From positions 868,001 to 932,000 of the forward strand of contig NC_134036.1 of the NCBI RefSeq assembly GCF_964204645.1: a DNA stretch of 64,000 bases, given 5' to 3'. Source of the stretch: Tubulanus polymorphus (lineage: Eukaryota; Animalia; Nemertea). Positions 1 through 64,000 of the stretch are shown here, piece by piece. The notes beneath the pieces were generated by a model. The model saw only the letters and a program-made list of their open reading frames with translations. It did not search any database and was not told the origin of the DNA. Numbering within the stretch: position 1 is the first letter of the stretch; each line of letters starts with the position of its first letter. The position numbers and the translations under genes are program-made.

Positions 1-237
1 AATAAATGTAAAATTCCATAATTGTCTATAGAAAAGCTTATTTAAAATACTAGAAATATTTCAGGATGTTCCTTCCACCTTCAGTCGAAAATGTTGATAA
101 AATATTTCAATCATTTTTGATAAACTTTTTTGTCGTTCAATAGTTGTGGGTTTTTACATTTTTTGTTTCTTCATGGATATTGTGATTTTGATGATTCATA
201 ATTTGGAGCATGAGGCAGAGAATGAAGACATTGTATA

Positions 238-473
238 CAGGGTCCGATTTAAGCACTTGTCCGATTTGCCGGGGCAAGTATATTCCCATCAGGGCAAGTA
301 GGTAATCATTATCACTCGTCCACTATGGGCTGGCGCAATTATATGTCGCAAAGCTTTTTTCTGACCCGATACAACAGTTGATTGCCACCAATGGACTGCC
401 TACGTGGGGCAAGCAAAATTTCCGATTGCTTGTCCCACAGGCAAGTGGTTCTTATTCCTTAGTTAAAACCCTG
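238..473. mobile_element. Non-autonomous DNA element (CAGGG...CCCTG termini), related to the copy at 40047-40267
   Basis: Colinear similarity with 40047-40267 (aagcacttgtccgatt...gggcaagtagg...) and inverted termini. Confidence 0.6.
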
Positions 474-483
474 TATAACTTAC

Positions 484-3580
<3,097 letters not shown>

Positions 3581-4002
3581 GATGGGAAGGTTTCATCGGA
3601 GGGCTCAAAAACTAAATGACAACATTTAATTAACGAAAACAAAAGACTTAATTAAATCAGCCCGCTCGATTTTAGAATACTGTATCGTGGCGCCACTACG
3701 CAATAAACTCGAATTGAAATGAATCGAGGTCGAAGTGGAGCTATCATTCAAGATGGCGGCGCCCATGGATTTTTATTAAAAATTCGCCGATCGAGGTATT
3801 TATATGTTCACTGATATTGTCACTCATTTATTTCAGGTTCTGTATGGGGTAGGGAAAGGGGTGCGGCATATTTGCCCTCTTTAAAACTGGCTAGCAAAGA
3901 AGAAAAGACTCAAATAACGGGATGCTTCTCCAGCCCGGCAGGTGCCTCGCAGCAGCGCTTCATGATTTCAAGTTTTATTTTTGACAGGTTTTTGTTAACG
4001 AA
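3581..4002. promoter_or_regulatory. Probable bidirectional promoter/5' UTR region between the AAA ATPase and FBXL17
   Basis: Divergent start codons ~420 bp apart; YY1-type caagatggcggc at ~3749-3760; candidate 5' UTR intron ~3796-3987. Confidence 0.55.
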
Positions 4003-7000
4003 ATGGATTCCCCTCCAGCAAAACGTAGAAAACCTGACAACGCCGCAAACAATGAAGGGACGTCCTCAAATTCAAATGCCGCTGTTGCCATAGTGGCAGC
4101 TGAACAATCCGATGTGATATCGAATGTTTCTCCGAGTGACGATAAAAATTCTAATAATTGCGCGGAGTTGCTGCATGTTGAAAAAAACTCGATTCGTCAA
4201 CAATCGAAAAATGGGGAGTGCAGCCACAATTCTGTTCAACGCGACAACGATTCATCGAAAGAATCAGAATCGGAATCAACGACCAACAACAGCAGCAGCG
4301 AGGAGGATGAATCTACAAACTCAACGAGTTCCGATTCTGATTCGTCGGACGACAGCGATTCAAACTCATCGAGCGTTACCGACGGCGACGATGAATTCCC
4401 CGTTTTGACGAACCGTTACGAGATGACCGATCTCGACACGGCGATGTACGAACTGACGGAGAAATCGGTAACCGCCGAGAACCTGGCGCGATCGCTGACG
4501 CTCGGCCATCGCCAAAGCGGTAAAAATACTTTTCATCGAAAACGCCGCAGAAAACGACCGACGAAAATTACAAAGTCCGTTTCCGTAGAGACGGCTACGG
4601 ACAATGATATTAATATTAACGATTTACCGAGTTTTATATTAGTGAAGATTTTCGGTTTGTTGCCGTTGCACACGTTACTGTTACGAGTCGCTGTTATCTG
4701 TCGCGCGTGGTACGCATTGACGACCGATTCGTCGCTGTGGCGCCATCTGGATTTAAAAGGTCAGTTACGCGCTAGCGACGAGGTATTGTTGCGTTTAACG
4801 CGGTACAGTCAGAAGGTCGTTTCCGTGGATATCTCCAGCGTTCAATGGATCACGTCTAAAGGTCTGACGCGCATGTTACAACATTGTAAATATCTGGAAG
4901 TTCTCAAGATCAACTGGTAAATATCAAATCATGAAGAAATGTTTTAGCGACTTTTTTAGAATTATAAATCTGTAACCTGGAACCTGTTAATGTCCGTTCA
5001 AAATGAAGAAAAGATCTCCATGGTCCGGTTCCACAGTCGTGAGTTAGAGTTGACATTGAACACAGGACCCAGTTCCACAGACGTGAGTTAGAGTTAACTC
5101 TGAGTTAAAATCAATTCATTTTCAATTAGTTAACTCTTAGTCCAATCTTGACTCACAACTGTGGAACTGGATCCATGAAATTGTCCATGCAAACTGCAAA
5201 ACTGCATGGGTTGTTTGTAGTTCGGTTGCAATTAGGAATTTCTCAGTGAACTGCTGACTTGGCTTCATTGCTAAGACCTCATGAATCAACATCACAAATT
5301 CATTGTGTTTTATTTGTTTTCTGTAGGCCCAGTAGTATCATCGGTGATGAATCTTTGGGTAAAATCGGCGAACTATGTTCAAATCTACGACACCTGTCGC
5401 TGTCCAGCGCTTACATGCTGTCTGACGATAGCGTGAAAAAGGTAATTATCACAGAAACTTCACAGCGCTTTCAAAGGAGGGTGTATTCAATCACACCAGT
5501 CTTTTAGGGGGATTTATGGAGGTAGATATCTTTCCAAGGAGGAACTATGTAAATGTTATTTCATCAATTTGATTATGTCAAAGAGTGGAGATAGCCATAT
5601 GTTTTAAGAGTCTATGATGATAATAATGATGATGATATGATAATAATAATGTGTCTTATAGCACTAAACCCAGTGAAGCTGCTCAGAATGATAGTCGAAT
5701 GAAACACTCTAATCCGTGTATATTGTAGATTAATTAAAGAAGTCCCACAATTCGAATTTTAAATGATATGATTTATTGAACGAAACCACAACCTGATGAT
5801 GGCTGTTAGTCAACAATTTTTAATAAATCATTTCACATAAAATTCGAATTGTGCGACTTCTTCAATTAACAGCTGCTTTGCATTTTTCGGTATTATTACC
5901 CCAACCATTTAATACTCTAACATGTATCCCTGGGAATTGAAGACCACATTCATCAGTGATGTCATGTTGGTGATTTATAGAGGCTCCTGTCAATCTTATC
6001 TTGACGGATATCAGCCATTTTCAGTAAGGGTATTTATAAGGAATGATGTTTATACCGTATTTGTAGATCGCTCGTGGATGTCCGCAGTTGACACATCTTG
6101 CTATCGGTCACTGTCAACTTGTTTCCGACGAGGGAATCATAGCAATCGCTGAAAACTGTCCGAATCTTCAATTCCTACTTCTCGATAAATGCGTCAGGGT
6201 CAGTAACCGCGACGACGATCATTATTTGAATAAATTGCCACCGGCTTCGATTGTTGTAATTTTTGATTATTTTGTTTCTACAGATCAGTGAAGATAGTAT
6301 CGAATCTCTGGCGGCCGGTTGTTTAGATCTGACAACGTTGAGTTTGACGGGCTGTCGCAAAATGAGATCCGGACTTCATATCAAAAAGGTAAGACTGTGT
6401 GGAATACAGACGACACTCCATCGACCCCTGCCCTGTCCGTCGACCCCTGCCCTATCCATCGACCCCTGCCCTGTCCGTCTGCCCATGCCTTCTGAGTCTA
6501 CGAATACATTAGCTTGAGTTGTCTGGTGAAATTCTACCTCAGTTTCACTAGAGTCTTAAGCTTGAGAATCTGTTGAATTTGAATTGGTTTCCTCATTCAA
6601 AAAGCCTTTGGTAAAAGTTCTGAATTCTTGCTCACTGTACTATATCTCTCTGAGGGCCCTTTTAGGTAGCCAGGTTTTAACCAAGATCAGATCATCGCAT
6701 GTTTTGCGTGTTCCTGGTTCCGCAAGCATATTTTGTATCAACAGATTGTTCAATTTTTGGTTCAACTTTGTCGGAAACTGAAATTGGGGTTATATATAAT
6801 CCTCGCTGAGTAGAATCCACTAATTGTTAGTTTTGTTTTGTTAATAGTTGAAGAAGTTATGGTCGTTGGATATATCACAGATCAGCGATTTCGACGTGAT
6901 ATCTCTACGAGAAATCGTCAGTTCGTGCGAGAATCTGCAACGTTTAAACATGTCGCTAGTTCGAACCGTAACCGACGACGACATCAAATACATCGCGAAA

Positions 7001-7924
7001 AAACTCAACAATCTGCAGTATCTCCACCTGGTGGGCTGTAAACTAACTGATAGAGGTAAGTTATCCTGTTCTAGTAAAACAGTCTGTGCTGCACTAGCTA
7101 TTCCGCTAGATGGCGTTAGTGTCCTTATGTATACTAGCGACACCTGGTGGATCATCTCTTGCCCCTACTTCAATCCTCTATCGCCACAGTAATTGATGTC
7201 CTACTGCACGCTAGCGACACCTGGTGGATCATCACTTGCCCCTAGTAAAATCCTCTATCGCCACAGTAATTGATGTCCTACTGCACGCTAGCGACACCTG
7301 GTGGATCCTAATTTGGCCCAAGTGCAATCCTCTATCGCCGCAGTAATTGATGTCCTACTGCACGCCAGCGACACCTGGTGGATCCTAATTTGGCCCAAGT
7401 GCAATCCTCTATCGCCGCAGTAATTGATGTCCTACTGCACGCTAGCGACACCTGGTGGATCATCACTTGCCCCTAGTGAAATCCTCTATTGCCACAGTAA
7501 TTGATGTCCTACTGCACACTAGCGACACCTGGTGGAGTCCTTGATTGCCGAAGTAAACCGCAGAGTCCTAATCGAGAACTAAAATGATGAATCTTTTGTA
7601 TTCTGGTAATTTTTTGTCGATTCGGGAAGAAACGTTGTTTTTCTGTTTGTTTCAACAGCGATGCATCATCTCGGGAATCTCGGGACAAATCGTACGCTCG
7701 TTCACCTGGACGTCGGTTGGTGCGAGGGCGTTAGCGACGAGGGCGTCTGCTACGTCGTCGAGCGTTGTCGCGCGTTACGCTATCTCGGCCTCATACGATG
7801 CGACTTGGTTACTATGGTTACACTACGCGAGTTGATGATGCGCTACCCGAACGTGCAGTTCTCGAATTTTCACCTGGATTGCGAACGGTTGCTATGGGAA
7901 TATCGTTTAACGGAGAACGCGTGA
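4003..7924 (+). CDS. FBXL17: F-box/LRR-repeat protein 17-like
   Basis: Exons 4003-4916, 5327-5441, 6067-6198, 6284-6388, 6848-7055, 7659-7924. Long Ser/acidic N-terminus, F-box (INDLPSFILVKIFGLL), cysteine-containing LRRs. C-terminus LDVGWCEGVSDEG...LRYLGLIRCDLV...YPNVQFSNFHLDCERLL matches the FBXL17 C-terminus as I recall it. Confidence 0.85.
5066..5175. mobile_element. Short palindromic MITE family (ggacccagttccacag...ctgtggaactgg(g/a)tcc); other copies ~26597-26690, 27895-27993, 31776-31885, 35084-35178
   Basis: Terminal inverted repeats; several dispersed copies in the window. Confidence 0.7.
5731..5868. mobile_element. Inverted-repeat element with partial hammerhead-like core (Penelope-type remnant); relatives at 29368-29504 and 33407-33637
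   Basis: Arms gaagtcccacaattcgaatttt / aaaattcgaattgtgcgacttc flank ctgatga-tggctgttagtcaac. Confidence 0.5.
7134..7535. repeat. Intronic tandem repeat, 77 bp unit, ~5 copies
   Basis: c(t/c)agcgacacctggtgg recurs at ~7134, 7211, 7288, 7365, 7442, 7519. Confidence 0.95.
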
Positions 7925-8370
7925 GTTCCGATTGTTGCGACCGGTGCTGTCTCGTAGGAACGTTTAGAATGATTTTAGTTTGTGAAGATTTTGTTGAGAG
8001 TTTAAACTGAAAAGTAAAAGTTCGAAACTTGAAAGAAAAAAAATCGAAAATAAAATTTTGAGAGGTAAAAACTATTTTTGTTTTAGAAAATTCAAGACGA
8101 ATTCTTTATTTTATTTTGAAAATTCAAGACGAATTATTCATGTTATTTTGAATTATTTCACTCGGTTTGGTTTTTATTCATGTGATGAGAATTTCTAAAG
8201 TTAATTTCGCGTTAGTTATTTAATCCCGCAGCGTAATTAAATTAATAACTATCAACCGTACAGTGGCGCCCTTGCTGCGTAAGCGGCGGCTCCACACGGG
8301 GATTTCTTTGGGAATTCCTATCGAATGACGTCAATGAGGGTGTTTCCTAGATGTGTAATTCGTCAAAATA

Positions 8371-11325
8371 ATGGCCAAAACCTACGATTATTTATTCAAA
8401 TTGTTGCTGATCGGAGATTCTGGAGTTGGTAAAACTTGCGTGCTGTTCAGATTCAGCGAAGATGCCTTCAATTCGACTTTTATATCCACTATAGGTGAGT
8501 TATTCGCCGCGAAATCCAAGTTTGAAATTCCGAGATTTTGGACGGTCCCGATCTGAACTTTCCTAAGTAAAAAAAAAATTAAAATGTTTAAGAAACATTT
8601 TTAAAGGCCTACCCGAAAGATGAGATTAATATGAGGTCATAGCAATTTGCAGAAATAACGCCAGCCAAGCTTTTCAAAAGTAATGAGGGAATTTGACATG
8701 AGTGACTTTACAATGGCCGTATATGTCGGAATGGGACCAACAAGCCATCCACAACGAGTCTAGTAGAAAATGAACAAAATTCCCAAATTTTCAGTTGCTA
8801 ACTTAATCAGGCCCTCAATAAAACAGATTCAGAGGTATCTGCTGTTGGATTTAGCATTGTTTAGGCTGCACTCGACTCTAAGCTCTGCCTAACTTACCCC
8901 TCCCTGCCTCTATTTAGACTTCACGTTTTACTGACACAGTCCAACTGTAGTTACGTTCAAGAATTCCCAGTGATCTGATAAATTGAAAGATTACATCACG
9001 TTTATAATTTGACAAGAAAAGCTTGCCATCCGGCCAGACTGGGCAGTCTTAGAGAAAATGAACCGAATTCCCAAGTTTAAAGTTGCTTAATCAGGCCTTC
9101 AATAAAACAATGATAATAAAACAGATTCAGAGGTAGCTGCATTTGGATTTAGTATTCTTTAGGCTTCACTCGACTCTAAGCTCTGCCTAACTTACCCCTC
9201 CCTGCCTTTATTTGGCCTTCTGATTTTGCCGACAGCCCAATTTCCACCAATCTGATGAATTGAAATATTACTTCATGTTTATATTTATTGCTGGAGAATT
9301 TGAGAATTGATGGCAACAATTAATATTCTCCAAATTTTACCTGGTGATCGAAATCTTGATTCTTTGTTCAATTTTTTCACGGTCAGTCGCATTTCTTTTC
9401 CAGGAATTGATTTCAAAATCAGGACGATTGAATTGGATGGAAAAAAAATTAAACTACAAATATGGTGAGTATGGGATTGATGTTTGTAGACTTGGGAATA
9501 AATTGGGAACCAGTGCTCTGTGTTTGAGTAATAGAAAATTAAGTGGAATTTTAGTTGTATCAAAATAATTCTGAGATCTTTTTGTTCGAGTTCTAAGTCA
9601 TTATTTCAACTTTTAATTATTCGAGTTTGAAGAATGGAAAAGAGTTAAGTGAGTCTGAAATGAAATTAAAGTTATGATTTCATTAAAGTTATGATTGTTA
9701 TTTTGCTGAATATTTGCAGGGATACGGCTGGCCAGGAGAGATTCAGGACTATTACTACTGCCTATTATCGTGGTGCTATGGTAAGTATTTCGGGGACTCG
9801 TGTTTCGTAATCTCACCGAGACTGATTTTCTAAACGCTCGACCGTTCTCTATTTCAGGGTATTATGTTAGTTTACGATATCACGAATCAGAAATCGTTCG
9901 ATAATATCCGAAATTGGATCCGCAATATCGAAGAGGTGAGTTGAGAATGAGACAGATAGATAGAGAGATTACAGCTGTACGGATTGTGAAAACGATAATA
10001 TTTCTATTTTGTAGCATGCGTCTGCTGATGTTGAGAAAATGATTTTAGGCAATAAATGTGACATGAACGACAGACGTCAAGTGACGAAAGAACGAGGAGA
10101 ACAGGTAATTAATGAATTAGAGGGTAGAGTGTTTAGCTTGGTTCTTGTTCCTAGCTAGGAAAGTCAGGGAATTCTGATTTTTCATTTGGTGACTTATTGT
10201 TGCTGGTGATGAGTGGAACAAGGAACCTCTTGATAAGAAACAGCCCTCACTGAGGATATCTCATTTAATCAGGGTATTTGAATGTTTTGGTGTCTTGTTC
10301 TCACTGGTGATGAGTCCCACAAGGAACCTCTTGATAACAAACAGCCCTCAATGATATCTTATAATTTAATCAGGGAATTTGAATGTTTTGGTGTCTTGTT
10401 GTTCTTGCTGGTGACGAGAGGCACAAGGAAACTCTTGATAACAAACAGCCCTCGCTGAGAATGATCGAGGGTCTGGGAAAATCCAGAAAATATCAGTGAA
10501 TTTTGGATTCCCAGATCCGTAAGAACCCTACAGTTGTTGAGAAAGGTTCAGCTATATTTTCACTCATATGTAACTGATAAAGTGTTATTTGTGTTTTTCA
10601 GTTGGCAATCGAATATGGAAATAAATTCATGGAAACCAGTGCTAAAACAAGTATTAACGTTGAAGAGTCATTTTTCAGTCTCGCGCGCGACATTAAAACT
10701 AAAATGGATCGAAAACTGGTAAGCGGTTCACAACTCCTGCCCTTTCGCATCATCAACTCCTGCTCTACGGTTAACAATGCCGACTTTATCGTGCAATCGA
10801 GTTTGAATTTGATTTACGACTCGTCGATGCTTTAAAGCCTCGTCAATCAACTCCAGCAGAGTTGAATTTGAATGATCAGTTTAATTGATATTGATTTACT
10901 AGAGATCTAGACCCAGTTCCACAGTTCTGAGTTAAGATTTGACCCAGAGTTAACTGAGACCCTAGTTGCCCAGTTGTGATGGTAAACTTATGACATAAAA
11001 ATTAATTAAGAATGGAACTAGAATTGAACTCTTCCGTTGAAATTCCTAAGTCCAGTTTCACTAAACAGATTCAATTTTATTCGATATATTTTAAACCTCT
11101 TTTATCGTTTTCTACGCTGCGTTTGAAGAAGGTAACGGTCTTTCTATCGTCGAAAAGTTCATCTCAAAACTTTTTCTCGAGAAATTCTTTGTGAAAATTC
11201 TGATTTGCAAATTTTCTTCTTTCCAGGAGGCGACGAATCCTCCCCCGAAAGGCGGATACCAGCTAAAAAAACAGGATACGCATCACAACAAGAAATCCAG
11301 CATCTGGAAGTGTCGACTGCTATGA
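8371..11325 (+). CDS. RAB8: Ras-related protein Rab-8 (209 aa)
   Basis: Exons 8371-8494, 9404-9464, 9720-9780, 9858-9935, 10015-10104, 10602-10718, 11227-11325. [45 protein letters not shown], and C-terminal CaaX CRLL. Confidence 0.97.
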
Positions 11326-13387
11326 TCGGTCATCGGCGACGATCTTCTACGCTGTTGTTATCTCGTTTCTGATTGGTGCAAATTTTCTAATCGGAAATAT
11401 TTCATGAATATCGTTATAGAAGTTTAAAGAAAAAAATGTTAATCAATTTCGAAGGGAATTCAGTTCGGGTTGCCGGAGATATCGGACGAGTCAATACGAT
11501 AAAAATAAGAGATTAGAATTTATTTCAACTCCTTTTTCGTAACAACGTAACAAATAACAAGCAGAGTTAGTTTTATCCCCGCTCCCCACAACTAGAATTT
11601 AGAAATAAAGTAGAGACCCATTTCTCGGTCAACTCCTCAGTGGGGAACTGCTTTGAAAAACGTTCAATTTGCTTGATTCTCAACTCTTTTTGAAAATGGC
11701 TGATGCTTTAGTTCAAAATTGATCATCATCCATAAATCGGTTGATGAAAATAAGATCTAGAATCAAACATAGTGGTCTTATCTCTATTACTGAATTCTAG
11801 TTAGCACCGGGGGGGGGGGGGCAGATAGAGGGGGTAACTGTAAGTGCATCTCCACTGGGCTTTCAAACCAAAGACTCTTCATAAACAATCATCAAAATTA
11901 CTTAATTCATAAAAACCAGGACTATGCATGAAAAGGGTAAACTATTAAATCAATTTCTAATGAGCTGGATTGGTTTTGAGAAGTTGAATTATTTTGGTTA
12001 GACCTTTTCCGTAAACTGGGCCAGTGACGAGATGCGGGCCCACTGTGAGCTCTCGTCAAATTTACAAATATTGATTAACTGAATTTCTGCGAATAAATCG
12101 GTTAAAATGTCATAACAAATGTAAATAAGGATCGAATATGGAATAAGTTTGTTTAGATATTGAATGCATTTTAGACTATCGAAAGTATATTTACACAGAA
12201 ATAAATTACGCGAAAAATAATTACTCACAAACATTAGATATTGATAATTATAATACGTATGAAAATATTACTAGTGAAAGTTATAAGCATGACAAACCTA
12301 TCACCCCTTGTGTTATAGATAAACTGTCCCGCTTTCTTCTCCCACCGCTATTTTAGGATTAGTTCATTGTTTGCTGAATAAGGGAGGGGTAAATTTTGTA
12401 CAGCACACTATTTGGTGGTTGAATGATTATTTTCACTGTCTGGACCGCAGCAGCAGCAGCAGGCTAATCGTTATATACATCCAGTTGTATTAATTCTGGC
12501 CAGTGGCGCTAATTCTTGTTAGTGCCTTAACAAATTGTCCACCAAAATAAGACAATGGAGCAATCAGTTTCAGGTCAAACTCGCGTAGGTCGTCAGACTA
12601 CTGAAGTCATCTATTTGAGTCCCACTTTGTATTTCTAATTCGATTAACTAAATTTAAGTTGTCATTCGGATAAAAGTCGTCAAATTACTGAATGCATCTC
12701 TAATTTTGAGTCCCAATTTTTGCATTTCCAATTCAATTGACCAAGTAAAAGTCATCATTTGGATAAGTTATTAAAATAATGATCGAAATGAGTTTCACTC
12801 TGTAACTGATCGTTCTGAAGAGCCATTTGAAGTTCGCTGTAATGAGATTCATCTTAAGTATTTTAACTCTCAGGTCTTGATAACATTGTGAAATCTAGCT
12901 TTTAACAATTTAACTCACTCAGACTCTATGAATTAAACAGAAATTAATAGAGTTTTTAATAAGTTGAGATATCGCGACTGAGATTTCAAAAATGAGTTGA
13001 TATTTCAAAATGAGTTGATATTTCAAAATGAGTTGATATTTCAAAATGATTTGATATCTCAATGATAATCAGACCGCGTCAGCCGCTGCCAGTGAAAACG
13101 ATACATTACCAATCACGCATGCGTATTTCATAACCTATAAATAGATGATTAAAAATTAGCCGCCTTGTGAAATTGAAATTTGTACAAATAAATTATGATA
13201 ATTATTATTATAGATATAACGATAGTTGTTTATTTTGTGGTGTATATTTATCCGGGGCTGCAGTTACACAAATGACTGTTTAGATTTAACCAATAGATCC
13301 ATAGAGGAAATCGTGGAAATCAAAACTGTATTCTATAAACTTGGGGCAGCAGCTGCTTAATGTTGTTTAGAGTTAAAACAATGGTTA

Positions 13388-13607
13388 GGCCAAAAAAAAT
13401 TGATACCTTGTTTCTCCGCTCTGCTGAGCTTAAATGTTGACCCGGCCGGCCGCCTATCTACCCTGTACATTACTTTTTTTTAAATCGTGATCAATTTCAC
13501 CATAACAGACCCGGCCGCTATAGAAATGAATTGTTTATAAATTTTATCATATTTTACAAAAATAACCCGGCCGCTGCGGAGAAACAAGGTATCATTTTTG
13601 TTTAGCC
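13388..13607. mobile_element. PIF/Harbinger (Tourist-like) MITE, 220 bp, TTA target-site duplication, nested in another MITE (13342-13693)
   Basis: TIRs ggc..aaaa..tgataccttgtttctccgc / gcggagaaacaaggtatca..tttt..gcc, flanked by TTA on both sides. Confidence 0.85.
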
Positions 13608-13733
13608 TTAGTTGACGTAGTGACTATTAAAAGTTCATTGTTACTATGCTATTTATCCACCGGTCATCTTTAACCTTCAGCAACTGCAGCCCCTGTTGAT
13701 TCTGCTGAACAATCGAATAAAATATCGGTTTTA

Positions 13734-13958
13734 GGCTAAACAAAAATGATACCTTGTTTCTCCGCAGCGGCCGGGTCATTTTTGTAAAATATCATAAAAT
13801 TTGTAAACAGTTCATTTCTATAGCGGCCGGGCCGGATCTGTTATGGTAAAATTGATCACGATTTAAAAAAAAGTAATTTATAGGGTAGATAGGCGGCCGG
13901 CCGGGTCAACATTTAAGCTCAGCAGAGCGGAGAAACAAGGTATCAATTTTTTTTAGCC
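13734..13958. mobile_element. Second copy of the same MITE in inverted orientation, TTA TSD
   Basis: Near-perfect reverse complement of 13388-13607; degenerate copies at ~27270-27550 and ~52722-52890. Confidence 0.85.
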
Positions 13959-14344
13959 TTAGTTAAGTTAGTGGTAATGAGATGAGATCGTTGCGAGTCA
14001 CTGCTCAGTCTCACGAGGAAACGCCCGCTGCTTGCATTTTCAAAAAGGTGCCCGCGCATTTCAACAAAAACATACTGCCCGTAAAAGCAGTCAGTCATGT
14101 GACGTGCCTGAATCATCCGTTTTGTAAAGCAGCATTTGAGGGAAAGTCACAGATGAAAATATTAGAATATGCGGGAGGCCTAGTACTATATCAGCCGCTA
14201 CCAAACGATTTCATTTTTGGAAACAATAATTTGATTTTGGACAGAGGCAGACGAATTCAGGTTTGACTTGTCGTCACGGCGTTGACCATTGTGACGTCAT
14301 GGTCGTTTGTCTGAATATCTGTGAACGTTAACCGGTTACGATCG

Positions 14345-14620
14345 GGCGGACCGGATGGCTTAGTCGGTCGGCGACTAGCGTGTCACCGCTGTGGCCCAGG
14401 TTCGAGTCTCGGAGGAGGCGGGTCAGGATGTGGCAAATGATCTCCGGTAAGCGGGCGAGTCGAGAGTACTGTCCTCCCTGGAATGAGGTTGCTAATGCGT
14501 GAGTCCTACAAAATATCTGGCGTGGGGTAAATTATTATTAATTCAGTCGTTTCTGGCTGAATTATTTATTTATCCCACAATGCCGGTCCAGGTTGCGGAG
14601 TAATTCCCCCAGGGACCTTC
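14345..14620 (+). mobile_element. tRNA-derived SINE (head with Pol III A/B boxes; 3' boundary approximate)
   Basis: A box tggcttagtcgg (14356-14367), B box ggttcgagtct (14399-14409); no complete acceptor stem. Confidence 0.55.
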
Positions 14621-16181
14621 GACTTTTTTACAATATTAGTTTGTTATTTTAAGTTGAGTGGTGAGGGTTTGGGAAATTTTTATATCTATTTAATTGCTCG
14701 AACTGAAGAAATCCAAGCGACAATTCGGTGGTATATGCATGCAACGCGGACGATGATCAATCACAGGTCTTTCTCAACTGATGACAGAATTTCGATGATT
14801 TTTTTAACGTCACCAAATTCCAGTCAGAGTAGATGTGCACGCGGCAATGTCTGGTGAACGTGTGTATAAATTCGGCTTCAAAACGACTCTATCCAATAGA
14901 GAATAACTCACTGGAGACCTGTCATACGCTCTACTACACAATAGTGCCGCGTGACTGCACAAACTTCGATATCCCAAAGCAAAACTCGAAAATAGTAAAA
15001 TTGAGCCGGTATTATAGTTCAAAACCAGACGTAAATAGAAGGGAAATCTACACTAAAGTTTGTTGGATAGTTTAGATAAAATTCAGCGTACAATTTTAGG
15101 CTAAAATCGTAGCATTCGATATTTCTATCTTTAACAATATGTGTCTCTATGAATACGCGAATTAAACTCGATGACCTGTAAGCCCCATTGAAATGTTTGG
15201 CACGAATTGAATGGTTCTCGAGAATTAGCGTCACGGACTCGGGTCTGCCACAGGAATGCGCGATCGAGCTCTCTGATTGACCCATTCCGGTCGCCTCGAT
15301 GATGCACCGTCGTTGATTGGTCGACGTAGGTATTAGAAGCGCGGTTCGAGCCTCCCGATGCCAGTCCGAGAACTGACGTCCAGAGATGAAGGTCAGCCTA
15401 TAAGAGCTCTGCAATAAGGCGTGAAGAACGTGTGGCTTCAAGCAAACAACCTACTAATTAGCGGCTGGTGATGTTAGGAGAGACTGGAACGTGAAGGAAT
15501 TTGTGACGCCTAGCTATTGAGAACGCAAGATGAGACTGGCAGCTGTTGGTGCTGATGATTGCGGAGGAGATCCCGCTGCTGCTGCTGTTGCTGCTGTTGA
15601 TGTCGGATTTCAACTACAAACCGATGACGGCTCACTTGCTGATGAGGACGAGTTGCTGTTGTTGCCGATTTCCGATGTTCTATTTCAAGACGCACACATT
15701 TTGATCAGGTTAGAAATTTCATATAGAATTCAAAACTCTGAATCGAATCTTTCGAAAATTATCGCGTTTTGATTGTTGAACCAAATTCGGCTTAATTTGA
15801 ATCGAAATTGCATTTTGAAATTCAACGTTTTGTTTTTTAATCTCAAATTCTAGTTTTCAAAACGCTTTTGGTTTTTGTCAGATTTATTTCTGGAATTCCT
15901 CTTGGTTATATTAGTCGCAATTTTATGCATTATGAATATTGTGTCTTTTTAGGGTTAAACCGAAACCAGTTCGCTACTACTGACAACTACATGTACACGA
16001 CTCGGTTTGTCGCAACGTCCTGAACTAGTTTGCTGCAGGTGCTGCATTGGGAACCGCATCAACCCACATTTTGCTGTTTCGGTATCTTTACATTAAGATA
16101 AGGTAATTATATTAAACTACACCCATCCGGAATCGTTTTTCAGTTCATCCGATTTCTTTTTCAGCCGGCAATATTTGAGTT

Positions 16182-16590
16182 GACTCTACTCCGACTACGG
16201 CACCATCTTCAAACCTCGAGACGCAGACTCTACTCCGACTACGGCAACATCTTCAAACCTCGAGACGCAGACTCTACTCCGACTACGGCACCATCTTCAA
16301 ACCTCGAGACGCAGACTCTACTCCGACTACGGCACCATCTTCAAACCTCGAGACGCAGACTCTACTCCGACTACGGCAACATCTTCAAACCTCGAGACGC
16401 AGACTCTACTCCGACTACGGCACCATCTTCAAACCTCGAGACGCAGACTCTACTCCGACTACGGCAACATCTTCAAACCTCGAGACGCAGACTCTACTCC
16501 GACGACTACGGCACCATCTTCAAACCTCGAGACGCAGACTCTACTCCGACGACTACGGCACCATCTTCAAACGACGCAGACTCTACTCCG
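16182..16590. repeat. Tandem repeat, 44 bp unit, ~9 copies
   Basis: Unit gactctactccgactacggca(c/a)catcttcaaacctcgagacgca. Confidence 0.96.
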
Positions 16591-16916
16591 TCATTATTTC
16601 GTTTTGTCGCATGTTATAAACGTAAATAAATAAACGTCCATCTACATAAAATACTCGTCTTCCCTAAAAATCTCTTGTCTCGGGCACTTTTCCCCGGAAA
16701 GGACTCTTCCGCTTACAACTTCTCACGTTCAAGAAGGAAAGGACAAGGACAAAGTCAAAAAGGAAAGGACAAATCAAAGCATTTATTCCAAATTCAAAGT
16801 AGGAATTTCTTACAGCTTGTTTGCAAAAGTAAAATTCAACATTTTATTGAAACATCAAAAATTCCAACAGAAGTAAAATTCAATATTTTTATTTAATCAT
16901 CAACAACCAATAAATT

Positions 16917-16985
16917 ATGGGATTTGAACCACCAACCATTCGGCTAGCAGTCCCAGCACCCTACCAACTACGCTATAGCGGACGT
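16917..16985 (-). mobile_element. tRNA-like head (SINE or tRNA pseudogene)
   Basis: Minus strand tagcgtagttgg (A box) ... ggttcaaatcc (B box); acceptor stem does not pair. Confidence 0.5.
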
Positions 16986-17100
16986 ACTGACAGCACACAG
17001 AGGCACTCCTATTTATCCATTGCTTAAGCAAATTTTATCCAAAAAAATAATGCCATCTACCGGGTGAGACAGGAACTACTAGTTCCTATCACAACCCGGT

Positions 17101-17542
17101 AGATGACAAGAGAGAATGACAGAGTAAGGAGAGGAGGAAGGTGAGATGAGAATAGGAGAGTGAGATGAGAATGGGAGAGTGAGATGAGAGATGAGAGAGT
17201 GAGATTAGAATGGGAGAGTGAGATGAGAATGGGAGAGTGAGATGAGAATGGGAGAGTGAGATGAGAATGGGAGAGTGAGATGAGAGATGAGAATGGGAGA
17301 GTGAGAGATGAGAGAGTAAGGAGAGAGGAGAATGAAACAGAGTGAGATGAGAATGGGAGAGTGAGATGAGAGATGAGAGAGTGAGATGAGAATGGGAGAG
17401 TGAGATGAGAATGGGAGAGTGAGATGAGAATGGGAGAGTGAGATGAGAGATGAGAATGGGAGAGTGAGAGATGAGAGAGTAAGGAGAGAGGAGAATGAAA
17501 CAGAGTGAGATGAGAATGAGATAATGAAAGAGATAGAGAGAG
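17101..17542. repeat. Purine-rich low-complexity minisatellite (~19 bp unit gagtgagatgagaatggga)
   Basis: Direct inspection. Confidence 0.95.
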
Positions 17543-17823
17543 CATATCACCTGAACTTCTATGTTCCTCTTGTTTTCTATTTAGGATGCTGTCAGCAGTT
17601 TTACAGTTCAAACAGATATTTATCCCATCAGCAGCAATGTTATTATTTCGTCCTCGTGGACATAAAGTTCACTATAACTAAAGTCAAGTTCTCGCAATAT
17701 TTGTTCGTTTGTTTGTTTATCCAGTCGCTGAGTCCGAACACTGCCCACACGTATTTATCCAGTTCATCTGATGTAGTCCTGATCATCAAACACAAACGTC
17801 AATAGTTCCACCATATTGATGAC

Positions 17824-20695
17824 AAACATCCTAAAAATATACATGAAACTTAATAGATTTAAGGCCATCAATCAAACATACAGAGTTAGAGTTAAGTCTA
17901 GTAACCGGTGTATCAGAGAAATGGCAATCTAAGGTACCCCCAAAATGAGGGTTAGGGGTCAAATATTTTTTGTCTCTGATTTCGATGAAATTTAGTACAG
18001 ACATGTATTCTGGGGTGCTGATCACAAATCTGAAAGAATTTTTCAGATCCGAGGTCCCAAAAATGAGAAATTCGAATTTTTGGGGGACCCCTAAATTTTC
18101 AAAAGGCCTTGGACCCCAGAGTTTTCGAGATTTTTGAAATCTGATTGCAGATTTGGAATCAGCACCCCTGAAAATAGTATGGACTAAAATGTTAAGAAAA
18201 TCGAAGAGATTCGATTTTTTGGCCAAAAACGGCAAAAATCTAAGGTGTAAGTCCAGGAGTTTTTTTTGGGCGAAAAATTTTTTTTCTCTGATTCCTTCGA
18301 AACTTGGTAGGAAGATGTATTCCGAGGTGTAGATTCCGGATATGCAATCAGATTTTAAATCGGAATTCATCTTCATGGGCAAATAAGGGTTTTAATGCCC
18401 AAAATATGCACCCCAAAAATGGGGTACAAAGTCAAAATTTTTTTTTGGCCCAATTTTAATAAAATTTAGTACAGACATGTTTTTTGGGGTGCTGATCACG
18501 AATATGAAGTTAGTTTTTGGATTTGAGGCCCCTAAAATTAGATATTCACGATTTTGTGTTTTGACCCTTATTTTCGTCACAATTTTTTGTCAAAAATACA
18601 ATTTTTTATCTATTGAGCCAAATATTCAATTAATTTTTAGGTAGAAATTGATGCTCTTACTAAAACCATGAATTATAATTCCTGTCACACAACTACAGGC
18701 TGCTACAAATAACTCCATTGACAATTCTTATGAAATGCAGTAAACACTATGTTTACAGATAAACTGCTTTCTTATAATTGTTTCTGAGACTGAGAATAAA
18801 TTCTACTCACACAAGTCTCCTTCCTTGTATAGCAGTAATAATAGTCCACCGAGTTCCACAATTCCACATTCCACATACAGAGTTCCACATCTCCAGGAGT
18901 TCACCACCGATTATTTTTTACGAGTATCAATCCACTTATAGTCCAGTTAGTTCACTAGTAGTCCGGTTAGTTCACTAGTAGTCCAGTAAGTTGACTGAAG
19001 AAGTAAAACTGTGATAAATTTCAGTTGAAGTCCACCACGTCCAGTATTCATGATGAAGTTTAGACGACAAACAGCCCAGAGAGGAAAACCTGAAATATAA
19101 AATTGAAACAGAATTGAGAATCACATGACGGAGATGGGATGAGGAATAGTTAGGTATAAGCAAAAGTTTTCAGCAGTTTTCAGCACTTTACTGGATTAAG
19201 ATATTATCGTTTTTATACAACTCTGTGATAGTATACTCGGCCCGTGTGGGAATAAGATGGCGGATACTGGGCGAGTCAGCAGCTGCCTGCCGAAGATATG
19301 ACAATGAGGAGGGAGGAAATAACAGGAATTGTAACAGTTCATCAAGATTTGTGAAACCATCACCTGCACCATCATGGCTGCATTGGCCACAGCTGAAAGG
19401 TTATTGACACTCGGGGTCTCGCTGTGTGTCTGTGGGGGACACAAAATCTCTGTGAGGATATATATGCATATATTGTTCATAAATTATTATTAATTGCATG
19501 TTATTTTGTAGAACGAAGTTATCTTCTTTACTATGTCTATACGAATTTGAATCTGAAAGCTCATCCTTTTCAATATGTACGGAAATTGTATGTGGAGTTT
19601 TGAGTTGTAACAAAATTAAATGAGTTAAAGAGACACAAAATCTAATGAATTAACCAATATCAAAATTCGTACATTGAGAATCATTGTGGCTTTAAAAGTA
19701 TTTTAACAATTGAGAGAATAGTTTCATTAAATAAAGAATTGGCGATTGAATTGAGCGCGCTCCACAGTCGAAATTGCGCGATTCCCATATCGACCGTCTT
19801 GTGCTGCCCCCATGTATAACGATAGCGGGGAAAACGTGAACTAATATAGTACTCGCTTGCCAGAGTCTCCGAACGGCCGCCGTGGACGCACTAATTACCA
19901 ATTTGCGGGCCGGATTCCGAGGAAATTCTCAAACTTTTTAAAACAGCTCTTAAACTATTGTACAAAAATATTTTTCTGAAAAGAATAAACCTTATAAGAG
20001 TAAATTTGAATCGGGATATTTCTAGTATCGTTGGGGAGAGAGCTACAGGTGTTTGTATGTTCCCTGATTATTTGTGCGCAATTAAAATATATCGAAGAAA
20101 AAATATGGAAATTTTGCCAATGCAGATGATAAGTATCACTCAAAAATGTAAATGAATAATTTATCATGCATGAAAATATTAATTAATTGATAAGTAATTA
20201 GTGAATTTTGCTAAAAGTTGAATATCGCTACCCAAAAAATTTGAAAATATCATATAAAATTCAGAAATTATTCATAGTATCAGATTTTAAGCAGAATGAG
20301 ACGCCGCATTGGTCCGCATTGTACGTAATAAGGAAATTTATATTCCGGCGGTAAGTATTGCCCGCTATTTTAGTTCATTGAAATTCCGCTAATGGTTTAC
20401 ATAGGGGCAGCACTGTACGGTTAAGATCTAACCCAGCATCCCATCTTACTGTGGCATGTGAGTAATACAGATATGTTTCTTTGCCGAATTTTGTTCATAA
20501 TTTAACACGATTCCGCTGTATATGAATAATTCTATTAACTTTTAAGCTTTATCTTAGAGGATCTTCTTTATAAAACGATTTTCACGCCAGTTTTGATAGA
20601 ACTCTTTTGTCAGCGGTAGGTATTAACATTCGGTAAAGCGGTAGATTCACATGCCACAGGAAGAATTTCAAGCAAATTAAATTTTATTTGCCAAA
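17824..20695. repeat. Copy 1 of a diverged ~2.9 kb non-coding tandem duplication (composite element with internal direct and inverted repeats)
   Basis: Blocks 17824-18660, 18770-18950 and 19660-20695 are colinear with 21489-22345, 22380-22550 and 23250-24290. Confidence 0.8.
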
Positions 20696-21488
20696 TTAGT
20701 GCATTCAACTCACCACCGCCATCAAAACCATCAAACATCCTATTTAGGTCGACACTTCTTGGTCAGGGTTCATTCAAATTCTCCCTAATGAAACCAACTA
20801 AAAATTGGCACCAACAACTTGAAAGACTTCAGTTGAACTTCGTTAATACGACAAATCTGTGTAAAGACGAAACCAGTTTGATTCAACAATTGCATCCCAC
20901 AAGATTCATATTAACAAGGTTCCACCTTAACTAGAACAAAAATTCAGTTACAACCACCAAAAAATTAGTGAATAATTAATCTATTGTGAAATTCATTTAT
21001 TTCATTGAAAAATGTGCATCAGAGTTAAATATCAAACTAGTCTTGCATAAAGCGAACATGTGATCAACTCCGCAATGAACTGACTGAACTAACCCAGGAA
21101 TCGAAACCTGAAATCAGATTTACAATATCAGACATCAGATTTATGACGCATCAGTTTCACACATGTTTCTGGTGCGTTATGTTATTACAGTACAGTAGAG
21201 TCTGTTCCTAACTCAACAACTCTATGTACCGTCGTGGAGAAATAAACTTGAAATTAATCATTTCTTTCCAAAATATGGAGTGAGTGATGTTTTACGAGTG
21301 TTTTAAATCTAGAGAAATCGAGACTTACCTTGAACTACCTCAAACGATAGAAATGATCATCCATGTTTCCTAAACCTATTGAGCCATGTTTATTTCTACC
21401 CCACACGTACAGATCATTGTTATCTACAATATAATAACATTGTAAACATTGTAACATCATTCTACTACAATCAGAAATTCATAAAAAT

Positions 21489-24290
21489 AAACATCCTAAA
21501 AAATATACATAAAACTTGATAGTTTTGAGGCCACCAATCAAACATACACGGTTAGAGTTACCAGTGTATCAGAGGAATGGCAATCTAAGGTACCCCCAAA
21601 ATGAGGGTCAGGAGTCAAATATTTTTTGTCACCGATTTCGATGGAATTTAATATAGACATGTATTCTGGGGTGCTGATCACAAATATGGAAGAATTTTTC
21701 GGATCCAAGGCCCAAAAAATGAGAAATTCAAATTTTTGGGGGACCCCCTACATTTTTAAAATGCTGTGGATCCGACAGTTTTCGAGATATTCGAAATCTG
21801 ATTGCAGATTTGGAATCAGTGCCCCTGAAAATACCAGGGACTAAAATTTCAAGCAAATCGAAGAGATTCAGTTTTTTGGCAAAAAATGACAAAAATCTAA
21901 GGTGTTAGTCCAGGAGTTTTTTTCGAGCGAAAAATTTTTTTTCTCTGATTCCTTCGAAACTTGGTAGGAAGATGTATTCTGAGGTGTAGATTCCGGATCC
22001 GCAATCAGATTTTGAATCGAAATGCATCTTCATGGCCAAATAAGGGTTTTAATGCCCAAAATGTGCACCCCAAAAATGGGGTATAAAGCCAAAAATTTTT
22101 TTTTGCCAATTTTAATAAAATTTGGTGCAGCCATGTTTTTTGGGGTGCTGATCATGAAAATGAAGTTAGTTTTTGGATCCGAGACTCCTAAAATGAGATA
22201 TTCAGGATTTTATGTTACATGACCCCCTAAACCTAATCTCAAAATCTCAAATTTTGATGAAATTTGGTCCAGATGATATATAGATTTTTTTATTTAGTGC
22301 TAATGTCAAGTATTCAATTGATTTTTAGATAGATATTGATGCCCCTGAAATTCAGTAAACTCTTATGTCCAAATAGATAAAACTGCTCATAGGCCTAATT
22401 GTTTTTGAAACCAAGAAATTCTACTCACACAAGTCTAGCAGTAGTAATAATAGTATACCGGGTTCCACGATTCCACATACAGAGTTCCACACCTCCAGGA
22501 GTCCACCACTGACTGTTTACACGATCAATCCAATTCATCAGTCCAGAATGATCAGATTCCAATCCGCATGAATTAGGCTTGAAGTTCCTGCCGGTTTTCA
22601 CAATAGCCTTTAAACACTCAATTCCTGAAGAAAATACAAAAACATGAAATCGTAACAGTTGCGGTTCTCACAATTACAGGAATCGGAAAATTCCTACGTT
22701 TTTGCCAAGTATATTTCATTGGTGATTTTCCAATTTTCCCAAATGGAAAATGAGGGCCTTCGTAATAATGAACAGATAGTGTCATACTACAGGATATCAT
22801 CAGAGGACAGACTAACAGTCATTTTATTTAGTGGTGACTGGTTGATAAAGGTGACTTTCAAGGGAAATTGCTGAAGAATGTTGCCCTTAGCAAATGCAAT
22901 ACATGAAATGTACAAGGTTAATGAATTTCCAGTTTCCGTAATTAGAGAACAATCTCTCAAATTTCCAAATATTTCGAAAAAGAGAATTATCATTTCTAAA
23001 TATCCAAGTTTTTCCTAATTTCCCTGTTCTGTGGGAACCATGAACAGTCTCTAGAGAATCAGGTGGGGATGCGAGTGAGGGGGGAGGGGTGTAAATGACC
23101 AAGCCACAGGGGATAGTCACGATAGCCGGGGGTCCAAAATTAAGATTTGACCCAGTCAGTATCCTGACCTAGGTACCACCTATAAAAAATGATATATCCT
23201 TTTTTACGTTGGTTACCCACGAGAATTCTTCACCTTTTTAACCAAAGTTCTCAAACACCGTAAAAAACAAATTATACCTAAAACTGGCTTTAAATTCTTT
23301 GCCAATTGAGCGAATTGTCTCATTAAATAAAGCATGAAATTGATGCTTCGCGCTCCACAGTAAAAATGGCGTGTCGACCGTCTAGTGCTGCCCCAGTGTC
23401 AAACGATAGCGGAGAAAATGTGAACTAATATAAAACTCGCTTGCCAGAGTCTTCGAACGGCTGTACTGGACGGACTATTTACCGATTTGCGGGCCGGATT
23501 CAGAGAAAAGTTTTCCCAACTCTTAAAACATCTGTGAAACTATTCAACTGACAATTTTGTATAATAGGATTAGTTTTAATAGAGTAAATTTGTATCGGGG
23601 TGTTTTTATTGTTATTAGGGCGAGGGCAACGGGTGGTTGTACATTTGTGCGCAAAAATATATCATAGAAGCACAAATATATCATACAAGGAAAGAAGTGG
23701 AAGTGTATTCGACGTTTCTGATGAATTATCATTATAAAATCTTAATGAATAATTTATTCTGTATATACAATACAGATTAATTGCAAAGCAAGTCAGTTTT
23801 TGCTTCAAAAAAATAGAATATAGTTACCTAAAAATACGAAAATACCATTCATAATTCAGAATGTATTCATAGTATCATATTTAATCAGAATTAGGCGACA
23901 CAGTGGTCCGTATTGTACGTAATAAGGGAATTTATATTCCGGCGTGAAATATGCGCCGCTATTTCAGTTCACAGAAATTCCGCTATCGTTGTTCATAGGG
24001 GCAGCACTTTACGGTTGAGATCTAACCAGCCTAGCTTTTCTACTGTGGCATGCGAGGAACGCGGATAATTTTTTGAGTCGAAATTCATTCATCACTCAAC
24101 TCTGGTTTGTTTTAAATGAATACTTGTGTCAACGTTGAAGCTTAATTAAGTAGAATCTGCTTTTGTAATCGATTTTTAAACCACTTTTAATAGAACTCTT
24201 TGTTCAGCGAATGTATTCGGTAAAGCGGTGTAAAGCGGTAACTCACATGCCACAGAAAGAATTCAAAGCAAATTAAACTTTATTCGCCAC
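21489..24290. repeat. Copy 2 of the diverged non-coding tandem duplication
   Basis: Same order and orientation as copy 1; period ~3.6 kb. Confidence 0.8.
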
Positions 24291-25251
24291 GATTTTCAGA
24301 CCATATATATTAATCAATATTTAACTAACCAGTTGTTTGTAGAGTCAAATCTTCACAGCGAATTTCCAATTGTAGAATTTGAATCAAAACATTTCACAAT
24401 AACCGGTTAAAAGTGTACCTAAAAATAATTAGAAAACTGAAATCTTAGAATACCTCAAATTATATTAATCAAAGACGGTTTCTAAAAAACGAACTGAAAT
24501 TTGCCGCATCCACCAAAAATATCGACATCTTTTGACTTATTGAATCTGGAATAATGGATTAGCAGAGCAGGAGCACTCTCATCCAAATAAACCTACCTCG
24601 AATTTAGGCAAAACCTCTCAGCAGATTCACCCAACTGCATTAACCACTATTTGTTAACAAGTTCCCATCATGAATTCCGTGTCTCAATCGCACTTTCTTA
24701 ATTCGATTTTGTAATTCAAAAATTTAGGTTATTTATGACATATGAATTATTGTAGAGAAGGGGCGACGATTTCCTGATTCATATTTCCAAACTCAAACCG
24801 ACTAAGATCTGATTTTATATATAACATTTATTATCATTATTAATTTTTCGTTTACGATGTCTTCAAATCATACACACATAAATATTAAAATACTAATTTC
24901 AGTTTTCACAATTTTAACATCCATCTCTTGACCTAGATTATATTACTACATGCACGTATCGCCATGTTACATGTTCATGTCATATTCGCCCGAATCTTCG
25001 TCATTTTAAGTCATTATTATTATCAAGCCTAGATTTAGAGTTTGAAGCGGCAGTAAACGATTTTAAAAACTCGGTTTAAAAGTTATCCCAGTTTTTTAAT
25101 ACTCGCTGAAATTACACTAGAACATAAACCAAGTCTATAAAACCGAGATCGCGGGTTCAGCTATTTTCAGTAGTTTGAAGCTAACGCCGGGGTTTTGTGT
25201 CTTCGCTAGGGCTATGTCGTCATTGTTACACGTGGTTGCTAGGTGATGATA

Positions 25252-28200
25252 TTAAAGCATGCGACGGATCATATAGTTGAGAATTCCGCCGTTGCGGAAA
25301 TACGTCAATTCCACTTCAGTATCGAACCGGGCGATAGCTTTAAACGTTCGTCCGTCATTCAACTGTGAAATAAATACAGAGAAATAAATAAACATCATTC
25401 AATAAAATGGCTCTAAATCCCCCTATGACATCATCAAATCGATGTAGTGATATAGACCATTCCAGAAAAGATATCTGCTTTCTATAAATCCCCCTATGAC
25501 ATCATCAAATCGACGTAGTGATATGGCGCATTTGTGAAATGATGTCTGCCTTCCAGAAATCCTCCGAAATGAAATCAAAATGATCAACAACCTTTCAATA
25601 AAGATGTCTACCATCATAAATCCCCCTATGACATCATCAAATTGATGCAATGAGGTAGACACTTCCAGAAAAGATGTCTGTACCCATAAATCCCCCTATG
25701 ACATCATCAAATTGATGCGATGATGTAGACACTTCCAGGAAAGATGCCTCCATAAATCCCCCTATGACATCATCAAATTGATGCGATGATGTAGACACTT
25801 CCAGAAAAGATGTCTGCCACCCTAAATCCCCCTATGACATCATAATCGTATTGCTTGTGTTTTAACTCACCTGTATATCGAGCGTCTGCTGCGGTTTAAT
25901 GTCTTCGGGAATGTTAATCGTGAATCGTTCTCGTCCCGTCAACCCGAGCGTTTCGGCCGTCTCCGTGGCGACGTACTGCAGCGGCATTATTCCCATTCCG
26001 ATCAGATTGCTGCGGTGAATTCGCTCGTAACTTTCAGCGATCACCGCTCGTACTCCCTGGCGACGACGCAACAATTAAAACCGTTGAAACATTCGAATCA
26101 TTTTGAAATATTTTATACTCCGCTTTTGATTAATCTCACCTGAATCCACGGACCCTTAGCGGCCCAGTCCCGCGACGAGCCCGAACCGTACTCCTTTCCG
26201 GCAAGAATGATCACCGTTTTGCCGTCGTTACGGTAACGCTCAGCTGCGTCGAATACGTCCATCTAAAAATAAAACGGTTTAAATTTCAAAAATTTCGGTC
26301 AGAATCATGGCAATCACGACGAGGCGAGTGTCGAGGAAATACTTACAATTTGGTCGTCTGGAATATAAACGGTTTTCGGGGCTTGTTTACCGAGGAATTT
26401 GTTCGTAATTCGTATGTTGGCGAACGTGCCTCGAGCCATGACTGCGTCATTACCACGACGAGAACCGTATGAATTATACTCCCTCGGTGTTAAACTGTTC
26501 GCAATATAGAAACACATTTATCATTTATAACTTATTTATAAATTTATCAAGCGTTTTACTTAATTACGGTAACTTTATCAAATTGTAAACTCCTATGGCC
26601 CAGTTCCACAGTTCTGAGTTAAGATTTGACTCTTCGGTTAACTCATTAGAAATGAAATAAACTCTAACTCACAACTGTGAAACTGGGTCTAGGGGCTGCA
26701 GCTGTAGTTGTCAAAGGTTGGTAAAAGATAACCGGTGGATAAATATCATAGTAACAATGACGTTTTAATTGTTACTATGTAAATTATCCACTCGTTAACT
26801 TTAACCAACCTTCAAGCCACCTGCCTGTTGTTCAGATCCCATAGTTAATACTCACCCTGAGGAATGGTAAGGGAGAGAAAAGAGGGACAGAAATACTCAG
26901 TTTATAGGGAGAGGGAAGAGAGAGGCCTCACTACTAGGTAGAAAGGGGAGAGAGGAGAAACTAACCCTCTTGCTGCTAGGCAGAGAGGGTTAAGAGGCCA
27001 ACCCCATTCCTGCTAGGTAGTGAGGGAGGGGAGATGATACTAACCCTCTATCTGCCAGGTATCTAGCCGCACAGCTATTACGCGCGATGCTGCCGGCTGG
27101 TGAAATGTGATCAGTTGTTACTGAATCTCCTAAATTCATCAACACGTAAGCATCCTCGATGTTCTTTAATCCCGGTACCTCTCGCGTCTAGAGAAAACAA
27201 ATTACAATACAATATCAGTGAATTGTTGAGCGAGGCTAGAAACAGTTGATACCAGTTTGTTTCCCATTTCTGCCAAGGACACGCCGCCTAACTACCCTTT
27301 TTTAAAAATCATTATGAAGCTAACTATATGAGACCTGGCAGTTATAGAAATGAACAGATTACAAATTTTATTGCAGTTTACGAAGTCACTGATTAGGAGA
27401 AACAAGGTATCATTTCCTCGATAACAGACAACAAACTTAACTAACAGGCAGTTATAGAATTATGAACTGATTACAAACATTTTTTTTGCAGTTTACTAAA
27501 GTGACCCCCAGCCGATAGGCAGAAACAAGGTATCATTCTATTTTTGCCTGAGCATAACCCCCAGCATCTAGAGATCATCGACAGCCATTTAAACATTCTC
27601 GAAATAAACACAAAGACTTACCATGCCTTCGAAAAACGGAGGTGATTTAATGTAAGTTGACTTCGGATCCCATGGGTAGAGCATGCTGTCGGGGGCGTCT
27701 AACGAATTCCATCTCTCATTACCCTCCTGTTGTAAAATAGAACATCAGAACTTTATGATCAACATTTCTAATTTGTCTATGAATTGTTGATTAATCTAAC
27801 TGGCTAGGCAAGGGACCGGGGGCTCACTGATCGCGGTGAAAACCATAAACCCATACCCTGCTTCATTTGTTATTATATTTTAAATGAACAGACAGGACCC
27901 AGTTCCACTGTTTGGAATAATCAAGATTTGACTCCAACTGAAAATGAACTAATCTTCATTCAGAGTGAACTCTACAAGTGTGGAACTGGATCCATTATTA
28001 TTTTGATGATCACTGAATGATGAACACTTTGTTTCTACTTTTTCAAATTTTTACCTTGATTTTCTGATAGACCTCTTTAAACATTGCCGGAATCACAAAC
28101 TCGTTTTCGACTGCCTGGATTTCATTTCGAGTCGGCCAAATATCCCTCAGATAGACGTCTTTACCTTCAGCATTTTGACCTACAATCAACAAGAATGAAT

Positions 28201-30393
28201 TGAAATACTATTTTAAAATCTTAAATTAATTCATTAAATATATTTCATTATTAATTAATTTTGGAGTTAATTCTGACAGAGAAACTGGAATCTGCATCCA
28301 ATTTATCCGGTTACGTTTGTCTCAATAAGTTAACATTGGTGTTACAGTTCCACAACTGGATCTGGAGTCAAATTTTCATCAAGGAAAAAAGAACCGGGTC
28401 AAGAGCCCAGATTACACTTAAGTCCAAAATGGTCTAAGGTCTAATGTAATTAGAACTTAAATGGTCTTAAGTTAATAGATAGGCTATAGAACCGAAATCA
28501 GCTTTGACTGGTCTGAAGTTGTTTGGTTAGTTATTATCACAGAACCAAGTTGTTAGAAAATGAACTTAGACTGGTCTTAAGTTGTTAGATTGGTTATAGA
28601 GCCAAGTTGTTAGATTGGCTAAAGAACTGAAATGATCTTCAATTGGTCACGAAACCTTAACTGTACAACTGGGTCTAGGTTTAACTATGAAACCGACCCC
28701 TTTAAAGACATATCTTACCGAGTGGCTCAGTTTCGAAGTCGATCAGCACAGTACCGGCGAGAGCGTACGCGATCACCAGCGGAGGAGACGCCAGATAGTT
28801 CGCACGGGTCAACGGATGAATCCTACCCTCGAAATTACGATTACCCGACAACACGCCGCACGCTACCAGATCACCCTGGAAACCGACACAACAATACGAC
28901 GACGATCGATACGTTTAAATATATTCAAACATGGCCGCAGTGAACTATATAAACGGAAGACACAGTACGAACCTTTTCTATGGCGGCAGCGACCGGTTCA
29001 GCGAGCGGACCGCTGTTACCGATACACGTCATACAGCCGTAACCGACGACGTCGAATCCCATTTTCTCGAGGTAGTCGAGAACGCCCGATTGTTTCAGAT
29101 AGTACGTCACTACTCCGCTACCCGGCGACAGACTGGTTTTAATAAACGGATTGATTCGCAATCCGGCTTCGTACGCTTTCTTCGCCAGTAAACCTAAACA
29201 GCAAAACAACCAAATTCAAGAAATTCAGTTTCCTATTTTCGCCATACATTTGTGACGATCACTTTGTTGATTTTTTTTGTTGACTTTTATCCAAAGGATT
29301 TTTTTGTTGACTTTATCCAAATGAAGACTTACAACTTATAAGTAAATTGAATCGGAAAAATAAATAGATAAATGAAGAAATCCCACACTTCGAATTTAAA
29401 ATTATACTATCAAATTTATTATTATGAAACCACAACGTTTCGGCTGTTGACTAACAGCCATCATTAAGTATTTTAAATTCGAAGTGTGGGATTTCTTCAT
29501 TTATAGTCTCCTATTGTTGCAAATTACGCGAAATTAGCCGTCTAAGTCGGCATATTTGTGACAATCACTTCGTAGATTTTTTTTGTTGACTTTATCCAAA
29601 TGACGACTTACAATTTATAAGTAAATTGAAAGTGAAAATTTGAGATGGCTTCACAATAATGCGACGCCTTATCCAAATGATGATGACTTACACTTAGTAA
29701 ATTGACTGACAATTACACAAATTGAGACTCAAAAATAGAGATGACTTCAGTAATGTGACGACTTATCCAAATGACAACTTAGACTTTGTAAATTGAATTC
29801 AAAATACAAATTGGGACTCAAAATTAGAGATGACTTCAGTAATGTGACAACTTAGACTTTGTAAATTTTTGAATTGGAAATATAAATTGGGACTCAAAAT
29901 AAGAGATCGCTTCAGTTATGATACTAACCCGCTCCTAACATCACGGAAGGGTTACTGGTATTCGTGCAGCTCGTTATCGCCGATATGACGACCGCTCCGT
30001 GTTTCATCTTGTACGTCTGCCCTTCAAATTCGAAATCAACGCTCGACGACAGTTTATCCGCGGCAACCGCGAAACCCTGGATAAATAAACAAAACATTCA
30101 CCAGATCAGAAGGACAAACTCTCCCCTAGAGAGAATAGGAAACTCTAACAAATCTGTTACCTTGAATCCTAACTTGTTGTTGAGGCATTGACTGAAATCG
30201 TTTTTCATGTCGGACACGGCGACTTTATCGTGAGGTCGTTTCGGGCCGGAGCAACACGGAACTACCGTCGATAAATCCAGTTCTATCACCTTGGAGATAA
30301 AATACGTACAGGGTTTAATTATTGTCACCAGAAACAAGAATCGACTCCTAAAAGCCACAACTACGGAGGAAGTCATAACTTTATATTATTATC

Positions 30394-30445
<52 letters not shown>

Positions 30446-33400
30446 GTAAAAGTAATAATAATAATAATAGTAGGCATTTATAGACCAAATTTATAGACGT
30501 AATCAGTGCGGTCTACGATAAAGATCTAGCTATGAAACACATTTAAACTACTAGTAAAAGACGTGTTCTTTAAAAAGAAAAGTTTCAAGATGAGATTTAA
30601 GATTTCGTCAATTTCATTACAGTTACGAAGCTTTCCCAAGAGCTTACTCTAAGTAAAAGACGGACACAGAGTCTACTGTGTGTTCAATAAAATCATCACT
30701 TACCTCAGTAAATACAGGATCTTGTTCTGCGTTTGTATAATCCCTGAACATTCCGTTTGCTTTCATGTAAGCTTCGATGTAAGCTATTTTATCTTCGTCG
30801 CGACCTGTAAAAAAAAAAAACACGCTTTAATAAAAGTTCCGGTAAGTACTTCCGCGTCGAAATAGCCGTTTCAATTCATTGAAAACGCATTGTTTTCACG
30901 CGGCTATCCGAACCACGTCGCATTTAGGAAAACTTTTGAGAAAGCACGCGAGCGCGAACTTTTGTTCTCGGACTCACCGGTTTGACGGAGATATTTGATG
31001 CTGACGTCGTCGACGGGGAAATACCCCATTGTTGCTCCGTATTCGGGACTCATGTTTGAAATCGTCGCTCGGTCGGCGATCGATAAAACGGCGACCCCGT
31101 CTCCGAAAAATTCGACGAACTTTCCGACGACGCCGACTTGGCGTAGGTGCTGAAAATATTCAAACGACGTGAATAACTTCACGAATGACAGTTTGGCTTC
31201 AATTTGACTCCTGATTGAATTATAAGATATCGTCAAAGGTTTGTTTTCAAGAGGTTCCTTGTGCCACTCATCACCAGTAAGAACAAGACACCAACAATTT
31301 AAATTCCCTGATGAAATTATAAGATATCCTCAGTGAGAGCTGTTTCTTATCAACAGGCTGTTTCTTGTGTCACTCATCATCAGCAGCAAGAACAACAAAA
31401 CACCAAAACATCCAAATTTAATGAATTTCCATGACTAGTCAGAATTCCCCGATTTTCCCTGCAGGGAAAAGTCGAAAAGTAAATCTGCAATTCCCTGATA
31501 ACGCAGATTTCCTCCTCTGGCACTGGCGAGTGACTCACCTTCGTAATAGTAAGTACGACGTCAGTAGATGTTGCTAATTGCGACAATTTACCGGTGATTT
31601 TATAACCGATAACTTTAGGTAGCACCATACTGATCGACTGACCCAACATAACGGCTTCGGCTTCTATACCACCGACACCTTCAACACACAAAAACAAATC
31701 ATTCTATTCTATTCTACATGACTGTAGTGAACTGATATAAATCTCAGTGTAGAGTTAACGAATAAAAACCAACAGGGTCCAGTTCCACAGTTCTGAGTTA
31801 AGATTTGACTCTGGGTTAAAACATTGAAAATGAACTAACTTTAACTCAGAGTTAACTGTAACTCACGACTGTGGAACTGGGTCCATTAGATTTGTAGTAA
31901 GTTTATTTCCTTCCTAACTTTTTTGTTCCTCTGAAGATGAGGTTTAGTTTTAACTTCAAAACTGTTTCTAGAAATCTACTGTGGCCTTTTATTTGTTAAT
32001 TCTACACGTTTGCAGTGGATCTTGGATTGATGAGAGACCAGTTAAAGACCGATAGCTCAGGGCCCAGTTTCACAAAAAAGTTGAACTCAAATTTCTGATG
32101 TAATCGCCATTGGTTACTTCATGTTTTCGATGAGGACAACAATTCAAACTTAACCGTTTTAGGCTTAAACTTATTTGTGAAACTGGGCCTAGAACATAAT
32201 TCTCTGGCGCGCCTATCAAAAAGAGAATATAACACCAAAGTACACTTACCCCAGCCGACAACTCCGAGACCGTTAATCATGGTAGTGTGCGAGTCGGTGC
32301 CGACCAGACTGTCCGGAAATAACAACCCTTCATCGCTCTCGAATACCACTCTACTCAGATACTCCAGATTCACCTGGTGGACGATACCGGAACCAGGCGG
32401 TACGATTAACATGTTCTTAAACGCGCTCGCGCCCCACTGTCAGAAAAAAAAAAAATAACATCCAATTAAAGATCTCCAGGACTAACTGCAGCCCATATTT
32501 GGAGTGAAGTAATAATCATGCTGCTGAACGAGATGATTTAAGGCTGGTCTTGGTTTGAGGAACCCCTCCAGACCATGACCAAATCGCAGAACTAAGATAG
32601 TTGTTTTTTCTGTGAGGGATTTTCAGAATAAAATAAAATAACATCCAATTAAATATCTCCAGGACCAACTGCAGCCCCATATTTGGAGTGAAGTAATAAT
32701 CATGCTGCTGAATGAGATGATTTAAGGCTGGTCTCGGTTTGAGGAACCCTTCCGGACCACGACCAAATCGCAGCAGAACTAAAAGACGGTTGTTTTTCTG
32801 TGAGGGATTTTCAGAATAAAATTACGAACCTTTAGAAATTTGAATCTCTCGATGTTTCTATCGAATTCCAGCTGTTGATTACGTTTTAACGATTCATTGC
32901 TGAAGAAAACCAAAACGCAAAAACAAAAATAACGACACAGCACACGGATTCTAAAATAATCTACGATTCAGAATCAACGCGAATCGAAACACGTTGTTCA
33001 TCGCGCGGTAGTTCACAGAGGAATACTGGTGGTGCCATCTAGCTGGCAAATATCTGTAAACAACTTTCTAACGCTACCCGTGAAGTAACGAGCAATTAAA
33101 ATGTCAATCAATCGGTTTGTAAATATTAAAATGTCAATCAATCGGTTTGTAAATATTAAAATGTCAATCAATCGGTTTGTAAATTTACAAACGTTTATTA
33201 GAAAATTATATTTACGAAAGACAGCAATGTTTTCACAAACTCAGGTTTAACGTTGTAACCTTGAATACTTCCTGTACTCTTCGTTATATCAATTCTATAA
33301 AATTCAACCCCAATTTTTCACAGATCAGAATTCGAACAGAAGTCTACCGAGCTACGTAAACCGTAAGGAAAATTAGACGAGAAGATACACAATATCCGTG

Positions 33401-36400
33401 TACGATGATGACGAGAGAAATCCCACAATAACGAAGCCAAGATTGAAAAAATTCTATATCAGAATGATTGTATTCGAGGAGCGACGTTTCGGCTAAAAAC
33501 TAAACAGCTAAACAACTAAAAAATAGTACGCCTGATGTTAGCTAACAGTTGTTAGCCGAAATGTCACTCTTCAAATATAATCATTCTGATATAGAATTTT
33601 TCAATCTTGGCTTCGTTATTGTGGGATCTCTCTCGTCTTAAGGACAATAAAAAGCGGAAAATAAATCGATTGTTGAAACCGTTCGACACGGGGTACACAC
33701 CCGGTTAATGGTTGTCTATGATACGGACACAGATCAGCGTCTGCTGTTGTTGCCGTCGGCGACGATGACGATGATGATATTGGAAGACTAGATGATGTGG
33801 AGGTCGTTGCCGTCGACGACGGTTTGGCAGAAGTTGAATTGTTGACGATGTTGCATTTATTGCATTGTTGCCGACATGTGCCGATACTAGCGCCACCACC
33901 AGGATTAGGAGTGAATCGCAATAGACTGCAATAGATAGAGAAATATAGGGGGAAGTGCAGTGCATTCATCTGAGCGCCCAGTGCATTCATCTGAGCGTCA
34001 GTTCCACAGCCCGCCCAGTGCCCGTCGGTTCCACAGCCTGCTCAGTGCTCCTCGGTTCCACAGCCCGCCCAGTGCCCGTCGGTTCCACAGCCAGCCCAGT
34101 GCCCGTCGGTTCCACAGCCCGCCCAGTGCTCCTTGGTTCCACAGCCCGCCCAGTGCTCCTTGGTTCCACAGCCCGCCCAGTGCCCGTCGGTTCCACAGCC
34201 CGCCCAGTGCCCGTCGGTTCCACAGCCCGCCCAGTGCCCGTCGGTTCCACAGCCCGCCCAGTGCCCGTCGGTTCCACAGCCCGCCCAGTGCCCGTCGGTT
34301 CCACAGCCCGCCCAGTGCCCGTCAGTTCCACAGCCCGCCCAGTGCCCGTCGGTTCCACAGCCCGCCCAGTGCCCGTCAGTTCCACAGCCCGCCCAGTGCC
34401 TGTCGGTTCCACAGCCCGCCCAGTGCTCCTTGGTTCCACAGCCCGCCCAGTGCCTGTCGGTTCCACAGCCCGCCCAGTGCTCCTTGGTTCCACAGCCCGC
34501 CCAGTGCCCGTCGGTTCCACAGCCCGCCCTACGCCCGCTGACACCATCAATAATATCAATCCATAAGAAAATGATTGGTTTAGTTGTCAAATCATTTGGA
34601 ATTTTTGTGCTTTTACAATTTGAAACGCTGCAGAAAACCGAAAGATTTGAGAGAACTGAAAGTCAGGGCTCAGATGATCATCAGGAGATTTTAATCAGTT
34701 TTTGTGGACTAGATCACGGTCGAAACCTCATTTTAATCCATTATGTGTCAGAAAACTTTCTACTTCTAAACAAATACTCTGAGTGCTGGGGCTGCACTCG
34801 CTGAAAGGTTGGTTTCGATAACTGGTGGGTAAATACCATACATTAACTATGAACTTTTATAAGTCAACTATCCACTGATTAACTCTAACCAGTTTTTCAG
34901 CAACTGGCCTACGGACTGTGTTACGCAGGAGTTATAAAATTAGGTCATTACAAAATATCTCGAGTTGGAGTCCAAAATTCGTGTTGCATAGTGAAGTCTA
35001 GTGAAGACTAGCAGTGTTGTTCAACCTCACAACTTAAGACCAATTTTAGGATTTAACTCATGACTTATAAACCGGGCCCTACATCCAGTTTCACTGTTGT
35101 GAGTTAGTGTAAACCACAAGTTAAAATCATTTCATTAACGATCAATCAAATCTTAACTCACAACTGTGGAACTGGGGATGCAGTTGGTCAAATGTTGGTT
35201 TGAGTCAGCCAGTGGATAGTTGACATAGTGACAATCTTAAAGTTCATTGTTACAATGGGATCGTTCATTTATTACGTACCAATAAAATTTGAATTTTTCA
35301 ACCCCCCTGTACGCAAAATTGGCCATATTTTCATATAATACATTAAGCATTACAGTACGCAATTGCACTGACCCCTCCCCCCTCCCCTAATGCGTACGTA
35401 ATAAATGAATGACCCCCATGATATTTATTATTTATTCACTGGTTGAAACAACTTTTCAGCAACTGCCGCCCTGAACATCTACTGTAAATATCTGCATTAC
35501 ACGGCAATCAATTAGAGGATTAACGTTGATTAAACAGGACTGACCTGCGAGCTACATCCACCTGCACCGAGTGATCAATAACTAGATCAGCCGGACAAAT
35601 CGGGTTGATTTTCTGCGGGTCACCGCCCAGTGATTTCACGGCATCTCGCATCGCGGCGAAGTCAACCACAGCCGGGACACCCCTAAAAACATGAAACATG
35701 AAAAACATTAAACAACCACAGCCTGGAGCAGCCCTAAAACATGAAAAACATTAAACAACCACAGCCTGGAGCAGCCCTAAAACATGAAAAACATTAAACA
35801 ACCACAGCCTGGAGCAGCCCTAAAACATGAAAAACATTAAACAACCACAGCCTGGAGCAGCCCTAAAAACATGAGAAACATTAAACAACCACAGCCTGGA
35901 GCCGCCCTAAAACATGAAAAACATTAAACAACCACAGCCTGGAGCCGCCCTAAAAACATGAGAAACATTAAACAAACACAGCCGGGAGCAGCCCTAAAAA
36001 CATGAGAAACATTAAACAATCACAGCCTGGAACAGCCCTAAGAACATGAGAAACATTAAACAACCACAGTCGGGAGCAGCCCTAAAAACATGAGAAACAT
36101 TAAACAATCACAGCCTGGAACAGCCCTAAAAACATGAGAAACATTAAACAACCACAGTCGGGAGCAGCCCTAAAGAAACCATAAAACTAACTATCATTCA
36201 ATTGACTTCATTTCTGTAGAGAAAACTTACGTGAAATCCTGCAGTATAACGCGCGACGGGTTAAACGGAATCTCGACGCTGCGATCCTGATTCGTCTGCC
36301 AGTCCAAAATGTTATCCACGTCGCTTTTTTTCACGTGGAATTCATCGCAATTACGGACGGCTGACTCGAGCAGAACCCTGATCGAAAACGGCAGTTTACC

Positions 36401-37345
36401 TGAAAATATCGCGCAGAATCTGTTAACAAGCCCCTGAACAGAGTTAACAGAACTTCAACTTTTTTAATAGCTTTAAAATTTCCTTCATTAATTCAGTTTA
36501 TTCTGAAGCGAAACTGGATTCAAAACCACCCAACTTTATCAATTTTTAATCAGTTAAGTTTCATTAAAATTTCTAACCCACTCTTTTTAAAAATAGAAAA
36601 CTATTTTCATCTGAGTCCTTTTAAAAATTTCGCAATTTTATATTTGACCTCTTTTTGCAAAGTAATAAATCAATTTAGGCGAGCGAACAATGAATTTAGT
36701 TACGGAATAAAGATAAACCCTTGACTTACCATATCTCTTATCAGCTAACCGAGTCAGATTATAAAATTTCTGACATTTGTCTTTGACTGTCAGGTCGCTT
36801 ATCAGATAGTTGTAAGGGTTGTCTGAAAAATACAGGCAGATATAATAGCAAGCTTGGGCATAGAACAGTCACCAAACCTGAACCTGAAGTCTGGATTACA
36901 CTCAGTTGTCAGTTAGTTATCAAAATTGCATATTTAATATTATTCTGCCGAGTCTCAGCCTGCCTTGAGTTGAGAATTCTGATCAGGACCTTGCCAAAAG
37001 AAGGTTTAATTTTCGATTTTAAGAACGCAATTGAGAACAACCCACGTATCAGATTCGATCAGCAATAGTTTTTAAGATCGCCAAAAAAATGTTCAATATT
37101 GTACGATACATTTCCGGGTTTCGAACCCGCTTCGACTGACACCGATAGAAAAATTAGCCGCTATTATGGCATCAAAATCACCCTTCCAGTCAGTAACAGA
37201 CCTCGAAACCACCACCAGTGCCTAGCTCTGATAGATATTATTCAGAAATGGCTAATTTCGAAATTTTATGACGATTCGTTCGCAAGTTATAGCACGAAAA
37301 GTGACCAGAATTTAGTGAATTCCTACCTGCTGTCAGAGCCGCCAT
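25252..37345 (-). CDS. ACO1: Cytosolic aconitate hydratase / iron regulatory protein (894 aa, or 969 aa with the optional exon 33701-33925)
   Basis: Exons 37327-37345, 36730-36822, 36231-36399, 35545-35682, [33701-33925], 32830-32899, 32250-32436, 31539-31678, 30978-31149, 30704-30804, 30161-30289, 29929-30076, 28973-29193, 28719-28875, 28055-28179, 27622-27726, 27045-27187, 26347-26494, 26140-26262, 25871-26056, 25252-25362. Motifs [58 protein letters not shown]. Confidence 0.97.
25415..25845. repeat. Degenerate satellite (core aaatccccctatgacatcatcaaattgatg, ~60 bp period); also ~61630-61890 and 62530-62860
   Basis: The core motif recurs in tandem in the last ACO1 intron and in two HR3 introns. 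Confidence 0.85.
30395..30470. repeat. (AAT)n microsatellite
   Basis: Direct inspection. Confidence 0.95.
33701..33925 (-). CDS. Candidate cassette exon of the IRP gene encoding an IRP2-type Cys/Ser-rich insert (75 codons)
   Basis: Acceptor ctattgcag, donor GG/gtgtgt, 225 nt, phase 2-2, no stops. Encodes [25 protein letters not shown]...[12 protein letters not shown]. Confidence 0.85.
33997..34530. repeat. GC-rich minisatellite, 27 bp unit, ~20 copies
   Basis: Unit gttccacagcccgcccagtgcccgtcg. Confidence 0.97.
35175..35471. mobile_element. MITE of the gggg(c)tgcagttg...caactgc(a)gcccc family with a nested ~160 bp MITE (~35257-35417); relatives at 13342-13693, 26692-26820, 34787-34908, 45364-45500, 58450-58577
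   Basis: Inverted termini and shared internal motif aagttcattgttac; the nested element has TIRs cgttcatttattacgtac / gtacgtaataaatgaatg. Confidence 0.65.
35690..36172. repeat. Tandem repeat (~39-40 bp, ~12 copies) derived from the intron/exon junction of ACO1 exon 35545-35682
   Basis: Unit aaacattaaacaaccacagcctggagcagccctaaaacatg resembles the junction sequence caaccacagccgggacacccctaaaaacatg. Confidence 0.92.
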
Positions 37346-37620
37346 GATGAACTTTGTACAAGTCACGAGCGCCGTTTCATTATCTCGCATTACGATAGAT
37401 GGCGAACTCGTCGCCGTGCATATTTACTGACCGGGCCACGGGAACGGACCTGGATCACCGCATCTGTCCATCTAGTGACCGTGCGGGCCGGACAGTCTTA
37501 AAGCGGTTTAACTGACCAGTCCCACACCAATTTTATTGAATGCATCATTTTCACCGACCAACCATGTTAATTGTGCCAGGCCATCCAGTCTCCAAAAAGC
37601 ACAATGCGCGTCAGCCAGAC

Positions 37621-37759
37621 CAGGGGCCGGTTGCATAGTCATGGCTTAGACTTAAGTCTAAGACCAACTTTGTTCTATAGCCAATCTAACAATTTAAGAC
37701 CAGTTTTAAGATTTAAGACCACTTTTGGACTTAAGTCACGACTGTGCAACTGGCCCCTG
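37621..37759. mobile_element. Palindromic MITE
   Basis: caggggccggttgcatagtc...gactgtgcaactggcccctg. Confidence 0.7.
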
Positions 37760-38115
37760 GAGTCTATCCCGCTATATATGACCACGACTAACTTCAAATC
37801 AACTGCCAGGAGAAGAGAAAAAACCCCAAAACAGAATGATTTTCTAAATAAATAAAATTTTATTCTTCTATAGAAAGTATATTCAGTAAAATGATACAAA
37901 AATTCGAATCATTTTAAACATTTAGATAAAAATATATCATTTTAACATTAATAAAAAGACACAGACACCAGGACTAGAATTACCAAATTCTTCAGACAGA
38001 CACCGGAACCAGATGTACCCAATTCCCCAGAAACCGGAACCAGATTTACCCAATTCCTCGGACACCGGGACCAGATTTACCCAATTCCTTAAATATGAAC
38101 AACAGAGATATAAGT

Positions 38116-38888
38116 TCAAACACTGCGTCGTGAATGCGCCATTATCTCCATAGTAACGCGAATAAATTTCATAATAATCGGTATAGTTATCGTCACGACG
38201 ATGTACACGTTGTACGGAACCGGGGGCGTTGTACCGAACGGCCACAAATAGACCCCGCGTCGAGTGGCGTCGCGGAGATGATGTAAACCGATCCCGAGCG
38301 ACGACATCCACGGCAGGTTCATCGCAGTACGAGAACTCAACACTAGCGCCACCACTGGTATCGATTTAGAACTATCGAACAGACGACATTTATCGCGAAA
38401 ACGAAAAAACGGGCGCAATAAACCTAACGCTAGCGCCACCACTGGTATCGACGTCGAACTATGAAACGGACGACCTTTCCTGTGGAAACGTCGCATTTTC
38501 TGAAAGACAAAACTGAAAATTAGAAAAACCATGAAAATCTGTTTAGAAGATTTGATGGTTCTTAAATTCGTACCCGCAGGTCGAAAGTTCCGGTCGTGAG
38601 AACGTGATCTAAATCAGGGATAACTCCGAACAATAACGCCAGCATCGCCTCGACGACAATACTCCGACCGTTTAATTCGAAATTCAAATTATTTGCGACG
38701 ACCGCCATCCACGCAAACGCGGATATCAGACCGTGAGTGACTTCATCGATCAACGCCGCTTCGTACGCGTCGCAATGAGACAACAATAACCGGTCGCCTA
38801 GCAACGCGACAATCAACGTAAAACCTACAAACACGAACGTACCAGGAGTTAAAGTCCGTTTCAATATTTCGGTAAAAATAACTCCCAT
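38116..38888 (-). CDS. TMEM267: Transmembrane protein 267, paralogue A (232 aa)
   Basis: Exons 38574-38888 and 38116-38499. LLGDRLL, DEVTHGLI, IPDLDH, RPFHSS, LPW, HHLRDATRRGVYLWPFGTTPPVPY follow the TMEM267 pattern. Confidence 0.85.
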
Positions 38889-39494
38889 GAGTGACTTGGA
38901 TATGGACCGATAAATACTTTTGGTCGATTAAAATGTATCTGGTAACGTGAAATATGACGCGAGGATGACCAGATTAATGTGCGAACTAACGGCGAGAATG
39001 AACTCAATGGTCAGTGAAGCCAGCCTGTGTAACAGACTGTGCGCTTATCGAACTAAAACATTTTCAACGGTTTTTATAGGTTCATGCGTAGCGACGTGTA
39101 ACAGGCTGTAACCCTGCTATAAATCATAGCGAAATCTTCCGTAATAGGTGTGTAATCCGTAGTGCAGATGTAAAAATCTGTGAGATCCGTTTTTTAATGA
39201 AATGTAACAATCTGCTCTACTGCTGTTACTGTCTGTGATTTGGCTCACTATAACTAAAAAAGTCTGTACGCCTACAATGCGGTGTGTTAATCTTGGAGAA
39301 CCCCTGGCTCCAACACCGTGTCGTTGGTCCATGAAATAATTCCGCGCGACGCAGCGAATTTAGGTCATTTTGTAGACTGCCATTTTGAAAAAAAAACCGA
39401 TTATTTCTGAGACACCGCTGCGCACTAGTCAGCGGAATCAGATGCAGCAACCAGATTTTCCCAACTCCTCAACAATCATTCAGAGATTTTAAGT

Positions 39495-40716
39495 TCAAAC
39501 AATGTCTACACCGCCTCCTCTATTACGTGAATACGCCATTATCTCCATAGTAACGCGAATAAATTTCATAATAATCGGTATAGTTATCGTCACGGCGATG
39601 TACGCGTTGTACGGAACCGGGGGCGTTGTACTGAACGGCCACAAATAGATCCCGCGTCGAGTGGCGTCGCGGAGATGATGTAAACCGATCCCGAGCGACG
39701 ACATCCACGGCAGATTCATCGCAGTACGAGATCTCAACGAGAAATATCTCCGCAATAAACAGAACGCCAGCGCCACCACTGGTATCAACGTCGAACTATG
39801 AAACGGACGACCTTTACCATGAAAACGTCTCATCTTCTGAAATATAAAAATTGAAATTTGAAAAAAAAATGATTATGAAAAGGTGCACCTACATCTACAC
39901 CCCAGTGCGGTGTATGAATCGGTGATGGACTTTGTTAGTACACCGCATAGCAGTGTATTGACGCTATAACTAATTGGTTTATATCTATAATGAAAGATGG
40001 CTGCACTTGTCAAACATAGTCAAATATTAGTAACTAACAATACACCCAGGGTGCGATCTAAGCACTTGTCCGATTGCCCGGGACAAGTATATTCTCATCA
40101 GGGCAAGTAGGTTATCATTATCACTTCTCCCCCGGGCTAGTGCAATTTTATGACACAAAGCTTTTTTCCCACTCGATACAACGGATGATAGTGCCACCAA
40201 TCGGACAGCCTGTGTGGGGCAAGTAGCTTTTGGAGCAAGTGGCTTTCATTCCTTAGATCGCACCCTGTACACCGCACTGCGGTGTAGATGCAATTATTCA
40301 ACACACAGGGGTTGACTTTTAAAAATTATTTCCAGCACTTTCCAGACCAGTAAAACTGTTAGAAGATTTGATGGTTTTCAAATTCGTACCTGCACGTCGA
40401 AAGTTCTGGTCGTGAGAACGTGATCTAAATCAGGGATAACTCCGAACAATAACGCCAGCATCGCCTCGACGACAATACTCCGACCATTAAATTTGAAATT
40501 CAAATTACTTGAGACGACCGCCATCCACGCGAACACGGATATCAGACCGTGAGTGACTTCATCGATCAACGCCGCTTCGTACGCGTCGGCATGAGACAAC
40601 AATAACCGGTCGCCTAGCAACGCGACGATCAACGTCAAACCTACAAACACGAACGTACCAGGAGTTAAAGTCTGTTTCAATATTTCGCTAACCGTTTCTC
40701 CGGTTGAAACGGACAT
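39495..40716 (-). CDS. TMEM267: Transmembrane protein 267, paralogue B (222 aa)
   Basis: Exons 40390-40716 and 39495-39836; same motifs; C-terminus GGGVDIV resembles the canonical TMEM267 tail. Confidence 0.88.
40047..40267. mobile_element. MITE with 16-bp TIR (cagggtgcgatctaag) and TACACC duplication, nested in a piggyBac-like MITE remnant (~39885-40340)
   Basis: Perfect TIRs; tacacc on both sides; the uninterrupted host element is at 59679-59937. Confidence 0.8.
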
Positions 40717-41445
40717 TGCTTTTAGAATAACTAAACTTATTATTCTATAAAAATAATGAAATAAGTTTAACCGTCATTTAAGACATAAGTGTGTTCGATT
40801 TTAACTGAACAGTTGTCTTAAAAACGCAGAATTATAATTTTAGTGGTTCGAATTTATTTATTTCATGGACGCGGCCATATTTGATTTATTATCCAGTAGA
40901 GGGCGGCACGAGATGGTGAAATTCAATTCCAATTGCCTATATTGAGTTGGCGGGCCGGACGTAGTGGCGCGCGGTACTGCAGGTACACTGTCGCAGTGCA
41001 CGGCTCCATGCCAACCGTGCGTAAACAAATGAAATGTCAATCAATGGAATCAATGAAAGTGACCGCAATTCACGACATCAGGTAAGAATATTCTAATACA
41101 CTGTTAGTCCCTGTACGGGCGTAGTGCTAGGACTGGTCCCTGGGTTGAATTTAACACCAGAATTAATAACGGCACATCTGAAATGAATTAACTAATTCTC
41201 CACTATGGAACCGGGTCCGGTACTGTGTGAAACGTGCTCATTGTAACAAAAAGGCAGTGGTGGCTCTGCAATCTTAACACTGCGTATTGAAATACATTTC
41301 ATATTGAGTTCCTAGTTATAACAGGAATATCCGTTTTTCCTTTTTAAAAAATCATAACAAATCACGTTAATTATTTCGCAAAATTTTTTAGATATACATT
41401 TTCGACGACGCATATATCATGATAAAATACCGATAAATCGACAAG

Positions 41446-47210
<5,765 letters not shown>

Positions 47211-47572
47211 CGACATGAAAATTTCAAATCAGTGTCTGAGAACGAGTGAGGGCCCCGGTGATGATGAGAAGACGACTTGATCTCGAAGAAGCCGCGATCC
47301 ACAACACAATAAAAACGAATTTTCAATCTTTTCTTCAAATTTACATCAATTATATCTGTTAAGTTAAATATTCATTCAGATTATGAAATAAACAGTCTAT
47401 TTTTCTTATTGAAAACAAGTTTTTTTAAAGATATTTCACCATTAATGCACTACATGAAATATCAAATCAGTTCCATCAATTCGATGATGTCATAGATTCT
47501 ATATTATCACAATTACGTCATAGTGTGATGGAAACGTCGTAAGTTACAATAGTTACTTTCACAATAGTGATT

Positions 47573-50034
47573 TCAATCAGTTAATTCTAGACCAGCTAAT
47601 GTAGCTAGTTGTTCATCGATTTCATCAGTTTTTCTCTTTTCTTCAGCTGTTCGTTTTCGTAGAGCGACGCGTTCTGCTTCATGCCTCATTTTCTGTTCAT
47701 TTTCTTCACGACGTTGACGCTTGATTTCGGCTTGTTTCAAAATACTTTTCATCGCGTTCATGTGTTCTCGGTCGGTTATCACGTAACTGTGTTTTATCAA
47801 ACCGGCCAGGCTTGAAAAGTCTTTTCGAACTTTTTTCCGCAATTCAGGTGTCGTCACAACCGGTATTACAGAAAAGCAGGCCTCCTCGATTATTGTGACG
47901 AATAGATTTTCACTAGTTAACTTGCTACACATACTGTCCCATGTCTCTTCATCTAGATACAATATTCTGTAGCAAGACCTCTCTACGGCCATACCACGTG
48001 ATCTTTGTATACCGCCGACCGCGGGGAATGAATCGGGGGTGCAGATTTTAACACCTTTCAGTTCCCTTTCTAATCTGTCTTTGTAATCGAGTGCCCGGTC
48101 GCGGGCCCGATCGTCGCATAGTAAACAGAAGTGATAGGTTTCGTAATGTAGCGCTTCGGGAAGTTCAGCTGCGGCTCGGAAATCTTCTGCAAAGAGTAAA
48201 AGAAGGAGGCATGGTTTTTTTTTACATACAAGAGGTTTGATCTCCCATCAAAGAAACTCGTGTCAGGCTGGGTAAATTTTCCAAATCTTTTTAACAAAGG
48301 AACAAGATTTATCCTTATGCCTTAAATAAAATCTGTATTTTTTATCTTAGAATAGGAATTTCGTTTGATTTTCTGATTTGGTGTCCCTTACAAACCCAAC
48401 AGTCCTGTCGGGAGCGAAACAGGGGGTTTGATTTTTAACATGTATGTCTTACCTAGATCTCTTATCGGTTGCGGCTCAGGCTGAAATTATAAAAGGATAT
48501 TTAGATCAACTCAAAAAAGAGATTTCCTCTTATTTCACGGTATCGTGGACAGCTCAGCGCCATCGCAGCAAATGAAATATTTTCGAGCAAAAAAATTTTT
48601 ACACAACATATTCTATTCTAGCTAAGATGCAGTTTGTTTAAAGTGAGTTACCTGCACCGGTTCGGTGGAAACTACTAGATTATTCTGTTTAGCGAACACC
48701 GGGTCGACTGAAACAGAATATTGAAAATGTTGAATTTCAACGGAATTTTTAACAACAAAAAAACAAGTTTTTATCACCACTTTTTACCTTGACCTCTGAT
48801 ATAGTCAGCAATTGTTTTTTCACCAATTTTTTCCAAATTGATGATTAGTTTTTGGTAATTCTTGTTTTTCGGATCTATCACCATCTGCCTCTCCAGAATA
48901 TCAAATAAATCGAACATATTTTTACACTCATCTCGATCTCGAGCGTACAAATTATCGTGGAAAGAATTTTTCAAACGAACAAATCCATCATCATTCAGAT
49001 TCATGTGAATATAATCTCTTAATTCACTACAATGAAATAAAATACAATTTTAGTGTCCATCATATTCAGAATGTTTCTGAAAATTGTATACATGCCAAAA
49101 TAGCTCAGCCATTTCTATACTTACGGATAGGAAATTCCCTGCTCAGTAGCTCCGGTCTAAAAATCATAATGAATTAATGTTACTGTTATGACAAGAATGT
49201 GTGAAATGTCATATTTTAGTTAATTGAGCTTGTTCCCTGATCCTGCAGCCACTGTGAGAAAAAATGATCCAGCCATGTGTCCAGTCACTGAGACAAACTA
49301 ATTGGGCTGGCTTGTGCCATGTGTCCAGTCAATGAGACAAACTAATTGGGCTGGCTTGTGCCCTGTGTCCAGTCACTGAGACAAACTAATTGAGGAGGGT
49401 TGTGCCCTGTGCCCAGTCACTGAGACAAACTAATTGAGCTAGCTTGTGCCCTATGTCCAGTCACTGAGACAAACTAATTGAGGTGGCTTGTGCCCTATGT
49501 CCAGTCACTGAGACAAACTAATTGAGCTGGCTTGTGCCCTGTGTCCAGTGACTGAGACAAACAAATTGAGCTAGCTTGTGCCCTATGTCCACCCACTGAG
49601 ACAAACTAATTGAGCTGGCTTGTGCCCTGTCTGCGTCCAGTCACTGAGACAAACTAATTGCCCTGACCAGTTACGATTTATTTAGCTAATAGTTCGTTCA
49701 GTAAACATTCTATGAGACAATTATTGAGCCGCCTCAAGTCGCGGCTACATCACAAACTACACCTATAACTTTTACCCACCGGTGGGTCAGCCGGTCTCTA
49801 CTTACTTAGTAGATAGAGTAGCCCGTCTACATAACGGCGTAGGCGTCACCGTCCGAGACAAACTGAACAGAGATCTGGTTGAACAGACTTGTCACAAAGT
49901 GAACATATTTCGATAGAAATCATTAATATATATACAATATTGCATGACCTTACCTCATTCAGTGTTTGTGTATCCCGATTATTTAAGGTATATCCAGATG
50001 GAATAACTCTTTGCGCTGCCGGATGATCGGCCAT
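47573..50034 (-). CDS. DED + TRIF/TICAM-like TIR + coiled-coil protein, copy 1 (349 aa)
   Basis: Exons 49954-50034, 49125-49156, 48788-49026, 48652-48707, 48453-48480, 47573-48186 (1050 nt, open). DED-like ELRDYIHMNLNDDGFVRLK...FDLFDILERQMVIDP...LIINLEKIG; TIR-like YHFCLL...RALDYKDRLE...KICTPDSF...AVERSCYRILYL...SVIPV...LAGLI. Confidence 0.8.
49275..49660. repeat. 43 bp satellite, ~9 copies, in intron 1 of DED-TIR copy 1
   Basis: Unit gtgtccagtcactgagacaaactaattgagctggcttgtgccct. Confidence 0.95.
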
Positions 50035-50044
50035 CTTGTATAGT

Positions 50045-50055
50045 GGGGATTTCCC
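50045..50055. promoter_or_regulatory. NF-kappaB consensus site upstream of DED-TIR copy 1 (equivalents at 53014-53023 and 57372-57381)
   Basis: GGGGATTTCCC matches GGGRNWYYCC; positionally conserved in the three paralogues. Confidence 0.5.
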
Positions 50056-50352
50056 TGCTAATGTTTATTGGAATCATGGATAGATGGCGTCTGCATCAAA
50101 AAGGCAACTCTACGAGTCTAGTTGTGAAGCAGAAACCCGAACGCAGGGTGATTTTAATATAGAACCGGTTTTTATCAATTATCTGTTGAATTAAAAACAT
50201 TTTCAGTTTGCAAAGTGAACAAGTATTATTCGCAAAATACGCAAATGATTTTTAATTGAACAGAATTTTTATGTTTTATCCAAAATACTGGAATTTACAT
50301 ACGACACTCCTTTATTCGCATTCAGTATTCTCTTCCATGTATACAGTTTCAA

Positions 50353-50570
50353 GCTGCGGGTTTTTCTATGAAAAACTGGAGAAATATTTCGAGATGGAAT
50401 TCGTTGATATTCTCAGTTTCATCTCAGTTTTGGATAATCTCAATTTATAACATGAGAATCTCAAAATCAGTGTCTGAGGACGAGTGAGGGACTACACCCC
50501 GGTGATAAAGCAGAGACGACTCGATCTCGAAGAAGCCACGACCCACAACACAATAAACACAAATTTTCAT
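50353..50570 (+). pseudogene. Relic duplicate of the last exon and 3' UTR of the ARM-TIR-SAM gene
   Basis: Nearly identical to 47112-47330, with a 1-nt deletion and an altered acceptor. Confidence 0.85.
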
Positions 50571-51006
50571 TTTTTCATTAATTATCTAAATATTATATAA
50601 ATTATTACATTTATTATATAAATGCAGATTATAAAATAGACATTATTTTTTTCTAATGGAAAACAACCTCATTTTAGAAAATCAGTTTCGTAAAAATCTC
50701 CGCCGGATAAGAATAAGTACAAGTATCATCTGGCCACCTTCGGTTAGCTGAGTTAGTCGACTATAGTCAAACTAAACGAAACCGAATGTCCATTAGTCGG
50801 AACTATATTCCGGAAATAGTTCGAAAATCAAACGCATTCGGTTATCAGTTCGATAAACCGAATTTGGCCATTTGTGTTCAATCAAAAGCACCACGTGAAA
50901 TGTCAAATCAGTTCCATCAATTCGATGATGTCATAGGGTCCATATTATCACAATTTCGTCATATTGTGATGGAAAGGTTATCATCGTTACTTTCACAATA
51001 GTGATT

Positions 51007-53001
51007 TCAATCAGTTAATTGTAGACCAGCTAATGTAGCTAGTTGTTCATCGATTTCATCAGTTTTTCTCTTTTCTTCAGCTGCTCGTTTTCGTAGAGCG
51101 ACACGTTTTGCTTCATTCCTTTCTTTCTGTTCATCTTCTTCGCGACGTCGACCCTCGATTTCGGCCTGTTTCAAAAAGGATTTCATGGCGTTCATGTGTT
51201 CTCTGTCGGTAATCACGTAAATCGGTTTTATCAAACCGGCCAGTGTTGATAAGGCTTTTTCAGCTTTTTCGCGGACTTCGGGAGTCGTCACAACCGGTAT
51301 TACAGAGCAGGTTCCTTCTACCTTCATTGTGACGAAAAGGTGTTCCGTAGTTAACTTGCTACACATACTGTCCCATGTCTCTTCATCTAGATACAATATT
51401 CTGTAGCAGGATTTCTTTACAGCCATGGCAAGTGATCCTTGTATACCGCCGACCGCGGGGAATGAATCGGGGGTGCAGATTTTAACATCTTCCAGTTCCC
51501 TTTCAAACATGTCTTTGTAATCGAGTGCCCGGTCGCGGGCCCGGTCGTCGTACAGTAAACAGAATTGATAGGTTTCGTAATGTAGCGCTTCGGGAAGTTC
51601 CGCTGCGGCTCGGAAATCTTCTGCGAATAAGTAAAAGAAGGGGATTCGTCGATTTTTACATAAAAGGGGTTTGATCTCCCATCAAAGAAACTCATGTCAG
51701 GCTGGGTAAATTTTCCAAATCTTTTGAACAAGGGGAGAAGATTTATCTTTATGTCTCAAATAAGATCAGTATTTTTATACATGATGTCCTACCTTGATCC
51801 CTTATTGCTTCAGGCTGAAATTTTAAAAGGAGATTTAGATAAACGCTGAGATATCTTGATATCTCATAGAATATCGTGGACAGAAGCACCATCTCAGCAA
51901 ACACAATATTTTGGAGCGCAAAGATAATATTGCACATTCATATATAGCTCTTTTCTTCTGTGGTTTGTTTTAGGTAAGTTACCTGCACCCGATTCGGTGA
52001 CTACTAAATTATTCTGATTAGCGAGTTAAAGATCAAAAACATCTCGATATTTGATGGAAAAGAAACTTTTCAAATGGAAAGAAATAAATGTATAAGTTAC
52101 CGCTATGTCTCCCTGTACTGATTCGGTGGAAACTACTAGATTAGTCTGTTTAGCGAACGCTGGATCGACTGAAACAGAATATAGAAAATGTTGAATTTCA
52201 CCGGAATTTTTAACAACAGAAAAACAAGTTTTTAACATCGTTATTTACCTGAACCTCTGATATGGTCAGCAATTGCTTTTTCATTTATTTCATCTAAACT
52301 CTTTATCAATTTTTCGTAGTTTTTGTTTTTGGGCTCTATATACCCTTTTGATACAAGCTGATCCATCAAAGAAGGTACATCTTTAAATCTTTCTCGCTGA
52401 TCAGCTCTTAAGCACTTTTTTTTCAAATCAACTAATCCATCCTCCGCCAGATGCTGACTAATATGATCTCTCACTTTGCTGATACAAAATCAAATAAAAT
52501 TTTAGTTTCTAATATTTTCTCAGAAATGTTCTTCGAAAATTATACATATGAACATAATAAGTGCAGCATTTCACTGCCCTAATACTTACCGATAGAGAGT
52601 TTCATTCTGAAAATGATATTAAAAGCATTGTTAATGTAATGATTCCAATACAACACTTAATTTTTAGCTAATTGAGAAACAAACTGACCAGCCACTGCTG
52701 GCTTTGTCCCCAGACCTGACTAAGGCTAAAAAATATATTGATACCTTCTTTCTCCGCACTATTGAGCCTTAAAGATGACCTGACCGGCCGCCTATCTACC
52801 CTGTACATTACTTTTTTTTCAAAATCGTGATCGATTTTACCATAAACAGACCCGGCAGCTCTAGAAATGAACTGTTTACAAATTCTATTCACTGAATTAA
52901 AGAAGCAGTTGTAATTTTACCTCATCCATGTTTGTTTGTGTATCTTGGTTGTTTAAGGCATATCCAGGTGGGATAACTCTTTGCAATGTTTGAGTCGCCA
53001 T
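51007..53001 (-). CDS. DED + TRIF/TICAM-like TIR + coiled-coil protein, copy 2 (343 aa)
   Basis: Exons 52921-53001, 52590-52606, 52249-52478, 52101-52168, 51793-51814, 51007-51620 (1032 nt, open); same intron phases as copy 1. Confidence 0.8.
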
Positions 53002-53138
53002 CTTTAATCCAACGGGTTTTCCCATATACTATTATTACCGGGTAGTGTGTCTTAAAGGGGAACATGGATAGATGGCGCTTTATCAATAAAATTAACTTCA
53101 ATTACATCCAACATCATCAATTTTCCATTTGTTTGTTT

Positions 53139-53229
53139 TTTTTTCTATGAAAAACTGGAAAAATCGTTCGAGATGGAATTCGTTGATATTCTCAGTTTCT
53201 TCTCAGATTCAGATAATCTCAATTTATAG
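53139..53229 (+). pseudogene. Second relic of the ARM-TIR-SAM last exon
   Basis: ttctatgaaaaactggaaaaatcgttcgagatggaattcgttgatattctcagtttc is identical to 47124-47180; no acceptor AG. Confidence 0.85.
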
Positions 53230-53813
53230 CAAGAATTTATAACCCACAAAACATTAAAAACAAAGTTTCATTTTTTCATTGACCATTTATCAATCGAATA
53301 CATATTGTATATATTATTTAAGGTGACACATAAATAGAGTTGTTTATTTTATATAACAAGAATTTATAACCCACAACACAATTAAAACAAAGTTTCATTT
53401 TTTCATTGACCTTTTATCAATCTAATACATATTGCATATATTATTAAAGGTTATACATAAATAAAGAGTCGTTTATTTTATCTAAAAGCGAGGAAGTCTT
53501 TTTTCAAAATTTATCTCCAATGCGTACAAAGTTTCTGCGGACGAGTTTAAGTACGATCAGTTCTCCTCGATTATAATGCACCGAGTGGAATATCAAATCC
53601 AAGCATTATCAATTCGATGATGTCATGGTTATAAATATTATCTTTTAATGCCCTCGACCCGCTAAGCGCCACGCAGGACATTATAAGCGGGTTCGATGAC
53701 CAGAGAAGAACCTTCGACCAAGAAACTCGCCACTAGGGTTTGAAATATGAATATCATCACGACGATCTCATAGGGTGATACAGCTAAGACCTCGTTTCGT
53801 TCTGAACCACGAT

Positions 53814-56800
53814 TTAATCGGTTAACTCTAAACTAGCTATTCCTTCATCGATTTCATCAGTCTGCGAGTTTTCTGCAGCTGCTTGTTCTGGAAGAGCGAC
53901 GTCTTCTAATTCATTCATTTCTTCCTGTAGCCGTTCATCTTCTTCACGAATTTGGCACTGTTTTTTGGCAACCTCAAAAATGGATTTCATGGCGTTCCAG
54001 TGCTCTCTGTCGGTTATCTCGTAACTGGTTTTTATCAAAGCGCCCAGACTTGGATATTCTTTTCGAACTTCTCTCCGCAATTCGGGTGTCGTCACAACCG
54101 GTATTACAGAGAAGAGCTCCTCAATGATCATTTTGACGTATAGGATTTCCGTAGTTAACTTGCTATGCATACTGTTCCATGTCTTGTCATCGAGGTATAA
54201 TATCCTGTAGTAGGATTTCTGTACACACATATCTCGTGGTCCCTGGATACAGCCGACCTCGGGAAATGAATCAGGGGTGCAAATTTTAACATCGCCAAGT
54301 TTACTTTTTAATTCCTTTATATAATCGGCCACCCGGTCAGTGCGATCTTCACGGCCATCGACCTCCTCATCATCGTGAAGTAAACAAAAGTGAAAGGTTT
54401 TGTTGTTGGACTGAAATTTGAAAAAAAAAAAAAAACGTTAGAGATCAAAAACATCTCGATATTTGATGGAAAAGAAACTTTTCAAATGGAAAGAAATAAA
54501 TGTATAAGTTACCGCTAGGTGTACCGGTACCGATTCAGCGGAAACCACTCGATTATTCCCATTAACGAACGCTGGGTCGACTGTCGGGTTGAACGCTGGG
54601 TTGACTGTCGGGCTGAACGCTGGGTCGACTGAAATAGAATTTTGAAAATGTTGAATTTCATCCGAGTTCAACAAAAAAACACGTTTTAATCATAATTTTT
54701 ACCTTGACCGCTGATATAGTCAGCAATTGCTTTTCGATCAATTTCATTCAAATTGATGATTAGTTCTTGGTAATCATTTTTTTCGGGATCTATCACCATC
54801 TGCCTCTCCAGAATGTCCAATAATTCGAACACATTTTTACACTCATCTCGATCTCGAGCGTCCAAATTATCGTGGAAACTATTTTTCAAACGAACAAATC
54901 CATCATCATTTAGCTTCCTGTGAATATAATCTCTTAATTCACTACAATGAAATGAAATACAATTTTAGTGTCAATTATTTTCGCAGAAATGTTCCTGAAA
55001 ATTGTATACATGCTAAAATAGCTCAGCTATTTCTATACTTACCGATAGGAAATTCCCTGCTCTGTAGCTCCGGTCTAAAAATCATAATGAATTAATGTTA
55101 ATATTATAATACAAATGTATGAAATTGAGCTGACTTGTCCCCTGATCCTGCAGCCACTGAGAGACAAAATGATCCAGCCATCTGCTGGCTGAAATTTGTG
55201 CCATGTGTCCAGTGACGGAGACATACTAATTTAGCTGGCTTGTGTCCTGTGTCCAATCAGTGACTGAGACAGGCTAATTGAGGTGGCTTGTGCCCTGCGC
55301 CCAGTCACTGGAGACAAACTAATTGAGGTGGATGTGCCCCTGTGTCCAGTGACTGAGACAAACTAATTGAAGTGGCTTGTGCGCTGTGCCCAGTCACTGA
55401 GACAAACTAATTGAGGTGGCTTGTCCCCTGTGTCCAGTCACTGAGACAAACTAATTGAACTGGCTTTTGCCCTGTGCCCAGTCACTGAGACAAACTAATT
55501 GAGCTGGCTTGTGCTCTATGTACAGTCACCGAGACAAACTAATTGAGATGGCTTGTGCCCTGCGTCCAGTCACTGAGGCAAAATAATTGAGGTGGCTTGT
55601 GCCCTGTGTCCAGTGACTGAGACAAACTAATTGGGCTGGCTTGTGCCCCTGTGTACAGTCACCGAGACAAACTAATTGAGATGGCTTGTGCCCTGCGTCC
55701 AGTCACTGAGGCAAAATAATTGAGGTGGCTTGTGCCCTGTGCCCAGCCACTGAGACAAACTAATTGAGGTGGCTTGTGCCCTGTGCCCAGTCACTGAGAC
55801 AAACTAATTGATGTGGCTTGTGCCCTGCGTCCAGTCAATGAGGCAAACTAATTGAGCTGGCTTGTGCCCTGTGTCCAGTGACTGTGACAAACTAATTGAG
55901 GTGGCTTGTGCCCTGTGTCCAGTGACTGAGACAAACTAATTGGGCTGGCTTGTGCCCCTGTGTACAGTCACCGAGACAAACTAATTGAGATGGCTTGTGC
56001 CCTGCGTCCAGTCACTGAGGCAAAATAATTGAGGTGGCTTGTGCCCTGTGCCCAGCCACTGAGACAAACTAATTGATGTGGCTTGTGCCCTGCGTCCAGT
56101 CAATGAGGCAAACTAATTGAGCTGGCTTGTGCCCTGTGTCCAGTGACTGTGACAAACTAATTGAACTGGCTTGTGCCCTGCGTCCAGTCACTGAGGCAAA
56201 ATAATTGAGGTGGCTTGTGCCCTGTGTCCAGTCACTGAGACAAACTAATTGGGCTGGCTTGTGCCCCTGTGTACAGTGACTGTGACAAACTAATTGAACT
56301 GGCTTGTGCCCTGCGTCCAGTCACTGAGGCAAAATAATTGAGGTGGCTTGTGCCCTGTGTCCAGTCACTGAGACAAACTAATTGAGCTGGCTTGTGCCCT
56401 GTGTCCAGTGACTGAGACAAACTAATTGAGCTGGCTTGTGCTCTATGTACAGTCACCGAGACAAACTACTGTCTGTCACACATGCTCTTCGTGCGACGTT
56501 TTGGTTCGTAATTTCGTTAATAATCGGTTGATCTGTAAATATTATGCATCAATTTGTTCAGTAAGGAATTTGCATTCAGAAATAAATCATGAACTGGCAG
56601 AAATTTGTTTGTGTTTTCTTCTATCAGCGATAGTTTACCTAGCATACGCTCGCGTAATGCTGAAAAACGGCTTTTATGGCCCGTCACGTGGCGCCACCTA
56701 CTGTATTTTGATATGCTAATGAGCAGGTGATGACGTCACTGTAACGTTTCCGAGCGTCCGCGGAGCGGATTTTTCAGCATTACGCGAGCGTATGCTGAGT

Positions 56801-57358
56801 AAACTATCGCTCATAAATGAAAACAAAAACAACTTTAGTGAAAATTGTTGTTTATTTCTGAATGCAAATTCCTCACTGAACAAATTGATGCATAATAAAG
56901 GTAGATAAACCGATTATTAACGAAATTACGGACCAAAACGTCGCACGGAGAGTAGGTGTGACAGACAGTAATTGATGTGGCTTGTGCCCTGCGTCCAGTC
57001 AATGAGGCAAACTAATTGAGCTGGCTTGTGCCCTGTGTCCAGTGACTGTGACAAACTAATTGAGGTGGCTAGTGCCCTGTGCCCAGCCACTGAGACAAAC
57101 TAATTGAGCTGGCTTGTGCCCTGTGCCCAGTGACTGAGACAAACCAATTGAGGTGGCTTGTGCCCTCTGTGCCCAGCCACTGAGACCAACTAATTGAGGT
57201 GGCTTGTGCCCTGTGTCCAGTCACTGTGATATTGAGCTGGTTCACGGCCAGCAGCCACCGTGAACTAGAAATATGAGCTAAGTTGCTTTGAGAAATCTGC
57301 CTTGTGTAATTTAAATTACTTCAGTTTCGTTTATATCTTCGTTAATCTGTGCGGCCAT
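53814..57358 (-). CDS. DED + TRIF/TICAM-like TIR + coiled-coil protein, copy 3 (340 aa)
   Basis: Exons 57320-57358, 55043-55074, 54703-54941, 54513-54628, 53814-54410 (1023 nt, open). The first exon is inferred from promoter-motif conservation and phase. Confidence 0.75.
55204..57228. repeat. 43-44 bp satellite array in intron 1 of DED-TIR copy 3, interrupted by a MITE
   Basis: Same unit as 49275-49660, roughly 35 copies. Confidence 0.96.
56469..56968. mobile_element. 500 bp foldback MITE with long TIRs and TA target-site duplication (Tc1/mariner-type)
   Basis: ctgtctgtcacac...gtgtgacagacag inserted at the TA of the satellite unit acaaacTAattg; arms of ~200 bp. Confidence 0.9.
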
Positions 57359-59199
57359 CTTGTATATGCTTGGCTTTCCCCACCAGTGCGTTCAATCGTG
57401 GATAGATGTCGTCTTCATCGAGAAAAGTGATACAACCAACGCGCCATCTATAGGTAAAAAACATTGGCGGTTGTGGTACTCACGGAAAGGTGAGGGCTGG
57501 TTGTTAGGTTGATGTGTGAATCTTCACAGTAATCTTCTTGGTGGATTTCGATATGTTGACAAGGAAATTAATGCTCAATACAAAATGGTTACTTTCTCGA
57601 AGACATTTCTGGACCCATTGCGCAAACAAAAGCAAAACAAAACAACACAATTTATACAGATACATGACGTGTATAATCAATAATCATACAGTATTTTTTT
57701 TAATATACAAAATTTTATAGCGTTTGAATGTATTGTGAAAATATACATTTATGATACATGATTTATTTCATTGTTTGTAGTTTACTGGTTTTTTATTCAA
57801 ATGTTATTTCTAAACAGAGATATTTATCAGACACAGAAATAGATGACGCACTGCTTTCGTACGATTCGTCACATTTAAAAATAATCAGATTTTTCGGGGA
57901 TTCCGATGAATATGAGAGAAGTTCAAGTTATACACATTTTATTTCATGTAGATTCGGTGTAACTCGGAGCGAAGTTTTAAATGTCACCGATAGAAAACGA
58001 CAACCGAAGATACCTTTACCTCCGTCGTTTCTTATTGTTACTACGATATGGTTACCATGGTTTCTCAAAGTCAGTGACGTATTACATGTACTACACAGAC
58101 TCAGGGGAGCAGAGACAATAGTTCGAAGGTCTGACTCTAGGTGGCAGTATTTTAAAAACCGATTCCCCTAAAAACATCAACTAAATTGGTCCCTAGAATT
58201 TCCCGACATTATTCCATTAATAGCACCATTATTTTTTGTTAGTGGCGCCACCTTTTAGGAGCGATAAGAAGCTAGCAAAATGCAATTTTCCCGTAAACAT
58301 AAAACATAAGGGTAGAAATGTGAATATACCTATGTTAAACATATAATCGTACAATTAGTTACCGATTAATTGTTTGTCCATCGAGTTGAGAGTCAAATTT
58401 GAAGAAAAAAAGATTTCAAAGCAGAAAAGCAGCCGCCAATCTGGTGGCGGTTCCTGAAAAGTTGGTTAAAGATAACCGGTAAATAAATACCATTGTAACA
58501 ATGAAGTTTTAATTGTCACCATGTCAACCTATACACTGGTGGTTAACTATAAACAACTTTTCAGCAACTGCAGCCTCGGTCTGTACCAACCCCTTTCAGA
58601 CAAACAACTGTTGAATGGCTAAGTCTGGACTAAAATCGATGGTTCAGACAAGAAACCCTTATTCATTTCCAAAGAAAAATATCTAAGGTACGTTATTGGA
58701 TAATTGTGAATGTCTGTTAAATGTCTGGAGGGGGCGTGTATAGGTCGATAGCTGCAACAATTCAAATAGAAATTGTCACCAAGACGATTTGATCGTCATA
58801 GAAACGATGAACGTAGTAACGAAATTCCGACCCGAATAAACAGAGACAATAACTACGACGACTGGTTGATTCTACTAATCACGGTCAGCCGTACATACTC
58901 TAAAAAATAATCAACAAAACAAAGCAACTATAAAGAATATTCCGGTACGTCGTAAACCTGCTAATAATTCGTACGAATGAATAAAATTTCTTTTTACATA
59001 ATTCGTAATAATGTTCGATTGCGCGGGTGCGCGCGTATGAATAATAACTAACATAATCTGAGGAAATTAAAGACATGCGCATGTCGTCGTTTATGTACAT
59101 GCGCATGTGTACGACATGACATGCACATGTGAAAATTCATTACCGATTCATCATCTTGATCTATATACATACAATAATAATAACTATCATAATATAAAA

Positions 59200-59200
59200 T

Positions 59201-59250
<50 letters not shown>
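59200..59250. repeat. (AAT)n microsatellite
   Basis: Direct inspection. Confidence 0.95.
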
Positions 59251-59678
59251 GGCAATTCATGTTACTTTTATAAAAAGAAGTTTTTCTAAAATAATGTTTT
59301 TGTCTTCTTCGCGTTTTACCAACTGTGTTATTAAGCGAATGCAAACCGCCAGAAAATATAAACACTGACAGAGCCTTCGTCTGTACGTCGAAAAAACAAA
59401 GTTAAAATTTCGATCGAGTCATTTGCGCAGTCGTATCTTAGATTTAAGACCGGTCTAAACTCATCATCTCGGTTCTAAAGCTAATTCTATTTTAAAACGG
59501 TAGAAAATCGGTAATAATTCACCAACGGATTTTTTGGGCCCCTAGATCAAAGGACGGTCAAGACGATATATTAGAAGACAAACTGTATGTTGTTAGATGG
59601 CTATAAAGAATCGAATGAAGCTTTACAGTTGAGAAGAGTCCAAACTGTAAGTAATAGTGTAACTCTAGTGGGTCTTAA

Positions 59679-59937
59679 CCCTTTCAGTGCGTCTACACCG
59701 CAGTGCAGTGTATGAATTGGTGATGGATTTTGCTAGTACATCGCACTGCGGTGTATTGATGTAATTAGTAATTAATTTTTGCACCTGTCAAACATTGTGA
59801 AATATTAGTAACTAACGATACACCGCGCCGCGGTGTAGACGCACTATAGTGGTATTCTTGTTATTCAACACACTAGGGTGGAAATTTTCAAATCATTTCC
59901 AGCAATATAGGGTATTGATTAGTCAGCACTGAAAGGG
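59679..59937. mobile_element. piggyBac-like MITE with TTAA TSD
   Basis: TTAA-ccctttcagtgc...gcactgaaaggg-TTAA. Confidence 0.85.
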
Positions 59938-59989
59938 TTAAGAGACGGCCAGGACCTTTTTATAGGTTGTTATCCCTCACAACCTGACT

Positions 59990-60105
59990 AAGTTAGCAGA
60001 GGCTTAGTCAATGTATGTGTCTCGGCGGCCAACGCCAGAGGTGATTTCGAACTAGGGACCTCTTGGTTCGCAATCCTCCACTCAACCAACTGAACTAACT
60101 GCGCA
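59990..60105 (-). mobile_element. tRNA-derived SINE fragment
   Basis: Minus strand tagttcagttgg (A box) ... agttcgaaatc (B box-like). Confidence 0.45.
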
Positions 60106-60930
60106 GGACAAGTTTTAGACCGATCTTAAATCTAAGCTTCAACGAAGCCATACGGCCCAAGTTTTATCGATTCAATAAGCGAAATATTATAATGTAAAAG
60201 TGATTTAACATTTCTTTGAAAGTTATTCATACTCTTCCTGGCGCACCAGGTCTTTTTATACAAGATGTAGGTCGTAAACAATATACCGATAACTTCTTCA
60301 ATTTTTAATATATATACATTTATATATATATATATCTATATATCTATACTTAACATAATACGTAATAATAATAAAAATAATAATGATAATAATAGATAAA
60401 ATAAGTAAGGATAAATGACGTTTGAACTGCCGCAGTTTTCTGCAACTGAAACCTGAAGTTAAACGAGTTTTGGACCCATAAAAGCGACGTAACGAATAGG
60501 AAAAAAAAAACTGTAGGAAGCCACCTGCGGCGAGTGTTGAGACAATCATGAAAAACAGTTTCAATATATATCTCTATAACCAACGATGTGTCTCTTTTTT
60601 TTAAATTTCTTTTTTTTTCCTTAGAAAAAAATTGATCCCTGAAAGTCATAAAACCGTTGTTTTTCGTTAAATCTTCTCGCGAGTCCGTCGTCCGTATTAT
60701 AGCCTTACTCTTTATACCGAACACTAGGTGTCGCCGGCGTATGAGGGTGTAGCTCTTATTAAAGGCGTAAATTATTTTTCGGCAAAAATAGAAAAACACA
60801 TTTGAGACAGATGTTCATATTGAAGACTAAAGTGGCGATTTAAAACACACCCTCGTCGCCGGCGACGACTGCTAGGTGGCGCTAGCTAATACACAGACGA
60901 AAAGAGGGACTCGGCGGAGTGACGCTCCAA

Positions 60931-63088
60931 TCATTGGAACTCAGTATTATCGGATGAGAAGAGCTCTTTATGTAACGCCGGGAACTCAATAGATGGCGCC
61001 GTTTTTTTGAAGTTGTTCAATATCGCGATGTGTTTACCGCTCAACTCGCGTAGCAACGGTAACTTCTGCAACACGACGCCTAGCAACGATTCATTGTCCG
61101 GATGATTTTTGCCGATTTCCATTTTGAACGCCGACAGTATACGATCCTGGATCTTCTGAATTTGAGTGGCGTCCTTCACGCCTGGACGGTCTGTCGAATA
61201 AATCAAAATAACAATCACTGTGGATACATAATGACTGGGGGGCGATCGAGGAAATTTTTTGGGAGGCCCAGGTCCTGACGAAAGGAAGAGATATTTCGCA
61301 ATTAAAGCATCTATGTCAAAGAGCACTAGCGAGGCCTACACTTGATGTTATCATATTTGAAGAAATAAATCCTAATTGTGACAAGTGTCAAATCTACAAA
61401 ATTTTGACACAAACTCTTGTTTTGATGAATAGGGCAACCCCCCACGAGGAAGGCGGATACTGGACGCCGATGACTCAGGATATTTACCGGGACTGAGCAG
61501 TACAATCGCGCTGAGCAAAGCAAGTTCCATATCAGTGAGTTTATAACTGATCAACTCCGTCGCCAGTTCAAATATAGACTGTTTGAAGTTTTCTTCCGAT
61601 TCATCTGAAACCGATAAAAGAATCGATTTTAATCCCCCTATGACATCATCATACCGATACGAATCCCCCTATGACATCATCATACCGATGATACTGATGT
61701 GAAAAGATGGCTGACTAAACGAAACCCCTTATGACATCATCAAATTCATGCCGGATATTAAAACTACATGAAAAGATGGCTGCCTTAATAAATCCCATTA
61801 TGACATCATTAAACGCATGTGGTGATTGATATGAACATTTCTTGAAAAGATGGCCGCCTCCACAAATCCCCTCATGACATCATCATATACTTGAACTTAC
61901 CTAGACCAGTAAATACGCTGAGTGGTACGAACGTCGTTCCAAAGATGGCGCTATCGCTCGCTATATCGTACGCTCTCGATAATCGCAATAAAGCGATTTC
62001 GAAACTACCTGAAAAAACAACAGACCGGAAAAATACGTTTAGAATACCGGCGTTACTACTGCTGCCCCCTGTAGGGTATACACGCGAACTAACCGGCTTT
62101 CAGTAACATTATTTGGTCGTCTTGCAGGAAGCCCATGAATCCCGGAATCATTTTAGCGAATTCGATAATTTGTTGAACGGTGATCGTAATTTTTTCCGCG
62201 ATCTCTTTCCACATTTCTTCTCGAGACTGAAACGAATCGCGATCAAATGAAAATTAAATCGAAAAAGATGAAATCATAAAAAGACGAAATACGCATCATG
62301 CAATTCTGAAAGGTTCGGAAAAAAATCAGAAAATTACCAGCGATTTCAGAGTTTCGTAAACGTCGATAGGTGGCGCTTGCGAGCGTAATCGGTCGATCTG
62401 ATCCGTGCTCAATAGACATGTTCTAACGTGAGCCTCGCCGATAGCTTTCACTAATAAACCTAAAAACACAATGAATCGGTCAAAAATCATCAATCTTTCA
62501 GTTTAAAACTTTCCATTCAAGTTCCGTAAAACATCCCCCTATGACATCATCGAATTGATACGGTGATATAGAAAAGATGGCTGCCCTCCATAAATTCCCC
62601 AATGAAATAAAACTGATGTGACAATCAAACCTTCAAATAGAGATGTCTACTCTCACAAATTTCCCTATGACATCATCAAATTGATGTGATGATATAGACC
62701 ATTGCAGAAAAGATGTCTGCCTTCTATGAATCCCCCTATGACATCATCAACTTGATGTGTCAAAGTAGACACTCTCAGCAAAGATGTCTTCTTTCAGAAA
62801 TCCTCCCATGACATCATCAAACTGTAAATGAATCTATTGATGATGTCATAGGGGGATCTCTGGACCGGTTTTTTTTTTTACGTACCGAGGTCGAGTTCTT
62901 CTGGAATTTTGATAATCGGTTGAACGGGTGAAACATTGTACATATTCGGGTCCATCGTCTGCCCGGCCGTGTGCTGCCCGTGACCAGTAGGGGGCGCCGC
63001 TAGCACCGGCGAGTATTGTTGCATTTCGTTCGGCGAACTGTAAACGTAACCATTCGCTGCGTAACCGTATTGAGGAGGAGGGAGGTAG
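60931..63088 (-). CDS. HR3: Nuclear receptor HR3/ROR (NR1F), hinge and ligand-binding-domain exons (5' part lies outside the window)
   Basis: Exons 62886-63088, 62338-62459, 62094-62226, 61901-62008, 61488-61604, 60931-61190. [47 protein letters not shown], and AF-2 [10 protein letters not shown]. Confidence 0.9.
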
Positions 63089-64000
63089 CTATAGCAACAA
63101 CACGCAACAATACACACACACCACACAACAATGAAATCGACCGTGGCAGTGCGCGCGCGGGAAGACACGCGGAGACGGGGGAGGGGAAAAAAAGAGAAAA
63201 ACAAAAAACAACGTCACAACAACGAAAATAAAAACCATGCCAAAATAAACCACTAGCGAAATAATCAAAACACAGCGTGAAAAATATTGTTGTACATCAG
63301 TTTCAAAGACCCGCGAAAATAAACAACTACAGAAATAACCGATTTTCAACTGAAGAGGTTTCAAATACAAGTCGGTGTCTAAGAAACTGATTTCAGACTC
63401 GTAAAGAAAATGTCAAAAACTTCCTTTTTTTTAAAAATATATCTTCAAATTTACGTAAAATTCTCCGAGATTTCGAGAACGCGACCTTTTTTTCGTTACG
63501 AGTTTCAATATCGATATTTTTTATCATTTTTAATCACGAGATGAAAAAGCGTTGACCACAATGCACCAGTCAGTACCCACAATGCACCACCAACTACAAG
63601 TCGACCTTGAATTAGTATTGATTAATTTTCGTCTATCTAAATCTATGGTGGAACCTCACTTGCCACAGCAGAGTCCGTGAATATCTGATAAACGGAATTT
63701 TGGCAGCCATCTTGAAATGATTACGAACGGCAGAGGTTCCGACATAGATTTTCATCGAAACAACAACAATGCGATTATCATTTTAGAGCGGTATAGGCTG
63801 TAACCACGGCAACGACACATCCAACGCCAAACACGTAACAGCGCCACCTGTTGGGAAAAATGTAAGAAATCGACCCAAACGCCCGGATGACCGAGTAACC
63901 GTGGTGATAACGAGGTTCGAGATGGTTTTTTTCGGATCACCGGTCGATTGGGACGATTCTTCTTCGCTAAAAACAAAATTGAAAACTGGAAAACGAAAAA

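Follow-up and report, generated by a model that had tools for sequence, protein, structure and literature searches.

The single IRP gene of the ribbon worm Tubulanus polymorphus contains an alternatively spliced cassette exon that encodes a counterpart of the Cys/Pro-rich insert of vertebrate IRP2, on a protein that otherwise retains the features of IRP1. We hold with high confidence that this exon is real, alternatively used, homologous to the insert of IRP2 and ancestral. Annotated long and short forms that differ by the same segment are found from anthozoans to cephalochordates.

Results

Gene structure and the cassette exon

Within the window, the whole 64-kb stretch of DNA that was analyzed, we built by hand a model of a cytosolic aconitase/IRP gene (Table 1), which yields a protein of 969 aa with exon 5 and one of 894 aa without it. 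These two models are identical, letter for letter, to XP_074661095.1 and XP_074661096.1, respectively, the RefSeq isoforms X1 and X2, which share one cluster and are labeled only "cytoplasmic aconitate hydratase-like"; the pair was reached by a search with exon 13, which led to a 100% identical Tubulanus polymorphus protein and from there to its cluster. Exon 5 is free of stop codons, is in phase 2 on both sides, follows a pyrimidine tract with the acceptor ...ctattgcag and ends at the donor GG/gtgtgt; the middle of the peptide that it encodes is a Ser/Thr-rich tract. The original prediction of a 225-nt, stop-free, phase 2-2 exon was borne out in that the exon is real and both protein forms keep the frame. 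Its description of the donor as weak was half right: the site is non-optimal, matching 7 of 9 consensus positions, but it is not unusually weak, because several constitutive donors of the same gene likewise match 7 of 9. A comparison with Rfam gave no match anywhere in the window.

Table 1. Features of the Tubulanus polymorphus IRP gene, in positions of the window
Feature	Position	Strand	Remarks
Cytosolic aconitase/IRP gene, coding span	25252..37345	minus	21 exons, hand-built model; single IRP gene
Exon 4	35545..35682	minus	Holds the D125/H126 equivalents; donor joins exon 5 or exon 6
27-bp tandem array	33996..34529		19.8 copies; intronic, directly upstream of cassette exon 5
Cassette exon 5	33701..33925	minus	225 nt, phase 2-2; encodes a 75-aa insert (long-isoform residues 141-215)
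PNPGGG motif	33892..33909	minus	aa 146-151; also in human and bat IRP2
C-x3-C-x2-C (C157, C161, C164)	33853..33876	minus	Within the insert encoded by cassette exon 5
CPYH (C206-H209)	33718..33729	minus	Aligned to human IRP2 C201-P-F-H204, a proposed heme regulatory motif
Exon 6	32830..32899	minus	Carries the Ser aligned to human IRP1 Ser138

Inclusion and skipping in RNA

The junction data are Logan contigs of one run (X2), with depths rather than read counts; this run is possibly the RNA behind the RefSeq models. It was one of five runs examined, none of which is on record as RNA, and it proved to be spliced once mapped to 32825-33975. Inclusion of exon 5 is represented by the joint 32899/33701, which connects exon 5 to exon 6 with CT..AC ends at a depth of 302.4, and by a 255-nt contig (depth 280.3) that spans all of exon 5 and continues past 33929 with letters of exon 4. 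Skipping is represented by a 59-nt contig (depth 265.5) that passes from exon 6 directly to exon-4 letters, its loose end being placed at 35548-35574. The 255-nt and 59-nt contigs thus both leave from the exon-4 donor, and the sum of the depths on the exon-6 side, 302.4 + 265.5 = 567.9, is near the depth of 558.4 of the contig that joins exons 6 and 7. From these contig depths the inclusion share is 0.51-0.53, or roughly 50:50. A further contig of 114 nt runs past the exon-5 donor into the intron at a depth of 36.8. Runs X1, X3 and X4 cover the intron and show no exon joints, and so carry no information on splicing; the match of run X5 to exon 4 extends over only 45 nt, has 7 differences and stops short of the junction. 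Comparison of the inclusion junctions with the skipping junction was the check set in advance for alternative splicing, and contigs of the one spliced run contain both, with the reading frame preserved either way. Neither of the two outcomes named beforehand as contrary to the claim, or to its splicing part alone, was observed, since inclusion is seen and its share is not 100%.

Both isoforms have an IRP1-type body

The two isoforms match IRP1 at 32 of 33 tabulated positions, including R536, which is K in IRP2, and S778; the sole mismatch, S for N at 685, is shared with other invertebrates and with IRP2. The Fe-S ligands C437, C503 and C506 and the catalytic residues D125, H126, H207, R536, R541, S778 and R780 are present in both forms. 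The Pfam families Aconitase (PF00330, E 8e-163) and Aconitase_C (PF00694, E 2e-39) were recognized, and the body is 72% identical to mammalian IRP1 rows. The IRE-contact residues R269, S371, K379, T438, N439, R713 and R780, as listed in PMC3048577, are likewise found in both forms. The active-site loss that marks IRP2 (R536 to K and, in human, S778 to N) is absent, both residues being kept. Because the long form retains every IRP1 catalytic residue that was checked, it reads as IRP1 plus an insert and not as IRP2; on its residues, the long form is an IRP1-type enzyme carrying the IRP2 insert.

The proposal that one gene encodes both IRP1-like and IRP2-like proteins therefore needs narrowing, as both isoforms exist but "IRP2-like" fits the insert alone, the remainder being of IRP1 type. 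The 4Fe-4S cysteines are kept, as had been claimed, but they do not separate IRP1 from IRP2, because IRP2 retains them. Similarly, the distinction between a catalytic Ser here and Asn in IRP2 applies to human IRP2 but not to bat IRP2, which has Ser at the S778 position.

In AlphaFold models, the insert is predicted to form a disordered loop, and the rest of the fold is intact. The Lingula long form has a mean pLDDT of 88.4, with only residues 141-191 below 50; the model of the Tubulanus long form is poorer, with a mean of 71.3 and residues 131-219 below 50.

Homology to the vertebrate IRP2 insert

Among structures of known family members, human IRP2 (6vcd) is the only one whose alignment to the 969-aa protein (P0122) is unbroken, and it brings NPGGG and LCP.H.P into register; the alignments of both IRP1 chains fall into two pieces, stopping at 139 and resuming at 217. 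A Cys/Pro-rich insert at the domain-1 site, close to the N-terminus, is a feature of the long isoform alone. In a search of 177,635 PDB sequences with a profile made from 15 invertebrate inserts and no vertebrate sequence, residues 140-207 of IRP2 came out on top, with an E value (0.087) that is not significant on its own. When a profile of the inserts of 14 other species was run against all six frames of the window, the exon-5 frame came first with E 7.5e-5, the next match having E 0.67; by this measure, exon 5 is not a chance reading frame. The bat IRP2 insert scored above 2000 of 2000 shuffles against the invertebrate-insert profile, narrowly (11.9 versus a maximum of 11.7), and the inserts of Lingula, Pecten, Montipora and copepods, all of them outside the profile, also exceeded all shuffles. 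The same-site inserts of cockroach (18 aa) and sponge (5 aa) have neither motif and scored at chance. Inserts at this site in fish IRP1 entries were dropped as candidate homologs, as the two that were scored, P0043 and P0085, were also at chance.

Searched by itself, the Tubulanus insert had no matches in the PDB, in a set of 5.8 billion proteins (724 candidates) or in Pfam, because it is too short and of low complexity, and among the 20 matches listed from the insert-profile search of the large protein set none is named IRP2. Since the insert alone matches nothing and the profile E value in the PDB is not significant, the case for homology rests on the site together with the motifs. The central part of the insert shows little sequence identity, and C157, C161 and C164 of Tubulanus do not align residue for residue with C168, C174 and C178 of the human protein. 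Among the three landmarks said to be shared with IRP2, PNPGGG and LCP(F/Y)H were confirmed, and a three-Cys cluster is present but does not correspond to the human cluster position by position. The claim of homology with the 73-aa insert nevertheless stands, based on the common site, the PNPGGG and CP(F/Y)H ends and the top rank of IRP2 in the PDB search.

Distribution of the exon among animals

Thirty-one pairs of long and short forms were picked by hand from cluster look-ups; these are annotations, and reads were compared for Tubulanus only. In 24 of the 31, the members differ by one clean indel at the insert site, with PGG and CP. These 24 come from six phyla, Nemertea, Mollusca, Brachiopoda, Echinodermata, Cephalochordata and Cnidaria, and include Tubulanus, oysters, scallops, clams, Lingula, four sea stars, amphioxus, Nematostella and two corals. 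Two pairs (cockroach, sponge) differ at the insert site without the motifs, one (Rhopilema) differs elsewhere, and four have an N-terminal difference, either additional or sole. More than 25 residues were present at the insert site in 20 of the 93 matches with both anchors, four of the 20 being fish entries that lack the motifs. An annelid long form (P0023) also carries the insert. The long and short members of a pair measure 941 and 893 aa in oyster and 920 and 892 aa in Nematostella.

In a set of 35 species-level inserts, PGG and CP were each present in 33, PNPGGG in 30, CP[FY]H in 29 and CxxC in 26. Motif-bearing inserts range from 27 to 75 aa; the motifs at the two ends are retained and the variation lies in the middle, and the CxxC and C-P-x-H halves are separated by widely differing distances. 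Four scallops have lost the His and three anthozoans have no CxxC, with CP kept in both groups. At the same site, neither PGG nor CPxH was found in any of 61 vertebrate-IRP1-type rows. Unspliced genomic ORFs of oyster, snail-type and sea-star-type sequences read G-L-V, G-S-V and W-L-V past the exon end, which suggests a phase-2 GT donor like that of Tubulanus. Conservation beyond Tubulanus, as anticipated in the original prediction, therefore extends through six phyla of annotated pairs and back to anthozoans.

Evolutionary history of the insert

The homology of exon 5 with the IRP2 insert makes it likely that the exon was already optional in the ancestral animal gene, and the annotation of both forms in six phyla makes it likely that one ancient splice form passed to vertebrate IRP1 and the other to IRP2. 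The insert exon of vertebrate IRP2 is presumably constitutive. The exon likely arose before cnidarians and bilaterians diverged, and was retained by IRP2 but lost by IRP1 at a later stage. The idea that the insert existed as an optional exon before the vertebrate IRP1/IRP2 duplication thus gains support from the pairs that reach to anthozoans and from the absence of its motifs in the 61 IRP1-type rows.

In quick trees, IRP2 and vertebrate IRP1 group together with SH-aLRT values of 93 and 81, and the invertebrate genes, including that of Tubulanus, fall outside. IRP2 is represented in these trees by one sequence with a long branch, the supports are below 95 and the species order is partly wrong, with Tubulanus placed next to vertebrates in the tree with an SH-aLRT of 93. 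Lying outside the IRP2/vertebrate IRP1 group in trees with one IRP2 row, the Tubulanus gene does not appear as an IRP2 ortholog.

Divergent paralogs were recovered in a representative search, the named ones from the copepods Tigriopus and Lepeophtheirus, together with unnamed relatives. In the copepod-type paralogs, the insert site is occupied by a long Pro/Tyr-rich segment that ends in GLPIQD..CPFH and lacks PNPGGG. Where positions S778, S779 and R699 are covered, these residues are substituted: S778T, S779A and R699L in P0364 of Tigriopus, S778G in P0218, and S778N in P0261, which also has D125N and H126N and keeps both CxxC and CP[FY]H. P0364 belongs to the aconitase family in the ESM Atlas. 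Judging from these substitutions, the copepod paralog with the end of the insert is probably inactive.

When the copepod paralogs were added to the tree, IRP2 joined them with a support of 86 that was flagged for long branches. We did not accept the copepod paralog as an IRP2 ortholog, as this support lies on long branches and, without IRP2, the paralog has no resolved place among bilaterians. Forcing the paralog to group with insects gave a log-likelihood 3.14 higher (p-AU 0.64). Because the insect placement scores higher and is not rejected, it is possible that the copepod paralog fixed the exon independently and lost catalysis.

Discussion

The explanation that we favor, and consider probable, is that one gene makes two proteins by means of an ancestral exon that encodes a heme/redox-sensing loop. 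Inclusion or skipping of exon 5 gives the ribbon worm two proteins from its single IRP gene. The conserved C-P-(F/Y)-H of the long form would act as a putative heme regulatory motif on a loop that lies approximately ten residues after the active-site residues D125 and H126 and three residues before the Ser138 position. Heme or an oxidant acting on this loop might bias the long form, inactivate it or shorten its life, while the short form would remain an ordinary IRP1 governed by the Fe-S switch. How much of the cell's IRP responds to heme as well as to the Fe-S cluster would then depend on the splicing ratio. Among its parts, heme/redox sensing as the selected function of the insert is a candidate role to which, on conservation of the motif, we give slightly less than an even chance, and regulation of the splicing itself by iron or heme is conceivable but doubtful.

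A heme/redox loop is favored because CP is among the most conserved elements of the insert, aligns to C201 of human IRP2 and lies in a loop that adjoins D125/H126 and Ser138. Heme regulatory motifs are cysteine-proline signatures (PMC13676908), and a conserved Cys-Pro in a flexible segment is what was found here, given CP in 33 of 35 inserts and the low pLDDT of the segment; PGG is the only element as well conserved. Heme binding to C201 of IRP2 has been proposed (PMC2267205), and Ser138 phosphorylation has been reported to destabilize the Fe-S cluster (PMC4184891). Against this role, the available portions of two articles describe the human insert and its cysteines as dispensable for iron-dependent degradation in cultured cells, and heme binding by IRP2 as observed only in a truncated form (PMC2267205, PMC3048577).

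The same history could have produced an insert with another function. Unlikely, though less so than the other alternatives, is a disordered docking arm whose PNPGGG and CP(F/Y)H bind a partner or fold back, serving an IRE-independent role in localization, signaling or the cell cycle. Such an arm would suit the predicted disorder of the insert (AlphaFold) and the conservation of PNPGGG, which matches that of the Cys motif although it carries no metal ligand; moreover, the human insert is required for tumor promotion by IRP2 with IRE targets unchanged, and Ser157, which by our alignment is inside the insert, is a Cdk1 site, according to the available text of PMC3048577. However, an S/T-P-x-K/R site occurs in just 1 of 35 invertebrate inserts, the copepod paralogs retain CPFH while losing PNPGGG, and no partner is known. 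It is somewhat less probable still that the insert is a ligand-free allosteric wedge by the Ser138 loop, which weakens 4Fe-4S assembly and biases the long form to RNA binding, with catalytic residues being lost afterwards from genes in which the exon has become fixed, as happened in IRP2. The position of the insertion, three residues before that of Ser138, would fit such a wedge, as would the loss of catalytic residues in the divergent paralogs with the insert's end (P0364, P0218, P0261) and the binding of an IRE by the clam long form (PMC8947174), but the EMSA has no short-form control in the accessible part of that paper, AlphaFold predicts an intact body for the insert-bearing form, and the specific retention of Cys-Pro-aromatic-His is left unexplained. 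We regard as improbable the binding of a non-heme metal (Zn or 2Fe-2S) by CxxC and C-P-x-H in a Cys3-His site for metal or redox sensing. The frequencies of CxxC (26/35) and CP[FY]H (29/35), the retention of both in P0261 and the proposal of direct iron binding to C168, C174 and C178 of IRP2 (PMC2267205) are consistent with it; anthozoans without CxxC, scallops without the His and the inconstant spacing of the halves are not, and no folded knuckle is predicted, in models that contained no metal.

A different kind of alternative denies the shared history, holding that the likeness to IRP2 is convergent or that the exon reflects splicing noise, tolerated in a surface loop prone to insertions. 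Cockroach, sponge and some fish gene models do have unrelated inserts at this position, and there is little identity across the middle of the insert. Nevertheless, IRP2 and six phyla share two exact motifs that are identically ordered and placed, and inclusion accounts for about half of the junction depth; this reading is already largely refuted, and we consider it highly improbable.

Returning to the heme/redox loop on an ancestral exon, we tentatively suggest a broader scheme, which is possible though unlikely as a whole. Since before the cnidarian-bilaterian split, one gene may have served as a two-channel sensor, in which skipping would yield Fe-S-switched IRP1, inclusion would yield a heme/redox form and iron or heme would set the ratio of the two. 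Duplication would have split the forms more than once, in vertebrates and independently in the copepod paralog, and the true function of the IRP2 insert would reside in its two conserved ends.

The 73-aa insert has been called unique to, or distinguishing of, IRP2 (PMC2267205, PMC3048577) and is described as an unstructured segment encoded by a separate exon (PMC3048577). Reviews, in the parts available, relate that it was initially designated a sensor of iron or heme and later proved dispensable for degradation. The available parts of PMC12896564, PMC4112806, PMC13676908 and PMC6414551 contain nothing on its origin. A literature search that covered few subscription papers found no report that connects IRP2 with an insert or a splice form of invertebrates, and none of splice-form partition for ACO1/IREB2. 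What was already known is that both isoforms are in RefSeq, without comment, and that partition of splice forms between duplicates is an evolutionary pattern. What is new is that the "unique" insert of IRP2 is an ancient optional exon, alternatively spliced and deeply conserved, which overturns the standard statement.

If the exon is ancient and optional, the origin of IRP2 has to be told differently: a functional aconitase already carried the insert, which was then fixed by duplication. The long and short forms of invertebrates are natural, otherwise identical test proteins with an enzyme read-out that IRP2 lacks, so that the disputed function of the insert becomes testable on matched isoform pairs. 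The alignment narrows this function to PNPGGG and CP(F/Y)H, and the 27-aa coral version represents a minimal unit. Our findings also suggest that studies of mollusc and annelid IRPs cloned one isoform unawares, i.e. the 942-aa form in a clam and the 890-aa form in the earthworm (EaIRP; PMC4184891).

The closest known counterpart of the cassette exon is the 73d of vertebrate IRP2 (iron-dependent degradation domain; 6vcd chain A), which occupies the same site, is encoded by its own exon, is of similar length (73 versus 75 aa) and shares PNPGGG near its start, LCP(F/Y)H.P near its end, Cys residues in the middle and disorder. It differs in that the Tubulanus exon is optional and sits on an enzyme-type body, whereas the IRP2 body is catalytically dead, and in that the Tubulanus insert has a Ser/Thr-rich middle and other Cys spacing. 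The 894-aa isoform is an ordinary member of the group formed by vertebrate IRP1/ACO1 and invertebrate IRP1-like aconitases (2b3x, 3sn2; EaIRP); vertebrate IRP1 has no such insert (0/61 rows), and the Tubulanus gene additionally makes the long form. SbIRP-1 of the ark clam was cloned as a 942-aa protein that binds an IRE in EMSA, and its authors note that the Ser138-Gly189 segment is missing from vertebrate IRP1s; in the available parts of the paper, the segment is not tied to IRP2, which is stated to be missing from the genome, and "splic" and "isoform" have no occurrences in the article (PMC8947174). The history suggested by the Tubulanus gene resembles, in addition, the division of splice forms between gene duplicates, in which one alternatively spliced ancestor gives rise to two paralogs with one form each. 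This process is subfunctionalization of splice variants. In the IRP family, by contrast, the optional exon itself has been kept over the span from cnidarians to chordates.

Introns and neighboring genes

The intron immediately downstream of the cassette exon (exon 5) contains a high-copy element with inverted ends, marked by very high depth and opposite-strand joints, which we infer to be MITE-like. One contig of the spliced RNA run X2 crosses the exon 5 donor into this intron and may represent pre-mRNA, intron retention or DNA. Four introns-borne tandem arrays were also found in the IRP gene, and the unit of the one with a 44-bp period closes with a pyrimidine-rich ...ttttag that is repeated along the array, thereby placing many decoy acceptors ahead of exon 4.

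The gene upstream of the IRP gene encodes a small membrane protein, presumably TMEM267-like, and its last exon seems to recur in a second copy. The GTPase gene is one that we take to be Rab8-like, and among the exons read of the F-box/LRR gene no hemerythrin domain was found.

Features in and around the IRP gene (window positions)
Feature	Position	Strand	Remarks
AAA ATPase	915-1085	-	Pfam
F-box/LRR gene	3985-7921	+	Pfam
ARM-repeat gene	8359-11322	+	Pfam
Tandem array, 70-bp unit	25414-25843		intronic
Tandem array, 184-bp unit	32440-32822		intronic
High-copy element	33370-33640		intron downstream of exon 5
X2 contig	33617-33730		depth 36.8
Tandem array, 27-bp unit	33996-34529		intronic
Tandem array, 44-bp unit	35694-36174		intronic
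Small membrane-protein gene	38100-38930 and 39498-39872	-	weak YdjM match (Pfam)
GTPase gene	41437-44622	+	

Insert-site variants and IRP2-related residues

Isoform pairs from the sponge Dysidea and a cockroach (P0176/P0045 and P0177/P0110) differ by optional segments at the cassette insert site. The sponge segment comprises five residues, YPHIC, of which the Cys forms C-P with the residue that follows, while that of the cockroach comprises 18 residues with a single Cys. One of these segments may be a precursor and the other a remnant, but both score at chance level.

Divergent IRP paralogs, comprising copepod-named (Tigriopus, Lepeophtheirus) and related sequences (P0364, P0224, P0315, P0218 and P0239), carry a long, Pro/Tyr-rich insert that terminates in GLPIQD..CPFH and have lost catalytic residues; it is possible that they represent a convergent IRP2. 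Another IRP-like protein, P0261 (1289 aa), has a very long insert in which CxxC and CPFH are retained, bears the substitutions D125N, H126N and S778N, and sits on a very long branch.

The Ser-to-Asn change at S778 is not universal across IRP2, because bat IRP2 (P0359, P0208) has Ser at this position. Finally, the Mactra insert (P0048), alone among the 35 inserts, possesses a Cdk1-type site; its SPLKV is also present in human IRP2, at the Ser157 that is a Cdk1 site there.

Follow-up and report, generated by a model that had tools for sequence, protein, structure and literature searches.

Three adjacent spliced genes on the minus strand of the window, a stretch of 64,000 nucleotides from the nemertean Tubulanus polymorphus, encode proteins in which a predicted divergent death effector domain (DED) is followed by a likely TIR domain. 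The genes span 47573-50034, 51007-53001 and 53814-57358. Our preferred reading, which we regard as about evenly balanced between right and wrong, is that the TIR is non-enzymatic and that the products would be MyD88-like cytosolic scaffold adaptors with a DED replacing the death domain. The exons are as follows (all positions are those of the window).

49954..50034, minus strand: gene 1 (LOC141914075, 349 aa) exon 1, aa 1-27, a low-confidence N-terminus identical to RefSeq
49125..49156, minus strand: gene 1 exon 2, from the exon model, with joint 49026>49125 in run X2
48788..49026, minus strand: gene 1 exon 3, predicted divergent DED (aa 38-117) of six helices, gene 3-like, from profile, model and paralogue comparison
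48652..48707, minus strand: gene 1 exon 4, linker, from the exon model and run X2 joints
48453..48480, minus strand: gene 1 exon 5, linker, from the exon model and run X2 joints
47573..48186, minus strand: gene 1 exon 6, likely TIR (about aa 160-298) and charged helix, from the exon model and ESM Atlas
52921..53001, minus strand: gene 2 (LOC141914046, 343 aa) exon 1, from the exon model and RefSeq
52590..52606, minus strand: gene 2 exon 2, from the exon model and RefSeq
52249..52478, minus strand: gene 2 exon 3, predicted DED, from Pfam and RefSeq
52101..52168, minus strand: gene 2 exon 4, from the exon model and a contig joint
51793..51814, minus strand: gene 2 exon 5, contig letters matching the exon 4-5 join
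51007..51620, minus strand: gene 2 exon 6, likely TIR and charged helix, from the exon model
57320..57358, minus strand: gene 3 (LOC141914052; isoforms X1, 340 aa, and X2, 332 aa) exon 1, from the exon model and RefSeq
55043..55074, minus strand: gene 3 exon 2, from the exon model, with a paralogous joint at depth 170
54703..54941, minus strand: gene 3 exon 3, predicted divergent DED, from Pfam and profile comparison
54513..54628, minus strand: gene 3 exon 4, from the exon model
53814..54410, minus strand: gene 3 exon 5, likely TIR and acidic helix, from the exon model

All three genes are real. The intact spliced open frames of 349, 343 and 340 aa claimed in the preliminary description were recovered with GT-AG boundaries at every intron, and all three models are letter-for-letter identical to RefSeq XP_074661453.1, XP_074661410.1 and XP_074661417.1, which are entered as uncharacterised proteins. 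Exon 4 of gene 3 contains a 24-nt tandem repeat, and isoform X2 is 8 residues shorter there. Exon joining had been proposed for validation by RNA-seq. Reads from one study were compared with the gene 1 region (47400-50300), and the predicted joints were present in contigs of run X2, a run whose type (RNA or not) is not on record. At depth 352, CT..AC joints were seen for all four introns between gene 1 exons 2 and 6, and the pieces (28+28+56+239+20) sum to one 371-nt contig. Contigs of this run matching genes 2 and 3 carried those genes' own joints, and the inserted letters of a contig at depth 403 were the gene 2 exon 4-5 join. The gene 1 and gene 2 contigs reached 28 and 30 letters into the last exon, respectively, where the bridging threshold was 31. 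There was no cover of gene 1 exon 1 in run X2 or of the gene 1 DED exon in run X3. A joint at 47702>50094 (depth 4.5, non-canonical ends) was dismissed.

AlphaFold modelled the N-terminal domain of gene 1 as six confident helices (37-47, 50-59, 66-71, 75-84, 96-104 and 108-118; pLDDT 70-86 over aa 41-120). As anticipated for the spliced protein, a VIA structure search with this model returned DEDs or tandem DEDs at all of ranks 1-10 (Z 9.5-11.3), the best at Z 11.3 and rmsd 2.7 over 85 aligned residues, compared to 9.0, 8.7 and 8.1 for the best PYD, DD and CARD. Foldseek ranks 1-7 were also all DEDs, with E-values of 0.12 or worse; the FADD DED matched at probability 1.00 and TM 0.76 by target. 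Pfam DED (PF01335) scores for genes 1, 2 and 3 were 19.2, 14.0 and 19.8 bits (E 0.0015, 0.062 and 0.00093), all below the gathering score of 35.9 bits. Profile searching of 1.84 billion representatives yielded just two non-self matches, both carrying a Pfam DED and both reciprocal. From these models and profiles we conclude that a divergent DED forms the N-terminal part, with PYD, DD and CARD all more distant in structure. Thus, the earlier identification of a DED exon of about 80 aa without RxDL held, except that the domain lies in exon 3 and not in the first exon.

The residues at the RxDL position are EKTI, EKAI and RKAI in genes 1, 2 and 3, and the acidic residue is replaced by Gly, where P0006 has ELI..RKDL; alignment with P0006 showed the E/D-RxDL charge triad to be absent from all three DEDs. 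The helix 2 FL hydrophobic patch, which serves in DED chains (PMC4915230), is likewise absent, with NS, KK and NS opposite FM of P0006. With NS or KK in the patch and no charge triad, canonical chain formation by these DEDs appears doubtful. The gene 2 DED is the most divergent (47% and 42% identity to genes 1 and 3). Purifying selection on the DED exon was not demonstrated (p 0.17-0.43), and positive selection, considered for genes 1 versus 3 (dN/dS 1.78), was rejected as not significant (p 0.43).

The C-terminal domain is likely a TIR on the basis of model-derived comparisons with ESM Atlas, in which the feature and structure searches count as one source. Death+TIR/MyD88 clusters led the whole-protein feature matches (0.93, 0.92 and 0.91, with 181 features shared), and 10 of 10 family matches fell in one clan. 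With the domain alone, TICAM2 (0.88) and TIRAP (0.87) were matched, the top two matches being unnamed clusters. Structure rows 1-3 were TRIF clusters and 5 of the remaining 7 aligned on a TIR, with every score below threshold and TM by query at most 0.49. The TIR part was under purifying selection in all three gene pairs (dN/dS 0.44-0.59, p 0.006-0.023). Pfam TIR or TIR_2 matched none of the three genes at E up to 10, and no TIR was found among PDB sequence or profile matches; some true TRIFs likewise have no Pfam TIR match (PMC9440496). AlphaFold pLDDT for this part was below 50 in the full model and averaged 38.7 when it was modelled alone, and Foldseek and VIA gave no meaningful match with that model (best Z 3.5), which is too poor to bear either way. 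A profile comparison with the TIR family of the neighbouring ARM-TIR gene, covering 11 of 30 TIR loci and the neighbour's TIR, did not exceed chance (13/60 shuffles reached the score). A global-mode profile score above 60/60 shuffles was rejected because the alignment was out of register.

Gene 1 is a mosaic, a new observation here: its DED exon resembles that of gene 3 and its TIR exon that of gene 2. The following features bear on the history of the locus.

48694..49660, strand not assigned: gene 1 tract sharing 84.6% identity with gene 3 54615-55589 and covering intron 3, the DED exon, exon 2 and the minisatellite intron
50361..50451, plus strand: neighbouring ARM-TIR gene, its last exon (47121-47211 in the original) duplicated here, repeat family D10, 96%
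53140..53230, plus strand: second copy of the same exon (original 47121-47211), repeat family D10, 93%

The two exon copies mark successive duplication units, and the tract at 48694..49660 is a putative gene-conversion tract.

The closest DED is in a multi-DED protein of T. polymorphus, LOC141906421 (hhalign 95%, E 3e-8, 40% identity), which also lacks FL and RxDL. With only about 7990 candidates scored in each search, so that an absence counts for little, the TIR profile matched only the three genes among proteins of 108-356 aa and nothing among those of 357-2000 aa, and the DED profile gave four matches among proteins of 159-2000 aa, all from T. polymorphus. Neither these searches nor a metagenome scan with the full alignment (0/421) found a relative beyond T. 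polymorphus, and FADD and caspase-8 were absent from the sequence relatives of the DED in the profile searches. Our preferred reading takes the family to be lineage-restricted. In the literature searched, the DED-TIR architecture was not found: DED is absent as a TIR partner across the 13 genomes of Additional Table 4 in PMC2575513, and DED-TIR is absent from the list in PMC8998645. The preliminary description had not recognised the pairing as a named family. The swapping of death folds onto invertebrate immune sensors and adaptors by exon shuffling is, however, well described (PMC2575513, PMC8998645, PMC8662601). Amphioxus CARD-TIR and DED-NACHT and the lophotrochozoan and echinoderm DED-RLRs are alike in this respect; unlike the present proteins, the invertebrate 'direct connection' proteins in that table and that list do not pair a DED with a TIR.

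MyD88 is the nearest system in plan, with about 300-350 aa, a cytosolic setting, an N-terminal death fold, a linker and a C-terminal TIR, here a likely scaffold, and it leads the ESM Atlas feature matches. In contrast to MyD88, the N-terminal fold is a predicted DED and not a DD (MyD88 DD Z 7.2 and 6.7 versus 11.3 for DED), box 2 RDxxPG is missing, and there are a long charged C-terminal helix and three mosaic paralogues. FADD (DED+DD) and PEA-15 (single DED) share the single N-terminal DED (rmsd 2.2-2.7 A over 84-88 residues), but the second module here is likely a TIR and the FL patch and RxDL are missing. A TRIF/TICAM-like TIR had been proposed. Among named clusters, TRIF/TICAM1 and TRAM/TICAM2 do lie closest, both to the domain and to the ESM Atlas structure, although below thresholds, and they share the long helix behind the domain and the BB-loop F..G spacing: the loop reads DSFP[AE]VG in all three genes, keeping the F and G of the published EDFxxPG with Val at the apex in place of Pro. 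The C-terminal sequence blocks quoted in that proposal were present as described. However, membership in TRIF was rejected, with the BB-loop Pro, RHIM, TRIF-NTD (no Pfam match) and strict pLxIS all missing; a motif scan also found no TRAF/TRAF6 site or myristoylation glycine in any of the three proteins. TICAMs are reported from chordates only (PMC9440496, PMC7075850, PMC9334734).

As MyD88-like scaffold adaptors, the proteins might work as follows. An upstream TIR, of a TLR or another TIR protein, would set off head-to-tail assembly by way of the BB loop of the adaptor TIR, as in MyD88, MAL, TRIF and TRAM; parallel two-stranded filaments are shared across the four TLR adaptors (PMC11745336). 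Assembly would cluster the DEDs on their 40-residue linkers. The clustered DEDs would then draw in another DED protein, which is more likely to be a divergent one of the species' own (e.g. LOC141906421) than canonical caspase-8, and would in this way drive a caspase or NF-kB with neither IRAK nor RIPK1 taking part. Exchange of DED exons among paralogues may re-pair TIR inputs with DED outputs. In a stronger version, a protostome would have retained a TICAM-lineage TIR adaptor that links TIR filaments directly to a DED filament and to caspase activation, bypassing any death-domain intermediate, and gene conversion would exchange DED cassettes among the paralogues and so alter the pairing of receptors with death outputs. 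We judge this rather unlikely.

A quite different role, which we regard as unlikely, is that of a decoy or brake capping TIR assemblies or DED chains, in the manner of short MyD88, SARM1 on TRIF, cFLIP-S or PEA-15. An interface feature typical of its class is missing from each domain, the BB-loop Pro from the TIR part and the FL patch and RxDL from the DED. The motif scan showed no strict pLxIS, RHIM or TRAF motif, and PEA-15 and viral FLIPs occupy VIA ranks 1, 2, 4, 7 and 10, tied with FADD and caspase-8. The BB-loop Pro is buried in the TRIF filament interface, yet TRAM, with Cys at this apex, still forms filaments (PMC11745336). Caspase-10 lacks RxDL in both of its DEDs (PMC4915230). Moreover, a decoy would need only one domain, yet both are retained in 3/3 paralogues, and the shared loss of FL and RxDL in LOC141906421 fits a private binding code. 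The DED might instead bind the species' FADD or caspase-8 directly and so link extrinsic apoptosis to TIR assemblies. The best structural matches include the DEDs of FADD and caspase-8, an equivalent role has been proposed for the DED grafted onto lophotrochozoan RLRs, and TLRs, MyD88, FADD and a DED-bearing caspase are present in a nemertean (PMC9835746). This wiring is weakened because the FL patch is replaced and because the closest DED sits in a different, species-own protein; with FADD and caspase-8 also missing from the sequence relatives, we consider it distinctly unlikely.

It is improbable that the C-terminal domain cleaves NAD as an active TIR, or that it is another alpha/beta domain altogether. 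The latter would account for the blank sequence-profile tests, but ESM Atlas groups the domain with scaffold adaptors. As to activity, a non-catalytic scaffold had been deduced from a missing CxxE, and the motif scan found neither CxxE nor WxxxE in any of the three proteins; all three have Leu three residues beyond the alphaC Cys/His (+3), and their first strand has FCLL where the neighbour's TIR has ISY. That deduction is qualified by an invariant Glu at 238/232/230, the +6 position one helical turn later in a provisional register; a non-significant alignment pairs it with the neighbour's CxxE Glu across a 2-residue gap. On these residues, the TIR is likely catalytically dead. Finally, the tail could itself be the output, with L[EQ]LT, as a putative pLxIS-like docking site, recruiting an IRF-type factor to the charged helix and DEID serving as a caspase cut that removes the site. 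TDEIDE and L[EQ]LTD (LELTD at the end of the gene 1 last exon) are invariant in all three proteins, although identity of the tail to gene 3 is just 52-54%. Three related copies cannot prove motif conservation, four-letter matches occur by chance and strict pLxIS is not matched; we consider this output very improbable. The tail resembles a single charged helix; the coiled coil claimed earlier was rejected for its lack of heptad excess (p 0.11-0.27) and low hydrophobic share (11-18%).

To our knowledge, vertebrate TIR assemblies reach caspase-8-type DEDs solely via relays of other domains. A DED-TIR protein fills an empty cell among the death-fold/TIR pairings, in which DD-TIR and CARD-TIR were already described. 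The family comes from one species, and comparable domain shuffling is already familiar. If the nemertean TIR is truly TICAM-like, this would be relevant to the idea that such adaptors originated in chordates. Mosaic gene 1 may represent domain re-pairing caught in progress, and DED-TIR is a compact construct for asking whether TIR assembly nucleates DEDs directly. With this pairing, an immune signalling scaffold could probably engage partners of the cell-death type without intermediaries.

Three genes were found on the minus strand of the region in Tubulanus polymorphus, a palaeonemertean ribbon worm. Models built independently from splice sites encoded proteins of 349, 343 and 340 aa, with GT-AG at every intron and no internal stops. 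A profile search with the last exon returned three proteins only, all from T. polymorphus and labelled 'uncharacterised' at source; each was identical to its splice-site model, confirming the three intact spliced ORFs of the preliminary description. As none of the three has a Pfam domain entry on record, existing annotation missed both domains. We conclude that these genes are real, expressed and unannotated. An alternative in-frame exon of gene 2 (51983–52013, minus strand, AG/GT ends) would give a 346-aa form; the observed contig takes exon 5 instead. The features of the locus are:

47573–50034, minus strand: gene 1 (LOC141914075)
51007–53001, minus strand: gene 2 (LOC141914046)
53814–57358, minus strand: gene 3 (LOC141914052)
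49272–49660, 55196–56468 and 56969–57226: minisatellite with a 44-bp unit (8.8, 28.8 and 5.8 copies), within intron 1 of both gene 1 and gene 3
41446–47210, plus strand: multi-exon ARM-TIR gene, convergent with gene 1
38116–40773, minus strand: small membrane-protein gene in two tandem copies, presumably TMEM267-like (nothing in Pfam at E 0.001)
3985–4917: F-box protein
30907–31329: aconitase
61375–61668: nuclear-receptor ligand-binding domain

The last three are ordinary neighbours.

Reads from three runs of a single study, none recorded as RNA, were placed on 47400–50300. Run X1 covered exons and introns equally, and no splice joint was seen there. In run X2 exon depth was in the hundreds, with joints 48186>48453, 48480>48652, 48707>48788 and 49026>49125, all CT..AC and each at depth 352; the spliced gene 1 pieces total 371 letters, the length of a single contig. 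We infer that X2 is RNA. All three genes look transcribed, because exons 4 and 5 of gene 2 are joined in a depth-403 contig and loose ends carry sequence of exon 3 from gene 2 and exon 4 from gene 3. Joining of the DED exon to the last exon in mRNA is well supported by contigs rather than proven, since their overlap with the last exon (28 letters in gene 1, 30 in gene 2) falls below the tool's bridging bar of 31, and the first 30 of the 282 letters past the DED exon were examined in the gene 3 contig.

DED was the top, sub-threshold Pfam match in genes 1 (E 0.0015) and 3 (E 0.00093), and ranked fourth, below the cut-off, in gene 2 (E 0.062). A profile of the three DEDs, run against 1.84 billion representatives, retrieved three proteins: gene 2, P0005 (a multi-DED protein of this species) and P0006 (the DED protein used for alignment below), the latter two with Pfam DED matches (E 1.4e-6 and 3.9e-11). 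AlphaFold predicted six helices (pLDDT 70–86). DEDs filled Foldseek ranks 1–7 (E 0.12 or worse), and DEDs or tandem DEDs filled VIA ranks 1–10 (Z 9.5–11.3, rmsd 1.6–3.1), followed by PYD (Z 9.0), DD (8.7) and CARD (8.1). Thus, the proposed DED held up, as did its missing RxDL: alignment to P0006 placed EKTI, EKAI and RKAI (genes 1, 2 and 3) at this motif. The acidic triad residue is replaced by Gly, and the FL position, whose loss had gone unmentioned, reads NS, KK and NS. According to the available sections of a review, caspase-10 lacks RxDL, which is dispensable for caspase recruitment, and DED chains form through the FL motif (PMC4915230). Canonical binding of caspase-8 is made doubtful more by the loss of FL than by that of RxDL. 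LOC141906421, which has two or three DED-like repeats, holds the nearest DED in the last of them (hhalign 95%) and also lacks FL and RxDL. The uncharacterised 660- and 707-aa products of this gene, on another contig (P0005 and P0007), carry divergent DED-like repeats C-terminally.

The C-terminal domain is probably a TIR; that it is a TICAM orthologue is unlikely. Pfam gave TIR matches in none of the three proteins, PDB sequence matches included no TIR, the match to the neighbour-type TIR family profile was not significant, and AlphaFold left the domain unfolded. The positive evidence came from a single source, ESM Atlas. With the domain alone, two unnamed clusters (0.91, 0.90) preceded TICAM2 (0.88) and TIRAP (0.87), and all 10 family matches belonged to one clan. 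By features, the whole protein matched death+TIR and MyD88 clusters (0.93–0.91, >170 features in common). By structure, TRIF clusters occupied rows 1–3 (TM by query 0.46–0.49) and rows 4, 7, 8, 9 and 10 aligned on TIR (TM by row at most 0.61), all under the naming bar. The BB loop, DSFP[AE]VG, has F and G in register with the TRIF-group EDFxxPG and Val for Pro (PMC7075850, in part). The suggested TRIF/TICAM likeness stands as a resemblance, without assignment as TRIF. As for the reported absence of the CxxE glutamate, Leu235 is likely at the catalytic position; loss of catalysis is less certain because Glu238, one helical turn on, is invariant.

Residues 285–345 of the gene 1 model form a single long helix. 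The charged coiled coil proposed here was right as to charge (56–60% charged, 11–13% hydrophobic in genes 1 and 2); a charged single helix is more apt, as i+3/i+4 ion pairs are in excess in these tails (p 0.022, 0.003) and heptads are not. The gene 3 tail has neither excess. TDEIDE and L[EQ]LTD at the C-terminal end are unchanged across the three genes. A motif scan of the three proteins showed no RHIM, TRAF site, strict pLxIS or myristoylation glycine.

At the start of each duplication unit lies a copy of the ARM-TIR neighbour's last exon. Informative sites joined gene 1 exons 2–3 with gene 3 (88 vs 13 with gene 2) and exon 6 onward with gene 2 (125 vs 32 with gene 3; Fisher p 2e-27, sites not independent), and the dS of genes 1 and 3 was 0.067 across the DED, against 0.45 across the TIR part. 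Their common tract spans 999 aligned bases, among them introns and the minisatellite, which gene 2 lacks. Judged by its sequence, gene 1 is a mosaic of gene 3-like exons 2–3 and a gene 2-like last exon; the simplest reading is that gene conversion, in either direction, copied the DED cassette from one of genes 1 and 3 onto the other. The minisatellite adjoins this putative tract. Between 52025–52171 (gene 2) and 54437–54583 (gene 3), 147 bases of exon 4 and the following intron are 89% identical, possibly a second conversion tract. Whole-gene dN/dS was 0.58–0.64 (p 0.0002–0.006) and 0.44–0.59 in the TIR part; for the DED alone it was not significantly <1. An intronic element at 48357–48438, with summed X1 depth up to 18,000 and numerous loose ends, is a high-copy dispersed repeat; ~45030–45110 is similar by eye.

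The ARM-TIR neighbour has Arm repeat (E 1.3e-5) and TIR_2 (E 3.8e-9) matches and an intact CxxE, and is possibly an NAD-cleaving TIR. Its C-terminal end is SAM-like by eye, with no Pfam SAM match; its TIR exon has close relatives in 30 metagenome loci, and two exon ends of its full model are inaccurate. It is a candidate partner of the DED-TIR proteins.

With the genes, splicing, DED fold, motif losses and mosaicism demonstrated, the TIR would act as a scaffold entering a two-stranded assembly, as described for the four TLR adaptors in the accessible part of PMC11745336. Assembly would cluster the DEDs, which would then recruit a DED partner. Inputs and outputs are available in the phylum, as TLRs, MyD88, FADD and a DED caspase are listed for a nemertean in the accessible part of PMC9835746. 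We favour, at about an even chance, a private DED relay, because the nearest kin of the DED is a multi-DED protein of this species in which FL and RxDL are missing as well. The proteins might instead be decoys, a distinctly less probable reading. Direct, putative binding of the DED to caspase-8/FADD is more doubtful, the FL patch being replaced. That the C-terminal domain is an enzyme, or not a TIR, is improbable: invariant Glu238 speaks for the former and Leu235 against it, while the blank Pfam, PDB and neighbour-type TIR profiles speak for the latter and the ESM Atlas matches to scaffold adaptors against both. Signal output through the C-terminal tail is least probable by far.

Profile searches of proteins, of the 1.84 billion representatives and of metagenomes, all of limited reach, found no relatives outside T. 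polymorphus. No DED-TIR or TIR-DED protein was found in a full-text search of mostly open-access literature, nor was the pairing met in the sections available of PMC8662601, PMC5094078, PMC11874512, PMC11797021, PMC8998645, PMC6321704, PMC2858798, PMC9440496 and PMC9334734. As excerpted, a survey of 13 genomes lists Death and CARD, not DED, among TIR partners and NACHT as a DED partner (PMC2575513), and TICAMs are described as chordate-only (PMC9440496, PMC7075850, PMC9334734). The suspected novelty would apply to the pairing; the kind of adaptor was already known. The proposed mode of action is like that of MyD88, although the identity differs. The DED-TIR proteins, with the TIR call from one source and a putative function, would be a variant on known death-fold/TIR adaptors.
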